Of a stretch of DNA of 64,000 nucleotides, positions 1 to 64,000 are shown piece after piece. The number at the start of each line of letters is the position of its first letter. Within the stretch, counting starts at the first letter, position 1. Below the pieces are notes generated by a model. That model was not told where the DNA came from. It saw only the letters and a program-made list of their open reading frames with translations, and made no database searches. The stretch is from an uncultured cyanobacterium (GTDB lineage: Bacteria > Cyanobacteriota > Cyanobacteriia > PCC-6307 > Cyanobiaceae), in contig CAVONQ010000018.1 in NCBI GenBank assembly GCA_963697335.1, positions 384,001 through 448,000 on the forward strand. Reading direction: 5' to 3'. The position numbers and the translations under genes are program-made.

Positions 1-109
1 CGCCCCAGAGGGAGTCGCGGGGGCGGCTCAGCTCCGTGGCCAGCACCGGCAGCAGCAGCACGGTGAGCCCGAGCATCAGGGCCAGGGCTCCCCCCAAGGT
101 CGCGAGCAT
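1..109 (-). CDS. Ycf66 family membrane protein, N-terminal part (runs off window edge)
   Basis: Manual translation from ATG at 109: MLATLGGALALMLGLTVLLLPVLATELSRPRDSLWG, resembling the picocyanobacterial Ycf66 N-terminus (ELSRPRD). Confidence 0.65.
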   Translation of the reverse strand, partial: MLATLGGALALMLGLTVLLLPVLATELSRPRDSLWG

Positions 110-240
110 GGCGTCGGGGCAAGGGTCCCCATTTTGAGCCGACTCCGTGCCAGGCGCTGGTGGCTGGGGCCCGGTGTCGGTGACCGGGGAGGCCCGGCCG
201 TGGGCCTGACACGGGGGTGTTGCTTACAGTTGCCTTACCT

Positions 241-323
241 GCCCACCTGGCGGAATTTGGTAGACGCGCTGGGTTTAGGTTCCAGTGGCCTTGGTCGTGG
301 GGGTTCAAGTCCCCCGGTGGGCA
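241..323 (+). tRNA. tRNA-Leu(UAG)
   Basis: Acceptor stem GCCCACC/GGTGGGC, anticodon arm CTGGG-TTTAGGT-TCCAG, long variable arm, T-loop GGTTCAAGTCC. Confidence 0.95.
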
Positions 324-378
324 TCAACCTTTGCTTAAGTTGCAGGCCATCTGATTGCTTCGCGGCCCGTCCCAGTCC

Positions 379-1401
379 ATGACCCAGGCTTCCGCCGTTG
401 AGCGCCACCTGGCTGTGGGCCCGCTCGGTCGGTCTCCGTCCAGCTCCGTTCCCCGGCAATATCTCGATGCTCCGGCCGCCTGGAATCCCACGGTTGGCCT
501 CTTTCTGGGCGGCTTTGCCCTGGCGGGGCTCACGATCTGGGGCTGGTTCGTGGGGCAGTGGCCCCTAGGGGTGCTGTTGATCACCGGTTTTCTGGCCCTG
601 CACCTGGAGGGCACCGTGATCCACGACGCCTGCCATAACGCAGCCCATCCCAGCCGCTTCTGGAATGCGGTGATGGGCCACGGGGCGGCTCTGCTGCTGG
701 GCTTCAGCTTCCCGGTGTTCACCAGGGTGCATCTCCAGCACCACGCCCATGTGAACGATCCGAAGCACGATCCGGATCACATCGTCAGCACATTTGGGCC
801 GCTATGGCTGATTGCGCCGCGGTTTTTCTACCACGAGTTGTTCTTCTTTCGCCGCCGCCTGTGGCGACGGTATGAATTGCTGGAGTGGGGAATCGCTCGG
901 GCCATCTTCTTCTCGATTGTTTTGGCGGGCGCCAAATATGGATTCATGCCCTTCATCTTCAACTGCTGGTTTGCGCCGGCGCTGATGGTGGGTGTCACCT
1001 TGGGCCTTTTCTTTGACTACCTGCCCCACCGGCCGTTCCAATCGCGCAATCGCTGGCACAACGCCCGCGTGTATCCCAGCAGGCTGATGAACTGGCTGAT
1101 CATGGGTCAGAACTATCATCTGATCCATCACCTCTGGCCCTCCATCCCCTGGTTTGAATACAAGCCCGCATATCACGCCACCAAGCACATTCTCGATGCG
1201 AAGGGATCGCCCCAGCGCCTGGGCTTGTTTGAAACTCGCTCCGACAGTCTCAACTTCCTCTATGACATCCTGCTGGGAGTCCGCAGCCACCGCAAGCGCC
1301 GCAGCAAGTTGCGCCCCCTGGCGGCCCTGATGCCCACGCGCCATGCCCGGCGGCGTGTCCTCGAGGTTCTGCATCGCACGGCCATCTCGCCGGTGCGCTG
1401 A
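379..1401 (+). CDS. crtR: beta-carotene hydroxylase (fatty-acid-desaturase fold)
   Basis: His boxes HDACH, HLQHH, HLIHH; FFDYLPHRPF motif typical of cyanobacterial CrtR; ATG at 379. Confidence 0.9.
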   Translation: MTQASAVERHLAVGPLGRSPSSSVPRQYLDAPAAWNPTVGLFLGGFALAGLTIWGWFVGQWPLGVLLITGFLALHLEGTVIHDACHNAAHPSRFWNAVMGHGAALLLGFSFPVFTRVHLQHHAHVNDPKHDPDHIVSTFGPLWLIAPRFFYHELFFFRRRLWRRYELLEWGIARAIFFSIVLAGAKYGFMPFIFNCWFAPALMVGVTLGLFFDYLPHRPFQSRNRWHNARVYPSRLMNWLIMGQNYHLIHHLWPSIPWFEYKPAYHATKHILDAKGSPQRLGLFETRSDSLNFLYDILLGVRSHRKRRSKLRPLAALMPTRHARRRVLEVLHRTAISPVR

Positions 1402-1453
1402 CCCAGGAGCTCACGGGGCCATCGCCCCCATCAGCCCATGGCGCCGATAGGTG

Positions 1454-1747
1454 TCAGCCCGCCAGGATCTGGGGCACCCGGAAGAAATCGCCTTCCCGGT
1501 GCGGCGCTAGATCCAGCAGCTCTTCCCGCACAGGCGTTGGCAACACCGCATCCTCGCGGGTGACATTCACCACTTCCACGGCCCGGGTGGTGGCAGGGAC
1601 CCCTTCAGTGTCCACGCTTTCAAGGTGGGCCACGTATTCGAGGATGCGCTCCAGCTGGGCCGTGTAGGTGGTGATCTTGTCCTCCGGCAGGGCGAGCCGG
1701 GCCAGCTGGGCCACCTTGCGCACGTCATCCGTGGTGATCTGGCTCAT
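1454..1747 (-). CDS. gatC: Asp/Glu-tRNA amidotransferase subunit C
   Basis: [15 protein letters not shown]...[12 protein letters not shown], 97 aa. Confidence 0.95.
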
Positions 1748-1785
1748 GCGGCGATCCGCTCCGGCAGGGGTGCTGAGTTCTGAAA

Positions 1786-2604
1786 CTAGCTGTCGGATGC
1801 CAGGAAGCGTTCCAGATCGGCGCTGAGGGCGGTGGCCGCCAGGTCGAGGAAGTGCTGGCCATGCTCCGGCTGAGCCAGGAATGGATCGGAGCCCATGCGG
1901 CCATCGGGGTGGCGGCGGCGGAAGTCGGCCGGGCCGTGGATCGGCCCGGCGGGGGCGGCCTCCGGCAGGGGCCGCTGCTTGCTCTGCAGGCTGGGCTCGA
2001 GGTGGAGTGTGAGGGCGATCTCACTGGGGGTGGCGTGGTGGCCCTCCCGGTCGCCGTACAGCTCCCGCGCCTTCTGGAACACCGGCGCCGCCATGAACCA
2101 GTTGGCCATGCGGCAACGCAGCCGTTCCGCCCCTGGCAGACCCCGACTGGCCGCCGTGGCGTAGGCCTGGGCAAAGGCGGCCTTGCCGGTGGCGATGTTG
2201 CCGCCGTGGCCATTGACCACGAAGATCCGCTCAAAGCCATGGCCCGCCAGGGAGAGCACGATGTCGTGCAACACGGCGATCAGGGTGCTGGGCTGGAGGC
2301 TCACCGTGCCGGCGAAGCCCAGGTGGTGTTCCGCCATGCCGAAGGCCTGGGCCGGTGTCACCAGCACGCCGCTGCGACGGCCCACTTCCAGGGCGACGGC
2401 TTCAGCCGTGAGGGCATCGGTGCCGATGGCGCCGGTGGGCCCGTGCTGCTCGGTGGAGCCCAGCGGCACGATCACGCCTCGGCAGCGCTCCAGATAGGTC
2501 TCCACCTCAGGCCAGCTGCGCAGTTGCAGGCGGATGGCCTCAACACTGGCGGAGCCGCTCTCGGAGGGGGCTGGGTCGGGGGTGGCAGTGGCTGGAAGGG
2601 TCAC
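1786..2604 (-). CDS. creatininase family protein
   Basis: [23 protein letters not shown] metal-binding motifs. Confidence 0.9.
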
Positions 2605-2703
2605 AGGCAGGGCTGAGCTGCGTTCATCCTGGCGGGGTCATGGTGAACAGCGGGATGACGGCATGCACTGCCTAGAGTTATCGGGCGCTGCGTCGCTGTG
2701 CCC

Positions 2704-2994
2704 ATGCTGCACCGCAAGCTCTATCAGTTCTGTGCTGAAAAACGGCCCGTCTGGGTGTTCCTGCGCGATCAACAGCGCTGGATCGAGGAGGCCCTGATCA
2801 CGGAGATCGAAGGCGACCTGGTGACCCTCCACTACGACGCCGAGGAGGACGACGAGACCCACAGCTGGGAAGAAAGCGTGCGGTTGGACTCGATCGGAGC
2901 CGTGAGCACACGCCTTTCGTATGTGAGTCGCAGCGGCATGGACGACCTTCCCACCGCTGAAGACTGCCCGGAGGCCGAACGGCTCAGCAGCTGA
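2704..2994 (+). CDS. conserved cyanobacterial hypothetical protein
   Basis: MLHRKLYQFC...VWVFLRDQQRWIE pattern recognised from conserved small cyanobacterial proteins; coding-like codon usage. Confidence 0.7.
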   Translation: MLHRKLYQFCAEKRPVWVFLRDQQRWIEEALITEIEGDLVTLHYDAEEDDETHSWEESVRLDSIGAVSTRLSYVSRSGMDDLPTAEDCPEAERLSS

Positions 2995-3007
2995 TCTCAG
3001 CTGCTGA

Positions 3008-3145
3008 TCAGTGGGCGGTGCCGTTGCCGTCATAGGCGTCGGTGTCGTAGTAGCCACCCTTGGTTCCGAAGAACAGGGTGGAGAGGCAGAACAGGCCACT
3101 GGTGAACAGCAGCACGGTGCCCAGGGTGAAACCGGAGGAGTCCAT
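3008..3145 (-). CDS. ndhP: NDH-1L small subunit NdhP (45 aa, absent from ORF track)
   Basis: Manual translation [45 protein letters not shown]; single TM helix and the NdhP-type C-terminus FFGT..G.YDTD.Y.GNG.AH. Confidence 0.85.
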
Positions 3146-3182
3146 GGCGAAGCGGCTGGAAAGCCCTGATGGTGCCACCAGT

Positions 3183-3767
3183 GTGCTCCCTGCCGCCTTC
3201 TTTGGCAGGCCTGCCGAGCAAGTGGCTCCGCAGCTGGTGGGCTGCTGGCTGATCCGCCGGCTCGAGACGGGCGAGCACCTGCGCGGCCTGATCGTGGAAA
3301 CGGAGGCCTACGCCCAGCAGGAGCCGGCCTGCCATGGCGCCCGCCGCCGCTCCCCCCAGAACGAAACCCTGTTTGGTGAGCCCGGCCACTTTTATGTGTA
3401 TCTCACCTACGGCATCCACCACTGCGTGAATCTGGTGACCGGCTGCCAAGGTGAGGCCAGCGGCGTGCTGCTGCGGGCGGTGCAGCTCCCCGATGAGCCT
3501 GCGCGGGTGGCGGCCGGTCCGGGGCTGCTGGCCAGGCGGTTCGGCATCGATCGCCGCCACGACGGCCTGCCGGCGCTGCCGGACTCCGGCCTCTGGCTGG
3601 CACCGCGCCGGCTGCCGGCCGGGATGGATCCCCAGCTCACCCAGACCACGCGCATCGGCATCAGCCAGGCCCGGGAGCTGCCCTGGCGCTGGTACCTGCG
3701 CGCCAGCCCCTGTGTCAGCCGCCGCGCCCGCGGCGATCGGCTGCCCCGCCCGGGGGCAGGCCTCTAG
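3183..3767 (+). CDS. DNA-3-methyladenine glycosylase (MPG family)
   Basis: [38 protein letters not shown] motifs; start (GTG 3183) uncertain. Confidence 0.9.
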
Positions 3768-3778
3768 GTTGAACGCGT

Positions 3779-4816
3779 TTGCGCCTCCTTGGATTGGGCA
3801 GCTGGGGTCATCGCCATGTGATTGATCTGGCGACCTTTTCGCTGGCCGATCTGGCCATGGTGCTGGAGTTGGCGCAGCGCTTCCGAGCTATGCCGGTCAG
3901 CGGCGCCCGCAAGCTGCCGGCGTTGCAGGGGCGCCTGATGACCAGCCTGTTCTTTGAGCCGAGCACCCGCACCCGCAGCAGCTTTGAGCTGGCGGCCCGG
4001 CGCCTCTCCGCCGATGTGCAGAGCTTCTCGCCCTCGTCGAGCTCCCTGGCCAAGGGGGAGAGCCTGCTGGACACGGCCCGCACCTACGTGGCCATGGGGG
4101 CCGACGTGCTGGTGGTGCGGCATCGCTGCGCGGGCATTCCGCAAGTGCTGGCGGAGCACCTGGATCAAGCCGGCGAGCGGGTGGCGGTGCTCAATGCCGG
4201 CGATGGCCTGCACAGCCACCCCAGCCAGGCCCTGCTGGACCTGTTCACCATGGCGCGCCACTTCGATCCCCTGTCCCCCACGCCCGAGAGCCTGCGGGGC
4301 CGGCGCATCGTGATCGTGGGGGATGTGCTCCATTCCCGGGTGGCCCGCTCCAACCTCTGGGCCCTCACCGCCTGTGGAGCCGAGGTGGTGCTGTGCGGGC
4401 CGGCCACCCTGCTGCCGGAGAGCTTTGCGGCCTTCGTGGCGGCTCCCCCGCCCGGCCAGGCCTGTGATCCGGTGCCGGAGAGGGGAGGCGTGACGGTGCT
4501 GCGCGATCTCGATGCCGCCCTCGACGGTGCCGACGCGGTGATGACCCTGCGCCTGCAGAAGGAGCGCATGCGCAGCCACCTGCTCACCAGCCTGGACTCC
4601 TACCACCGGGCCTATGGCCTCAGCCACGAGCGCCTCAGGCGCTGTGGCCGTGCCGTGCCCGTGCTCCATCCCGGCCCAGTGAACCGCGGCGTGGAGATGG
4701 CCTCGGCCCTGCTGGATGACCCCGCCGTGTGTGTGGTGGAGGAGCAGGTGCGCAACGGCATCCCGGTGCGGATGGCGCTGCTGTATCTGCTGGCGACTGA
4801 AGCGATGGCGGCCTAG
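3779..4816 (+). CDS. pyrB: aspartate carbamoyltransferase catalytic subunit
   Basis: [30 protein letters not shown]; true start may be a few codons downstream. Confidence 0.95.
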
Positions 4817-4820
4817 GGCC

Positions 4821-5189
4821 TCACAACAGCTTGAAGCCATCCAGCAGCAGCCCGTAGAGGAGGCCAAACCTGGCCATGTCCAGCAGGTTGAGGCCGAGCC
4901 GCTGTTCGGCGTGGCGCAGCAGGGGCCCCCGGGCCCGGACCGCGAGCTCGATCAACAGCACGCAGATCACGGCGCCGATCGGGTCGATCTGGGCGAGCTG
5001 ACCGCTGATCGAGGCGACCACACCACCGATCGAAAAGCTCGTCAGCAGCACGATCAGCTGCAGGGAGAGCCGGCGCCACGGATTGCTGGCCCAGCGCTGC
5101 AGCCTGCCGCCGGCCTGGGCGATGGTCTGCTGGAAGCGGGTCTGCTGAAGGCGGGTCTGCTGAGCGGGCCGTTGCTGGAGGTTGGCCAC
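4821..5189 (-). CDS. Ycf20/DUF565 family membrane protein
   Basis: QQTR...NPWRRLSL...GLLYGLLLDGFKL pattern. Confidence 0.8.
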   Translation of the reverse strand: MANLQQRPAQQTRLQQTRFQQTIAQAGGRLQRWASNPWRRLSLQLIVLLTSFSIGGVVASISGQLAQIDPIGAVICVLLIELAVRARGPLLRHAEQRLGLNLLDMARFGLLYGLLLDGFKLL

Positions 5190-5335
5190 GGACGGGTCGG
5201 GGGAGTCAGCGGCAAGAGGTGGGCAGGACGGTTGAGCTGGCGATCCCCATCACCCGGCCCGGTCCTGCCTGCCATGGTCTACACCATCTCTGGAGCCTTG
5301 ACAGCCCCTTGACGCTACTGATAGGGGATTCCAAT

Positions 5336-5363
5336 AAAAAAGCCCGGGGCCAGGGGCCCGGGC
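5336..5363 (-). terminator. intrinsic terminator (minus strand)
   Basis: AAAAAA followed by GCCCGGG...CCCGGGC stem on + strand. Confidence 0.65.
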
Positions 5364-5483
5364 GGGTGATGGGGACTCCGTAAAGAAAGCGATCGATGAC
5401 GGCCGGATCAAGGGGCCTGGGTCGTTTGACGGAGCGTCCATTGACACCCTTGACGCCAAGCCCGGGGCTGCTCAGGCCGGGAC

Positions 5484-5681
5484 TCAGCTGTCGCTTTCCT
5501 TCTTGCGCGATGACTTGCCCTCCAGCAGTTCGAGCAACGCCTCCATCTGGGCCATCACTCCCCGCACTTCACCGGCTTCCGGCAGCAGACCGTCCTCCAT
5601 GACCCCCTGATGCATCTCACGGAGCTCCTGGCGGATGTAGCGCAGGTGGCTCACCACCTGTTCGCGCTTCGACTGCGACAT
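5484..5681 (-). CDS. conserved hypothetical protein (65 aa, helical)
   Basis: Clean ATG ORF with host-like codon usage, MSQSKREQVVSHLRYIRQELREMHQG. Confidence 0.7.
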   Translation of the reverse strand: MSQSKREQVVSHLRYIRQELREMHQGVMEDGLLPEAGEVRGVMAQMEALLELLEGKSSRKKESDS

Positions 5682-5759
5682 GGATGGGCAGAAACTGTCA
5701 CGTCTCTTTTACAACATCGCCTGTTTCGCATCGATCGGGGCCTGGATCAGCTTCCGGGA

Positions 5760-5933
5760 TCACTTCTGGCCGAACCGGGCCCGGGCCTCGGCGTAGAAGG
5801 CCCGATCCACTTGCTCCAGGCCAGCTTCAGCGGCCATGGCCTCAATGCGTCTGCGTACGGCAGGCCGCACAAAGAAGGGCACTTCCTTGAGGGCGGCCTC
5901 GGCCTCAGCTGTCCATGACACGGGGGCTGGCAT
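5760..5933 (-). CDS. small PCP_red (protochlorophyllide reductase C-terminal-like) domain protein
   Basis: WTAEAEAALKEVPFFVRPAVRRRIE motif; upstream part of the listed ORF overlaps a tRNA, so start moved to ATG 5933. Confidence 0.75.
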   Translation of the reverse strand: MPAPVSWTAEAEAALKEVPFFVRPAVRRRIEAMAAEAGLEQVDRAFYAEARARFGQK

Positions 5934-5982
5934 CGGCGGTGGGGCCTGCGGTGCGACGCAAGCCAGCCTGCCAGACTCGCAA

Positions 5983-6055
5983 TGGAGAATAGGGGACTCG
6001 AACCCCTGACCTCTGCGGTGCGATCGCAGCGCTCTACCAGCTGAGCTAATTCCCC
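5983..6055 (-). tRNA. tRNA-Ala(CGC)
   Basis: Reverse complement GGGGAATTAGCTCAGCTGGTAGAGCGCTGCGATCGCACCGCAGAGGTCAGGGGTTCGAGTCCCCTATTCTCCA; anticodon CGC. Confidence 0.95.
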
Positions 6056-6120
6056 CCAGGGGGCCATTATCGCCCCAGACCCTCCATCGGCCAGTCCCTT
6101 CAACTGCCAGCCCCTCCGCC

Positions 6121-6339
6121 ATGGCCTCCCTGTCTGAGTCAATCACTCCGGAACGGCTTGCCGCCTTTGACGAGGCAATGACCGCCGTGCTGGCCCAGCG
6201 CCTGGACGACGACGATTACCCCACCCCCTTCGACGGCCTCGCGGACTGGCACCTGATGCGGGCCCTGGCGATCCACCGGCCCGAGCTGGCGCGTCCCTAC
6301 GTGCACTTGGTGGACCAGGAGCCCTTTGATGAGGACTGA
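6121..6339 (+). CDS. DUF2555 family protein (IsiD-like)
   Basis: LAQRLDDDDYPTPFDGLADWHLMRALA..RPEL..PY motif. Confidence 0.75.
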   Translation: MASLSESITPERLAAFDEAMTAVLAQRLDDDDYPTPFDGLADWHLMRALAIHRPELARPYVHLVDQEPFDED

Positions 6340-7606
6340 GCGGCAGGGCCCGCCCCAGTCTCACCCCGCCCATGCCTCCATCCCCCCCGCCGACCCCCTC
6401 AGCGGGCGACACATCCTGGTGGGGATCAGCGGCAGCATCGCGGCGGTCAAGCTGCCGCTGCTGGTGAGCGCCCTGGTGCAGCGGGGGGCCGAGGTGCGCT
6501 GTGTGCTCACCCCCAGCGCCGAGCGCCTGGTGAGCGCCGCCTCCCTGGCCTGCCTCAGTCGCCAGCCCTGCTGCCTGGATGTCGATCAGTGGAGCCACCG
6601 GGCGCCCCGGCCCCTGCACGTGGAGCTGGCCGAGTGGGCGGAGCTGGTGCTGCTGGCTCCCCTCAGCGCCACCACCCTGGCCCGCTGGGTGCAGGGCCTC
6701 GGCGACACCCTGCTGGCCAGCACCCTGCTGGCCTGTGAGGCGCCGGTGCTGGCGGCCGCCGCCATGAACACCTCCATGTGGGCCTCGCCGGGGGTGCGGG
6801 CCAACTGGCAGGCCCTGCAGAGCTTCCCCACCGTGTTGCCCCTGGGCCCGGAGGCCGGACTGCTGGCCTGCGACCGCCAGGGCCAGGGCCGCATGGCCGA
6901 CCCCGAGCTGCTGCTGCTGGCGCTGGAATCCCTCGCCCTCTGGGGTCCGCAGCGGGACTGGCAGGGGCGGGGGCTGCTGGTGAGCGCCGGCCCCACCCGC
7001 GAGCCCCTGGATCCGGCCCGCTGCCTCACCAACCCGAGCACGGGTCGCATGGGCGTGCTGCTGGCCCAGGCGGCCCGGCTGCGGGGGGCCCGGGTGGAGC
7101 TGGTGCATGGTCCGCTGGCGCTGCCGGCCGGCTGGCTGGAGGGGCTTCACGCCGAGGCGGTGCTCACGGCGGCCGAGATGCGGGTGGCCCTGCTGGCCCG
7201 CCAGCCGGGGGTCCAGGCCGTGGCGATGGTGGCGGCCGTGGCCGACCACCGCCGCAGCGAGCCCATGCACACCAAGCTTGACAAGCAGGCCCTGGAGCAG
7301 GCCCTCGCCAGCGGCTGGGAGCCGGTGCCGGATCTGCTGGCCGAGCTGGTGAGCCGCCGGCCGCCGGGGCAGCGCATCCTCGGCTTCGCGGCCCAGACGG
7401 GCGATGTGCTCCCCCAGGCCCGGGCCAAGTTCGCGCGCAAGGGCTGCGATCTGCTGTTCGCCAACCCCATCGACCAGCCCCAGGCGGGCTTCGGCGGGCT
7501 CAGCACCAGCGGCTGGTTGCTCGGCCCTGGCGATCAGGTGAGCGTGTTGCCGGTCGCCCGCAAGCTGGCCGTGGCCCACCGTCTGCTCACGGCCCTGGCC
7601 GCCTGA
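6326..7606 (+). CDS. coaBC: phosphopantothenoylcysteine decarboxylase/ligase
   Basis: GISGSIAAVK, HVELAEWA, AAAMN, SAGPTREPLDPAR, NPSTGRMG, GFAAQT. Confidence 0.95.
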   Translation: MMRTERQGPPQSHPAHASIPPADPLSGRHILVGISGSIAAVKLPLLVSALVQRGAEVRCVLTPSAERLVSAASLACLSRQPCCLDVDQWSHRAPRPLHVELAEWAELVLLAPLSATTLARWVQGLGDTLLASTLLACEAPVLAAAAMNTSMWASPGVRANWQALQSFPTVLPLGPEAGLLACDRQGQGRMADPELLLLALESLALWGPQRDWQGRGLLVSAGPTREPLDPARCLTNPSTGRMGVLLAQAARLRGARVELVHGPLALPAGWLEGLHAEAVLTAAEMRVALLARQPGVQAVAMVAAVADHRRSEPMHTKLDKQALEQALASGWEPVPDLLAELVSRRPPGQRILGFAAQTGDVLPQARAKFARKGCDLLFANPIDQPQAGFGGLSTSGWLLGPGDQVSVLPVARKLAVAHRLLTALAA

Positions 7607-7624
7607 GCCAGGGCCAGGGGGCGT

Positions 7625-8077
7625 TCAGGCGGCCTGGTCCTGGTCCTGGTCAACATCGCTGGCGGGAGCTTCAGGCCGGGCGGCCTCCTCCTCCGCGGCG
7701 TCGACCTGCAGCAGATCGATGAACGTGCGCAGCTGCAGGCGGGGGATGTAGGGCCAGCCGCCGCTCTGTTCCATGCGGCGCAGCAGGTTGAACAGCAGGT
7801 TGCGGTCGGCGGGGAGGCTGCTCCTGAAGGCCCCGTCCTGAATGCTGCGATGCAGCATTTCAAGCTGCCGCAGCAGGTCGAGCAGCTGCTCGGGATCGCC
7901 TTTGATCTCTTCGGCCAGGCTGGCCATCTGGCTGAGCAGGCTTTCGAGCCGCTGCTGGCGCCCCTCCGTGAGGGTGGAGGGCTGGGGGGCTGCCTGGGCA
8001 GCGGGTTGGGTCGTGGGCTGTGGTGTGCTGATCGGAACCTTCGGCTCTCGCATACAGGTTGTTGAGAGCCGCGACAT
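7625..8077 (-). CDS. conserved hypothetical protein
   Basis: LLDLLRQLEMLHRSI...GGWPYIPRLQLR pattern seen in cyanobacterial hypotheticals; start uncertain. Confidence 0.7.
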   Translation of the reverse strand: MSRLSTTCMREPKVPISTPQPTTQPAAQAAPQPSTLTEGRQQRLESLLSQMASLAEEIKGDPEQLLDLLRQLEMLHRSIQDGAFRSSLPADRNLLFNLLRRMEQSGGWPYIPRLQLRTFIDLLQVDAAEEEAARPEAPASDVDQDQDQAA

Positions 8078-8155
8078 CGTACGGGGAATCAGGGTTTTGC
8101 ACCGGTAGGATCCGCCCCGGCCCAGTTACTGCCCACTCTCTGCGGCGTTCTCCCC

Positions 8156-8977
8156 ATGCGTTTTCGTCCTCTGCTGGCCCTCGCGCTGGCGCTGTGTCTG
8201 ACCCTGGTGACCGCCTGCAGCGGTGGGGCCAAGGCCGTGGATCGCGCCAATCTCACCTACGAAGACATTCACAACACCGGCCTGGCCAACGACTGCCCCT
8301 CCCTGCCCGAATCGGCCCGCGGTTCGATCCCCCTGGATGCCGGCACCTCCTACCAGCTCAGGGAGATCTGCATGCACCCCGCGGAGGTGTTCGTGAAGGG
8401 CGAACCCGCCAACAAGCGCCAGGAGGCCCAGTTCGTCGCTGGCAAGATTCTCACCCGTTTCACCACCAGCCTCGATCAGGTCTTTGGCGACCTGACCGTC
8501 TCGGGTGACTCGCTCAACTTCAAGGAGCAGGGCGGTCTCGACTTCCAGATCGTCACCGTGCTGCTCCCCGGCGGTGAAGAGGTGCCCTTCGTGTTCTCCA
8601 GCAAGCAGCTCACGGCCAGTGCCGATGGCGCCGCCATCAGCACCAGCACGGATTTCACCGGCACCTACCGGGTGCCCAGCTACCGCACCTCGAACTTCCT
8701 CGATCCCAAGGCCCGGGGCCTCACCACCGGCGTGGACTACACCCAGGGCCTGGTGGGCCTCGGTGCCGATGGTGATGGTCTGGAGCGCGAGAACATCAAG
8801 AGCTATGTGGATGGCACCGGCTCGATGGAGCTTGCGATCACCCGGGTGGATGCCGCCACTGGTGAGTTCGCCGGGGTGTTCACCGCCGTGCAGCCCTCCG
8901 ACACCGACATGGGCTCCAAGGATCCCCTTGACGTGAAGATCACCGGTGAGGTCTACGGCCGTCTGGAGCAGGCCTGA
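8156..8977 (+). CDS. psbO: photosystem II manganese-stabilising protein
   Basis: Signal peptide, LTYEDIHNTGLANDCP, VPSYRTSNFLDPKARG, QPSDTDMG. Confidence 0.97.
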   Translation: MRFRPLLALALALCLTLVTACSGGAKAVDRANLTYEDIHNTGLANDCPSLPESARGSIPLDAGTSYQLREICMHPAEVFVKGEPANKRQEAQFVAGKILTRFTTSLDQVFGDLTVSGDSLNFKEQGGLDFQIVTVLLPGGEEVPFVFSSKQLTASADGAAISTSTDFTGTYRVPSYRTSNFLDPKARGLTTGVDYTQGLVGLGADGDGLERENIKSYVDGTGSMELAITRVDAATGEFAGVFTAVQPSDTDMGSKDPLDVKITGEVYGRLEQA

Positions 8978-9020
8978 TCCGGCCAGCCCGCGGCCAGGTG
9001 CGTCTGACCGATCAACCTGA

Positions 9021-9048
9021 GAGGGGCCCTGCGGGCCCCTCTTTTTTG
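9021..9048 (+). terminator. intrinsic terminator after psbO
   Basis: GAGGGGCCC-TGC-GGGCCCCTC followed by T-run. Confidence 0.8.
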
Positions 9049-9121
9049 CCCATGCCGGCAGCAGCAACTCCGGGCCCGGGCCCGTCTGGGAGAATCGGGC
9101 ACCATCTACGCCGTCGTCCCG

Positions 9122-10282
9122 ATGTCCTCCTCCACCCTGGCTGGCCTGATCGCGCCCCACGGAGGCACCCTGGTGGATCTGATGGTGCCCGCGGCGGAGC
9201 AGGAGGCCGTGCGTGCCGGGGTGGATCGGGTGCTCGAGTGCAGCGATCGCAACGCTTGCGACGTGGAGCTGCTGGTGGTGGGCGGCTTCTCGCCGTTGCG
9301 GGGCTTCATGCACCAGGAGGACTACGACGCCGTGGTGGCCGGCCATCGCACCACGAGCGGCCTCCTGTTCGGTCTGCCGATCGTGTTCGACACCGATGAG
9401 GTGAGCGTGGCCGTCGGCGAGCGGCTGCTGCTCACCTACCAGGGCCAGGACCTGGCCGTGCTCACGGTGGAGAGCAAGTGGGAGCCCGACAAGGCCCTTG
9501 AGGCCCAGGGCTGCTACGGCACCACCTCGATCGAGCACCCCGCCGTGCGCATGATCACCGGCGAGCGAGGCCGCTTCTACCTCGGTGGCCGGCTGCAGGG
9601 GTTGGCCCTGCCAGAGCGGGTGTTCCCCTGCAAGACCCCGGCCGAGGTGCGGGCCACCCTGCCGGAGGGCCAGAGCGTGGTGGCGTTCCAGTGCCGCAAC
9701 CCGATTCACCGCGCCCACTACGAGCTGTTCACCCGGGCCCTGGAGGCCGGCAACGTGAGCGAACAAGCCGTCGTGCTCGTGCACCCCACCTGCGGCCCCA
9801 CCCAGGACGACGACATCGCCGGCGCCGTGCGCTTCCAGACCTATGAGCGCCTCGCCGCGGAGGTGAACAACCCCCGCATTCGCTGGGCCTACCTGCCCTA
9901 CTCGATGCACATGGCCGGCCCCCGCGAGGCGCTGCAGCACATGATCATCCGCAAGAATTACGGTTGCACCCACTTCATCATCGGCCGGGACATGGCGGGC
10001 TGTAAGTCGAGTCTCAACGGCAGCGACTTCTACGGCCCTTACGAAGCCCAGGACTTCGCCCGCGACAACGCCCCCGAACTGGGCATGGAGACGGTGCCCT
10101 CCCTCAACCTCGTCTACACCGAGGAGGAGGGCTATGTCACGGCGGAGCACGCCGAGGCCCGTGGGCTGCACATCCGCAAGCTGAGCGGCACCCAGTTCCG
10201 CCAGATGCTGCGTGGCGGCGAGGAGATCCCGGAATGGTTCGCCTTCCGTAGTGTGGTGGAGGTGCTGCGGGCTGCGGCCTGA
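9122..10282 (+). CDS. sat: sulfate adenylyltransferase
   Basis: GGFSPLRGFM, AFQCRNPIHRAH, NYGCTHFIIGRDMAG. Confidence 0.97.
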   Translation: MSSSTLAGLIAPHGGTLVDLMVPAAEQEAVRAGVDRVLECSDRNACDVELLVVGGFSPLRGFMHQEDYDAVVAGHRTTSGLLFGLPIVFDTDEVSVAVGERLLLTYQGQDLAVLTVESKWEPDKALEAQGCYGTTSIEHPAVRMITGERGRFYLGGRLQGLALPERVFPCKTPAEVRATLPEGQSVVAFQCRNPIHRAHYELFTRALEAGNVSEQAVVLVHPTCGPTQDDDIAGAVRFQTYERLAAEVNNPRIRWAYLPYSMHMAGPREALQHMIIRKNYGCTHFIIGRDMAGCKSSLNGSDFYGPYEAQDFARDNAPELGMETVPSLNLVYTEEEGYVTAEHAEARGLHIRKLSGTQFRQMLRGGEEIPEWFAFRSVVEVLRAAA

Positions 10283-10353
10283 GGCGCCGGCGCATCGGGC
10301 GGCTCACCGCCGGTTAACATTCCGTTACTAAATCTCTCAGCTGAGGCGAGGCC

Positions 10354-12198
10354 GTGAACAAACGCTGGCGCAACGCGGGGCTGTACGTGCTCCTGGTGAT
10401 CGTGGTGATCGCCGTGGGCACCGCTTTCCTCGACCGTCCGGATCCCGCCAACGCGCCGCGCACCCTGCGCTACAGCGACTTTGTGGAAGCCGTGCAGGAC
10501 AACGAAGTGTCCCGGGTGCTGATCGCCCCAGACCGCGGCACCGCCCAGGTGGTGGAAAACGATGGCCGCCGCGCCGTGGTCAACCTGGCTCCCGACAAGG
10601 ACCTGCTCAAGCTGCTCACGGACCACAACGTGGACATCGCTGTACAGCCCAGCCGGGAGCCTGCCGCCTGGCAGCAGGCCGCCGGCAGCCTGATCTTCCC
10701 GCTGCTGTTGCTGGGAGGACTGTTCTTCCTGCTGCGGCGGGCCCAGGGGGGTGGCGGCAACCCGGCCATGAGCTTCGGCAAGAGCAAGGCGCGGGTGCAG
10801 ATGGAGCCCCAGACCCAGGTGACCTTCGGCGATGTGGCCGGCATTGAGGGCGCCAAGCTGGAGCTCACCGAAGTGGTGGACTTCCTCAAGAATCCGGATC
10901 GCTTCACCGCCGTTGGCGCCAAGATCCCGAAGGGCGTGCTGCTGGTGGGCCCCCCCGGCACCGGCAAGACCCTCCTGGCCAAGGCCGTGGCCGGTGAGGC
11001 CGGCGTGCCCTTCTTCTCGATTTCCGGTTCGGAATTTGTGGAGATGTTTGTGGGCGTGGGTGCCAGCCGGGTGAGGGATCTGTTCGAGCAGGCCAAGAAG
11101 AGCGCCCCCTGCATCGTCTTCATTGATGAGATCGACGCCGTGGGGCGTCAGCGGGGCGCTGGCCTCGGCGGCGGCAACGACGAGAGGGAGCAGACGCTCA
11201 ACCAGCTGCTCACCGAGATGGATGGCTTCGAGGGCAACACCGGCATCATCATCGTGGCGGCCACCAACCGCCCCGACGTGCTGGATGCCGCGCTGCTGCG
11301 CCCGGGCCGTTTCGATCGTCAGGTGGTGGTGGATCGCCCCGATTACAGCGGTCGCCTCCAGATTCTCGAGGTGCATGCCCGCGGCAAGACCCTGGCCAAG
11401 GATGTGGACCTCGACAAGGTCGCTCGCCGCACGCCTGGCTTCACCGGTGCCGATCTGGCCAACCTGCTGAATGAGGCGGCCATCCTCGCGGCCCGGCGCC
11501 AGCTCACCGAGGTGTCGATGGACGAGGTCAACGACGCGATCGAGCGGGTGATGGCCGGTCCGGAGAAGAAAGACCGGGTAATGAGCGAGAAGCGCAAGCG
11601 CCTGGTGGCTTACCACGAATCCGGCCACGCTCTGGTGGGGGCCCTGATGCCCGATTACGACCCCGTGCAGAAGATCTCGATCATTCCCCGCGGCCAGGCC
11701 GGTGGCCTCACCTTCTTCACCCCCAGTGAGGAGCGCATGGAATCGGGGCTCTATTCCAGGGCTTATCTGCAGAACCAGATGGCCGTGGCCCTGGGTGGCC
11801 GCGTGGCCGAGGAACTGGTCTACGGCGACGATGAGGTCACCACCGGTGCCTCCAACGACCTGCAGCAGGTGGCTCGGGTGGCGCGCCAGATGGTCACCCG
11901 CTTCGGCATGAGCGAGCGCATCGGTCCCGTGGCCCTCGGCCGCAGCCAAGGGGGCATGTTCCTCGGCCGCGACATCGCAGCCGAGCGCGACTTCTCCGAG
12001 GACACCGCCGCCACCATCGATGAGGAGGTGAGCCAGCTGGTGGAAGACGCCTACCGCCGGGCCACCGAAGTGCTCAGCAACAACCGGGCCGTGCTCGATC
12101 AGCTGGCCGAGCTGCTCGTGGAGAAGGAAACCGTGGATGCCGAGCAGCTCCAGGAGCTGCTTCTGCAGAGCGATGTGCGGGTGGCCGAGTACGTCTGA
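10354..12198 (+). CDS. ftsH: ATP-dependent zinc metalloprotease FtsH (FtsH3-like N-terminus)
   Basis: Two TM segments, [17 protein letters not shown] zinc motif. Confidence 0.97.
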
Positions 12199-12220
12199 GC
12201 CCCTCGGCTGATCAGGCCTG

Positions 12221-12847
12221 TTGATCGCCTCTTTCCCCCCGCTTCTCGATGCGCTGCACCACCAGCCCCTGCTGGTGGTGCTTCGGGCTGAGCAGCCACG
12301 GCAGCTCGAGCCGGCCTTGACGGCCCTCGAGGCGATGGGGCTGGTCCACGTGGAGATCAACTGGCAACCTCACCCTGACTGGGCAGCCCAGTGCCGCGCG
12401 CTGCAGCAGGCCCACCCACGGCTGAGGTTGGGGGCGGCGTCGCTCTGCAGCCTGGAAGCGATCCGGGCCACGGCCGCCGCCGGTCTGGGCTACGGCATGT
12501 CGCCCGTTCTGGCACCGGAACTCTGGCAGGAGGCCTGCCGCCTGGGGCTGGCCCTCGTGCCCGGGGTGTTCACGCCCAGCGAAGTCCTGCAAGCCAGGCA
12601 GCTGGGCTGTCCGGCCGTGAAGCTGTTTCCCGCGGTCACCGTTGGGCCCCAATACTGGGGCCGTCTACGCGGGCCCCTGGGCGCCCTGCCGATCTGCATC
12701 GCTGCAGGCGGCCTGGCCCCCCACGACGTGCGGCCCTGGCTGCAGGCTGGCGTCGATGCCGTGGCCCTGGGCGGCAGCCTCGACCAGGACGGTGCCATGG
12801 GCGCGCTGAAGGCCCTGATCAGCGACCTGCGCCCAACCTCCGCCTGA
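12221..12847 (+). CDS. eda: KDPG/KHG aldolase family
   Basis: VPGVFTPSEV, VKLFPA, AAGGL, VALGGSL. Confidence 0.85.
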   Translation: MIASFPPLLDALHHQPLLVVLRAEQPRQLEPALTALEAMGLVHVEINWQPHPDWAAQCRALQQAHPRLRLGAASLCSLEAIRATAAAGLGYGMSPVLAPELWQEACRLGLALVPGVFTPSEVLQARQLGCPAVKLFPAVTVGPQYWGRLRGPLGALPICIAAGGLAPHDVRPWLQAGVDAVALGGSLDQDGAMGALKALISDLRPTSA

Positions 12848-12853
12848 GTCCCT

Positions 12854-13945
12854 TCACCACAGGCTGCACTGTCCTTGCTGGCGCAGCAGGTGATCAGCCA
12901 GCACCAGGGCCACCATCGCCTCCACCATCGGCACCGCCCTGGGCAGCACACAGGGGTCGTGGCGTCCCTTGGCGGCCAGGGTGGTGGCGGCGCCGCTGAC
13001 ATCGATGGTCTGCTGCTGCTTGCGGATCGTGGCGGTGGGTTTGAACGCCACCCGGATCACGATCATCTCGCCGTTGCTGATCCCGCCCTGGATGCCGCCT
13101 GAATTGTTGGTGGCCGTGTGCAGGCTGCCGTCGTCCGTGGGCAGGAAGGCGTCGTTGTGCTCACTGCCCTTCAGCAGGGTGCCGGCGAAGCCGGAGCCGA
13201 TCTCGAAGCCCTTGGTGGCCGGCAGCGACATCACCGCCTTGGCCAGATCGGCCTCCAGCTTGTCGAACACCGGCATGCCCAGCCCCACCGGCGGCCGCCG
13301 CACCACGCATTCGATCACGCCGCCGCAGGAATCGCCTTCCCGGCCGATCGCCTCGATCCGCTCCACCATCCGCTCGGCGGTCTCGGGGTCGGGGCAGCGC
13401 ACGATGGTCGCCTCCACGTCGTCGAGGCTGACGCTGGCCGGGTCGATCCCATGGGCCTCGATGGTGTGGATCCGCTTCACCCAGGCCAGCACCTCGGTGC
13501 CGCCCGCCCTGGCCAGCAGTTGTTTGGCGATGGCGCCTGCGGCCACGCGACCGATGGTTTCCCGTGCTGAGGCTCGACCGCCGCCGCTGCGGGCCTGGAT
13601 GCCGTACTTGGCCTGGTAGGTGGCATCGGCGTGGGAGGGGCGGAAGGCCACCGCCATCTCCTGGTAATCCCCAGGGCGCTGGTCCTTGTTGCGCACCACC
13701 ATGGCGATGGGCGTGCCGAGGGTCTGCCCGTCCAGCAGGCCGCTGAGAATCTCGACGCGATCGTCTTCCTTGCGCGGGGTGGTGATCTTGCTCTGGCCGG
13801 GTTTGCGGCGATCGAGATCCCGCTGGATGTCCTCCAGGGCGAGGGCCAGCCGCGGCGGGCAGCCATCCACGATCACCCCCACGCCACCACCGTGGGATTC
13901 GCCAAAGGTGCTGATGCGAAAGAGCTGGCCGAAGCTGCTTCCCAT
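12854..13945 (-). CDS. aroC: chorismate synthase
   Basis: [33 protein letters not shown] at 13945. Confidence 0.97.
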
Positions 13946-14085
13946 GGCTGCCACACAGTGCTGCGAGCGTAGGGGCTGGGCCCTGGCAACGGTCTCGGCC
14001 GCTCCGCTACACCGCTGCAGAAGCTTCCGCCAAGGTTCAGCGGCTGAAACCAAGCTGATCAGGGGCTGCCACCTGGGTCCAACAA

Positions 14086-14112
14086 TAAAAACCCCCCTCG
14101 TGAGAGGGGGGC
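14086..14112 (-). terminator. intrinsic terminator after psbA
   Basis: AAAAA then CCCCCCTC-GTGA-GAGGGGGG on + strand, downstream of psbA stop. Confidence 0.8.
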
Positions 14113-14143
14113 ATGGGGTCCCGTCCGATCGAAGCTGGTGGCC

Positions 14144-15223
14144 TCAGCCGATCGCCGGGGCGGTCAGAGCCACGGGGGTGGCTTCTGCTGCAGCCAGGTC
14201 GAGGGGGAAGTTGTGAGCGTTGCGCTCGTGCATCACTTCCATACCCAGGTTGGCGCGGTTCAGCACGTCGGCCCAGGTGTTCACCACGCGGCCTTGGCCA
14301 TCGAGGATCGACTGGTTGAAGTTGAAACCGTTCAGGTTGAAGGCCATCGTGCTCACGCCCAGGGCGGTGAACCAGATGCCGACCACCGGCCAGGCAGCCA
14401 GGAAGAAGTGCAGGCTGCGGCTGTTGTTGAAGCTGGCGTATTGGAAGATCAGGCGACCGAAGTAACCGTGGGCAGCCACGATGTTGTAGGTCTCTTCCTC
14501 TTGGCCGAACTTGTAGCCGTAGTTCTGGCTCTCGCTCTCGGTGGTTTCACGCACCAGGGAGGAGGTCACCAGCGAGCCGTGCATGGCGGAGAACAGGGAG
14601 CCACCGAACACACCGGCCACACCCAGCATGTGGAAGGGGTGCATCAGGATGTTGTGCTCAGCCTGGAACACCAGCATGAAGTTGAAGGTGCCGCTGATGC
14701 CGAGGGGCATTCCGTCGGAGAAGGAGCCCTGACCGAAGGGATACACCAGGAACACAGCCGAAGCAGCAGCCACGGGGGCGCTGTAGGCAACACAGATCCA
14801 GGGGCGCATGCCCAGGCGGTAGGAGAGTTCCCACTCACGACCCATGTAGCAGAAGATGCCGATCAGGAAGTGGAAGACAACCAGCTGGTAAGGACCGCCG
14901 TTGTAGAGCCACTCATCGAGGCTGGCAGCTTCCCAGATGGGATAGAAGTGCAGGCCGATGGCGTTGCTGGAGGGCACAACAGCACCGGAGATGATGTTGT
15001 TGCCGTAGATCAGCGAACCGGCAACCGGCTCACGGATGCCGTCGATGTCAACAGGGGGAGCGGCGATGAACGCCACGATGTAGCAGATGGTCGCAGCCAG
15101 CAGGGTGGGGATCATCAGCACGCCGAACCAGCCCACGTAGAGGCGGTTGTTGGTGGAGGTGACCCACTCGCAGAACTGCTGCCAGCTGGAGGCGCCGGAG
15201 CGCTGCTGGAGAGTGGTGGTCAT
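14144..15223 (-). CDS. psbA: photosystem II D1 protein (Glu130, D1:2-type)
   Basis: MTTTLQQR...[14 protein letters not shown]...CYMGREWE...[13 protein letters not shown]. Confidence 0.99.
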
Positions 15224-15436
15224 GAGAACAGGTGATGGGTGCTCGAAAGAGCAGGTAAGTAGGACGGCAGAAGCACTGCAGGGCAAAACCCGGAAGCAGG
15301 AACGGCCGCGGGACGGAACCCCGTCGCTGCTTAACGTAACAGAACGTTGCGGGGTTTGTGAAGAGGGGTTGAGTGTGGTGAACCCACCTTGCGCCTGGCG
15401 CCGGCCCTCAGGGCGCCTCCGTTCAGGCGGCGGGCG

Positions 15437-16411
15437 ATGAGGGGTCGCTCAAAGCTGGTCACCTGGAGCCCGAGCCTCACCCTGGTGCCCACCTCCAGCT
15501 GCTTCAACCGCTGCGGCTACTGCGGTTTTCGCCAGGAGCCCGACCCGCAGGATCCTCTGGCGGACGCGCTCACACAGCCTGAAGCGCAGGCCAGCCTCGA
15601 TCGCCGCCCCAGGGCGGGAGAGGTGCTGCTGCTCAGTGGCGAGGTGGCTCCAGAGGCGCCCCAGCGGCGGGCCTGGTTTCTGTTGTTGCTGCGCCTCAGC
15701 CGCCTCGCCCTGGCCAATGGCCGCCTGCCCCACACCAATGCCGGCCCCCTCTCGCTCCAGGAGATGGCGGCCCTGGGGCGCCTCAATCCCTCCATGGGCC
15801 TGATGCTCGAAGGCCTGGGGCCGGCCTGGCAGCGCTGGCATCGCCAGGCCCCCAGCAAGCGGCTGGAGCTGCGCTTGCTGCAGCTGGAGCAGGCCGGCCG
15901 CCTCGGTATCCCCTTCACCACCGGCCTCCTGCTCGGGGCGGGCGAGAGCTCCAGGGATCGGCGCCAGGCCCTGGAGTTGATCACCCAGCTTCACGTCACC
16001 TGGGGCCACGTGCAGGAGGTGATCCTGCAGCCTTTCCGTCCTCCAGGTCCGTCGCCGGCGGAGCTCGATCCGCCCAGCTGCAATGAGCTGCTGGAGCTGA
16101 TCGCCGAGGCGCGCCACATCCTGCCGCCCGAGGTGCACCTGCAGCTGCCCCCCAACCTCTGGCCGCGTCAGCGGCTGGTGGAGGCCCTCGAGGCCGGCAT
16201 CGATGACCTCGGCGGTATCGACGGCGAGGGGGATGTGATCAATCCCGCCTATTCCCAGCCGTCGCCCCAGGCGCTGACGCGGCAGTTGGTGGCGGCCGGC
16301 TGGGAGCTGCGCCCGCGGCTCTGCGTGCACCGCCCCTGGCTCGCCTGGTTGCCGGCGCCCCTGCGGCAGCGGGCGCAGGCCATGGCCCAGCGGCTCGATC
16401 GCTCTGGTTAG
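15437..16411 (+). CDS. cofG: FO synthase subunit CofG (radical SAM)
   Basis: [54 protein letters not shown]. Confidence 0.85.
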
Positions 16412-16443
16412 TGTCGCGCCATCACCAACGTGAGTGACGGACC

Positions 16444-18024
16444 TTGAGCACCACCAGTCCCCACCGGGTGCTGCTCGTGAGGCTGCCCTGCAATCCGATT
16501 TTTCCGATCGGCCCCGTCTACCTCGCCGACCATCTGCACAAGCAGTTCCCTGATCTGCAGCAGCGGTTTCTCGACCTCGCCGCTCTGCCGGTGCTCGATG
16601 TGGAGCGCATTCTGGCCGCCGTGGTGGACAGTTTCCGCCCCACCCTGCTGGTGTTCTCCTGGCGTGACATCCAGATCTATGCCCCGGTGGATGGCCGCAG
16701 TGGCAACCCGCTGCAGCACTCCTTCGAGGTGTTCTACGCCCGCAACCCGCTCAAGCGGCTGCGCGGAGCCCTGGGGGGCCTGGGCCTGATGCGCGCTTTC
16801 TACGCCGAGCTCTGGCGCAACCTGCGGCTGGTGCGGCAAGGGGTGAAGCGGGCCCGGCGCTATCAGCCCGAAGCCCGCGCCGTGATCGGGGGCGGTGCCG
16901 TGAGTGTGTTCTATGAGCAGCTCGGGCGCCAGCTGCCCCCCGGCACGGTGGTGTCGGTCGGCGAGGGCGAACCCCTGCTGGAGAAGTTGGTCAGGGGCGA
17001 CTCCCTGGCCGGAGAGCGCTGCTTTGTGGCCGGCGAAGAGCCCCGCCCGGGTCTGATCCATGAGCAGCCCGGCAGTCTGGAGAAAACGGCCTGCAACTAC
17101 GACTACATCGCCTCGATCTGGCCCCAGCTCGACTGGTACCTCGAGGGGGGTGACTTCTACGTGGGGGTGCAGACCAAGCGGGGCTGTCCCCACAACTGCT
17201 GCTACTGCGTGTACACGGTGGTGGAGGGCAAGGCGGTGCGGGTGAATCCGGTGGAGGAGGTGATCGCTGAGATGGGGCAGCTCTACCGCCGGGGGGTGCG
17301 CGGCTTCTGGTTCACCGATGCCCAGTTCATCCCGGCCCGCCGCTACATCGAGGATGCCAAGGAATTGCTGCGGGCGATCCTGGCCGAAGGCTGGCACGAC
17401 ATCCGCTGGGCCGCCTACATCCGCGCCGACAATCTCGATGCCGAGCTGGCCGAACTGATGGTGGCCACCGGCATGGAGTATTTCGAGATCGGCATCACTT
17501 CGGGTTCCCAGGAGCTGGTGCGCAAGATGCGCATGGGCTACAACCTGCGCACCGTGCTGGAGAACTGCCGGCTGCTGGCCAGGGCCGGATTCCGCCACCA
17601 TGTGTCGGTGAACTACTCGTTCAATGTGATCGATGAGCGCCCCGAAACCATCCGCCAGACGGTGGCCTACCACCGCGAGCTGGAGCGCATCTTCGGCGCC
17701 GACAAAGTGGAACCGGCGATCTTCTTCATCGGCCTGCAGCCCCACACCCACCTGGAGCAATACGGCTTCGAACAGGGCCTGATCAAGCCGGGCTATAACC
17801 CGATGAGCATGATGCCCTGGGCGGCGCGCAAGACGCTCTGGAACCCCGAGCCGATGGGCAGCACCTTTGGGCGCATCTGTCTGGAGGCGTTTGACCGCAA
17901 CCCCGGCGACTTCGGCCGCACGGTGATGGACCTCCTGGAGCGGGATTACGGCCTGGCGCCCCTGGATGAGGCCCTCAGGGCTCCGGTGGAAGGCCGTCGC
18001 GCCCTCGCCAACGCGGTGCGCTGA
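16444..18024 (+). CDS. B12-binding-type radical SAM protein (conserved cyanobacterial PSII high-light acclimation family)
   Basis: RLPCNPIFPIG N-terminus, KRGCPHNCCYC, FWFTDAQF. Confidence 0.85.
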   Translation: MSTTSPHRVLLVRLPCNPIFPIGPVYLADHLHKQFPDLQQRFLDLAALPVLDVERILAAVVDSFRPTLLVFSWRDIQIYAPVDGRSGNPLQHSFEVFYARNPLKRLRGALGGLGLMRAFYAELWRNLRLVRQGVKRARRYQPEARAVIGGGAVSVFYEQLGRQLPPGTVVSVGEGEPLLEKLVRGDSLAGERCFVAGEEPRPGLIHEQPGSLEKTACNYDYIASIWPQLDWYLEGGDFYVGVQTKRGCPHNCCYCVYTVVEGKAVRVNPVEEVIAEMGQLYRRGVRGFWFTDAQFIPARRYIEDAKELLRAILAEGWHDIRWAAYIRADNLDAELAELMVATGMEYFEIGITSGSQELVRKMRMGYNLRTVLENCRLLARAGFRHHVSVNYSFNVIDERPETIRQTVAYHRELERIFGADKVEPAIFFIGLQPHTHLEQYGFEQGLIKPGYNPMSMMPWAARKTLWNPEPMGSTFGRICLEAFDRNPGDFGRTVMDLLERDYGLAPLDEALRAPVEGRRALANAVR

Positions 18025-18098
18025 AGCCGCGAGCCAGCCGGGACTGGGTCTGCGGCTGGCCACCTCCCTAGCTTGGAGCTCCCTGATTTCGCTGCCCG

Positions 18099-20243
18099 GT
18101 GCGTTACGAGTGGGTCGAGCAACACGCCGAGGAGGATTGCGGCGCGGCCTGCCTGGCCACAGTGGCCCGCTACCACGGCCGCCGGCTGGCCCTCTCCCGG
18201 GTGCGCGAACTGGTGGGCACGGGGACCCGAGGCACCACCTTGCTGGGCCTGCGGCGGGGAGCCGACGCCGTCGGTTTCCATGCCCGGGCGGTGCGGGCCG
18301 ATGGGGCCCTGCTCGACCGCCTCGAGGCGCTGCCCCTGCCGGCGATCTGTCACTGGCAGGGAAACCACTGGGTGGTGCTGTACGGCCGGAAGGGCCGCAA
18401 GCTGGTGATTGCGGATCCGGCTGTCGGGATCCGCAGGTTGTCACCTGAGGAGTTTCGAGCCGGTTGGGGCAACGGGGTGCTGTTGCTGCTTGAGCCGGAT
18501 CTCAACCGTCTGCTGGAGCAGCCGCAGGAGGAGCGGCTGCCGTTTCTGCGCTTCCTGCGGCTGAGCTGGCCCTACCGGGGTTTGCTGCTGCAGGCCCTTG
18601 GCATCAACGTGGTGATCGGCCTGCTGGCCCTGGCCATGCCGCTGTTGATGCAGCTGCTCACCGATGATGTGCTGGTGCGCCGGGATAGCCAACTGCTCAC
18701 CAGCCTTGGCCTGGCGATGCTGTTTCTGTTTGTCTTTCGCAGCGCCATCAGCCTGATCCAGGGCCACATAGTGGGTCATTTCGCCCAGCGCCTTCAGCTG
18801 GGGATGGTGCTGGAGTACGGCCATCGGCTGCTGCGCTTGCCGATGACCTATTTCGACAGCCATCGCAGTGGCGAGGTGGTGAGCCGGATTGGCGACATCA
18901 GCCGGATTAATGCCCTGATCAGCGATCTGGTGTTGGGCCTGCCCAGTGACTTCTTCATTGCTGCCATCTCGCTGGTGGTGATGCTGATCTACAGCCCTCC
19001 ACTGACGGTCGTGTCCCTGTTGGCGTTTGGAATTTTGATCGCTTCCGGACTGCTATTTCTGCCAGCTCAATACGAAAAAAGCCGCCGCGTGATTGTGGAA
19101 TCCGCGGAGAATCAGGGGTTTCTGGTGGAGATCTTCCGTGGCGCCCAGGTGCTTAAAACCACCGAGGCGTTGCCCCAGGCCTGGGACGAGTACCAGCGCA
19201 ATTTCGGCAGCGTTGCGCACCTGCGTTGGGATGCACTGCAGTTGTCGTTGTTCAGTGGCACCACCACCGGGCTGCTGTCGCGGGTCACCACCCTGGCCCT
19301 CCTCTGGTATGGCAGCAGCTTCGTGATTTCTGGTCAACTCTCCATCGGCCAGTTGCTTGCTTTCAGCGGTATGAGCGGCAATGTGCTCGGTTTTCTGGAA
19401 TCCCTCGTGGACTTCACCGACGACTACCTGACCGCCAACGTGGTGATCAGGCGGCTCTCGGAGGTGCTGGAGGGCAGCCTGGAGGACCCTAAGGCGATCG
19501 ACAAGCCATGGGTGGCCCTGCCGCAGCCGTGCGAGATCCAGTGCCGCAATCTCAGCTTCCACCATGCCGGCCGGCTGGACCTGCTCAGCAACCTTCACCT
19601 CACCATTCCCGCCGCCTGCTGCACCGCCGTGATCGGGGAATCTGGCTGCGGCAAGAGCACCCTGGTGAAGCTGCTGGCCGGCCTCTATCCACCCCAGAGC
19701 GGCTCGATCCACTACGGACCCTACGGCCGTCACGACATCTCCCTGGACTGCCTGCGGCGGCAGGTGGTGCTGGTGCCCCAGGAGGCCCAGTTCTTCAACC
19801 GCACGATCTTCGAGAATTTTCGCTTCGCCTATCCCGACGTCAGCTTCGATCAGGTGGTGGCGGCCTGCGAGCGGGCACTGGCCGACGAATTCATCCGCGA
19901 CCTGCCGGACGGTTACCAGACCGTGCTGGGAGAATTCGGCGCCAACCTCTCGGGTGGTCAGCGCCAGCGCCTGGCGATCGCGCGCGCCCTGGTGTCCTGT
20001 CCGGCCGTGCTGATCCTGGATGAATCCACCGCCGCGTTGGACCCGGTGCTGGAGCGGCGCCTGATGGACAACCTCCTGCAGCATCGCAAGGGTTTGACCA
20101 CGGTGATGATCAGTCACCGCCCGAGCGTCATCCAGCGCTGTGATTGGCTGGTGTACCTGGAGCGAGGCCACGTCGTGTCCCAGGGTCGACCCCAGGACCT
20201 GGGCAACAGTGCACCACTGGCCCCCTACCTGCTGACGGCATGA
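18099..20243 (+). CDS. peptidase-containing ABC transporter (C39 peptidase + TMD + NBD), double-glycine peptide exporter
   Basis: Q...EDCGAACL (catalytic Cys), HWVV (His), IADPA (Asp); TM region; Walker A GESGCGKST, LSGGQRQR, LILDE, SHR. Confidence 0.95.
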   Translation: MRYEWVEQHAEEDCGAACLATVARYHGRRLALSRVRELVGTGTRGTTLLGLRRGADAVGFHARAVRADGALLDRLEALPLPAICHWQGNHWVVLYGRKGRKLVIADPAVGIRRLSPEEFRAGWGNGVLLLLEPDLNRLLEQPQEERLPFLRFLRLSWPYRGLLLQALGINVVIGLLALAMPLLMQLLTDDVLVRRDSQLLTSLGLAMLFLFVFRSAISLIQGHIVGHFAQRLQLGMVLEYGHRLLRLPMTYFDSHRSGEVVSRIGDISRINALISDLVLGLPSDFFIAAISLVVMLIYSPPLTVVSLLAFGILIASGLLFLPAQYEKSRRVIVESAENQGFLVEIFRGAQVLKTTEALPQAWDEYQRNFGSVAHLRWDALQLSLFSGTTTGLLSRVTTLALLWYGSSFVISGQLSIGQLLAFSGMSGNVLGFLESLVDFTDDYLTANVVIRRLSEVLEGSLEDPKAIDKPWVALPQPCEIQCRNLSFHHAGRLDLLSNLHLTIPAACCTAVIGESGCGKSTLVKLLAGLYPPQSGSIHYGPYGRHDISLDCLRRQVVLVPQEAQFFNRTIFENFRFAYPDVSFDQVVAACERALADEFIRDLPDGYQTVLGEFGANLSGGQRQRLAIARALVSCPAVLILDESTAALDPVLERRLMDNLLQHRKGLTTVMISHRPSVIQRCDWLVYLERGHVVSQGRPQDLGNSAPLAPYLLTA

Positions 20244-21385
20244 GCGAGCTTCCCGTCCGGGTGGCTGACGCCACCGAGAGCCAGCAGCTGCGCCCGGCCT
20301 CTGTTCAGGAGTTCCTGCCCTCGGTACGCCCCTGGGTGCGGCTGGCCGGCGTCGTGCTGGTGGGGAGTTTTGTGGCCGGCGTGGCGTTGATGGCGGTGTG
20401 GCCCTACCGAGTGGTGGTCAGAGCAGCAGGGTCTGTGCGGCCCAGTGGCGAGACCAGCCTGGTGCATGCGCCGCGGGATGGGCGGGTGAGGGAGATCCGC
20501 ATCCAGCCCAATCAGGAGGTCGAACGGGGTGAGGTGCTGGCGGTGATGGATCCCGCCGATCTGGAGGGCAGGGAGCTGAAGCTGCGGCAGGGCGGCACAT
20601 CGCTCGATGACCAGCTGGCGGCGCAGCGCAGGGAGAACACGGCTGCACTGCAGGCGGCACGACTGGAGGTCGAGAAGGCCCGGGCCACCCTTGATCTGGC
20701 CCGCTCGGAGTACCAGCGCTACAGCCAGCTCGTCAGCAGCGGTGCCGCCTCCCGGGAGCAGATGGAGGAGAAGCGTGCCAGTCTGAGCGTGGCGTCATCC
20801 AACCTGGCCAAGGCCCAGCGGGATGTGGAGCAGCAGCAGTCCCGGGGCGAGACTGCCCTGGCGAGACTGGGACAGCAACAGGTTGAAAACCAGGCGGAAC
20901 GGGCCCAGCTCGGCCGTGATCTCGGACGCCAGCTGATCAGGGCGCCCGTAGGGGGTGTGATCTTCTCCCTCACCCTCCGCAACCCCCTCCAGGTGGTCAC
21001 GGCCGGCCAGGAGCTGGCGCAGATCGCGCCCGAGGGGGCGCCGTACCTGGCGAAGGTGCAAGTGTCATCAGCGGACATCGCCAATGTGGAGGTGGGCCAG
21101 CGGGCCGATCTGCGCCTGGCGGGCTGTCCCTTCCCCGATTTCGGGACCCTGCGGGCCGAGGTGGTGTCCGTGGCTCCTGATGCGGCTGCGGTTCCGTCTG
21201 CTCCCGGTGGCGCGGGGGCCAGTGGCTATGCGGTGACACTGCGCCCGGAGCAGACCCAGCTGCGCTCGTCGTCCCGAAGCTGTGAGCTGCGGCTGGGCAT
21301 GGACCTCACAGCTGACATCACCACCCGGGTCGAGACCGTGCTCCAGTTCCTGTTGCGCAAGACCCGGCTGCTGGTGGGGCTGTGA
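20240..21385 (+). CDS. HlyD-family periplasmic adaptor of type I secretion
   Basis: ATGA overlap with exporter; one TM, lipoyl half-motifs (VERGEVLA / IRAPVGG), coiled coil, CPFPDFGTL, LRLGM..TADI. Confidence 0.93.
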   Translation: MSELPVRVADATESQQLRPASVQEFLPSVRPWVRLAGVVLVGSFVAGVALMAVWPYRVVVRAAGSVRPSGETSLVHAPRDGRVREIRIQPNQEVERGEVLAVMDPADLEGRELKLRQGGTSLDDQLAAQRRENTAALQAARLEVEKARATLDLARSEYQRYSQLVSSGAASREQMEEKRASLSVASSNLAKAQRDVEQQQSRGETALARLGQQQVENQAERAQLGRDLGRQLIRAPVGGVIFSLTLRNPLQVVTAGQELAQIAPEGAPYLAKVQVSSADIANVEVGQRADLRLAGCPFPDFGTLRAEVVSVAPDAAAVPSAPGGAGASGYAVTLRPEQTQLRSSSRSCELRLGMDLTADITTRVETVLQFLLRKTRLLVGL

Positions 21386-21516
21386 TGCTGTGGCGACCCC
21401 CCTGGGCGGGACGCTTCCTCCTGCTGGGCGTGGGATTCATCGCAGTTCAGGCGTGGTGGGCTCCGCGCTGGGTTCTGCCAGCAGCCAGCACAGCCCCATG
21501 GGGGAGCAACAGCAGG

Positions 21517-21572
21517 GGTAAGAGTTTTCTTGCCGCTTTCCTGCCAATCTCTTACCGCCCATCTTGTAGTTT
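21517..21572 (+). promoter_or_regulatory. putative regulated promoter of precursor 1
   Basis: GTAAGA then TCTTGCC/TCCTGCC/TCTTACC at 21528, 21539, 21550 (11-bp period) and TAGTTT at 21567; same layout as 22090-22149. Confidence 0.65.
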
Positions 21573-21711
21573 ACGATCAGAACAGTCCCTTGGACTGATC
21601 AACCGATGGGCCAAACATGACCCACGTCTTGATCGCCAGAGGTCGGACGTCCGTCTGTTCAGGCCTTTCTGAATACAGAGTCTGATTTAAGTTCATCAAG
21701 AGGAGCAATCC

Positions 21712-21942
21712 ATGAACACAGAATCCATAGCAGACATGAGCCTGCCGGGGCTCAATCTGCTCTCGGGAGCAGAGAGCTTCATCCACGATCTCAACCCTGA
21801 AGATGAGGCCTCGATCGCGGGCGGCAGTGGCAGGCGCAGCCGTCTGCGCAGCCGCCGCAGCCGCCTTCGCAGCCGCCTCCGCAACCGCCGCAGCCGTTTG
21901 CGCAGTCGCCGCAGCCGTCTGCGCAGCCGCCGCAGGCGTTAG
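21712..21942 (+). CDS. putative RiPP precursor 1: 38-aa double-glycine leader + 38-aa Arg/Ser-rich core
   Basis: SD AGGAG; leader ends DLNPEDEASIAGG; core SGRRSRLRSRRSRLRSRLRNRRSRLRSRRSRLRSRRRR; downstream of C39 exporter. Confidence 0.88.
   Translation: MNTESIADMSLPGLNLLSGAESFIHDLNPEDEASIAGGSGRRSRLRSRRSRLRSRLRNRRSRLRSRRSRLRSRRRR
21835..21933 (+). repeat. imperfect tandem repeats (CGCAGCCGY units) encoding RSRL/RSR
   Basis: Repeated cgcagccgtctg / cgcagccgc blocks visible in sequence. Confidence 0.85.
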
Positions 21943-22089
21943 GAGGGTGGGTGGCCAGGTCTCCCAACAGGGGCTGTGCCCCCCGATGTTCACAAGGGGG
22001 CGCGCACCTCTCGAGGGTTGCATGGCTGGGGTGATGAAGTCACCTCGCTTGGCGTGACGGGAGCCCTACCCCATGGCGGTCACGCAGGG

Positions 22090-22149
22090 GAACAGTAAGA
22101 CTACTCTTACCATTCTCCTGCCATTCTCTTACTGTTCACCTGTTACATT
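22090..22149 (+). promoter_or_regulatory. putative regulated promoter of precursor 2
   Basis: GTAAGA then TCTTACC/TCCTGCC/TCTTACT at 22105, 22116, 22127 and TACATT at 22144. Confidence 0.65.
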
Positions 22150-22300
22150 CCTATTAGTCCAGCCAAGAAGGCCGGACTGGTGGACAGGGCCGAAAGCCGC
22201 ACACAGATCACAGATCACAGAGCACTGATGGTCTTGTTGCCTACGGTTCTCTCCATCGCTCAATCAACCCTGGCACTTTGCCGAAACGGAGGAATACCGC

Positions 22301-22528
22301 ATGAACACACAAACCACAGCCGATGTTGCGTTGCTGGGCCTCGACCTGCTGCTCGGGCCCGATAGCCTCATCAGTGAGCTCAGTCCTGAGGATGAGGCCT
22401 CGATCTCGGGTGGCCGCCGTCGCCGCAGCCGCAGCGGCATCAGCCGTCCCAGCCGCAGCCGTCCCAGCCGCCGCAGCCGTCCCAGCCGTCCCAGCCGTAG
22501 CTTCCGGCGCAACCGCAGGCGCCGTTGA
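22301..22528 (+). CDS. putative RiPP precursor 2: 38-aa double-glycine leader + 37-aa Arg/Ser/Pro-rich core
   Basis: SD GGAGG; leader ends ELSPEDEASISGG (23/38 identical to precursor 1 leader); core RRRRSRSGISRPSRSRPSRRSRPSRPSRSFRRNRRRR. Confidence 0.88.
   Translation: MNTQTTADVALLGLDLLLGPDSLISELSPEDEASISGGRRRRSRSGISRPSRSRPSRRSRPSRPSRSFRRNRRRR
22422..22500 (+). repeat. imperfect tandem repeats (AGCCGTCCC / AGCCGC) encoding SRP/SR
   Basis: agccgtccc occurs four times, interspersed with agccgc. Confidence 0.85.
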
Positions 22529-22573
22529 GCAAGTGACTGACCGGGGAACTTCTCCCCCTGTCGAGAGCTTCAG

Positions 22574-22609
22574 ACCCCGGGGCTGCTGGATGCCAGCCTC
22601 GGGGTTTTT
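22574..22609 (+). terminator. intrinsic terminator-like hairpin between precursor 2 and the modifying enzyme
   Basis: ACCCCGGGGCTG...CAGCCTCGGGGT stem (one G-U pair) followed by T-run. Confidence 0.75.
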
Positions 22610-22671
22610 CTATAGCCTTGATCAAGTCCCTTGGGGCTGGAGCTTGTTGTTGCCGTGGTGAGTCTGGGGTC

Positions 22672-25164
22672 ATGGTCGTTCGTTTGAATTCGGAGGGCAT
22701 CCACGAGTATTTGATGCATCAGGGTCTGTGCGATTCAACGGATGTCGTTGAAGACGTTCAACAGTTGATTGGCAAAAATATGAATCTGCTGGTTCAACTC
22801 ACAAAGCCTGATGCTCAACCTTCAAGAGCCCGTCACTTGCTGATCAAGCAGGGACCGATCGGGCGATCGGAGCTGCCCAAACAGGATTTTGAAGAGGAAT
22901 GGAGAATTCATCAGCTGCTGGCTGGCCACGAACAGCTGTTTCCCCTGCAGGCCTTGCTGCCAGAGGGGATCAAGTTTGACGTCGCCAATGCCATTCAGAT
23001 CTTTCGATATCTTGAATCGTATGGCGATCTTGGCGACTTCTATGACGATGCCAAGCGGTTTCCCACCAAGGTCCCTGTGGCCCTCGGCAGTGCCCTAGCC
23101 GCGCTGCATCAGGCAACGTTCAGCCGCCAAGACTATCTTCTCCAATTAGATCCAGAGAGTGCTGATGAGGGATGTGAAAAGCCTGACTTTCGCGATGAGC
23201 TTGAGAATCTCACTCCAGAGATCTTCCGGCAGATCTCGATTGATGGTTTGCAATTCTACAGATTGTACAACCGATCAGAAGAGCTCTCGAAGGCCATAGC
23301 TCAGCTGGAGCATGACTATGAACCATGCTGCTTGATCCACAATGACCTGAAGTTTAGAAATATCCTGCTTCATGATGATTGGTCCCGCTGGCAGCCCCCG
23401 TCGTCCCTTCCTGCTTCTGTCCATGAGTTGTGTCTGCCCGATGCTCAGGGCCTTGTGCGTCTGATTGATTGGGAGCAATGGGCATGGGGTGACCCGGCCT
23501 TTGATGTGGGCGCCCTTGTGGCTGAGTATCTGCGGCTGTGGTTAAAGAGTCTGGTGCTCAGCCGCGATGTTGACCTGGTGGTGGCGTTGCAGCTTGCTGC
23601 CGTGCCCCTGGACACGCTGCAGCCCTCCCTTGCGGCCTTCATGCAGGCCTATCTGGCCCAGTTCCCCGGCATCCTGGCGGCGTTTCCCGCCTTCCCAGCA
23701 CGGGTGCTGCGCTTCGCCGGCCTCGGTTTGATTGGGGCGATTCAGGACAGGCTGCACTATCGGGAGTCCTGTGGAAATCTGGAAATTGCGATGCTGCAAG
23801 TGGCCAGATCATTGCTCTGCAATCCGGAAGCCGCCATGGTCACGGTGTTCGGCTGCAGGGATGTTCAACCTGATGGCTTTCAACCTTCTGGCCTTGAACC
23901 TGACCTTGCACCTGGCCTTGAACGTGACGTTGGAGACAGCGGCAGCCCTTCTCCCGCCCAATCCCCACGCGACAAGTGTGAACTGCAGGGCCAGGTGCCT
24001 CTGCCCCTTTGGGTGCAGCGTGGCCCTAGTGAGGAGGCTCTCGCTGACCTGATCACCAATGTTCGAATTGAGCCTCCACTGATTTTTCATCCGGCCTACC
24101 AGGTCCTTGATCTGGTCCATCCAGGGGAACCTCAGAGCACGGGGATGGATCAACGCCAGCAATGCTTGAGCAAGTTGCCTGACGACCTTCGCCAGGCCTA
24201 TCTGGTGCGTCAGGTGAGAAACTATCTGCATGATATCTACTTCAGTGGCGAGCGGGAAAGGAAGGGGCCTGGGATTGCGGCGACCAAGGAGTTCAAGAAC
24301 GATTCTGTTTCTGGACTCAACGTGGATTACTTTCATCGGATCGAGCTGGCCAATGGCGGCACAGGCTTTCCTGACCCCGACTGGATGATCCTTCGCTGGG
24401 ATGGCGATCGTGCTCAGGTGGAAAAAGATGGTCTGCGACTCTGGGTTAATCCCTGCGTTGACCTTGTGAAGGATGAGGCCTTGAAGCTGAGCTCCATCCG
24501 GCGTGAGGGTCCACCATCAGTAACTGTGGGTGCAGCAGTGGGTGCAGCAATGGCTGTGGGAACAACGGTGGTGTTACGGTTGCCCAATGCAGTTTTGACT
24601 GAAGAGAGCTACAGCGCGATCGGCAATGGAGGAGAGCCTGCTCCTGATCAGCCTTGCATCATCATCTACTTCAATATCAGTGCTGAAGGTGCTCTTCTGC
24701 TGATGGATGTTCTGACCAAGGCCCTGAATCTGCAGGGATGCCCCTTCGCTTTGACCATCCTGACTGATCCTGCCTGCTATGGCCGATTCAACAGTGTCAC
24801 CTTGATGATCGAGGCTACTCACTATCAGGACGTACGCACCATTCTCTGTGAGCTTCAGGCCAGGCTTCAGCCCCATCTGAGCCATCCGATTCCCCTGTTC
24901 ACCTGGCCTCTGGCCCCGGGCATCGGTCTGGCCGAATGCCCGCAGGACGAGGATGACTTTGGTCTGTCTCGATGCCAGATCCTGGCCGAAGCCCTGATCC
25001 TGGCTGATGCCAGTCCCGAGTCCCGGCGGCAAGCCATGCGAGCAAAGTTTTCCGAGCGCAAGCTGAACTGGCAACATCCCCACCTCAATCCTGAATCAGA
25101 CTCCCACTACCCACCCCTGCCGCCACGGGACCGTAGCCAGGCGGCGAATGTCCATCTCAACTAG
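22672..25164 (+). CDS. fused APH/choline-kinase-family phosphotransferase + HopA1-like domain (class V lanthipeptide LanK/LanY-like)
   Basis: N-half: KNMNLLV, LLIKQ, HNDLKFRNILL, IDWE, GDPAFDVG; C-half: YFNI..EGA, PLFT.PLAPGIGLAE.P...FGLSRCQILAEAL resembling HopA1-family proteins; likely ATG 22672. Confidence 0.8.
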   Translation: MVVRLNSEGIHEYLMHQGLCDSTDVVEDVQQLIGKNMNLLVQLTKPDAQPSRARHLLIKQGPIGRSELPKQDFEEEWRIHQLLAGHEQLFPLQALLPEGIKFDVANAIQIFRYLESYGDLGDFYDDAKRFPTKVPVALGSALAALHQATFSRQDYLLQLDPESADEGCEKPDFRDELENLTPEIFRQISIDGLQFYRLYNRSEELSKAIAQLEHDYEPCCLIHNDLKFRNILLHDDWSRWQPPSSLPASVHELCLPDAQGLVRLIDWEQWAWGDPAFDVGALVAEYLRLWLKSLVLSRDVDLVVALQLAAVPLDTLQPSLAAFMQAYLAQFPGILAAFPAFPARVLRFAGLGLIGAIQDRLHYRESCGNLEIAMLQVARSLLCNPEAAMVTVFGCRDVQPDGFQPSGLEPDLAPGLERDVGDSGSPSPAQSPRDKCELQGQVPLPLWVQRGPSEEALADLITNVRIEPPLIFHPAYQVLDLVHPGEPQSTGMDQRQQCLSKLPDDLRQAYLVRQVRNYLHDIYFSGERERKGPGIAATKEFKNDSVSGLNVDYFHRIELANGGTGFPDPDWMILRWDGDRAQVEKDGLRLWVNPCVDLVKDEALKLSSIRREGPPSVTVGAAVGAAMAVGTTVVLRLPNAVLTEESYSAIGNGGEPAPDQPCIIIYFNISAEGALLLMDVLTKALNLQGCPFALTILTDPACYGRFNSVTLMIEATHYQDVRTILCELQARLQPHLSHPIPLFTWPLAPGIGLAECPQDEDDFGLSRCQILAEALILADASPESRRQAMRAKFSERKLNWQHPHLNPESDSHYPPLPPRDRSQAANVHLN

Positions 25165-25181
25165 CCAGCAATCAGGATGCG

Positions 25182-25886
25182 ATGAGAATTCTAGTGGTTG
25201 AAGATGATGCTGGGATTTCCAGATTCATCCAGCAAGGACTGAGCGAGGCTGGCTACGCTATCGACGTGGCTTCTGATGGTCCCGAAGGATTGCGATTTGC
25301 CGAGGCCGCTGACTACGATGCCGTAGTGCTCGACGTGTTGCTGCCTGGTCAGGATGGCTTGAGCGTCCTGAAGAGCCTGCGCCAGCAGGGCCTTCAGACC
25401 CCGGTGCTGCTGTTGACGGCCCTGGATACCGTCGAAGACCGAGTGCTGGGTTTGGATGCAGGGGCTGATGACTACCTGATCAAACCATTTGACTTCACAG
25501 AACTACTGGCTCGCCTGCGCGCATTGCTCCGGCGCCCGCCCTTGCATGCCGATGTCGTGCTCAGAGTGGGTCGTCTGCAGATGGACACAGTCCACAGGAT
25601 TGTCAAGCGGGATGACCATCCGATTGAGCTCAGCCCACGGGAGTATTCCCTGCTGGAATATCTGATGCGCAATGCGGATCACGTTCTCAGCCGCACCCAG
25701 ATCGCCCAGCATGTCTGGAGTTTTGACTTTTATGGAGACTTCAAGGTGATTGATGTCTATATTGGCTATCTGCGTCGAAAAATCGATCAGCAGGGATCGC
25801 CGTCGTTGATCAGAACCGTGCGTGGTGTGGGTTATTCGATGAACGCTCATGTGGAGGCTTCCCCTGCTGAAGGAGTCGGCCCCTGA
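25182..25886 (+). CDS. OmpR/PhoB-family response regulator
   Basis: MRILVVEDD, LDVLLPG (phospho-Asp), GADDYLIKPF, winged helix LSPREYSLLEYL...IRTVRGVGY. Confidence 0.95.
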   Translation: MRILVVEDDAGISRFIQQGLSEAGYAIDVASDGPEGLRFAEAADYDAVVLDVLLPGQDGLSVLKSLRQQGLQTPVLLLTALDTVEDRVLGLDAGADDYLIKPFDFTELLARLRALLRRPPLHADVVLRVGRLQMDTVHRIVKRDDHPIELSPREYSLLEYLMRNADHVLSRTQIAQHVWSFDFYGDFKVIDVYIGYLRRKIDQQGSPSLIRTVRGVGYSMNAHVEASPAEGVGP

Positions 25887-25911
25887 TCCCATTACCTTCC
25901 ATGTTTAGATC

Positions 25912-27375
25912 ATGGTGATGCAGCGAAAGTCCTGGCAAAGTCTGCGCTTGAGGCTGGTGGCCTGGTACAGCTTGTTGGCCGGCGTTTCGATGCTTGTTTC
26001 CGATGGCTATACCTATCTGGAGTTTCGACAGACCCTGCTGGCCCAGATTGACCGTTCTCTGGAGGTCAGCGCAATTCAGGCCCGCAAGAATCTTGACGAT
26101 GAAGTTGATGCGCTGGTGTTTGACCCCCGCCGGGACGCGCCGCTGCTGGCCTCCCTGCTTAATGATGCGGGCGTAGAAATCTATTTGATCAGTTTGGATG
26201 GTTCGATCAAGGAGCAGTTCGGAGACTCGCTCTCATCCCTCAGCACATCCAACCTCGAACCTGGATACCATACCGTCGCCAGGTCCAGTGGGCGTTGGCG
26301 AACCTATACCAAGGAACTTCTTGCCAGTGGGGGTGATCCCTCGGGATGGCTGAAGGTGGCTCAGTCGCTCAAGCCCATGGATGCCACCTTGGCCAGGGTG
26401 TTTCAGCGCAATCTTCTCAAGCTACCCATTCTGCTTGGCATGATTGCCCTTGGCGGACTGTTTCTGGCCAACCGTGCCCTGCAACCCATCGCCCGAATCA
26501 CAAGAACGATTCAGCATATTCGGGTGAGTGGAGATCTCGCCCAGCGCATTCACTACAAGAGCAGTGCTGCTGATGAACTGGCGCGCCTGGCTACTCTCAT
26601 TGATGGGATGCTGGATTCCATTCAGTCCACCTTTGACCACGAAAGACGATTCACTGCCGATGCATCCCATGAGCTTCGCACCCCGCTGACAGCCATGAAG
26701 GGTCGTCTGCAGGTGACCCTGAGCCAACTCCGCACGGTCGACACTTACGAAGAGACCCTCAGGGCGATCGGGCTGGAAGTGGATCGTTTGATTCGTCTCA
26801 GCAATGATCTGCTGCTGCTCTCCCGTCTGGAGCAGAACCACATCAATCCTCCCATGGAAAAGGTGGATCTTGGCCATTTACTCGCCGAGTCGGCTGCCCA
26901 GATTCAGCCGCTGGCTGAACTTCGCCATCTCCATCTGACGACGACCCTTGAGCCCGATCTTTTTATCCAGGGATACCCAGACCATCTGATTCGTTTGTTT
27001 CTGAACCTGCTCGATAATGCCGTCAAAAATACTCCCGATGAGGGCTCTGTGGGTGTGCAGGCCCTGACCTTCTCAAGCATGGTGCAGGTCACCCTTCGTG
27101 ACAGCGGCGTCGGCATCCCCTCTGAGCACCTGCCCCATCTGTTTGAACGCTTTTATCGCGTCGAGAAATCCCGTTCACGCGCCTTGGGTGGCACAGGTCT
27201 GGGCCTGGCCATTGCCCAGGAAATCGTCCATCGCCACCACGGCACGATCTCCGTGGCGAGTCAGCCTGGCCTGGGGACGACCTTCACGATCAGATTTCCA
27301 TGTCATCGCGATGCCGCAGCCGATTCCCATGCCCCTCAGCCCAGGCACCGACTGGGATCAGCAGAGTCCAGCTAG
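25912..27375 (+). CDS. membrane sensor histidine kinase (2 TM, HAMP, HisKA, HATPase)
   Basis: FTADASHELRTPL, NLLDNAVK, DSGVGIP, FERFYR, GTGLGLAI. Confidence 0.95.
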   Translation: MVMQRKSWQSLRLRLVAWYSLLAGVSMLVSDGYTYLEFRQTLLAQIDRSLEVSAIQARKNLDDEVDALVFDPRRDAPLLASLLNDAGVEIYLISLDGSIKEQFGDSLSSLSTSNLEPGYHTVARSSGRWRTYTKELLASGGDPSGWLKVAQSLKPMDATLARVFQRNLLKLPILLGMIALGGLFLANRALQPIARITRTIQHIRVSGDLAQRIHYKSSAADELARLATLIDGMLDSIQSTFDHERRFTADASHELRTPLTAMKGRLQVTLSQLRTVDTYEETLRAIGLEVDRLIRLSNDLLLLSRLEQNHINPPMEKVDLGHLLAESAAQIQPLAELRHLHLTTTLEPDLFIQGYPDHLIRLFLNLLDNAVKNTPDEGSVGVQALTFSSMVQVTLRDSGVGIPSEHLPHLFERFYRVEKSRSRALGGTGLGLAIAQEIVHRHHGTISVASQPGLGTTFTIRFPCHRDAAADSHAPQPRHRLGSAESS

Positions 27376-28250
27376 CCGCTCCTCCCATGGGCCTGTTCAT
27401 TGCTGCCCTGGCACCGGGGAGGGCCTTGGCGCTGTTGAACGAGCAGCACAGCCAGCAGCCCCAGCCAGCCGATCGCACCCCCCAGTGGGTTGGTGCCTGA
27501 GCCCACACCGCCGGGCCCGGCCCACCAGCCGGGCGCCTCGGCCGACACCGCCAGCAGCCCGCTCTGCACCAGGAACCAGCCGCCCACGAGGCCACCGTGC
27601 AGCGCCGCCGGCCCCCACAGCAGGCCGTTCCCCCCTTGCCTCTCCCGGGCCAGCACCACCCCCAGCAGGATCAGGCCCCCCAGCAGGCTGAATGCCAGGA
27701 GCCCATTCTCCTGATACCAGGGGTGCACCAAGCCAAACACCAGGGCCTGCAGCAGCAGCGCCAGGGGATCCTTCAGCCCCAGCCGCAGTTCACCCCAGAG
27801 CCAGCCGCGAAATAGCAGCTCCTCCGCCAGGCCCACGCCGCAGGCCAGCAGCAGGGCATTCACGAGCAGGCCCCCATCCAACCTGCCCAGCCAGCGGGCC
27901 TGCCCGCTGAGCAGCAGCGCCACGCTCACCAGTGCCAGCAAGGCCAGGGCTTTGGCCAACCCCCTGGCGGCGCTGGCCAGGGCTCGGCGGGGGCTGCAGA
28001 TGAGGCCAAGGGTCCTCCAGGGTCGCGACACCCCCCAGGCGGTGCGCAGACGCCACGGCAGCGTGGCCAGCAGAAGGGCAAAGGAGAGCGACACGCCGGC
28101 CAGGTCCACCTGGTCAGGCCGCCAGCCAGGTGCCAGCCAGCCCAGGGGCCGGGAGAGCAGGAAGCCCACGCCATAGAGCACGGGCACATAGAGCACCGTG
28201 CCCCACCAGCGGGGCATGGGTGCAGGCCCAGCCGGGCCTGGCGCCGCCAT
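27372..28250 (-). CDS. CPBP (CAAX/Abi) family intramembrane protease
   Basis: EELLFRG, FGLVH, LHGG motifs; multiple TM segments. Confidence 0.88.
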   Translation of the reverse strand: MAAPGPAGPAPMPRWWGTVLYVPVLYGVGFLLSRPLGWLAPGWRPDQVDLAGVSLSFALLLATLPWRLRTAWGVSRPWRTLGLICSPRRALASAARGLAKALALLALVSVALLLSGQARWLGRLDGGLLVNALLLACGVGLAEELLFRGWLWGELRLGLKDPLALLLQALVFGLVHPWYQENGLLAFSLLGGLILLGVVLARERQGGNGLLWGPAALHGGLVGGWFLVQSGLLAVSAEAPGWWAGPGGVGSGTNPLGGAIGWLGLLAVLLVQQRQGPPRCQGSNEQAHGRSG

Positions 28251-28573
28251 CAGGTTTCCGGTTCGAGGCTGCTGGTGAGCCCCTTGCCCTTGAGGGTTTC
28301 GCAGTAGAACTCCGCCGGTTCCAGATCGCAGACGATCACCAGGCCCACGCCGGTGTTGTGGGCCTCCAGCATCACCGCGATCGCGTCCTGCTCACTGAGC
28401 GAGGGCACCACCTGGCGCAGGGTGGTGACCACATAGTCCATCGCGTTGACGGGGTCGTTGTGGAGAAGGACTTTGTAGCGGGGTGATGGCTTGCGCACCC
28501 GCTGCGGGGCCTTCTCCATCACCGCAGCGCCGCCGCCCTCGCGGCCCGGGGCCGCCGTGGCTGTGGTTCGCAT
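28250..28573 (-). CDS. clpS: ATP-dependent Clp protease adaptor ClpS
   Basis: PRYKVLLHNDPVN, AVMLEAHNTG, AEFYCETL; start uncertain. Confidence 0.93.
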   Translation of the reverse strand: MRTTATAAPGREGGGAAVMEKAPQRVRKPSPRYKVLLHNDPVNAMDYVVTTLRQVVPSLSEQDAIAVMLEAHNTGVGLVIVCDLEPAEFYCETLKGKGLTSSLEPET

Positions 28574-28626
28574 GGCTGCCTCCTCGGTCACGACTGCTTT
28601 CACGACTGCCCTATTTAAGGATGGGA

Positions 28627-29853
28627 TCAAAGTCTGCGGATCCGCTGCATGGCCTCATCCACGTTGGCGCGGCTGTTGAAGGCTGAGAGGCGGAAATAGC
28701 CCTCTCCGGCGGCGCCGAAGCCGCTGCCCGGCGTGCCCACCACATGGGCCTGGCTCAGCAGCTTGTCGAAGAAGCCCCACGAATCCAGCCCGGCGGGTGT
28801 CTTGAGCCACACATAGGGCGCCTGCTCGCCGCCATACACCTGCAGGCCCGCCGCCGCCAGCTCGCGCCGGATGATCGCGGCGTTTTCCATGTAGAAGGCC
28901 ACCAGGTCCTTCACCTGGGTCTGCCCCTCGGCGGAATAGACCGCCTCGGCCCCGCGCTGCACGATGTAGCTGACGCCGTTGAACTTGGTGCTCTGGCGCC
29001 GGTTCCAGAGGCCCCAGAGCTCCACGGCTTCGCCGTTGGCCGCCGTGCCCATCAGGCCCCGCGGCACCACCGTGAAGGCGCAGCGGGTGCCGGTGAAGCC
29101 GGCGTTTTTGGAGAAGGAGCGGAACTCGATCGCGCACTCCCGGGCCCCCTCGATCTCGTAGATCGAATGGGGCAGCTCCGGATCCTGAATGAAGGCCTCG
29201 TAGGCGGCGTCGAACAGAATCAGGGCGCCGTGGGCGCGGGCGTAGTCCACCCAGGCCTTGAGCTGTTCCTTGCTGGCCACCGCACCGGTGGGGTTGTTAG
29301 GGAAGCAGAGGTAGATCAGATCCACCGGCTCGTTGGGGATCTGGGCGCTGAAGCCGTTCTCGGCATTGATCGGCAGGTAGGTGAGGCCGCCGTACTGGCC
29401 GCTCTCATCGGCCTCGCCGGTGCGGCCCGCCATCACGTTGCTGTCCACATACACCGGATACACCGGATCGGTCACGGCGATGCGGTTGTCCGGTCCGAGG
29501 ATGTCGAGGATATTGCTGCTGTCGCACTTGGAGCCGTCGGAGACGAAGATCTCCTCGGCGCTCACCTGGCAGCCGCGGGCCTGGAAATCGTGGGCGGCGA
29601 TCGCCTCGCGCAGCCAGCCGTAGCCCTGTTCCGGGCCATAGCCATGGAAGCCCTCGGCGGTGCCCATGGCATCGATCGCCGCCTTCATGGCGCTGCGGCA
29701 GGCCGCCGGCAGCGGTTCGGTGACATCGCCGATGCCGAGGCGGATCAGAGCGGCCCCGGGATGGGCCTCGCCGAAGGCCTTCACCCTCCGGGCGATCTCT
29801 GGAAACAGATACCCCGCCTTGAGCTTGAGGTAGTTGCCGTTGACCTGCACCAC
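28627..29853 (-). CDS. dapL: LL-diaminopimelate aminotransferase
   Basis: [38 protein letters not shown]. Confidence 0.96.
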
Positions 29854-29951
29854 AGGGTTGCTGCCGAACTCCAGCGGGCATCCTGCTACGTCAGCTGGCT
29901 GCCGCGTGGCCCCGGGCTGCATACCATCGGCCCAGGCCTGCCCGCGCCCCC

Positions 29952-32630
29952 ATGACCGCCACTCCGACTGTCGTGGCCGCCGCGACCGAGCCGATCGACT
30001 TCGATGCCCTGATCGACCTCTCCATCAGCAAGCCGGCCCGCTACCTCGGCAACGAGCTCGGCGTGGAGCCCCGCGACTGGCACGCCGCCGCCGTGCGCTG
30101 GGCCCTCACCTACCCCGAGGTCTACGAGGTGGGGGCCAGCAACCTGGGCCACATCATTCTCTATTCCCTGCTCAATGCCGTTCCCGGCCAGCTCTGCGAC
30201 CGCGCCTACCTGCCGGCGCCCGACCTGGCCGAGCGGCTGCGGGAGCGGCAGCAGGCTCTGTTCGCGGTGGAGAGCCGCCGCCCCCTGCCGGCCTTCGACA
30301 TCCTCGGCTTCAGCCTCAGCTACGAGCTTGGCGGCACCAACATCCTCGAGATGCTGGACCTGGCCCGCTTGCCCCTTTGGGCCGACCAGCGCGGCGATCT
30401 GCCCCTGGGCCATCCCGGGGCGCCGCCCCTGATCTTCGCCGGGGGGCCCACGGCCACCAGCAACCCCGAGCCCTTCGCCGCCTTCTTCGACTTCATCGCC
30501 CTGGGCGATGGCGAGGAGCTGCTGCCGGAGATCGGCCTGGTGGTGGCCGAGGCCAAGGCGGCCGGCCTCAGCCGCCGCGACACCTTGCGGGACCTGGCCC
30601 AGGTGCCGGGCGTGTACGTGCCCGCTCTCTACGGGCCGGGCCCCGATGGAGTGGCGATCGTGCCCCTGGAACCCGGGCTGCCGCCGCGGATCCAGCGGCG
30701 CACCGCCAGCCCCATGCCCCACTACGCCATGGGGCTGGTGCCCCACATCGAAACGGTTCACGACCGCCTCACGGTGGAGATCCGGCGGGGCTGCACCCGC
30801 GGCTGCCGCTTCTGCCAGCCCGGCATGCTCACCCGGCCGGCCCGGGATGTGGAGCCCGAGGCGGTGATCGAGGCGGTCGAGGAGGGGATGCGCCGCACCG
30901 GCTACAGCGATTTCTCCCTGCTCTCGCTCAGCTGCTCCGACTACCTGGCTCTGCCGGCGGTGGGGGTGGAACTGCGCAACCGTCTGGCCGAGCAGAACGT
31001 GAGCCTCACCCTGCCCAGCCAGCGGGTGGATCGCTTCGACGATGACATCGCCCACATCCTCGGTGGTACCCGCAGGGCCGGGCTCACTTTTGCCCCGGAG
31101 GCCGGCACCCAGCGCCTGCGCGACATCGTCAACAAGGGCCTCACCGACGCCGAGCTGCTGCGGGGCCTGCGCACGGCCATGCAGAACGGCTACAGAAAGG
31201 TGAAGCTCTACTTCATGATCGGCCTGCCCGGCGAGAGCGACGCCGACGTGCTCGGCATCGCCGACACCTGCCGCGCTCTGCAGGAGCAGTGCCGCGATCT
31301 GGGCCGCCTGGAGTTGAACCTCACGATCAGCACCTTCACGCCCAAGCCCCACACCCCGTTCCAGTGGCACAGCGTCAGCGGCGAGGAATTGCGGCGCCGC
31401 CAGGGGCTGGTGCGCCAGGCCCTGCGCCAGCTGCGCGGCGTCAAGACCAACACCACCGACCTGCGCCTCTCCGCCGTCGAAGACTTCGTGGGCCGGGGCG
31501 ACCGGCGCCTGGCGCCGGTGATCGAGGCGGCCTGGCGGGCCGGCGCCGGCCTGGACGCCTGGTTTGAGTCGGCGGAGCGCAGCCATGCCGCCTGGACCGG
31601 GGCGATCGAGGCGGCCGGCCTGGGCGGCCGCTATCGCGCCCTGGAGATGGGGGCCTGGAGCGCCGCGGAAGCCCTCAGCGCCGATGACCTCGACGCCTTC
31701 TGCCGCCAGAGCCTGCCCTGGGACCACATCGACACCGGCGTCGACAAGCGCTGGCTCGCTGAAGACCTGCAGCGGGCCCTGGCCGCCACCGTGGTGCCGG
31801 ACTGCTCCTTCGAGGGCTGCAGCAGCTGTGGAGTGTGTGGACCGGAGCTGGGCCACAACGTGGTGATCCCGGCGCCCCCGGTACCGCCCCAGCTGCCGCC
31901 GCGGGCCCCCGCCTCGGAGCGGGTGCTGCGGCTGCGCTTCGGCTTTGCCAAGACCGGCAGCCTCGCCCTGATCAGCCACCTCGACACATTGCGTCTGCTG
32001 GAGCGGGCCCTGCGCCGCAGCGGCCTGCCGGTGAGCTTCAGCGGCGGCTTCCACCCACTGCCCCGGCTGCAGCTGGCCCTGGCGCTGCCGCTTGGAGTGG
32101 CGGGCCTGGGGGAATGGCTTGACCTGGAGTTCACCGAGCGGCTCGATCCCGCTGAAGCCCGCCAACGGCTGCAGCAGCAGTTGCCGAGCACGTTTCAGCT
32201 GCTCTCGGTGGCCGAGGTGCCCAGCTTCGGCCCCAGCCTCTCCCAGGAACTGGAGGCCTCCCGCTGGCGTCTGGAGCTGCGGCCGCCGGCCGGGGTGGCG
32301 CTGCCTGGCCAGGAGCGCTGGCAGCAGGCGATCGCCGCGGTGCTGGGCGCCGACACCCTGCCCTGGCATGACAGCGACAAGAAGGGGCGTCCTCGCAGCC
32401 GCGACTGTCGCCCCGTGCTGCGGGATCTGCGTTGGCTCGCCCCCCAGCCCGCCGATGCCGCCAGCGATGGCTCAGCCTGGTTCGAGTTCGAGGCCGCCAT
32501 CGATGCCAGCGGCCGCAGCCTGCGGCCGGCCCAGCTGGCCCACTGGCTGGCAGAGCAGCTGGGGATGCCCATCACCTGCGGGGCCATGGAGCGCACGGCC
32601 CTGACCCTGCGCGGCGGCCTGATCGCCTGA
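29952..32630 (+). CDS. B12-binding radical SAM protein fused to C-terminal radical-SAM-linked (DUF2344-like) domain
   Basis: [33 protein letters not shown]-terminal ISHLD..R...R..LP...SGGFHP.PR. Confidence 0.88.
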
Positions 32631-33045
32631 ATGCGGCGCCGAGCCCACTCAAAATTGAGCAGGCCCCCATGCTAATTTGCAGCCAAGGCGACAGGCCGTT
32701 TGCCTGTGAGCTTCCGCCGCGATTCCGCAGCAACCAGAGCTTTTTCAGCGCAGACCGCAGTCGGCAGCCACCTCCGTTGGCCTGTCCTGCTCCGGGGTTC
32801 AGACCCTGGATTTCGCCCCTCCGCTTTCATGTTTTCAATCCATTGAAAGTAGCCGTGCCCAAGGGGCATGGAGATCTTCCAGCAGCATTGCGCAGCTTCG
32901 CGCCATTCCAGTTCCATGGCGGCCAAGGCAGGGCCTGGCCCTAACTTCCGCTTTTCGTTCAGCCCTCTGGCCCGAAGGTCTGTCATCGGCCTGCCGGCCC
33001 GCCTCATCCCCTGGCAGGACCCCGTTCGGGTCCACCCCATTCCCC

Positions 33046-35112
33046 ATGCCCCAGCAGATCGTCATTGCCGAGCAACTGCGCATCGCCGCGGTGCTCAACG
33101 ACGAACGTGTTGATGAATTGATCGTGGCCCAGGGCCGCTATCAGATCGGAGATGTTTACCTCGGCACAGTTGAAAACGTGCTTCCCGGCATCGATGCCGC
33201 CTTTGTCAACATTGGCGAGAGTGAGAAGAATGGCTTCATTCACGTCACCGATCTCGGCCCCCTGAAGTTGAGGAAGGGGGGCTACGGCATCACCGAGATG
33301 CTGGAGCCGCGCCAGAAGGTGCTGGTGCAGGTGATGAAGGAGCCCACCGGCAACAAGGGCCCCCGGCTCACCGGCAACCTCGCCCTGCCCGGCCGCTACC
33401 TGGTGCTCCAGCCCCACGGCCAGGGAGTTAGCATCTCGCGGCGCGTCGACGGCGACAACGAGCGCAACCGGCTGAGGGCCCTGGGCGTGCTGATCAAGCC
33501 CCCCGGGGCCGGCCTGCTGATCCGCACGGAGGCCGAAGGGGTCAGCGAGGACTTGCTGATCGACGACCTCGAGTCGCTGCTGCGCCAATGGGAGGCCATC
33601 CAGACGGCTGCCGAGGACGCCACTCCGCCGGTGCTGCTCAACCGCGACGAAGACTTCGTCCACCGCATCCTGCGCGACCTCTACAGCCCCGACCTGCAGC
33701 GGGTGGTGGTCGACAGCGCCGAGGGGGTGGGCCGGGCCCGGGCCTTCCTCGGCTCTGACCACGGCAATGTGCTGGTGGAGGCCCATGCGGCTCCCACCGA
33801 CATCCTGGATGCCTTCCGGGTCAACGCCGCCATCCATGACGCCCTCAAGCCCAGGGTGGATCTGCCCTCGGGCGGCTACGTGATCATTGAGCCCACCGAG
33901 GCCCTCACGGTCATCGACGTCAACTCGGGCTCGTTCACCCGTTCGGCCAACGCCCGTGAAACGGTGCTCTGGACCAACTGTGAAGCGGCCATCGAGATTG
34001 CCCGCCAACTCAAGCTGCGCAACATCGGCGGGGTCGTGGTGATCGACTTCATCGACATGGAGCTGCGCCGCGACCAGCTGCAGGTGTTGGAGCACTTCAC
34101 CCAGGCGGTCCGCGATGACGCCGCCCGTCCCCAGATCGCCCAGCTCACGGAACTGGGACTGGTGGAGCTCACCCGCAAGCGCCAGGGCCAGAACGTCTAC
34201 GAGCTGTTCGGCCGCGCCTGTCCCAGCTGTGGCGGACTGGGCCATGTGGCCGTGCTGCCCGGCCGGGACAGCCTGCAGCCCCTGGCCAGTGCCGCTGGGC
34301 TGGTGCGGGCGGCGCCGCCGGCGGCCCGCAGCGAGACGGCCACGACGGCCGCGCCCTCCGAGAACGGCCACGGCAGCCGCCGTCGCCGCGGAGGCCGTGG
34401 TGGCGGCCGCAGCCAGGGCGAGCCTTCGGATGCCACGGTGTTCGTGCCGGTGGCCCCGATGCCGGAGCAGGACTCCTCCTACAACGGCTCCGACAGCCCC
34501 AGGTCCGCCACGGAACCGAGTCAGCGGCGCCCCGAGCCTGACGTTCTGGTGGTGCCCATGAGTGAAGACCAGGAGGCGGTGTACGGCTGGCTGGGCCTGA
34601 GTCCTGCCCTGCTGCTGGACAACCCGGAAGCGGCCGAAGCGGCCGTGGTGCGGGTGGTGCGCCCCGGCGAGGATGCCGACACGGTGCTGGAGGCGGCCCG
34701 TCAGGATCTGGCGGCCAGCGGCTCGCGGCGCCGACGGGGTCGTGGGGGTCGAGGCAGCCGTGACACTCAGGTGTCCGGCGAGGAGTCGGCTCGGGGGGGC
34801 ACGGCGACAGCAGCTGCGCCGGTACCAGTCGCTGCTCCAGTGCCCGCACTTGTGGAGATCACCCCCCTGCCGGAGCTGCGGATGGCAGAGGAAACCGTGC
34901 TCACCGTGTCGGTTCCCAGTGTTGCCGCCGCAGAGGCTCCAGCAGAGACACTCGGCGAAAAGGCCGCCCCCAGCCGGGGTCGAAGCCGCCGCCGGGTGGC
35001 TGACTCCCCAGCTGAGACCCAGGCTGTGGCCGCGCCGACGCCCAGGGCAGACGCGGCTCCAGAGGGAGGCGAACCACGCCGCCGCCGCCGCCGCTCCTCG
35101 GCCGCCGTCTAG
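33046..35112 (+). CDS. rne: ribonuclease E/G
   Basis: S1 domain, [32 protein letters not shown], disordered Arg-rich tail ending RRRRRRSSA. Confidence 0.96.
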
Positions 35113-35117
35113 GCACG

Positions 35118-35750
35118 TTGGCCGCAGACCCCTGGCTGGGATGGCCTCCAGCCCGTTGCGCTGGAGTGGATGAGGTGGGCCGGGGTTGCCTGTTCGGCCC
35201 CGTGTTCGCCGCCGCCGTGGTGCTTGAGACCACCGCGGCGACCGCCTTGCTGGCCCAGGGCCTCACCGACAGCAAGCGGCTCTCCCCCAGGCGTCGCGCC
35301 GCCCTGGTGCCCAAGATCGAGGCCCTCGCCCTCGCCTGGAGCCTGGGCGAGGCCTCGGCGGCCAGCATTGATCAGCACGGCATTCGTGGCGCCACGGAAG
35401 TGGCGATGCTGCAGGCCCTGCAGCGGCTCCCCACGGTGCCTGGGCTGGTGCTGGTGGATGGGGTGCTGCCCCTGCGGGGCTGGCCGGGAGAGCAGGTGTG
35501 CCTTGTGCGGGGTGACAGCCGCCAGCCGGCGATCGCTGCGGCCAGCGTGCTCGCCAAGCAGGCGCGCGACCGGCTGATCAGGGAGCTGGCGGCCTCCTAT
35601 CCGGGCTACGGACTGGAGCGCCACGTGGGCTACGGAACGCCGCAGCATCGGGCCGCCCTGCTGCAGCTGGGACCGACGCCCCTGCACCGCACCAGCTTCC
35701 TGCGCAAGCTCTGGCCCGGCCAGGCTGCCGGGCCTCAGGGCAGCCGCTGA
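35118..35750 (+). CDS. rnhB: ribonuclease HII
   Basis: [26 protein letters not shown]. Confidence 0.95.
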
Positions 35751-36259
35751 TGCTCTTGGCACCAGCTCTCGAAGTCAGCCACCAGTTGCTGGCCCACCCG
35801 GGCCTTCATGCCCAGCAGGATGCTGGCGAGGATCGAGCGCCCCGTGGCCTCCAGCACCTTGTGGGGAATCAGCCGCAGCAGCTGGGGCTGGCCCACGCTC
35901 ACGGCCAGGTTGGCCTCGCCGGCGAGCCCCTCGTCACCCGCCTCCAGCCAGGAGCCCAGCCTGAGCTGGAAGTCGTCCACCAGGCCGAGGCCCTCCAGCT
36001 GGCAGTCGCTGGCCACCAGCTCCAGCCGCCCGGGCTCGAGGTGGGTGCGGAGGTCCACCACCGGCTGAACCTTCAGCTGGAACACCTCCAGGCGGCTCAC
36101 GGCGTAGCGGTAGTGCCCTGGCCCCAACCGCTCCAGCTGGCTGGGGTCGAGCAGCGCCTTCACCACCCGGTCTTCATCCGCCAGGTAGCCAGCGAGCCGC
36201 TGCTGCTCCTGCCGCACTCCAAGTTGCAGTTGCTGACTGGCTCGGAAGGCCAGGGGCAT
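35735..36259 (-). CDS. DUF1997 family protein
   Basis: [11 protein letters not shown]...V..LLDPSQL...P.LL.LIP..VLEATG pattern; ATG 36259. Confidence 0.75.
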
Positions 36260-36325
36260 GGCCTGAGGGCCGGCGCGGCATGATCTTATCGGTCGCCCCG
36301 CGGGGCTCCTGTCCCCCTGACGGTT

Positions 36326-37159
36326 GTGATGCGCGTTGCCTTTCTGGGTCCCAGCGGCACCTATGCCGAGCAGGCCACCCAGCAGCTGGTGGCCCTCGAG
36401 GGCCTCACCCAGGCGGAACTGGTGCCCCAGCTCGGAATCCGGGCGGTGGTTCAGGCCCTGGCCCACGGCGACTGCGCCGCGGCCGTGGTGCCGGTGGAGA
36501 ACTCCGTCGAGGGCGGGGTCACCACCTGCCTCGATGCCCTCTGGGAGCATCCCGACCTCACCATCGCCCATGCCCTGGTGCTGCCGGTGCGCCATGCCCT
36601 GGTGGGCAACGGCAGCCTGGAGGGGATCAGTGAGGTGCTCTCCCATCCCCAGGCTCTGGCCCAGTGCGCCCAGTGGCTGGCGGAGCACCTGCCGCGGGCC
36701 CTGCAGCTGCCCACCAGCTCCACCGCCGATGCGGCACGGATGGTGGCCGGCAGCCGCTTCCGGGCCGCGGTCGCCTCGCAGCAGGCGGCCGCCGAGCACA
36801 ACCTCCAGGTGCTGGCCTATCCCGTCAACGACGTTCCGGGTAACTGCACGCGCTTCCTGCTGCTGCGCCGCGGCACCCGCTCCCATGCCGGTGCCCTGGC
36901 CAGCCTGGCCTACTCGCTGCACTCGAACCAGCCCGGCGCCCTGCTGGAAGCTCTGGGCTGTTTTGCCCGCCGCGGCCTCAACATGAGCCGGATCGAATCG
37001 CGCCCATCGAAACGGGAGATGGGCGAGTACATCTTTTTCGTGGATCTGGAGCTCTCCGGGGGGCCTGAGGTGCTCGAGGCGGTCCTCGACGACCTACGCC
37101 CCCTCTGCGAGCACCTGGCCCTGTTCGGCGCCTATCCGATCACCAGCCGGGTGTCGTAG
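36326..37159 (+). CDS. pheA: prephenate dehydratase
   Basis: FLGPSGTY, PVENSVEG, SHPQALAQC, N.TRF, ACT domain with IESRP. Confidence 0.96.
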   Translation: MMRVAFLGPSGTYAEQATQQLVALEGLTQAELVPQLGIRAVVQALAHGDCAAAVVPVENSVEGGVTTCLDALWEHPDLTIAHALVLPVRHALVGNGSLEGISEVLSHPQALAQCAQWLAEHLPRALQLPTSSTADAARMVAGSRFRAAVASQQAAAEHNLQVLAYPVNDVPGNCTRFLLLRRGTRSHAGALASLAYSLHSNQPGALLEALGCFARRGLNMSRIESRPSKREMGEYIFFVDLELSGGPEVLEAVLDDLRPLCEHLALFGAYPITSRVS

Positions 37160-38162
37160 CCGCACCAGCTGTCCTTGCGCTGCCCTCCCGCCCCTCCAGG
37201 GGCTTGTGGCCCCGGAAGACGCCGAACTGCATCAGTCCGCTGCGAAAGGCCCAGTCCATCAGCAGGATCGTCGGCGTCTCGCGCAGGCCCTGCAGCACTG
37301 CAACCGGCCCCAGGCCGAGGATGGCTCCAGGCCGGCGCAGGCCCTCCAGGATCGAGTCAATCCAGGAGGGCTGGGTAGCCGCCGTCCAGTCGGCGCTCTC
37401 CACGGCCATTCCGCCCGCCCAGGGACTGCTGCCGAGGTTAGCCCGAAGCGAGCGGATGCTGGCGAACTCCGGATGGGCCCACTGCTCCAGCAGCTGTCGC
37501 ATCACCCAGCGTTCGCGCCGATTCATGGCCCCGTCGCCGGGATCGCGCCGGTTCCAGTCGGCCACGGCCAGGAGGCCTCCGGGGCGCAGGCTGCGCAGCA
37601 GTCCATCGGCATAGCCCTGCTTGTCGGGCATGTGGGGTGAGGCCTCCACACTCCACACAGCGTCAAAGCTGCCGGGTTCCACCTCCAGCGCCATGGCGTC
37701 CATCACGGCGAAGCGGCAGTGCTGGCTCAGAGGAGCTGGCGTGAGCTGGCGTGCCCTCTCGATCTGCAGCGGAGAGATGCTGATGCCGAGAACATCGAGG
37801 CCATAGTCGCGGGCAAGGATGCGGGCACTGCCGCCGATCCCGCAGCCCACATCGAGCACCCGACTGCCTGGCGGCAGCTGGTCCAGGCCGCTCCAGCGTG
37901 CCAGTTGATGCACGAAGTCGGCCTTGGCCTGGCGGAAATCCCGGCTGCCGGGCCGGCCTGGCGGCTCGCCGTAGTGGCCCAGATGGATGTGCTCGCCCCA
38001 GAGGCGTTCCAGCAGGGCGTCCTGGGTCCAGCGGTCGTAGGCCGCGGCCACGCTGGCGGAATCCTGATAACGGCGGCTGCGGCGCAGCCAGAGGGCTGCC
38101 GCTGCAGCGGCGGCTGTGGCCAGGCCCACGCCGGCTGCCACAGGCCAACTGATCGAGGGCAT
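37140..38162 (-). CDS. SAM-dependent methyltransferase (MPBQ/MSBQ or tocopherol methyltransferase-like)
   Basis: WGEHIHLGHY, VLDVGCGIGGS, FDAVWSVE..PHMPDK. Confidence 0.85.
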   Translation of the reverse strand: MPSISWPVAAGVGLATAAAAAAALWLRRSRRYQDSASVAAAYDRWTQDALLERLWGEHIHLGHYGEPPGRPGSRDFRQAKADFVHQLARWSGLDQLPPGSRVLDVGCGIGGSARILARDYGLDVLGISISPLQIERARQLTPAPLSQHCRFAVMDAMALEVEPGSFDAVWSVEASPHMPDKQGYADGLLRSLRPGGLLAVADWNRRDPGDGAMNRRERWVMRQLLEQWAHPEFASIRSLRANLGSSPWAGGMAVESADWTAATQPSWIDSILEGLRRPGAILGLGPVAVLQGLRETPTILLMDWAFRSGLMQFGVFRGHKPLEGREGSARTAGAATTPGW

Positions 38163-38202
38163 CGCGGATGCAGAGGGATGGGGGGCGGCAGGGGGAGAGA
38201 CG

Positions 38203-38850
38203 TTACTGGGGTTGAAAGGTGTCCTTCAGCACCGTCCGGGCCGCCAGCTGACGCCGGGTCTGATCCAGCAGGTCGTACTCCTGGCGCAGCCGTTCGCCCG
38301 TGTCGGTGAGTTCCAGAAGGGCCTGCTGGTGATCGGCGACGGGGCCGCCCAGGTGGGAGCCGATCCAGAACGAGAGCTCCCGGGGCAGGTCGGGCAGGTC
38401 GCTCGGCAGGCTGGCTGGCTTGCCCACCAGCTTCGCGGTGAGTTCCACCACGTCGCGCAGGGCCTGATCCACGCTGCCGGCCAGGGTCTGCAGCTCTTCT
38501 GGGGATTCGGGATCTTCGTCTTCGATCCAGCTCACCAGGCCCACCCGAAACGGAGCTTCCCGCACGATATCCAGCACCCGGAAGCGCTGCTGCCCCATCG
38601 TCACGATGTTGCTGCGGTCGTCGTCCTGGGTCTGGCAGTGGATGATTTCGGCACAGCAGCCGATGTCCGCCATCTCCTGCGACTTGGGATCCCAACGCAC
38701 CACCCCGAAGCGGCGGTCTTCGGCCATCACGGTGCGCAGCAGCATCCGGTAGCGGGGCTCGAAGATATGGAGAGGCAGCACTTCCTGAGGGAAGAGCACC
38801 ACGTCAGGCAGGGGGAAGAGCGGCAGCTCCCTTACGGCCAGTTCACCCAT
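38203..38850 (-). CDS. LON peptidase N-terminal substrate-binding domain protein
   Basis: LPLFPLPDVVLFP..LPLHIFEPRYR. Confidence 0.9.
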   Translation of the reverse strand: MGELAVRELPLFPLPDVVLFPQEVLPLHIFEPRYRMLLRTVMAEDRRFGVVRWDPKSQEMADIGCCAEIIHCQTQDDDRSNIVTMGQQRFRVLDIVREAPFRVGLVSWIEDEDPESPEELQTLAGSVDQALRDVVELTAKLVGKPASLPSDLPDLPRELSFWIGSHLGGPVADHQQALLELTDTGERLRQEYDLLDQTRRQLAARTVLKDTFQPQ

Positions 38851-38937
38851 GGCGAGTTGAGGAGTTGCAAGGCCATCCTAGGAACAAGGTCCAGGCGCCG
38901 CGCCCTGTCAGGCTTGGCAGGGGCCGCAGGATATGGC

Positions 38938-39258
38938 TCAGAGCTTCACCTCGATGTCCACACCGCTGGGCAGATCGAGCTTCATCAGAGCGTCGATCGT
39001 CTTGGCAGAGGGGCTGTAGATGTCGATGATGCGCCGGTGGGTGCGGGTTTCGAAGTGCTCCCGGGAATCCTTGTCCACGTGGGGCGAGCGCAGCACGCAG
39101 TAAATCTTGCGCTTGGTCGGCAGGGGGATCGGACCGATCGCCGTGGCTGCTGTGTGGTCAGCCGTTTCAATGATTTTTTCGCAGGAGAGATCGAGCATGC
39201 GGCGATCAAACGCCTTCAGGCGAATGCGGATCTTCTGCTGGGGGATGGCGGTGGACAT
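38938..39258 (-). CDS. rpsJ: 30S ribosomal protein S10
   Basis: [10 protein letters not shown]...GPIPLPT...[14 protein letters not shown]. Confidence 0.98.
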
Positions 39259-39440
39259 GGGGATCAAAGGCTGGCCGGATGGCGCAGGAAGAAACGTCCT
39301 TGGACGGCGGTGATGGCTGAGCAGTGAATGCGTTGACCCCCAAGGGGGATTTCAACACAGGATTGTCGATGTTCTGGTTCCGGAGGCGGAACGGGGAGGG
39401 GACAGCGAGACAGGATCTGCCTGGCTGCCCCCGGTCGGGT

Positions 39441-40640
39441 TCAGGCGATGATCTTCGACACCACGCCGGCACCGATGGTGCGGCCGCCCTCACGAATGGC
39501 GAAGCGCATGCCCTGCTCGATGGCCACAGGGCAGATCAGCTCACCGGTCATTTTGATGCGGTCGCCTGGCATCACCATTTCCACGTTGGAGCCGTCGTCC
39601 GCGGTGAAGGCGGTGATCTGGCCGGTCACGTCCGTCGTACGGATGTAGAACTGCGGCCGGTAGCCGGCGAAGAAGGGGGTGTGGCGACCGCCCTCTTCCT
39701 TCTTGAGCACATACACCTCACCTTCGAACTTGGTGTGGGGGGTGATCGAACCGGGCTTGATCAGCACCATGCCGCGCTCGATGTCCTCCTTCTGGATGCC
39801 GCGCAGCAGCAGACCCACGTTGTCACCTGCCATGCCCTCGTCGAGGAGCTTGCGGAACATCTCCACACCGGTCACGGTGCTCTTGCGGGTGTCTCTGATT
39901 CCCACGATCTCGATTTCCTCGCCCACCTTCACCTTGCCGCGCTCGATCCGGCCCGTGGCCACGGTGCCGCGACCGGTGATCGAGAACACGTCCTCGACCG
40001 CCATCAGGAATGGCTTGTCAATCTCGCGCTCCGGCTCGGGGATGGAGGCATCCACGGCTTCCATCAGTTCATTGATCTTGCCTTCCCACTCGGCATCGCC
40101 TTCGAGCGCCTTGAGGCCGGACACCTGGATCACGGGGATGTCGTCGCCGGGGAAGTCGTAGCTGCTCAGCAGCTCGCGCACTTCCAGTTCCACCAGCTCG
40201 AGAATCTCCTCGTCATCCACCATGTCGCATTTGTTGAGTGCAACCACGAGGGCCGGCACGCCCACCTGCTTGGCCAGCAGGATGTGCTCCTTGGTCTGGG
40301 CCATCGGGCCGTCGGTGGCAGCCACCACCAGGATGGCACCGTCCATCTGGGCGGCACCGGTGATCATGTTCTTCACGTAGTCCGCGTGACCGGGGCAGTC
40401 GACGTGGGCGTAGTGACGGTTGTCGGTTTCGTACTCGACGTGGGCGGTGTTGATCGTGATGCCGCGCTCGCGCTCTTCAGGGGCGCCGTCGATCTGGTCG
40501 TAGGCCTGGGCCTTCGCGAAACCTTTTTTCGCCAGCACATTGGTGATGGCGGCCGTGAGGGTGGTTTTGCCGTGGTCAACGTGGCCGATGGTGCCGATGT
40601 TGACGTGGGGTTTGTTCCTTTCGAACTTTTCGCGAGCCAT
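39441..40640 (-). CDS. tuf: elongation factor Tu
   Basis: [27 protein letters not shown]. Confidence 0.99.
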
Positions 40641-40680
40641 GGGAGGAAAGAATCGGGGGGGTTGTTGGGTAGGGTGAAGA

Positions 40681-42756
40681 TCAGGACTTGCCCTGATTCT
40701 TGGAGATGATGGCCTCGGCCACATTGCGAGGAACTTCCTCGTAATGGCTGAACTCCATCGAGAAGATACCCCGACCCTGGGTCATGGATCGGAGCTGGGT
40801 GGCGTAGCCGAACATCTCGGCTAGGGGCACCTTGGACTGGACTTTGGATCGTCCATCATCGATGGACTGTCCTTCGACCTGACCACGGCGAGAGGAAAGG
40901 TCGCCGATCACGGATCCGAGGAAATCCTCAGGGATCTCGACCTCGACCTTCATCATTGGTTCAAGCAGCACAGGATTGCACTTCTTGACGCCGTCTTTGA
41001 AGGCCATGGAGCCGGCGATCTTGAACGCCATCTCAGAAGAGTCGACGTCGTGATAAGAGCCATCCACCATGGTGACCCTCACGTCGATCATGGGGTAGCC
41101 CGCGATCACACCGGATTCGCAAGTTTCCTTCATGCCGGCTTCGGCCGGGCCGATGTACTCCTTGGGCACGATGCCACCAACAATCTTGTTGACGAACTCA
41201 AAGCCTGTGCCCGGTTCGCCGGGCTCCATCTCGATCACGACATGGCCGTACTGGCCCTTGCCGCCCGTTTGACGGGCGAACTTGCCTTCACCCTTGGCGC
41301 TGGCTCGGATCGTTTCCCGGTAGGACACCTGGGGAGCACCGATGTTGGCCTCCACCTTGAACTCGCGCAGCATCCTGTCCACCAGGATCTCCAGGTGGAG
41401 TTCTCCCATGCCGGCGATCACGGTCTGGTTGGTTTCCGGATCGGTTGACACCCTGAAGGTGGGATCCTCTTCCGAGAGCGATTGGAGGGCCTTGGACAGT
41501 TTGTCCATGTCGCCCTTGGTCTTGGGCTCCACGGCCACCGAAATCACGGGCTCGGGGATGTATAGCGACTCGAGGATGATCGGATCGCTGTCCACGCAGA
41601 GGGTGTCGCCGGTGGTGGTGTCCTTGAGGCCGAGCACGGCACCGAGGTCGCCAGCGCGAAGTTCATCCACCTCTTCACGATCATCGGCTTTGAGGATGAT
41701 CAGCCGCGAGATACGCTCCTTTTGGTCCTTGGTGGAGTTCAGGACATAGCTGCCCTTCTGCAGAACGCCGGAGTAAATCCGCACGAAGGTGAGCTTGCCG
41801 AAGGGATCGGCCATCACCTTGAAGGCCAGGGCACTGAAGGGTGCGCTGTCTTCGGCGGGGCGCAGGGCCTCACTGCCATCGGGCAGCAGGCCCTGGATCG
41901 GAGGCACGTCGATCGGGGCGGGGAGATAATCGACCACCGCATCCAGCAGCAGCTGCACGCCTTTGTTCTTGAAGGCAGAGCCACACAGCATGGGCACCAG
42001 GCCGTGCTTGAGCACGCCGGTGCGGATGCCCTTGCGCAGCTGCTCATCGCTGAGCTCGCCGGTTTCGAGAAACACCTCCACCAGATCTTCATCGGTTTCG
42101 GCGACCGACTCCATCAGCTTGTTGCGCCAGTGGGCGGCTTCCTCAGCCATGGAGGCGGGGATGTCGGTCTCCTCGATGTCCTTGCCGAGCTCATCTTTGT
42201 AGATGAACGCCCGGTTCTTGACCAGATCCACGATGCCGCTCAGTTCACCCTCGGCGCCGATCGGCAATTGGATCGGTGCTGCGCTGGCCTTGAGGCGATC
42301 CTTGATCTGCTCGTAGACCTTGAGGAAGTCGGCCCCGGTGCGGTCCATCTTGTTGACGAACACCATGCGGGGGACTTTGTAGCGATCCGCTTGGCGCCAC
42401 ACGGTTTCCGACTGGGGCTGGACGCCGCCCACGGCACAGAAAACGGCGATCACACCGTCGAGCACCCGCATCGAACGCTCCACCTCAATGGTGAAGTCGA
42501 CGTGACCGGGGGTATCGATGATGTTGATGCGGTGGTCTTTCCAACTGGTGGAAATGGCCGCCGCCGTGATCGTGATGCCCCGCTCACGCTCCTGGGCCAT
42601 CCAGTCGGTGACGGCGGCGCCGTCGTGCACCTCGCCGATCTTGTGGACCACCCCGGAGTAAAACAGGATCCGCTCGGTGGTGGTTGTCTTGCCCGCGTCG
42701 ATATGGGCGGCAATGCCGATATTTCTGACGCGTTCCAGTGGAAAGGCGCGAGCCAC
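40681..42756 (-). CDS. fusA: elongation factor G
   Basis: [23 protein letters not shown]. Confidence 0.99.
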
Positions 42757-42841
42757 GGGGAATGTCTCCGAAGGGTCTACAAAAAACGGTTCGTATCCTA
42801 CTGATCAGCCTGCGGGCCGAGGCCCGAGCACGCTGCCGCGA

Positions 42842-43312
42842 TCAGTAGCGGTAGTGGGCGAAGGCCTTGTTGGCCTCGGCCATCTTGTGGGTCTCTTCCC
42901 GCTTGCGCACGGCGCTGCCGGCCTCGTTGGCGGCATCCATCAGCTCACCGGCGAGCTTCTGGGCCATGCTGCGGCCGTTGCGGGCCCGCGAGAAGTTGAC
43001 CAGCCAGCGCAGGGCCATGGCGGTGCCCCGTTCCTGCCGCACTTCCATCGGCACCTGGTAAGTGGCGCCACCCACGCGGCGGGCCCGCACCTCCACCAGC
43101 GGGGTGGCGTTGCGAACGGCGGTTTCGAACAGCTCCAGGGGATCGGAGCCGGTGCGCTCGTTGATCATCGAGAACGCATCGGAGAGGATGCGCTGGGCCG
43201 TGGACTTCTTGCCGTGCTTCATCAGCCGGGCCACGATCATCGAGGCCAGGCGGCTGTTGAACTGGGGATCGGGCAGGATCGGTCGCTTTTCGGCGGCGTT
43301 GCGGCGGGACAT
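42842..43312 (-). CDS. rpsG: 30S ribosomal protein S7
   Basis: [24 protein letters not shown]. Confidence 0.99.
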
Positions 43313-43398
43313 CGGGATTGCGAGGTGCTGGGAGAATCAAGGGGACCCGGCAGGAGGGGGCCGGCCCTGGGCCGTGCCTGTCGCCTGCTGGGGTCAGG

Positions 43399-43773
<375 letters not shown>

Positions 43774-43842
43774 CGAGGGCCGGAGAAGACAGGTCGGACG
43801 TCCGACCGATTGCGACAATCCGCCACCTTACTGGGTCGCCCG

Positions 43843-44184
43843 TCACCGCTCCGTTGAGCGGCTGAAGGCGGCACCGCAGGCGCAGCTCGCAACCCCGTCG
43901 ACGGGGCGCACCAGGAAGCCGCCGCCGCTCAGGTCACCGCGGTAGTCGAGGGTGAGGCCGGTGAGCAGCTCCTGCTGCTCGGCCGGGGCGTAGAGGGTCA
44001 CCCCGTCGGCCCGGGCGATCGGCACCCCCGCCAGGTGGCCGGGGCGCACCCGGATGGTCCAGCGGGCACAGCCACCGTCCACAAGATCCAGATGGATCAG
44101 GCCGGGGGTGCCGGCCACGGCCGCCTGGCGCCCCAGCTCGGCGGCGGCCCTGGCCGAGAGGCGCAGGCTATGGCCCTTGGGCAT
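43843..44184 (-). CDS. HesB/IscA-like Fe-S assembly family protein
   Basis: GGC, LDY..DLSGGGF, CACGAAF. Confidence 0.75.
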   Translation of the reverse strand: MPKGHSLRLSARAAAELGRQAAVAGTPGLIHLDLVDGGCARWTIRVRPGHLAGVPIARADGVTLYAPAEQQELLTGLTLDYRGDLSGGGFLVRPVDGVASCACGAAFSRSTER

Positions 44185-44234
44185 CGAGAGCATTCGGTGC
44201 GATCAGCCCAGTGTGACAGGGGCGGATCCCGGTT

Positions 44235-46064
44235 TCAGGGGACCAGGCCCACACCGTTGTGCACCGAACCGGCCACGCCGCGGCCCTTGACCTGGTGGCT
44301 GCCGCCCAGCACCAGGCCGGTGGAGCTGCCGCCGTCCAGATTGAGGGCATCGCGCAGGCCCAGGCCCAACAGCAACTGGGCGGCCTTGCCCAGCGTGGGC
44401 CCACTGTCGTTCACCCCCTCGAGGGTGATCAGCCACACCTCGCGGCCATCGCTGCCCAGCACCGTGCGAGGCGCCCCCTGGCGCAGAAAGCTGGCACTGA
44501 AGGTCTCGGCGGCCCCGTTCAGCACCACCCGCCCGCCCTGCAGCAGCAGCGGCCCACCCCCCACCACCTGGGGCTTGGCGCCGAGAGCTTCGCTGGGGCG
44601 GCTGCTGAGCTCCAGGCGGTTGCCGGGGGTCCAGGGCAGGGTGACCCCACCCCGTCCCACCAGCAGGGTCTCGCCGGGCCGGATGGCCACGCCCTGGGCC
44701 AGTTCAGGGCTGCTCAGCCGCCGCACCACCAGGCCGTCGGGCCCGAGCAGCAGGGCTGTCTCCGAGCCACTCAACGCCCTGTAGACGGTGCCCCAGTCGG
44801 CCGTGTAGCGGCTGACGCCGCGCTGCACGAAGCCGCTGTTCACCACCACAATTGGCAGGCGCGGCCCGCCGGAGCCGCTCACCCATTCCTCAAGCCGCAG
44901 CCGGCCGAAGCTGGGCAATTCCCGGCCACTCCAAGCGGCGACGCCGCGGCCGAGGATCGGCCCGGAGAGCCAGCGGCCATCACGCTTGAGGGCCCCAAGG
45001 GGCAGGCGCCGCACCCGGTTGAAGTAGCCGCCATTGATGGCCACCACAGCCTGGGTCTGGCCGGCCAGCTGGGTCAGGGAGCTCAGCCCCTCCATCGGGC
45101 CGGGGCGCACCAGAGGCCGCAGCTGCAGAGGGGCCGTGCGGGGGTCGATCCGCACGGCATTGATGCGCACCCCATCGCGCACAAGCCGATCCCAGCGCAG
45201 GCTGCGTCCCACCATCGCCAGCACCTGCGGGTCGATCGCCGCCGGCGGCGCGGCGCCCGTGCCCGCCGGGCCGCTGGCGGGAATGTCGATCACCAGGCGG
45301 CTGGGGTCGCCGAGGCTGAAGCTGCGGTTCACGGAGCCGCTGCGGGGCCGCACCGCCACGCCCCGCCCGGCACGCCGCACCACCAGGCCAAGGTTCTGAA
45401 GTTCGCTCAGTTGGGTGGGGCCCAGGTCCACATCCAGCAGCAGGTCAGCACCGCTGCTGCGCACCAGCGCCGGTCCCCCCAGATCCAGCACCAGCCGCCG
45501 CACGCCGGGCTGGCTGCCGCCGCGCACCCGCAGCACCTGGGCCGCCGGCAGGGTCAGTGCCAGTTGACCTCGCTGCAGGGCCACTGCGACCCCCACGGCC
45601 CGCAGCAGGGGCATGGCATCCACGGCCACCTCGTCCTCGAGGCTGCGCTGCTGGGCCGGGGGCACCAGCAACGGCTGGCCGAACCACTCCAGATCCAGGC
45701 TGCCGTCCGGGCGGCTACGGCTGCTCACCCCCAGCTGGTTCTGCAGCACCTCCAGGGGAATCCAGAGCTGCTGCGGTGGACCGGCCTCGGCTCCGAGCCA
45801 GCGCCAGAGGGCCTGCTGTGGCTGGCCGTTGATGCTGATGCTGCTGCCCTGGCGCTCAGCAGCCGTGGCTGCCGACGGGCGCGCAGCCGGAGCCTGGGGC
45901 AGGGGCGGCGGTGGCTGGCGCGGGGCAGCTTGCACGGCTGCCGGTCCCGCAGCTTGGGTTGGCAGCAGCAGGGCGACCATGGCGATCGCGCCGCCGATCC
46001 GCCACGGCCCCCGGGGGCGCCTTGGGCGTGGCTGTGGCGGCCGGCTCGCTCTGACGGAATCCAT
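44235..46064 (-). CDS. phosphodiester glycosidase (NAGPA) family exported protein
   Basis: AINGGYFN, GGGPLLL, APRT, ALNLDGGSST; start uncertain. Confidence 0.85.
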   Translation of the reverse strand: MDSVRASRPPQPRPRRPRGPWRIGGAIAMVALLLPTQAAGPAAVQAAPRQPPPPLPQAPAARPSAATAAERQGSSISINGQPQQALWRWLGAEAGPPQQLWIPLEVLQNQLGVSSRSRPDGSLDLEWFGQPLLVPPAQQRSLEDEVAVDAMPLLRAVGVAVALQRGQLALTLPAAQVLRVRGGSQPGVRRLVLDLGGPALVRSSGADLLLDVDLGPTQLSELQNLGLVVRRAGRGVAVRPRSGSVNRSFSLGDPSRLVIDIPASGPAGTGAAPPAAIDPQVLAMVGRSLRWDRLVRDGVRINAVRIDPRTAPLQLRPLVRPGPMEGLSSLTQLAGQTQAVVAINGGYFNRVRRLPLGALKRDGRWLSGPILGRGVAAWSGRELPSFGRLRLEEWVSGSGGPRLPIVVVNSGFVQRGVSRYTADWGTVYRALSGSETALLLGPDGLVVRRLSSPELAQGVAIRPGETLLVGRGGVTLPWTPGNRLELSSRPSEALGAKPQVVGGGPLLLQGGRVVLNGAAETFSASFLRQGAPRTVLGSDGREVWLITLEGVNDSGPTLGKAAQLLLGLGLRDALNLDGGSSTGLVLGGSHQVKGRGVAGSVHNGVGLVP

Positions 46065-46247
46065 CCAGGCCGTGCATGCCAGCCGAAGCTAGCCCTGCCG
46101 CCTAACTGTGCTGTCTCAACCTTTCTGGGCGACAGGGATCCCTAAGATCAAAAACCCTGCTGTCAAGGCTCGGTTGCCGCACGTCCCCCCGGGGCGGTTG
46201 GCCCACCGGTCGGCCGGCTGACATCCCTATTCCAGAAGCCCTGGGCT

Positions 46248-50858
<4,611 letters not shown>

Positions 50859-50888
50859 ACGAGAGAGCAGCCGGGCAGCGGCCCCGGT

Positions 50889-51758
50889 TCAGCGGGGGTG
50901 ACGCGCCATCAGGGCCCGCACCTCTCCGGCGTGATAACTGCTGCGGGTCAAGGGGCTGCTCACCACTTGCAGGAAGCCCAGGTCACCCTCGCCCTGGCGC
51001 CGATAGGCCTCGAACTGGGCGGGGCTCACAAACCGATCCACTGGAAGATGCTTCGGCCCTGGGCAGAGGTACTGGCCGATCGTCACGATGTCCACTGCCT
51101 GGGCGCGCAAATCCCCCAGCACGGTCAGCACCTCGTCATCGTTTTCGCCCAGCCCCACCATCAGCCCGGATTTTGAGTAGGTGCCTGGCCACCCCTGCTT
51201 CACCCGCTGCAGCAGCTCCAGAGACCGTCCGTACAGCCCCTGGGGTCGCACCGTCTTGTACAGGCGCGGCACCGTTTCGATGTTGTGGTTCAGCACATCG
51301 GGTGCTGCGGCCATCACCGTCCCCAGGGCCTGCCAGTCGCCACAGAAATCCGGGATCAGCAGTTCAATCGTGGTGCGGGGGGAGCGTTGGCGTACCTGGT
51401 CCATGCAGGCCACGAACTGGCTTGCCCCGCCGTCAGCCAGGTCGTCACGGTTCACCGAGGTGATCACCACATGGCTGAGGCCGAGCCGGGCCACCGCCTC
51501 TCCCAGCCGCTCCGGCTCGCTGGGGTCAAGGGCCCGCACGCTCTTGTCGAAGTCGATGTCGCAGTAGGGGCAGGCCCTGGTGCAGCCAGGGCCCATGATC
51601 AAGAAGGTGGCGGTTCCCCCGGCGAAGCATTCGCCGATGTTCGGGCAGCTGGCCTCCTGGCAGACCGTGTTGAGCTTCAGATCCTGCAGTAGTTCCGCCA
51701 CCTCGCCGATGCGCTCCCGCTGGGGGGCCTTGACGCGCAGCCACTCGGGTTTCAGCAA
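50889..51758 (-). CDS. lipA: lipoyl synthase
   Basis: [33 protein letters not shown]. Confidence 0.97.
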
Positions 51759-51896
51759 GGGGGCAGACCGGCCCGGAGCAGACCGCAGCAGTGCCCCCTT
51801 ACTCTAGAAAGAGGGTCGCTCCAGAGGCCAGGCTGCCGCTGCCGGCCCCCTCAGCCGCCTTCTGAGCCGTCGGCGGTCCTCTAAAGTCCTGCCCAT

Positions 51897-51970
51897 CGGG
51901 ATGTAGCGCAGCTTGGTAGCGCACTTCGTTCGGGACGAAGGGGCCGCAGGTTCGAATCCTGTCATCCCGA
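51897..51970 (+). tRNA. tRNA-Pro(CGG)
   Basis: CGGGATG...CATCCCG acceptor stem; anticodon arm CTTCG-TTCGGGA-CGAAG; GGTTCGAATCC. Confidence 0.95.
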
Positions 51971-51977
51971 CTTTGCC

Positions 51978-53834
51978 TCAGCTCAGCTCGGCTCCCGGGT
52001 AGCCCCTGGGCGTCACCATGCGGCCGTCACAGCAGTAGCTGGTGCTGTTCCCCACCAGCACCAGGGTAAGCATGTCCACCGTCTCGATCGGCAGCTCGCC
52101 GAGGGTGTGCAGGCTCACCTGCTCATCCGCACGCCCCAGCTGCCGGGCGATCACCACCGGGGTGCTGGCGGGCCTGGCGGCCAGCAGGATCGCCCTGGCC
52201 TGCCCAAGCTGCCAGTCGCGGTCTCGGGAGCGGGGGTTGTAGAGCGCCACCACGAAATCCCCTGCGGCCGCGCTCCGCAAGCGCTGCTCAATCACCGGCC
52301 ATGGGGTGAGCCGGTCGCTGAGGCTGACGGTGCAGAAATCATGCATCAAGGGGGCTCCCGCCAGGGCCGCCGCCAGTTGGAGTGCCGAGATCCCCGGGTG
52401 CACCGTGAAGGAGGGGCGGGCATCGCCCGCTTGCTCCAGCCACAGCTCCAGGGCCAGACCGGCCATGGCATAGATGCCGCTGTCTCCCGAGGACACCAGG
52501 GCCACGCTTACTCCCTGGTTGGCCAGGTCCAGGGCCAGGCGGCAGCGCTGGCGCTCCTCCGTGAGGCGCCCGTCCAGGCGCAGCTGATCGGGCCTACGCA
52601 GGGGCTCGAGCAGGTCGAGGTAGAGCCCGTAGCCCACCCAGACGCTGGCCTCGGCCAGGGCACGGCGCCCGTCCGGGGTGAGCAGATCCAGCCGCCCCGG
52701 ACCGCTGCCCACCAGGTGCAGGTGGCCCCGTTGGGGAGCCCACTGCTGCTTGGCCAGGGCAATGGCCAGGGTGGCGGCACCCCGTTCCCCAGGGTTGGCC
52801 CGTTCGATCACCTTGGCCTGAAGCAGCTGGGCGCCGGTCCCCGCCGCCAGCAGGGCAGAGGCTTCGGCCACGCTGGCGGTGCCCATCTCGGCGGCCACCA
52901 CGGCCGATGGCGTGGGCACCGCTACGGCGCTCAGGGCGGCGGCCGACAGCCAGCGCAGCGGCCAGTTGCGTTGGCGGGCCAGCTCCAGCAGGGCCGGTTC
53001 ATCGGCCTTGCGGTCGATGCTGGCCAGCCCGGCGATGGCCTCCTCCGCCAGGTTGAGGCCCTGCAGTTGCTGGTTCACCAGCCGCTCCAGCAGGGCCAGG
53101 CTGGTGTGGCGTTCGCAGCCGATCCCGAGCCACAGCCCCGGTGGGTGCCAGCGGCAGCCGGGTCCGCGCTGCACGGTGATCAGCAGCTGGTTCGCCGGAT
53201 CGCCGTCGCTGGGGGCCAAGGCTTGAACTGGCGGCAGACTGCGGCTGGCCTCGAGCTCCAGCCAGCAGCGAATGCCCTGGTTTTGCTGGAGCACCAGCTG
53301 GCTGGGATCCCGGGCCGCTCGCTGCATCAGGGCGCTCCAATCGCCCCCGGGGCCGCGCCGCCAGCCCCATCGTGTCCCGAACTGATCAAGGGCCAGGGTT
53401 CCCGTGCCGCTGCTGCTGCCTGTACGCACCACCTGGCCTCCGAGCAGGGCGGCGACCCGCTCGGCCAGGGCCTCGGCTCCGGCTGCGTGGGCTCCCAGCA
53501 GGGGAATGGCGAACTGGCCCTGGGGATCAAGCACCACCACGGCGGGATCATGGTGCTTGTCCACCAGCAGGGGCGCCACCAGCCGCAGCACCAGGCCACA
53601 GGCTCCCACCACCACAAAGCCGCGGGCCCGCGGCCACTGCTGCTGCAGGGAGGCCCGGGGGCCGGGGGCGTCGTTGCTGCCCACGCGGTGGGCGATCAGG
53701 CCCGCCGCCAGCAGCTGGACCAGTAGCCGATCCCCGTCCTGGCTGAAGCTCAGCCCCCAGACCCCTTCAGGTGCTGCAGCGACGTCCGGCGCCGCCACGA
53801 TCGCGGCCCTGATCGCTTCGCTCACGGGTTCCAC
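51978..53834 (-). CDS. cobJ: bifunctional CbiG / precorrin-3B C17-methyltransferase
   Basis: [27 protein letters not shown] (CbiG); [28 protein letters not shown] (CobJ/CbiH). Confidence 0.9.
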
Positions 53835-55411
53835 CGCTGGCGCAGCTTGGTCCAGGGGGCCTGGCGCTCAGCTGTGGTCAAGCCGCCGTCGGCCTGGATC
53901 GGCTCCCGGTCGGATGCAGCGGCCGGCCTGCGGTCCTGCTGCGCGCTGGCCGGCCGCGGCTGGTCATCCGGTACGCGCTGCTCGATCGGCTCTGGCGGCG
54001 GGATCGGCTCTCCAGGCTCGCTCTGCCCTGCTTGCCTGCTCTGCTCTGGGCGGCCCGCTCGCTCAGGCTGGCCGGCCTGATCAGCAGCCGCACCGAGGGT
54101 TGGAGGGAGGGTCTGCATGATTGTCCCGTCGTCGTCGCCGTCGTCAGGTTCCCCAGCGGTCTCAGTTTCATCCGGGGGCGCCGCCTTGGCGGGGCTCTGC
54201 TGAGCGGGCGTTGGCTCAGATGCAGGCACCGCCGTCAGGCCCGCGCCGGGCGGCCTGACCCTGGTCTGCTGATCAGAAAGTTGGCTTGCTCGGCTGGCTG
54301 TGGCCTCAGCATTGCTGGAGGCCGGCTCGACGGGCTGCTCCCCCAGGAGCTCGGCCAGGTGCTGGGCGCTCAGGGATGGGGCTTCCCAGGCAGCGGCAGG
54401 AGCCAGCGGGTCGATCCACACCTCCCGCACCAGGCTGTTGAAGGGCGGATTCAGGGGCGCCCCCTGGCCATCCACCAGCTCCAGCAACACCGCGTTGGAG
54501 CCGCTGTGCCAGCCCCTGAGCCAGAGGGGGGTGCTGTCATCCACCAGAAAGCTGTCGCCGTTCACTGTGATGCGCAGCCGCCAGCTCCCATCCCCCGGCC
54601 GCAGCCCCTGCAGCGGGGCATCCCTCAGCAGCCAGTCCACCAGCACGGGTTCGTGCCTGGCGTTCGCCATCGCGGCCGTGGGGATCAACTGGGGGCTGCC
54701 TGGGGCCGGTTGGCTGAGGGAGTTGCTGGCAACCCGTGCCAGCCGGATCTGGTCAAAGGCGCCGGGGGCTTTTGCCGCCTCTCCCCAGGGCCTGGCGGCA
54801 TAGGCACTGATGCGGTGGCTGCCGGCGCCCAGCTCCGGCAGCTCCACCCGGAGGGTGGTGGCCCCTGGGGCTGGAGCTTGGCTGAGGCGGATCGGGTCCC
54901 GATCGTCGATCTGAACCACCACATGGGCGCCCAGCCCCAGGGCGCCCGCATCGGTCAGGGGCCAGTCCCGCACAGCCAGCTCGAGGGTCCAGGGCCCTCC
55001 CTCCAGCAGGCTGTTGTCGGCAGGGGCCTGAATCCGCACCCCTGGCTGATACCGCGCCAGGGCTGTCTGCAGCTGGCTCACGGCTCCCGGAGGCGGCACT
55101 TCTTGCAGCCGGCCCGATGGCGCCATCCGGCTGATCGGCTCAGGTGCCATCGCCTGGGGGCTGGCCCGCAGGGCACGGGTGCCACAGGCAGTGGTCAGCA
55201 GAGAAACCAGCAGCAGGGCAAGGGCCAGCTGGCTGCAGTGTTCCGCGATCCTGGCCAGACACCTGGCCGCAGGCCGGAACCGCCCGTCTGTGATCACCTG
55301 AGCCCTCACCTTGTCTGGCTCCCAGCAAGCGTGCCCGCATTCTGCTGGCCGGGGGCGAAGGAAACCCTCTGGGTTGTCGACGGACTTCTTTCTGGGACAA
55401 CGATGTAACAA
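53822..55411 (-). CDS. conserved hypothetical (lipo)protein with low-complexity C-terminus
   Basis: Lipobox-like LLTTAC, LQEVPPP, PWGEA.K, PLNPPFN patterns; true start probably downstream of the ORF start. Confidence 0.6.
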   Translation of the reverse strand: MLHRCPRKKSVDNPEGFLRPRPAECGHACWEPDKVRAQVITDGRFRPAARCLARIAEHCSQLALALLLVSLLTTACGTRALRASPQAMAPEPISRMAPSGRLQEVPPPGAVSQLQTALARYQPGVRIQAPADNSLLEGGPWTLELAVRDWPLTDAGALGLGAHVVVQIDDRDPIRLSQAPAPGATTLRVELPELGAGSHRISAYAARPWGEAAKAPGAFDQIRLARVASNSLSQPAPGSPQLIPTAAMANARHEPVLVDWLLRDAPLQGLRPGDGSWRLRITVNGDSFLVDDSTPLWLRGWHSGSNAVLLELVDGQGAPLNPPFNSLVREVWIDPLAPAAAWEAPSLSAQHLAELLGEQPVEPASSNAEATASRASQLSDQQTRVRPPGAGLTAVPASEPTPAQQSPAKAAPPDETETAGEPDDGDDDGTIMQTLPPTLGAAADQAGQPERAGRPEQSRQAGQSEPGEPIPPPEPIEQRVPDDQPRPASAQQDRRPAAASDREPIQADGGLTTAERQAPWTKLRQRWNP

Positions 55412-55559
55412 AGCACCTGGAAAGTGTTCGGATCTCGTGTCTCTAACTGCCCTAGAGACCCCAGTGCTGGCCTGGGAAAGCGCCGGATTGAACCTTTGTA
55501 ACTGGGCGCCCAGGGGGCATGGATTTGGCCCTTATAGTGCCGCCAGCGGTCCCCTACCT

Positions 55560-55752
55560 GGGGCCCAAAGCCCCAGCCATGGCAACGGATCTCGCGGCTT
55601 CGCGAGCCTGCTGCCGGCTGGAGCCCATGACCGGTCCGGCTCCGGCAGGTCCAGTCATGGGGCCCATCTGTCATCGATCTCCGCCCCGTGCGGATGCGAT
55701 GGCTTCCAGGGGTGGATCACCACCTCGACCCCGTCCCTCGAGGAACGTCTCG
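55560..55752 (+). promoter_or_regulatory. structured psaA 5' leader (candidate psaA RNA motif)
   Basis: Hairpins CTCGCG-GCTT-CGCGAG and CATGAC...GTCATG upstream of psaA; a psaA leader motif is known in picocyanobacteria; boundaries approximate. Confidence 0.4.
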
Positions 55753-58056
55753 ATGACCATCAGCCCACCAGAGCGTGGGGAAAAGGCCAAGGCCATGGTC
55801 GACCGGAACCCCGTTCCGGTCTCGTTCGAGCTTTTTGAAAAGCCCGGACACTTCGACCGAACCCTGGCCAAAGGTCCCAAAACCACCACCTGGGTTTGGA
55901 ACCTCCACGCCAACGCTCACGATTTCGACAGCCACACGAGCGACCTCGAAGAGGTCTCTCGCAAAATCTTCTCGGCTCACTTCGGCCATCTGGCCGTCAT
56001 CTTCATCTGGCTGAGCGGTGCCTTCTTCCACGGCGCCCGCTTCTCCAACTACACCGGCTGGCTGGCTGACCCTCTTCACGTCAAGCCTTCAGCCCAGGTG
56101 GTCTGGCCCATCTTTGGCCAGGAAATTCTCAATGGCGATGTGGGTGCCGGCTTCCACGGCATTCAGATCACCTCCGGACTCTTCCATGTGTGGAGGGCCT
56201 GGGGCTTCACCAATGAGTTCCAATTGCTTTGCACGGCAATCGGCGCTCTGGTGATGGCCGGCCTGATGCTCAACGCCGGCGTCTTCCATTACCACAAAGC
56301 TGCCCCCAAGCTCGAGTGGTTCCAGAACGTTGAGTCGATGCTCAACCACCATCTGGCTGGACTGCTGGGCCTCGGCTCCCTGTCCTGGACAGGACACCTG
56401 CTGCATGTGTCCCTGCCCACCACGGCCCTGATGGATGCGATTGATGCCGGCCAACCGCTGGCCATCAACGGCAAGACCATCGCCTCCTATGCCGACATCC
56501 CGCTGCCCCACGAGTTCATCAACCAGGATGTGCTCTCGCAGCTCTATCCAGGATTCGGTGCCGGTATCTCCGCCTTCTTCACCGGTAATTGGGCGGCCTA
56601 CAGCGATTTCCTCACCTTTAAGGGTGGTTTGAATCCTGTGACAGGCAGCCTCTGGATGACAGACATTGCGCATCACCACCTGGCGATCGCCGTGCTGTTC
56701 ATTGTGGCGGGCCACATGTACCGCACCAACTGGGGTATTGGCCACAGCATCAAAGAAATCCTCGAAGGTCAGAAGGGCGACCCCCTGCTGTTCCCGGCCC
56801 CCAAGGGCCACGATGGTCTGTTTGAGTTCATGACTACCAGCTGGCATGCCCAGCTCGGCGTGAACCTGGCCCTGCTCGGCTCGCTGACCATCATCGTGGC
56901 GCATCACATGTATGCGATGCCGCCCTATCCCTACATCGGGATTGATTACCCCACTCAGGTTTCACTCTTCACCCACCACATGTGGATTGGAGGTTTCCTG
57001 ATCGTTGGCGCCGGTGCCCACGCTGCCATTGCCATGGTGCGTGACTATGACCCGGCCAAACACATCGATAACGTGTTGGATCGCGTCCTCAAGGCCCGCG
57101 ATGCCCTGATCAGTCACCTGAACTGGGTGTGCATCTTCCTGGGCTTTCACAGCTTCGGGTTCTACGTCCACAACGACACCATGCGTGCCCTGGGCCGGCC
57201 CCAGGACATGTTCAGCGACTCCGCCATTGCCCTGAAGCCCATCTTCGCGCAGTGGATCCAGGGTCTGCACGCCGCTGCAGCCGGCAGCACCGCTCCCAAC
57301 GCCCTCGCCGGTGTCAGTGAAGTGTTCAATGGCGCCGTGGTGGCGGTGGGTGGCAAGGTTGCCGCTGCGCCGATCCCCCTGGGCACGGCGGACTTCATGG
57401 TCCACCACATCCACGCCTTCACGATCCACGTCACCGTGCTGATCCTGCTGAAGGGTGTGCTCTACAGCCGCAGCTCCCGCCTCGTTCCCGACAAGGCGAA
57501 CCTCGGTTTCCGCTTCCCCTGCGACGGCCCCGGCCGTGGCGGTACTTGCCAGGTGTCGGCTTGGGACCACGTGTTCCTCGGCCTGTTCTGGATGTACAAC
57601 TCCCTGTCGATCGTGATCTTCCACTTCTCCTGGAAGATGCAGAGCGACGTGTGGGGCACCGTCAATGCTGACGGCACCGTCCAGCACATCACCAACGGCA
57701 ATTTTGCCCAGAGTGCCATCACCATCAATGGTTGGCTGCGTGACTTCCTGTGGGCCCAGGCCGCTCAGGTGATCAACAGCTATGGCTCGAGCTCCAGTGC
57801 CTATGGCCTGATGTTCCTGGGTGCCCACTTCATCTGGGCCTTCAGCCTGATGTTCCTGTTCAGTGGCCGCGGCTACTGGCAAGAGCTGATTGAGTCCATC
57901 GTCTGGGCTCACAACAAGCTGAAGGTGGCGCCGGCCATTCAGCCCCGCGCCCTTTCCATCACCCAGGGCCGTGCCGTGGGTGTCGCCCATTACCTGCTGG
58001 GCGGCATCGCGACCACTTGGTCCTTCTTCCTGGCCCGCATGATTGCGGTCGGCTGA
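55753..58056 (+). CDS. psaA: photosystem I P700 apoprotein A1
   Basis: [26 protein letters not shown]. Confidence 0.99.
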
Positions 58057-58075
58057 CCTTTCCTGACCTTTCCCA

Positions 58076-60298
58076 ATGGCAACGAAATTTCCTTCGTTCA
58101 GCCAGGGTCTGGCACAGGACCCGACAACCCGCCGTATTTGGTACGGCATTGCCACGGCTCACGACTTCGAGAGCCACGACGGCATGACCGAGGAGCGGCT
58201 TTACCAAAAGCTGTTCTCCACCCACTTCGGTCACCTGGCCATCATCGGCCTCTGGGTTTCGGGCAACCTGTTCCATATCGCCTGGCAGGGCAACTTTGAG
58301 CAGTGGGTCACCGATCCTCTGCATGTCCGTCCCATCGCTCACGCGATCTGGGATCCCCACTTCGGTGAGGGCGCGATCGCTGCCTTCACCCAGGCGGGCG
58401 CTTCCTCTCCGGTGAACATCGCCTATTCCGGTCTGTACCACTGGTGGTACACCATCGGGATGCGCACCAACTCCGAGCTCTACCAAGGGGCCATCTTCAT
58501 GATGATCCTCTCGGCCTGGGCCCTGTTCGCTGGCTGGCTTCACCTGCAGCCCAAGTTCCGGCCTTCCCTGGCCTGGTTCAAGAACGCTGAATCCCGGCTC
58601 AACCACCACCTGGCTGTGCTGTTCGGCTTCAGCTCGATCGCCTGGACCGGTCACCTGGTTCACGTGGCCATTCCTGAATCCCGCGGTCAGCACGTCGGTT
58701 GGGACAACTTCCTCTCCATGTCGCCTCATCCGGCAGGTCTGGGTCCCTTCTTCACCGGTAACTGGGGCGTTTACGCCCAGAATCCCGACACCGCCTATCA
58801 GGTCTTCGGCACGGCAGAAGGCTCGGGCACCGCGATCCTCACCTTCCTGGGTGGTTTCCACCCCCAGAGTGAGGCCCTCTGGCTCACCGATATTGCCCAT
58901 CACCACCTGGCGATTGGCTGTATTTTTGTGATCGCTGGCCACATGTACCGGACCAACTTCGGTATCGGTCACTCAATCCGGGAGATCCTGGACGCTCACA
59001 ACCCGCCCAAGGGCACCCCTGGTGACCTGGGCGCCGGCCACAAGGGTCTGTATGACACCATCAACAACTCGCTCCACTTCCAGTTGGGTCTGGCTCTGGC
59101 CAGCCTCGGTGTGGTGACGAGCCTGGTGGCTCAGCACATGTATGCCCTGCCGTCCTATGCGTTCATCGCCAAGGACTACACAACGCAGGCTGCCCTTTAC
59201 ACCCACCACCAGTACATCGCCATCTTCCTGATGTGCGGTGCCTTCGCTCACGGTGCGATCTTCTTCATCCGTGACTACGACCCCGAGGCCAACAGGAACA
59301 ATGTTCTTGCTCGGATGTTGGAGCACAAGGAAGCGATCATCAGCCACCTGAGCTGGGTCTCTCTGTTCCTCGGTTTCCACACCCTGGGTCTCTACGTTCA
59401 CAACGACGTAGTGGTGGCCTTCGGCACTCCCGAGAAGCAGATCCTGATTGAGCCGGTGTTTGCCCAGTTCGTTCAGGCTTCCTCCGGTAAGGCCCTCTAC
59501 GGGATGGACGTCCTGCTCTCCAATTCAGAGAGCATTGCGTCCACCGCCTGGCCCAACTCCGGCGCTGTCTGGCTGCCTGGTTGGCTGGACAGCCTCAACT
59601 CCGGCACCAACTCCCTGTTCCTCCAGATCGGTCCTGGTGACTTCCTGGTGCACCATGCCATCGCGCTTGGTCTCCACACCACCACCTTGATCCTGGTCAA
59701 GGGCGCCCTGGATGCCCGGGGTTCCAAGCTGATGCCTGACAAGAAGGACTTTGGTTATTCCTTCCCCTGCGACGGCCCCGGCCGTGGTGGCACCTGCGAC
59801 ATCAGTGCCTGGGACGCCTTCTACCTGGCTGTCTTCTGGGCCCTGAACACCGTTGGTTGGGTCACCTTCTACTGGCACTGGAAGCACCTCGCCATCTGGC
59901 AGGGCAACGTGGCCCAGTTCAACGAATCCAGCACCTACCTGATGGGCTGGTTCCGCGACTATCTGTGGCTCAACAGCTCGCAGCTGATCAACGGCTACAA
60001 CCCCGCTGGTTCCAACAACCTGGCGGTCTGGGCCTGGATGTTCCTGTTCGGCCACCTTGTGTGGGCAACGGGCTTCATGTTCCTGATCTCCTGGCGTGGT
60101 TACTGGCAGGAGCTGATCGAGACCATCGTCTGGGCACACCAGCGCACTCCGCTCGCCAACCTGGTGGGCTGGCGTGACAAGCCTGTAGCCCTGTCCATCG
60201 TTCAGGCCCGGGTGGTTGGTCTGGCCCACTTCACAGTGGGTTACTTCCTCACCTACGCGGCATTCCTGATCGCGTCCACCTCCGGCAAGTTCGGCTGA
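58076..60298 (+). CDS. psaB: photosystem I P700 apoprotein A2
   Basis: [35 protein letters not shown]. Confidence 0.99.
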
Positions 60299-60337
60299 CA
60301 TTCAGCCTGAAGCTTGCCTCCTCGAGGGACTACTCCA

Positions 60338-60362
60338 ACCCCGGCTCACGCCGGGGTTTTTT
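60338..60362 (+). terminator. intrinsic terminator after psaB
   Basis: AACCCCGGC-TCAC-GCCGGGGTT then T-run. Confidence 0.85.
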
Positions 60363-60397
60363 CTTGTCGTTGGACCGTCTGCCGTTACTTCTGCCCC

Positions 60398-60787
60398 ATG
60401 AGCTCCCTGTCCACGGCCACGTCGTCCCTGTTGGTCGCCCTTGGCGTGGTGCCCGGAGCCTGGCTGCGCTACCGGGTGGTCAACCACCTGGAGCCGGCGC
60501 TGCCGCGCAAGCACTGGGGCACCTTCGTGGTGAATGTGGTCGCCTGTTTTGCCCTGGGCCTGCTTGCGGCCCTGCAGCAGGGCGGTGGACAGGGGGCACG
60601 CAGCACGATGCTGTTGTTGGGCACGGGCTTCTTCGGAGGCTTCAGCACCTTTTCTTCCTTCGTGGCTGAGCTCCACCAGGTGCTGCAGCGCCGTCATTGG
60701 GGCGAGGCCTGTGCTCTGGCCGGGGGCTCGCTGCTGGCAGGTCTGCTGGCTATGCAGGCTGGCCTGCTGATCGGAGCCCTGCGATGA
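60398..60787 (+). CDS. crcB: fluoride channel Fluc/CrcB, subunit 1
   Basis: GAWLRY, GTFVVNV, GFFGGFSTFSSF. Confidence 0.9.
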   Translation: MSSLSTATSSLLVALGVVPGAWLRYRVVNHLEPALPRKHWGTFVVNVVACFALGLLAALQQGGGQGARSTMLLLGTGFFGGFSTFSSFVAELHQVLQRRHWGEACALAGGSLLAGLLAMQAGLLIGALR

Positions 60788-61194
60788 GGGAGCCCCTGAA
60801 GCGGGAATCCAAGGAGCTATTGCTCCTGGCGGCAGGTGCCGTGCCAGGCGGGCTGCTGCGCTGGCAGCTCGACCTGGCGGCGGCGGCTCAGGCTGGCCCG
60901 GGGGCAGCCCTGGTGCAGGCCGCCTTGCTGGCGAATCTGAGCGGTTGTCTGCTGATCGGCCTGTTGATCGTGCAGCCTTCAAGCCGAGCCAGGCTCTACC
61001 TTTGGGCAGGCGTGGGGTTCTGCGGCAGCCTCACCACGTTCTCGTCATGGATGCTGTCCATTGCCCAGCAGTTTGCCCTGGGGCAGTGGCTCAGCGTGGC
61101 CGCGATCGTGGCCGGGAGTCTGTTCGGGGGCCTGCTCATGGTGGCCTGTGGCGCCTGGCTCGGCTCGGCACTGCTGAACCGCAGCCGGCCCTGA
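60784..61194 (+). CDS. crcB: fluoride channel Fluc/CrcB, subunit 2
   Basis: ATGA overlap; GGLLRW, ANLSG, GFCGSLTTFSSW. Confidence 0.88.
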   Translation: MREPLKRESKELLLLAAGAVPGGLLRWQLDLAAAAQAGPGAALVQAALLANLSGCLLIGLLIVQPSSRARLYLWAGVGFCGSLTTFSSWMLSIAQQFALGQWLSVAAIVAGSLFGGLLMVACGAWLGSALLNRSRP

Positions 61195-61232
61195 GGCCTA
61201 CACCGGGCCTTAGACGGCTGCATCGACCGCCC

Positions 61233-61604
61233 TCAACGGGCGCTGGCATAGTTCTGGCGCACATAGGCCCAGTCCTCGCAGCGCAGTTCATTGCCATCGG
61301 TCTGGGCCCGCTCGCCCCGCAGGCAGGCCACCGTGGCCGTGTGGCCCTGGACCAGTCCGCTGGTTCTGCCCTGGTCCTGCAGTGCTTTGGCTTCAGCAGC
61401 TGTGGGCGCTGCGGTGGTGCTTGGATTTGGGGTGCTACTTGAGGTCGGTGGCAGGGCCGGGGCGGCGGGTGGCTCCGGCTCCGGCTGTTTCTGAACCTGG
61501 CATCCCCCCAGCAGCAGCACGGCGCTAGCTCCTAGTGCCAGGCCCCCAGGCCAGATGCCCCGTTGCCCCAGGCTGAAGCGTGGGCGAGAAGCTTGCTGGC
61601 CCAT
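61233..61604 (-). CDS. hypothetical lipoprotein
   Basis: Lipobox LLLGGC, Pro/Thr-rich linker, two Cys in C-terminal domain; start uncertain. Confidence 0.55.
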   Translation of the reverse strand: MGQQASRPRFSLGQRGIWPGGLALGASAVLLLGGCQVQKQPEPEPPAAPALPPTSSSTPNPSTTAAPTAAEAKALQDQGRTSGLVQGHTATVACLRGERAQTDGNELRCEDWAYVRQNYASAR

Positions 61605-61646
61605 GGAGCTCTTCGGCGAATGCCTCCCATTTTCCCCTGCCAAGCA

Positions 61647-61670
61647 AAAGCCCCGCCAGAGGCGGGGCTT
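61647..61670 (-). terminator. terminator after psaL
   Basis: AAAGCCCCGCC-AGA-GGCGGGGCTT hairpin preceded by A-run on + strand. Confidence 0.7.
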
Positions 61671-61730
61671 GATGGACGTTGGGCAGAAGCAGGGATGGAT
61701 GGCTTGGCCGCCAGCCCCAATAGCTGGTGC

Positions 61731-62222
61731 TCAGCCCAGGCTCCAGACTCCACCGGCAATGTTCCCCAGAGGGGACACCATGGCGGTGGTCGCCAGGAAC
61801 CAGGCGAAGGCGGCACCACCGCAGCCACCCAGCCAGAAGCCGCTGGCAAACTCAGCCCAGCCGGCCTTGGTGAACAGATCCGCAGGTGGATTGTCCACCG
61901 TGGCGTCCGCAGGCTGCACGTTGGGACCTGTGCCCGCCGTGCCATAGATGGACAGGCAGACCGTGAGGATTGACACCAGGCCGATCGCAGCCAGAAGCCC
62001 ACTGGTGCTGGCGTACTCGGTGAGCCGCAGGGGGCCGGTGAACGCAAAGGGTCCGTACAGCAGGAAACCATGGGCCATGCCCACTTCCAGGCCGCGCCGG
62101 TTGGGGGAGAGGGAGGGGCGATAGGCCGGCAGGGCGTTCAGGAATGCCTTGCTGAAATAGCTGCTGTTGACGGGTGTGGCCAGATTGCCGACACAGGGGT
62201 CGGCCACGGGGGTCACGGTCAT
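61731..62222 (-). CDS. psaL: photosystem I subunit XI
   Basis: [24 protein letters not shown]. Confidence 0.97.
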
Positions 62223-62280
62223 GGGGATGGAAGTGAGGGTGATGAAAGGGGGGCGTTAGGCACTCCGAGGGCCCGGAGCG

Positions 62281-62397
62281 TCAGTCGCGGGCTTCAATCA
62301 CGTTGAACAACAGTGCCATCGCCACGGCTGGGCCGAGGATCCCGACGAGGGGCACCAGCACCGAGGGCATCCAGGCGGCAGCAAATTCTCCAGTCAT
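62281..62397 (-). CDS. psaI: photosystem I subunit VIII (38 aa)
   Basis: MTGEFAAAWMPSVLVPLVGILGPAVAMALLFNVIEARD, directly upstream of psaL; hidden at the end of a spurious 335-aa ORF. Confidence 0.93.
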   Translation of the reverse strand: MTGEFAAAWMPSVLVPLVGILGPAVAMALLFNVIEARD

Positions 62398-62487
62398 GGC
62401 GCAGGCCAGTAGCAACCGCCGGTACTGTAAGGATCGTTTCCAGCACAGCCTTCTTGGGCCCGGCTGGGCGACATAAAAGTTCAATCC

Positions 62488-63036
62488 ATGCCCCCTTCCA
62501 CCCTCGGTGCCGTGGCTGGCCTTCTGGCCCTGGTGCTCTGGTGGCTCGGTCGCCGCCCACCCACCCGCCTGCTGCGCTCCACCGATACCAGCGCCGTGGC
62601 GGCCCTGAACCGCAGCCAGTTGCACCAGGCTGCCGCTCCCGAGCCGGACGGTCGCGCCCTCCACCCTGCTGGCCCTGCTGCGCGCCCCAGGCCGCCGACC
62701 GCCGATGAGGTTGCCGCCACCTTCGTGGCCGCCACGCCCCTCGCCCGTCGCCCCGCCGGCGTGGCGCTCAGTGCCCGCGATCAACAACAGCTGCTGAAGG
62801 CCCTGCGGAGCCAGTTCAAAGGCGACAACCCCAGTCGCCTGGTGGCCGTGAAGGTGGCCAGGCGCTGGGGGCACCGCTGCACCTTGCCGCTGCTGCAGAG
62901 GGCCAGGCGCGACCCTGACCCCCGCGTGGCGCTGGAGGCGGCCCAGGCGCTGGAGCGCTTCCGGGGCAGGCCGCCTGGGAGTCAGGCCGCAGAGCCCGCC
63001 TCGCCGCTGCCCCGCAACGTCTCCCGCACCCGATAG
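62488..63036 (+). CDS. membrane-anchored HEAT-repeat-like hypothetical protein
   Basis: N-terminal TM; LPLLQRARRDPDPRVALEAAQAL HEAT-like unit. Confidence 0.6.
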   Translation: MPPSTLGAVAGLLALVLWWLGRRPPTRLLRSTDTSAVAALNRSQLHQAAAPEPDGRALHPAGPAARPRPPTADEVAATFVAATPLARRPAGVALSARDQQQLLKALRSQFKGDNPSRLVAVKVARRWGHRCTLPLLQRARRDPDPRVALEAAQALERFRGRPPGSQAAEPASPLPRNVSRTR

Positions 63037-63947
63037 ATCGGCCGCCCCTGACTCTCGTGGTAGGTGCGCATCTGCAGTTCTGCCAGCAGCCCAAAGCAGA
63101 ACAACTGCACCCCGGCGACCACGCTGATCAGGGCCACCAGCAACAGGGGCCGATCGCCGATCTCCGCCCCGAGCAGCAGCTTTTCCCCCACCAGGGCCAG
63201 CGTCAGCAGCAGTCCCACGCCCATGGCGGCCAGCCCGGCTGACCCGAACACGTGCATCGGCCGGGTCAGAAAGCGCTTCATGAACCACACCGTGAGCAGG
63301 TCCATCAGCACGCGGAAGGTGCGGTCAATGCCGTACTTGCTCTCGCCATGGCGGCGGGCGTGGTGGTCCACCTGCACCTCGCTGATGCGGGCGCCCTCAA
63401 TGAAGGCCAGGGCCGGCAGGAAGCGGTGCAGTTCGCCGTAGAGGTTGAGGTCGTCCACCACCTCGCGGCGGTAGGCCTTGAGGGAGCAGCCGTAGTCGTG
63501 CAGGTGCACCCCGGTGACGCGGGCGATCAGGCGATTGGCAATACGGCTGGGCAGCAGGCGCGACACGGCATGGTCCTGGCGTTGGTGGCGCCAGCCGCTC
63601 ACCAGGTCGAAACCCTCCCCCAGCCGCTCCAGCAGCAGGGGAATGTCGGCGGGATCGTTCTGAAGGTCGCCATCGAGCGTCACGATCACCTTGCCGCGAC
63701 TGGCATCGAAGCCAGCCGCCATGGCGGCGCTCTGGCCGTAGTTGCGCCGCAGCAGCAGCACCACCAGCTCAGGCAGGCTGGTGCTCAGGCTGCGCAGCAC
63801 CTCGGCGGTGCCGTCGCTGGAGCCGTCGTCCACCACCACCAGCTCGTGCTCCAGCCCCAGGGGCCGGATCGCGCGCAGCACCTGCTCAACCAGCAGCGGC
63901 ACGTTCTGCTCCTCGTTGTAGAGGGGCACCACCACCGAGAGATCCAT
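62982..63947 (-). CDS. GT2 glycosyltransferase (polyprenol-phosphate type)
   Basis: SVVVPLYNE, VDDGSSD, RNYGQSAA, LDGDLQNDP, two C-terminal TM segments. Confidence 0.93.
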   Translation of the reverse strand: MDLSVVVPLYNEEQNVPLLVEQVLRAIRPLGLEHELVVVDDGSSDGTAEVLRSLSTSLPELVVLLLRRNYGQSAAMAAGFDASRGKVIVTLDGDLQNDPADIPLLLERLGEGFDLVSGWRHQRQDHAVSRLLPSRIANRLIARVTGVHLHDYGCSLKAYRREVVDDLNLYGELHRFLPALAFIEGARISEVQVDHHARRHGESKYGIDRTFRVLMDLLTVWFMKRFLTRPMHVFGSAGLAAMGVGLLLTLALVGEKLLLGAEIGDRPLLLVALISVVAGVQLFCFGLLAELQMRTYHESQGRPIYRVRETLRGSGEAGSAA

Positions 63948-64000
63948 CGCGGCCAGGTCGCAGGCAAGGAACCTAGGCGGGCAGAGGACTGCCGTCGTGG

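Follow-up and report, generated by a model that had tools for sequence, protein, structure and literature searches.

A seven-gene island in a picocyanobacterial genome appears to make two peptides built largely of arginine and serine, to phosphorylate them on serine and to export them with the phosphate in place. This is the best explanation that we can offer for the island as a whole, and we give it about an even chance of being right. It is centred on a fusion enzyme whose kinase half keeps its catalytic residues while the lyase half lacks the catalytic Lys and Tyr of a related lyase. We infer phosphorylation, phosphate retention, cleavage, export and regulation of the peptides from the genes, alignments and models described below.

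The island and its precursor genes

The seven genes share the + strand and occupy positions 18099-27375 of the window, the 64-kb stretch of DNA that was analysed, numbered as in its initial annotation (Table 1). That annotation described co-oriented genes for a C39-type ABC exporter, an HlyD protein, two precursors, a fusion enzyme, a regulator and a sensor kinase interrupting the core genome, and both the gene content and the interruption have been corroborated. All seven reading frames are open. In three same-genus genomes without the fusion enzyme (G002, G013, and G016) the genes for CofG, an slr0320-type rSAM protein, a CPBP protease, ClpS and DapL are contiguous. The insertion point, in the window and in G012, is between the rSAM and CPBP genes. 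Since the flanking genes adjoin in the enzyme-free genomes, the island reads as an insertion, and judged by sequence and gene order the block is an acquired RiPP-type island. It is present in 5 of the 41 genomes searched (G000 included) and is patchy among relatives. Pfam and NCBIfam found no cyclase, decarboxylase, YcaO, methyltransferase or reductase domain in the seven genes, as had been claimed for ring-forming enzymes, and the flanks of five other cationic loci have no further tailoring enzyme in common.

Table 1. Features of the island, with positions in the window
Feature	Position	Strand	Basis
PCAT: C39 peptidase, transmembrane and ATPase domains	18099..20243	+	Pfam, PCAT1 alignment
HlyD-family periplasmic adaptor	20240..21385	+	HlyD_3; ORF open from 20144
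Triple direct-repeat box, copy 1	21528..21555	+	Genome pattern search
Precursor 1	21712..21942	+	Leader HMM, SD site, dN/dS
Triple direct-repeat box, copy 2	22105..22132	+	Genome pattern search, 1 mismatch to pattern
Precursor 2	22301..22528	+	Leader HMM, SD site, dN/dS
Terminator/attenuator-like hairpin with U-run	22572..22610	+	Folding energy vs shuffles
Fusion enzyme, LanK-like + LanY/HopA1-like	22672..25164	+	Pfam, NCBIfam, AF2, Foldseek; ORF from 22618
OmpR/CopR-type response regulator	25182..25886	+	Response_reg, Trans_reg_C
Membrane sensor histidine kinase, HAMP-HisKA-HATPase	25912..27375	+	HAMP, HisKA, HATPase_c

Precursor 1 has 76 residues, a 38-residue leader ending in GG and a 38-residue core (SGRRSRLRSRRSRLRSRLRNRRSRLRSRRSRLRSRRRR; 22 R, 9 S, 5 L, 1 G, 1 N). 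Precursor 2 has 75 residues, again with a 38-residue leader ending in GG, and a 37-residue core (RRRRSRSGISRPSRSRPSRRSRPSRPSRSFRRNRRRR; 19 R, 10 S, 4 P, 1 F, 1 G, 1 I, 1 N). Cys is absent from both cores, as the initial annotation had stated. A Shine-Dalgarno (SD) site lies 8 nt ahead of each ATG (GGAG for precursor 1, GGAGG for precursor 2). Both leaders match an HMM made from related cyanobacterial HopA1 loci (consensus MATIKISDLRPAGSELFSDSESFLNELSDEELSSISGG), with E-values of 1.7e-12 and 8.8e-09, respectively. Against the G012 orthologues dN/dS is 0.17 for precursor 1 and 0.12 for precursor 2, and 0.10 and 0.14 for the cores alone, values that come from a single genome pair and, in the cores, from an ambiguous alignment of repeats. 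These repeats have periods of 12, 21, and 33 nt in precursor 1, which differs from its G012 counterpart by a 12-nt in-frame indel. A set of 5.8 billion proteins yielded 26 precursor homologues, and all 25 that were fetched have R/S-rich cores. The SD sites, the dN/dS of 0.12-0.17 and the occurrence of Arg/Lys- and Ser-rich cores in 17 of 80 related loci indicate that the two precursors are real genes, and they are under purifying selection. Between them and the enzyme gene is a hairpin whose 90-nt stretch has a folding energy of -41.8 kcal/mol (z = -3.17), a stability reached by 1 of 200 shuffles; it is absent from the list of a simple terminator scan.

The 17 cationic loci (16 by the rule R+K >= 0.30, and L039 added by eye) have Ser in every core (Ser+Thr 14-41%), and some have Lys in place of the window's Arg. 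In the loci compared the enzyme gene always accompanies cationic precursors. On the enzyme tree a branch with an SH-aLRT of 99 separates these 17 loci and the window from 62 others; a nineteenth row on the cationic side is L009, whose precursor region is lost at a contig end.

Export and regulation

The alignment of the exporter with PCAT1 (4ry2; E 1e-109, residues 2-699) covers its full length. Pfam assigns it Peptidase_C39 (PF03412, 121.8 bits), ABC_membrane (126.6 bits) and ABC_tran (103.9 bits) domains. A DCGAAC motif is common to the two proteins and HWVVLY in the window aligns with HFVVIY in PCAT1, motifs that we take to be the seat of the catalytic Cys and His of the C39 domain. The order of an N-terminal C39 domain, a type I exporter transmembrane domain and an ABC ATPase marks the predicted protein as a PCAT. 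In G019 the ABC gene matches as two pieces, and a frameshift may be the reason. The adjoining HlyD protein (HlyD_3, 79.2 bits; TIGR01843, 128 bits and under its cut-off) is 88% identical in G012 and 58-75% in G019. Its gene probably starts at 20240 rather than 20144, overlapping the final codons of the ABC gene. PCATs of the cationic clade are 83-87% identical in picocyanobacteria and 47-51% in other orders, with HlyD alongside, whereas across the tree from this clade most loci where a PCAT was found have one that is 31-35% identical. The cationic clade is accompanied by a dedicated PCAT and HlyD.

The features that the island shares with PCAT1-type systems, which include cyanobacterial GG-motif secretion and HetC as far as these are described in PMC4997328 and PMC10986499, are the C39 motifs, the transmembrane and ATPase domains and cargo leaders ending in GG. 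The pairing with HlyD is as expected for a two-membrane cell. What sets the island apart is its cargo, which has an extreme positive charge (net +19 to +22 ahead of modification) and a link to a kinase.

A triple direct-repeat box precedes each precursor. Copy 1 (TCTTGCC / TTCCTGCC / TCTTAC, 11-bp period) is 157 nt upstream of precursor 1 and copy 2, with its one mismatch, is 169 nt upstream of precursor 2. The pattern matches twice in the 2.58-Mb genome, both times inside the island, and a reversed control matches 0 times. The box also precedes precursors in G012 (two copies), L002, L092, L007, and L010. It is a candidate binding site of the island's OmpR-type regulator. This protein scores 264 bits with TIGR01387, below the cut-off of 279, and is encoded downstream of the enzyme gene, at 74-91% identity, in L002, L007, L010, L092, G012, and G019. 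The sensor kinase is 59-86% identical in the same six. Hydropathy gives the kinase one clear hydrophobic segment (about residues 167-190) after a stretch of about 130 residues. That stretch is not acidic (17 D/E vs 16 K/R), so nothing suggests polycation sensing. The island is probably regulated by its own two-component system.

The fusion enzyme and the fate of the phosphate

The open reading frame of the fusion enzyme (848 residues) matches APH (28.5 bits) and HopA1 (PF17914, 130.8 bits) in Pfam. It comprises a kinase half (about residues 19-415), a low-confidence stretch (428-458) and a LanY/HopA1-like half (about 460-830). The start is most likely M19 (22672). M19 is invariant in an alignment of 15 sequences, the 99% identical protein P0001 has 830 residues, and in G012 a stop codon falls within the 18-codon extension upstream. 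In the AF2 model (pLDDT 83, pTM 0.83) the best structural matches by Foldseek are LxmK for the kinase half (TM 0.82) and LxmY for the HopA1-like half (TM 0.74), the latter with a profile-comparison E-value of 1.5e-10. The NCBIfam LxmK equivalog model gives 85.7 bits and its cut-off of 315 is not reached. The structural matches agree with the earlier claim of a LanK/LanY-type pair in one protein, and the enzyme is a natural fusion of the LxmK-LxmY (class V dehydratase) type, in K-Y order.

The kinase half has the motifs HNDLKFRN and IDWE, that is, HxDxxxxN and the metal-binding Asp. Of 47 relatives, all have D243, N248, and D284 and 46 have K77; the dN/dS of this half against G012 is 0.15. Modelled as a complex with the enzyme, the leader sits on the kinase C-lobe with a score of 0.73 (best of three controls, 0.00), a docking mark that 116 of 157 solved complexes attain, as against 2 of 215 mismatched pairs. 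The runs agree in at least 45% of contacts, with a partner pLDDT of 45-47, and predict contacts between leader residues 11-30 and enzyme residues 216-220, 308-335, and 386-409. The leader is thus predicted to dock on the C-lobe. The site agrees with that reported for the LxmA leader on LxmK in the available part of PMC12141560, so the docking pass may partly reflect likeness to the LxmK system.

Does the lyase half still work? In CaoY the substitution K219A leaves only phosphorylated peptide, and R229 and Y236 matter too (mutagenesis as given in PMC9486802). When LxmY AKVLSDPQDFPRRDAVVLY is aligned with the window's LTILTDPACYGRFNSVTLM, the positions of K219 and Y236 are taken by Thr713 and Met730 and R229 is retained as R723. 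On the non-cationic side of the tree 59 of 59 primary copies have the whole K-R-D-Y motif, compared with 4 of 18 on the cationic side. Among close relatives the catalytic-Lys position is substituted in 13 of 47, which takes a minimum of 7-8 independent changes on the tree. Within the subclade of the window it reads T, T, T, S, A and the kinase residues are invariant. This motif loss (T713, M730 and the clade-wide erosion) appears to be new here. A dead lyase is read from mutagenesis of another enzyme, CaoY, and from an alignment in which LxmY is about 20% identical. In addition, the Arg at the column of CaoY R187 is missing in the whole cyanobacterial family, so the family's active site may be built differently, and an alternative base, e.g., the invariant K603, could stand in for the Lys. 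Still, with the lyase Lys and Tyr replaced while the kinase catalytic residues are conserved, retained phosphoserine is favoured over dehydroalanine in the predicted window products. The initial annotation expected linear, cationic, Ser-modified products and left phosphoserine or dehydroalanine open. Linear, cationic, Ser-modified products are still the best reading, and the choice between the two modifications is no longer even because T713 and M730, beside a conserved kinase site, tip it toward phosphoserine.

What if the enzyme dehydrates after all? Canonical LanK/LanY chemistry would yield linear peptides, rich in Arg and carrying as many as 9-10 dehydroalanines, that are exported as electrophilic polycations. 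In favour of this, LxmKY and CaoKY are dehydratases homologous to the domain pair, and all 47 relatives share R723, K603, and Y665. Purifying selection acts on the lyase half (dN/dS 0.26 against G012), which also fits retained catalysis, and the Lys is retained in 15 of the 17 cationic loci, so that relatives may still dehydrate. For the window we nevertheless consider dehydration unlikely, given the two replaced residues, the lost elimination in CaoY K219A, the substitutions throughout the subclade beside an unchanged kinase site, and a cluster that encodes neither a Cys or other nucleophile partner nor a Dha-using enzyme.

It is less probable still that the peptides leave the cell essentially unmodified, as bacteriocin-like or matrix peptides, with the fusion enzyme vestigial, a leader-binding chaperone or active on another substrate. 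In other bacteria PCATs do secrete GG-leader peptides that are unmodified, the cyanobacterial cases including small secreted GG-motif proteins that S. elongatus needs to form biofilms (as described in PMC4997328), and the lyase motif is eroded. Against this reading stand the near-invariant kinase residues and the low dN/dS of the kinase half, the constant company of enzyme gene and cationic precursors, the Ser in all cationic cores and the model that puts the leader on the enzyme. Very improbable is a decaying, silent remnant without current function, which would suit the patchy distribution, the divided ABC gene of G019 and the lost lyase residues but not seven open frames, a dN/dS of 0.12-0.26 across precursors and enzyme, or conserved regulatory boxes and SD sites.

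Under the preferred reading, with phosphate retained, the response regulator would bind the box upstream of each precursor and turn transcription on. The leader of each protamine-like precursor would dock on the kinase C-lobe as modelled, and the kinase half would use ATP to phosphorylate the 9-10 core serines. Without its catalytic Lys and Tyr the LanY-like half is probably a scaffold or substrate cradle rather than a lyase, so the phosphates would probably stay. At -2 per phosphoserine, full phosphorylation would bring the net core charges from +22 and +19 to about +4 and -1, which could spare the producer and ease export. The C39 domain would then cut after GG, and the exporter and HlyD would secrete the core.

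Relation to described systems and possible meaning

The initial annotation called the system undescribed, which does not stand. As far as the accessible part of the study tells, Eyles et al. (2021; PMC8153245) already reported the cluster family, with 183 cyanobacterial HopA1/phosphotransferase clusters and 570 GG-leader peptides under the name "Family 1A," and cyanobacterial "type-B" LanA candidates appear in Liang et al. (2022; PMC9486802). The literature search found no characterised product for the island or its cluster family, in keeping with the earlier statement that no characterised RiPP of this architecture was known. With Family 1A, as outlined there, the island shares the phylum, the adjacent HopA1 and phosphotransferase, the double-glycine leader, variable cores and the frequent presence of several precursors, and its leaders match the HMM from these loci. 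However, the cores in the main account of Family 1A have no conserved Ser, Thr, or Cys, and Arg/Ser-rich ones are not mentioned there. The only RS-type peptide found in the supplementary table, beside a Cyanobium PCC 7001 HopA1 protein, is undiscussed and belongs to the separate network 118 rather than to 1A (networks at 40% identity). The cationic loci also differ in having their own enzyme clade, their own PCAT and an eroded lyase motif.

LxmK/LxmY and CaoK/CaoY (PDB 9DK1, PMC9486802, PMC12141560) are class V lanthipeptide dehydratases that likewise pair an APH-fold kinase with a HopA1-fold lyase. The predicted leader binding by the C-lobe and the retained equivalent of CaoY R229 add to the likeness. 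In contrast, the island enzyme is a single chain in K-Y order with the catalytic Lys and Tyr replaced, and it goes with Cys-free cores, PCAT export and a cyanobacterial host. A class V lanthipeptide (lanthidin) or thioamitide cluster would have Cys in the core and a flavin decarboxylase, cyclase, YcaO or reductase, whereas both cores lack Cys and none of these enzymes was found among the seven genes. Precedent for phosphate in a mature RiPP comes from salivaricin 10, a pThr lantibiotic (PMC10235938), and from phosphorylated cyanobactins (PMC12639078). In the portions available, these are apparently not phosphorylated at many sites on a cationic repeat, whereas the island offers up to 9-10 sites on a Cys-free one. 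Their enzymes differ as well, the cyanobactin kinase domain being embedded in another pathway protein.

The island might represent a bacterial counterpart of protamine/SR-protein charge switching, in which a leader-guided kinase phosphorylates a secreted Arg/Ser polycation at many sites, so that it is almost neutral, does no harm within the producer and can leave the cell, and the ex-lyase domain persists solely as a pseudo-enzyme scaffold. We regard this as a tentative idea that is more apt to fail than to hold. In eukaryotic RS domains and protamines (through SRPK-type kinases) and in diatom silaffins, multi-site Ser phosphorylation neutralises Arg/Lys-Ser repeats, and the KS-type cores of island relatives resemble silaffin repeats in composition. 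The parallel is a functional analogy, not homology, and nothing in the analysis bears on nucleic-acid or mineral binding. If the charge-switching idea is true, phosphates kept outside the cell would make a zwitterionic phospho-peptide with affinity for minerals, metals or surfaces. Alternatively, phosphatases would free an active polycation for killing, aggregation or DNA/polyphosphate binding. Either way, dense retained phosphoserine would define a RiPP class.

To our knowledge the LanK/LanY pair is known solely as a dehydratase feeding ring formation. Here an entire cyanobacterial clade combines it with Cys-free, protamine-like Arg/Lys-Ser cores, a dedicated exporter and nothing else; its lyase motif has eroded but its kinase site is conserved. 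Should the products prove to be polycations with dense phosphorylation, the system would represent new RiPP chemistry, a prokaryotic parallel to RS-domain and protamine phosphorylation and a natural case of a catalytic domain turned scaffold. It could also be relevant to the way in which freshwater and brackish picocyanobacteria deal with competitors, surfaces or minerals.

An inserted island and its precursor genes

The initial annotation described seven co-oriented genes here, and translation together with Pfam and NCBIfam domains bears this out (see table). Over its whole length the exporter aligns with PCAT1 (E 1e-109), and the C39-site motifs DCGAAC and HWVVLY are retained. An acidic domain that might sense a polycation was looked for in the sensor kinase and not seen.

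Features of the island, in window coordinates
Feature	Position	Description
PCAT-type exporter	18099-20243	C39 peptidase, ABC membrane domain and ABC ATPase (Pfam/NCBIfam)
HlyD	20144-21385	Pfam/NCBIfam
Repeat box 1	21528-21555	157 nt upstream of precursor 1 start codon
Precursor 1	21712-21942	38-residue leader with GG end, then core
Repeat box 2	22105-22132	169 nt upstream of precursor 2 start codon
Precursor 2	22301-22528	38-residue leader with GG end, then core
Fusion enzyme	22618-25164	APH kinase and HopA1 (Pfam/NCBIfam)
OmpR-type regulator	25182-25886	Pfam/NCBIfam
Sensor kinase	25912-27375	HAMP-HisKA-HATPase (Pfam/NCBIfam)

The seven-gene block is an inserted island. Genes for CofG, an slr0320-type radical SAM protein, a CPBP protease, ClpS and DapL are contiguous in three same-genus genomes without the island (G002, G013, G016). 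In the window and in G012, a genome with the orthologous island, the seven genes are placed between the radical SAM and CPBP genes. The fusion enzyme is present in 5 of the 41 genomes searched, the window's own counted; within the genus, 3 of the 24 other genomes have it. Such presence and absence among relatives is better evidence of transfer than GC content. GC is 0.56-0.58 at 22-27 kb versus about 0.68 around it, but this is weak evidence because EF-Tu, EF-G and psaA/psaB (window 39441-42756 and 55519-60298) also lie in dips of 0.59-0.63, in a genome otherwise at 0.65-0.73. In other words, highly expressed core genes of this genome are less GC-rich than average, and low GC is an unsafe sign of transfer.

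In genome G019 the CofG and radical SAM genes are flanked on both sides by an island of this type (loci L096 and L097; G019:C2, about 1596000-1629900). The RS cores of the two differ: SRP repeats abound in one, and KYSRKYSKSYC ends the other. In one of the islands the ABC gene aligns as two segments (1-530 and 532-714), perhaps because of a frameshift.

Two candidates for an immunity gene were rejected. The first, a small ORF at 21382-21672 with a hydrophobic stretch and an overlap with the HlyD stop, is interrupted by an in-frame stop codon in G012. Proteases of the CPBP/Rce1-like family are often tied to bacteriocin immunity, and one is encoded directly after the island (27372-28250, minus strand); this is a core gene, present also in island-less relatives, where it adjoins the radical SAM gene.

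The two precursors are real genes in the annotated frame. GGAG or GGAGG lies about 8 nt before each ATG, the repeat periods of the core DNA are all multiples of three, and the comparison with G012 contains a 12-nt in-frame indel. In the single genome pair compared (window and G012), precursors 1 and 2 have dN/dS of 0.17 and 0.12 over their full length, and their cores 0.10 and 0.14. A metagenome scan with the enzyme yielded locus L092 alone. Core 1 consists of 22 Arg, 9 Ser, 5 Leu, 1 Gly and 1 Asn, and core 2 of 19 Arg, 10 Ser, 4 Pro and four single residues. Both are free of Cys, as first described.

Cationic cores, a dedicated exporter and a candidate regulatory box

How widespread are such cores? 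Iterated searching with a leader HMM, started from the two window leaders, recovered 196 GG-leader ORFs across the window and 80 related loci; almost all run in the direction of the enzyme gene. The core is at least 30% Arg+Lys in 16 of the 80 loci; L039, KS-rich at 21%, was added by eye to give 17 cationic loci. Ser/Thr is always present in these cores (14-41%), some of which have Lys where the window has Arg. A protein search returned 26 precursor homologues, all unnamed or "hypothetical", with an R/S-rich core in 25 of the 25 fetched. Further R/S-type cores occur in genomes G012, G015, G019 (two) and G039 and in L092.

Cores of other kinds were also seen. Nine Nostoc loci (L025, L041, L043, L047, L057, L064, L066, L068, L072) have three to six precursors arrayed downstream of a stand-alone kinase match, with Thr-alternating repeat cores (TVTVTVTWTWTWTW, LLGITLTITITITITFTL), and other loci have cores with RPFPT repeats. 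Both types offer densely packed Ser/Thr to an enzyme whose lyase catalytic motif (K-R-D-Y) is intact.

The cationic cores define an enzyme clade. A rapid maximum-likelihood analysis of the kinase domain (81 rows, SH-aLRT support only) puts the 17 cationic loci and the window on one side of a branch (support 99) versus 62 others. The nineteenth row of the cationic side is L009, whose precursor region is lost to a contig end. Three loci from MAG records titled Mesorhizobium, Bradyrhizobium or Rhizobium (L002, L007, L055) group with cyanobacterial loci, L002 and L007 with picocyanobacterial ones, and the L007 precursor is identical to that of the same-genus genome G015. The taxonomic names given to these bins look mistaken.

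Cationic loci carry their own PCAT and HlyD. Their PCATs are 83-87% identical to the window's in picocyanobacteria and 47-51% elsewhere, where most of them immediately follow the enzyme gene. Among loci on the opposite side of the tree in which a PCAT was found, the identity is 31-35% in most. No shared tailoring enzyme was seen in the flanks of five cationic loci from other orders, which hold unrelated housekeeping genes instead, and in two of the five the kinase and HopA1 protein are separate genes. Therefore, the minimal module is precursor(s), kinase/lyase (K/Y), PCAT and HlyD, to which a two-component system is often added.

One clue to regulation is a triple direct-repeat box with 11-bp spacing, TCTTRCC-N3-TTCCTNCC-N4-TCTTRC. 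It has two matches in the 2.58-Mb genome, both in the island, and none in the reversed control. An apparent "conserved peptide" of ORF 21382-21672 was rejected, being this conserved DNA box read in frame. The box also lies upstream of precursors in G012 (two copies) and in loci L002, L092, L007 and L010. It was not seen in L001 or G019a, and there is only a partial look-alike at the edge of the G019b stretch. The box-bearing loci are those with a 74-91% identical response regulator after the enzyme gene, and direct repeats are typical of OmpR/PhoB-family sites. From this repeat architecture we infer that the island response regulator may bind the candidate box. A strong hairpin with a U-run lies between the precursors and the enzyme gene (22572-22610) and would give more precursor than enzyme transcript. 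A simple promoter/terminator scan found sites no more numerous than in shuffled sequence.

Is the system new? The initial annotation called it undescribed, but the cluster family is already on the bioinformatic record as "Family 1A" (Eyles et al., 2021; PMC8153245). That study counted 1,340 HopA1 proteins, 96% of them adjoining a phosphotransferase. Family 1A comprises 570 GG-leader peptides from 183 cyanobacterial clusters; the cores vary and have no conserved Ser, Thr or Cys, and the products are described as unknown. A supplementary table includes one RS-rich peptide beside a Cyanobium PCC 7001 HopA1 protein (network 118, with a Pfam "Arginine/Serine-Rich protein 1" match), which the text leaves undiscussed. 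The candidates gathered by Liang et al. (2022; PMC9486802) all contain Cys, and passages from a marine Synechococcus RiPP survey do not mention HopA1 or phosphotransferase. Neither a characterised product nor an Arg/Ser subclass was found in the literature searched, most subscription journals lying outside it. Four features appear unreported within that literature: the clade with cationic Arg/Lys-Ser cores, the exporter dedicated to it, the erosion of its lyase motif, and the repeat box.

A natural kinase-lyase fusion and its predicted leader site

The sole PDB match of the enzyme family profile is the lexapeptide dehydratase LxmKY (lyase chain E 1.5e-10, kinase chain 6e-05). An AF2 model of the fusion enzyme (pLDDT 83, pTM 0.83) has LxmK (TM 0.82) and LxmY (TM 0.74) as its top Foldseek matches. 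Because both approaches match this class V lanthipeptide pair, the enzyme is a natural K-Y fusion. Its start is probably M19 (22672). The G012 enzyme was considered as a pseudogene after a search gave two stops, and this was rejected, as neither stop falls within the true coding region. Among 1.84 billion cluster representatives, 133 match at E <= 1e-30, with fused (about 800 aa) and split forms among them, and GTDB species genomes hold at least 543 stretches that encode a relative.

A model of the enzyme with precursor 1 scores 0.73 versus 0.00 for the best of three controls. Of 157 solved complexes 116 attain this mark, as do 2 of 215 mismatched pairs. At least 45% of contacts agree between runs. 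The precursor's own fold is uncertain since the partner pLDDT is 45-47. Leader residues 11-30 contact the kinase C-lobe, formed by enzyme residues 216-220, 308-335 and 386-409, and several of these enzyme positions are invariant in the family. The model supports a putative binding of the leader to this lobe. The same site is reported for the LxmA leader on LxmK in a review (PMC12141560), so the pass may partly reflect likeness to LxmA-LxmK.

Phosphoserine or dehydroalanine

What does the lyase half do? In CaoY, the lyase of another class V pair, K219A gives phosphorylated peptide only, R187A nearly abolishes elimination and R229Q is inefficient; K219 and Y236 correspond to the SpvC base pair (PMC9486802). 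LxmY AKVLSDPQDFPRRDAVVLY has Lys, Arg and Tyr at the CaoY spacing (0, +10, +17) and aligns on window LTILTDPACYGRFNSVTLM in both single-sequence and profile alignments. Unlike LxmY, the window enzyme has Thr713 for Lys and Met730 for Tyr, with Arg723 kept, in an alignment of about 20% identity. T713 and M730 sit on neighbouring strands of the AF2 model (710-715 and 727-732).

K-R-D-Y is intact in all 59 primary copies covered on the non-cationic side and in 4 of 18 on the cationic side (17 loci and L009). Tyr is absent from the other 14, two of which also lack Lys. Among 47 close enzyme relatives Tyr is missing throughout and Lys is replaced in 13, which implies a minimum of 7-8 changes over the tree; in the five-member subclade that includes the window, the Lys position holds T, T, T, S and A. 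Kinase residues D243, N248 and D284 are present in 47 of 47 and K77 in 46.

In seven Nostocales-type loci the first HopA1-like gene is followed, about 2-3 kb downstream, by a second paralogue: L013 (~13420), L019 (~13559), L030 (~4709), L038 (~13381), L040 (~14168), L044 (~13729) and L051 (~13891). It reads E-L-N/D-K for the primary copy's K-R-D-Y, also without the lyase Lys and Arg. Six of the seven have a precursor ending LLLCN, LLLCQ, ITTCN or LLVCY.

We put the chance that the product carries retained phosphoserine at about even. That it carries dehydroalanine instead is unlikely. R723, K603 and Y665 are unvarying among the 47 close relatives, and dN/dS in the one pair compared (against G012) is 0.26 for the lyase half, indicating purifying selection; the kinase half is at 0.15 and the linker at 0.47. 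Unlike CaoY, the whole family has no Arg at the column aligned to R187, and its active site may be built differently. Our reading of these sequences is that the kinase would be the essential activity of the fusion enzyme, with the HopA1 half of the window copy serving as a non-eliminating scaffold.

What the first reader, a model, noticed from the sequence alone, without database searches (positions are those of the whole stretch)
21712..22528. Two paralogous precursors: conserved acidic leader, hypervariable poly-Arg/Ser cores
Seen: both leaders are exactly 38 aa, 23/38 identical, and end L(N/S)PEDEASI(A/S)GG. Core 1 is 38 aa (22 Arg, 9 Ser, 5 Leu, 1 Gly, 1 Asn; RSRL repeats). Core 2 is 37 aa (19 Arg, 10 Ser, 4 Pro; SRP repeats). 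Neither core has acidic residues, Cys, Thr or Lys; both contain R-N-R and end in RRRR. Conserved leader with divergent core is the RiPP hallmark. The cores resemble protamines or eukaryotic RS domains, which are regulated by Ser phosphorylation. Speculative roles: membrane-active or cell-penetrating antimicrobial, binding of eDNA/polyphosphate/EPS, or a silaffin-like zwitterionic mineral- or metal-templating peptide. Arg:Ser is about 2:1, so full phosphorylation would roughly neutralise the charge, possibly as self-protection before export.
Basis: partly seen in the sequence, partly recalled or inferred. Interest (0 to 1): 0.85.

Follow-up and report, generated by a model that had tools for sequence, protein, structure and literature searches.

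The report
Arginine-serine phosphopeptides from a disarmed dehydratase
Two small cyanobacterial genes encode arginine/serine-rich peptides that sit between an exporter and a fused kinase-lyase enzyme whose lyase half has lost its catalytic residues, so the cell likely secretes multiply phosphorylated, arginine-rich peptides, a rare kind of natural product whose role is untested.

Summary
Both ORFs are real double-glycine (GG) leader RiPP precursors in a 9.3-kb inserted cassette: C39 exporter, HlyD, A1, A2, kinase-HopA1 fusion, response regulator and sensor kinase.

It is a fused homologue of the class V lanthipeptide dehydratase LanK/LanY (top fold matches LxmK and LxmY). Its kinase motifs are intact. 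Its lyase half has Ile, Thr and Met where CaoY has Arg187, Lys219 and Tyr236. All four lyase residues survive in 0 of 69 fusions, against 34 of 46 stand-alone cyanobacterial lyases. Every complete locus examined whose lyase lacks Arg187 and belongs to this kinase lineage has a polycationic core.

The likely product is a secreted, linear, Cys-free poly-Arg peptide with several phosphoserines, not a lanthipeptide (about 65%). It would work like phospeptin, by an unrelated enzyme. The ecological role is untested and no RNA data were found.

The leader/enzyme family and some Arg-rich members are already listed by Eyles 2021, but the dead-lyase reading was not found in print. This scan reached the same reading twice before, on other genomes with Lys/Ser cores. 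New variant of a known kind.

The parts
18099..20243 (+). Peptidase-containing ABC transporter (C39 peptidase, ABC membrane and ATPase domains); predicted to cut the leader after GG and export the core
   Evidence: Pfam PF03412, PF00664, PF00005. Cys14/His90/Asp106 triad-type motifs, Walker A and signature present. The only tblastn match to this C39 domain in the genome.
20240..21385 (+). HlyD-type periplasmic adaptor; the likely ATG overlaps the exporter's stop codon
   Evidence: PF13437, TIGR01843 below cut-off, ORF list
21519..21572 (+). Conserved upstream element of A1: TAAGA-N4-TCTTRC, three half-sites at 11-bp period, then a TAnnnT hexamer 11 nt later; candidate OmpR-family operator and -10 box (inferred)
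   Evidence: Upstream of 9 of 11 precursors and of the precursor in G734. The strict pattern, derived from these same sequences, hits only the two sites here in the genome.
21712..21942 (+). Precursor A1: 38-aa GG leader (21712-21825) and 38-aa Arg/Ser/Leu core (21826-21939)
22096..22149 (+). Second copy of the upstream element, before A2
22301..22528 (+). Precursor A2: 38-aa GG leader (22301-22414) and 37-aa Arg/Ser/Pro core (22415-22525)
22572..22610 (+). GC-rich hairpin followed by a T run, between A2 and the enzyme gene; terminator-like (inferred)
   Evidence: RNAfold. The simple terminator scan did not report it (0 sites).
22672..25164 (+). 830-aa fusion of an APH-type (LanK) kinase and a HopA1-type (LanY) lyase. 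Kinase K59, D225, N230, D266 intact. Lyase positions I664, T695, R705, M712 correspond to CaoY R187, K219, R229, Y236.
   Evidence: PF01636 and PF17914; NF038156 E 3e-24, below cut-off; alignments to PDB 9DK1; residue table; model pLDDT 86.5, top six Foldseek hits are LxmY/LxmK chains
25182..25886 (+). OmpR-family response regulator (CusR/CopR-like); travels with the cassette
   Evidence: Close orthologue in 5 of 32 genus genomes, and all 5 carry the cassette.
25912..27375 (+). Membrane sensor histidine kinase (HAMP, HisKA, HATPase); periplasmic domain 2CSK_N/CusS-like, with a conserved acidic DDEV motif

Best explanation
A1 and A2 are GG-leader RiPP precursors whose neighbouring fused enzyme keeps an intact kinase but lacks three of four lyase catalytic residues, so it likely phosphorylates several core serines without removing the phosphate, and the C39 transporter is predicted to cut after GG and secrete linear, cysteine-free, arginine-rich phosphopeptides. 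The dead lyase domain is probably kept as a folding partner and phosphate-binding clamp: its phosphate-binding Arg is invariant and the domain is under purifying selection. The adjacent two-component system probably switches on each precursor through the repeated upstream element. Role (weakly inferred, about 35% given this chemistry): the phosphates damp the charge of a +19 to +22 polycation inside the producer and during export, and outside the cell the partly phosphorylated or dephosphorylated peptide acts on anionic surfaces such as competitors' envelopes, eDNA or polysaccharide. Shown: genes, synteny, residue states, selection. Inferred: phosphorylation, lack of elimination, cleavage, export, regulation, role.
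For: Lyase: the window protein aligns to LxmY (9DK1_B) with I, T, R, M at the R, K, R, Y positions. LxmY R189/K221/R231/Y238 has the same spacing as CaoY R187/K219/R229/Y236. In CaoY, K219A gave only phosphorylated peptide and R187A mostly phosphorylated peptide (PMC9486802). All four residues are kept in 0 of 69 distinct fusions (R187 7, K219 49, R229 69, Y236 1), against 34 of 46 stand-alone cyanobacterial lyases. Kinase: HxD, N and DWE are kept in 67 of 67, the ATP Lys in 65 of 67. No second HopA1 domain was found in the genome. Enzyme-anchored census: 9 of 9 HopA1 loci in the window's family have an Arg/Ser precursor upstream. In family f6, 16 of 20 fetched loci lack R187 and have polycationic cores, 2 are cut by contig ends, and the 2 with intact lyases have hydrophobic cores. 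G734, found by the regulator alone, has the whole cassette. Three genomes with no adjacent exporter carry a 74-76% identical one elsewhere. Precedent: phospeptin (PMC9259500).
Against: Nothing biochemical was tested, and no RNA run was listed. 3 of 69 fusions, and the G734 enzyme (99% identical to one of them), keep both R187 and K219 and lack only Y236, yet G734 has an Arg/Ser core; part of the family may still eliminate. The lyase domain is still conserved (dN/dS 0.16-0.33, kinase 0.13-0.23). The CaoY numbering was transferred through LxmY by spacing, not by aligning CaoY itself, and the His57 equivalent was not securely placed. CaoK alone gave at most four phosphates, and the lyase-mutant complexes two or three, so occupancy may be far below 9-10. 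The cationic-core kinases form one side of a single branch, so the link between dead lyase and cationic core is one event, not many. The stand-alone comparison set leans towards the best HMM scorers.
Confidence: 0.65

Rival explanations
1. The lyase half is still active through a changed active site, and the product is a linear poly-dehydroalanine, poly-arginine peptide (reactive, net charge about +20).
For: R229 is invariant in 69 of 69 fusions and K219 is kept in 49 of 69. The domain is under purifying selection and folds like LxmY. A small subclade keeps R187 and K219. LanY already differs from OspF at some catalytic positions.
Against: The window enzyme lacks both residues whose Ala mutants stop elimination in CaoY, and also the Tyr. 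Different orthologues carry many different residues at these sites (13 at R187, 9 at K219, 11 at Y236), which is the pattern of relaxed constraint rather than a new catalytic set.
Confidence: 0.15
2. The chemistry is as in the best explanation, but the product is a fully phosphorylated, near-neutral zwitterion that serves as a secreted matrix, adhesive or mineral-binding material rather than a charge-masked polycation. This rival concerns the role only.
For: In 46 homologues the median (R+K-D-E)/(S+T) is 2.0, and net charge at full phosphorylation is within 5 of zero in 43. Each precursor has its own upstream element, and a terminator-like hairpin follows A2, as expected for bulk production. 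GG-leader proteins exported by a C39 transporter promote biofilm in Synechococcus elongatus (PMC4997328, abstract).
Against: Those 46 were found with a profile that includes the cores, so they share composition by selection. Filamentous relatives have ratios of about 2-4. Lyase-dead CaoK/CaoY complexes reach only low occupancy.
Confidence: 0.25
3. The peptides are exported essentially unmodified. The fusion acts as a leader-binding chaperone, or phosphorylates only transiently.
For: Some distant homologues have few or no Ser/Thr (P0146 has none). Whether this kinase acts on these cores was not tested.
Against: Kinase catalytic residues are invariant, and Ser or Thr is kept at 3 or more in 46 of 46 close cores.
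Confidence: 0.12
4. The peptide is mainly a signal sensed by the adjacent histidine kinase (an auto-inducing loop). This rival concerns the role only.
For: The two-component pair travels with the cassette. The sensor domain keeps an acidic DDEV motif in all 9 distinct orthologues aligned. A repeated operator-like element precedes 10 of 12 precursors.
Against: Low-complexity cores of variable length carry little specific information. Filamentous relatives use a different two-component pair. The sensor domain also resembles metal-sensing CusS domains.
Confidence: 0.12
5. The peptides are intracellular, protamine-like nucleic-acid binders regulated by phosphorylation, and are not exported.
For: Composition. 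Three loci (L015, L017, L018) have no exporter beside them.
Against: Canonical GG leader. Those three genomes hold a 74-76% identical exporter elsewhere. TolC-type proteins are present in the genome.
Confidence: 0.05

Closest known systems
HopA1/phosphotransferase-associated cyanobacterial RiPP precursors: Family 1A and small networks 58, 103, 118, 142 of Eyles et al. 2021 (PMC8153245); probably also the type-B LanA of Liang et al. 2022 (PMC9486802)
   Same: Cyanobacterial GG leader, kinase plus HopA1 pair, several precursors per cluster. The paper's dataset already lists Arg/Ser- and Lys/Ser-rich precursors of this leader type, including one from Cyanobium sp. PCC 7001.
   Different: Its main text has no occurrence of 'arginine', 'cationic', 'inactive' or 'phosphorylated' and treats the pair as a dehydratase; in the passages read, products are left undetermined. 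Here the two enzymes are fused and the lyase has decayed. Liang's set required Cys in the core; its Figure S6 is an image I could not read.
Class V lanthipeptide dehydratase LanK/LanY (CaoK/CaoY of cacaoidin; LxmK/LxmY of lexapeptide, PDB 9DK1-9DK3; TvaC/D and TsaC/D of thioamitides)
   Same: Same two folds and the same kinase motifs.
   Different: One polypeptide. Lyase R187, K219 and Y236 lost. No Cys in the cores. No cyclase, decarboxylase or reductase in the cassette. Export through a C39/HlyD system.
Phospeptin (EmbA/EmbM, Paoli et al. 2022, PMC9259500)
   Same: A dehydratase with mutated elimination residues yields a phosphorylated linear RiPP. This is what the system most likely works like.
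   Different: EmbM is LanM-like and phosphorylates Thr (two residues according to PMC10783134). Here the enzyme is APH/HopA1-type and the cores are poly-Arg with 9-10 Ser.
EbfG1-4/PteB of Synechococcus elongatus (PMC4997328)
   Same: Cyanobacterial GG-motif small proteins secreted by a C39 transporter, with a non-antibiotic role (abstract).
   Different: No kinase-lyase is mentioned in the abstract. Sequence relationship not tested.
Protamines, SR-protein RS domains and silaffins (recalled)
   Same: Arg(Lys)/Ser-rich low-complexity peptides whose charge is tuned by Ser phosphorylation (recalled, not tested).
   Different: Compositional likeness only. No Pfam or NCBIfam match for A1 or A2. Those proteins are eukaryotic and are not made as GG-leader precursors.

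Membership tests
GG-leader RiPP exported by a C39 transporter | Conserved leader ending in GG, under purifying selection | tested here: met
   11 of 11 family leaders are 38 aa; pN/pS 0.25 over 55 non-independent pairs
GG-leader RiPP exported by a C39 transporter | Linked C39 ABC transporter with catalytic Cys/His/Asp, HlyD adaptor, and TolC available | tested here: met
GG-leader RiPP exported by a C39 transporter | Leader is cleaved and core is secreted | not testable with these tools
   needs proteomics or reconstitution
Class V lanthipeptide (lanthidin) | LanK (APH-type) kinase with intact catalytic motifs | tested here: met
   NF038156 matched but below its cut-off (85.7 vs 315 bits)
Class V lanthipeptide (lanthidin) | LanY lyase with catalytic Arg187, Lys219, Arg229, Tyr236 (CaoY numbering) | tested here: not met
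   Ile, Thr, Arg, Met in the window enzyme
Class V lanthipeptide (lanthidin) | Cys in the core for lanthionine or AviCys rings | tested here: not met
   0 Cys in A1 and A2; 45 of 46 homologous cores have none
Class V lanthipeptide (lanthidin) | Cyclase, pseudo-kinase LanX or Cys decarboxylase in the cluster | tested here: not met
   None in 18099-27375; the flanking genes are not part of the cassette
Eyles 2021 HopA1-associated Family 1A | Cyanobacterial GG-leader peptide encoded beside a HopA1/phosphotransferase pair | tested here: met
Eyles 2021 HopA1-associated Family 1A | Falls in network 1 at the paper's 40% identity cut-off | tested here: inconclusive
   Not clustered here. Listed Arg-rich relatives lie in networks 1, 58, 118 and 142.
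Phospeptin | LanM-type dehydratase domain as maturase | tested here: not met
   Enzyme is APH plus HopA1
Phospeptin | Elimination residues mutated while the kinase residues are kept | tested here: met
   (analogous, in a different fold)
Phospeptin | Final product is a phosphorylated linear peptide | not testable with these tools
   needs mass spectrometry
Protamine / RS-domain / silaffin | Sequence homology beyond composition | tested here: not met
   No Pfam or NCBIfam hit at E 0.1 for A1 or A2

The most novel reading that the evidence does not exclude
Cyanobacteria have turned a lanthipeptide dehydratase into a dedicated multi-site peptide kinase, by disabling and often fusing its lyase half, and use it to make a family of secreted RS-repeat phosphopeptides with about two arginines per phosphoserine. 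These would be bacterial, exported counterparts of phosphorylation-switched RS domains, protamines or silaffins: neutral and soluble when phosphorylated, and polycationic once extracellular phosphatases remove the phosphates.
Probability: 0.3. Interest if true: 0.85.

Novelty: new variant of a known kind. Interest (0 to 1): 0.62.

Why it matters
Phosphorylated RiPPs are rare: a 2025 paper lists only a handful (PMC12639078). The large cyanobacterial HopA1/kinase family (570 peptides in 183 clusters in Eyles 2021) had no known product in the passages read. This locus gives a two-gene test, precursor plus one enzyme, for a whole branch of that family that annotation would misfile as lanthipeptide-like. 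It also offers a possible leader-directed, single-chain Ser kinase that accepts poly-Arg substrates, useful for making defined phospho-RS peptides. It asks why picocyanobacteria would spend nitrogen and phosphate on such a secreted peptide.

Tried and rejected
First reading, poly-dehydroalanine: held at 55% before the active-site check and dropped.

Flanking genes as part of the system: rejected. The B12 radical SAM gene (16444-18024) is the slr0320-type enzyme. It lies next to the CAAX protease gene (27372-28250) in 5 of 5 cassette-free genus genomes, so the cassette is an insertion between them; its right half has lower GC (0.53-0.61 against about 0.68). No F420-dependent reductase gene for D-Ala lies in the cassette; cofG upstream was not pursued.

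Pfam and NCBIfam gave no family for the precursors. The sigma-70 and terminator scan found 0 sites.

Expression: no RNA holder listed, which is no evidence either way. The small-share DNA runs were not used as habitat evidence.

Leader-kinase complex: not predicted, so leader binding remains untested.

The first tree was a quick one with long branches; it was redone without 4 long rows.

The profile searches with alignment A1 include the cores and are biased towards Arg/Ser cores; the enzyme-anchored census is the fairer test.

Literature searches for a description of this variant found none. The library lacks most subscription papers. The original LxmKY structure paper was seen only through a review.

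Full report
Observation. The two ORFs are as described: 38-aa leaders ending in GG, 23/38 identical, followed by cores of 38 aa (22 Arg, 9 Ser) and 37 aa (19 Arg, 10 Ser) with no Asp, Glu, Cys, Thr or Lys. Among 5,291 Met-started 60-100 aa ORFs in six frames of the 2.58-Mb genome, only these two have 19 or more Arg in the last 37 residues. No other copy of the leader was found in the genome. Two other assemblies carry the locus, and the indels listed inside the cores are in frame. Gene content (psbA; named homologues from Cyanobium and Synechococcus) points to a Cyanobium-like picocyanobacterium.

The cassette. Left to right on the + strand: C39 peptidase ABC transporter (18099-20243), HlyD adaptor (20240-21385), A1, A2, an 830-aa protein (22672-25164), an OmpR-family regulator and a sensor kinase. 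The flanking radical SAM and CAAX protease genes lie side by side in 5 of 5 cassette-free genomes of the genus, so the 9.3 kb between them is an inserted unit. Its right half is lower in GC. The exporter keeps Cys14, His90 and Asp106 and its ATPase motifs. Two TolC-type genes lie elsewhere in the genome.

The precursors are real genes. PF17914 matched 8 of 301 genomes of the window's family, at 9 loci. All 9 have a GG-leader, Arg/Ser-rich ORF directly upstream, 11 precursors in all, found with a leader-only profile (L001 and L002 duplicate L018 and L017 and are counted once). All 11 leaders are 38 aa. Leader residues 11-38 show pN/pS 0.25, pooled over 55 non-independent pairs; A1 against its nearest orthologue has 7 synonymous changes and 1 replacement. 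A conserved element precedes 9 of the 11: TAAGA-N4-TCTTRC, three half-sites at 11-bp period, then TAnnnT 11 nt later. The palindrome occurs at 4 sites in the genome: 2 here and 2 before rRNA-like sequence, against 0.27 expected. An 11-bp period is typical of OmpR/PhoB operators (recalled). A search with the regulator alone found 5 of 32 genus genomes. The one not seen before, G734, proved to hold the whole cassette with the element and an Arg/Ser precursor. Three genomes whose locus lacks an exporter have a 74-76% identical one elsewhere; the best matches in two cassette-free genomes are 56% and 35%.

The enzyme. The 830-aa protein joins an APH-type kinase (PF01636; weak LxmK match) to a HopA1 domain (PF17914, E 6e-38). 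Its only PDB sequence matches are the two chains of 9DK1, which is the lexapeptide dehydratase LxmKY (PMC12141560, passages). The AlphaFold model (pLDDT 86.5) has LxmY and LxmK chains as its six best fold matches. In class V lanthipeptides the kinase phosphorylates Ser/Thr and the lyase eliminates the phosphate. For CaoY, K219A leaves only phosphorylated peptide, R187A mostly phosphorylated peptide, and R229Q dehydrates poorly; Tyr236 matches a catalytic Tyr of SpvC (PMC9486802, parts 1-4 of 5 and supplement passages). A TvaD mutant likewise accumulates phosphorylated peptide (bioRxiv 10.1101/2020.08.21.260521, passages). A profile of cyanobacterial lyases aligns to LxmY (E 1e-13) with R, K, R and Y in register. 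LxmY R189/K221/R231/Y238 has the spacing of CaoY R187/K219/R229/Y236, which is how I transferred the numbering; CaoY itself was not aligned. The window enzyme has Ile664, Thr695, Arg705 and Met712 at those sites.

This is a family trait. Among 69 distinct fusions (75 before removing 6 duplicates; many are close kin) all four residues survive in 0: R187 in 7, K219 in 49, R229 in 69, Y236 in 1. Among 46 stand-alone cyanobacterial HopA1 proteins all four survive in 34 (that set leans towards the best HMM scorers). The kinase HxD, N and DWE motifs are intact in 67 of 67 fusions long enough to score. The lyase domain still evolves under constraint (dN/dS 0.16-0.33, kinase 0.13-0.23). That fits a structural partner role: CaoK and LxmK are poorly soluble without their lyase partners. 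Against a clean story, 3 of 69 fusions keep both R187 and K219, as does the G734 enzyme, which has an Arg/Ser core. For the window enzyme, which has neither, the case is strongest.

Dead lyase and cationic core go together. In family f6 of filamentous cyanobacteria, PF17914 matched 24 of 57 genomes at 29 places. I fetched 20, leaving out the six best-scoring stand-alone ones, two fragments and one seen before. Sixteen lack R187 and have a polycationic core (15 Arg-rich, 1 Lys/Ser). Two are cut off by contig ends. The two with an intact lyase have hydrophobic cores. Five of the 16 have separate kinase and lyase genes, so the decay does not depend on the fusion. A kinase tree of 43 rows (4 long rows dropped) puts the 26 cationic-core kinases on one side of one branch (100/99). 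This is a single event and the tree is unrooted, so it shows a lineage, not repeated co-evolution. Profile searches with the precursors gave 46 close cores, counting A1 and A2 (45 without Cys, all at least 30% Arg+Lys), and further ones including Arg/Thr, Lys/Ser and one acidic core. These searches are biased by the cores in the profile.

How it most likely works. The leader docks on the kinase (inferred from the CaoA-CaoK model; not tested here). Several core serines are phosphorylated and not eliminated. The C39 domain cuts after GG, and the core leaves through HlyD and TolC. Unmodified cores carry +22 and +19; full phosphorylation would give +4 and -1. Across the 46 close cores the median charge-to-Ser/Thr ratio is 2.0, which fits charge balancing. 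However, f6 cores run to about 4, and lyase-less or lyase-mutant CaoK reactions reached only 2-4 phosphates. I put the chemistry at 65%. For the role I favour charge masking of a surface-active polycation, narrowly over a secreted zwitterionic matrix material, with signalling third; none is tested. No RNA run was listed.

Comparison with what is known. It is not a class V lanthipeptide: lyase residues, Cys and cyclase all fail. It belongs to the broad cyanobacterial HopA1/phosphotransferase RiPP family that Eyles et al. described by genome mining (PMC8153245, passages and supplementary dataset rows). Their table already lists several Arg-rich precursors, one from Cyanobium sp. PCC 7001, but the main text does not use the words arginine, cationic, inactive or phosphorylated. 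It works like phospeptin, where a LanM-like enzyme with mutated elimination residues makes a phosphorylated linear peptide (PMC9259500, passages; PMC10783134, passages). Phosphorylated RiPPs are described as rare (PMC12639078, passages). EbfG/PteB is a cyanobacterial precedent for non-antibiotic GG peptides (PMC4997328, abstract and opening paragraphs). Searches found no paper on a fused or lyase-dead LanK-LanY or on poly-Arg phospho-RiPPs. Subscription papers, image figures such as Liang's Figure S6, and bioRxiv supplements could not be seen and may bear on this. Two earlier notes of this scan (e1-8365875, e1-8430445) reached the same disabled-lyase reading on other genomes with Lys/Ser cores. 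I had reached mine before (note), and they are not independent evidence.

Verdict. A real, conserved, patchily distributed RiPP cassette, and a new variant of a known kind, with a sharp and cheap test. Interest 0.62.

Noticed in passing
L053, L056, L058, L068, L069: A separate clade of kinase plus decayed-lyase gene pairs (K219 replaced by Gln or Glu) in family f7, where PF17914 matched 46 of 46 genomes. Four of the five lie beside what look like menaquinone genes (recognised from memory), and my regex found no GG precursor nearby. The substrate is unknown.
   Followed up: partly
L051:11640-11903 and L057:12504-12758: Clusters with intact lyases whose precursor has a short Arg run after GG, followed by an acidic, helix-like core; similar to network 8 of Eyles 2021.
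   Followed up: no
L012 and L013 (G132): One genome carries two cassettes on either side of the radical SAM/cofG genes. The exporter gene of the first appears broken into pieces, and its precursor lacks the upstream element.
   Followed up: partly
P0144; P0135, P0142; P0146: The same leader family also carries an Asp/Lys-rich acidic core, Arg/Thr repeat cores, and a Ser/Thr-free basic core; genomic context not seen.
   Followed up: no
L002: The record title names a Mesorhizobium MAG, but the genes are picocyanobacterial; likely a mislabelled or mixed bin.
   Followed up: no
L074, L076, L078: Glycosyltransferase-like genes (recognised from memory, not scanned) lie next to the cassette in several filamentous genomes and might further modify the peptide.
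   Followed up: no
L088:1501-4270 and 10720-12861: A kinase/intact-lyase cluster with at least six diverse GG precursors, next to a repeat-core precursor and two enzymes that look like a graspetide (microviridin-type) system (recalled).
   Followed up: no
window 21969-22011 and about 22201-22225: A strong hairpin without a T run after A1, and a 7-bp tandem repeat in the A2 leader region that is one unit shorter in two other assemblies.
   Followed up: no
G000:C1:92598 and C14:189267: The TAAGA-N4-TCTTAC palindrome also occurs in the AT-rich stretch beside two rRNA-like contig ends, without the triple repeat; probably chance.
   Followed up: partly
L090, about 18055: In G734 a second copy of the upstream palindrome precedes the exporter gene, which suggests the regulator also controls export there; the window has no such copy.
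   Followed up: no
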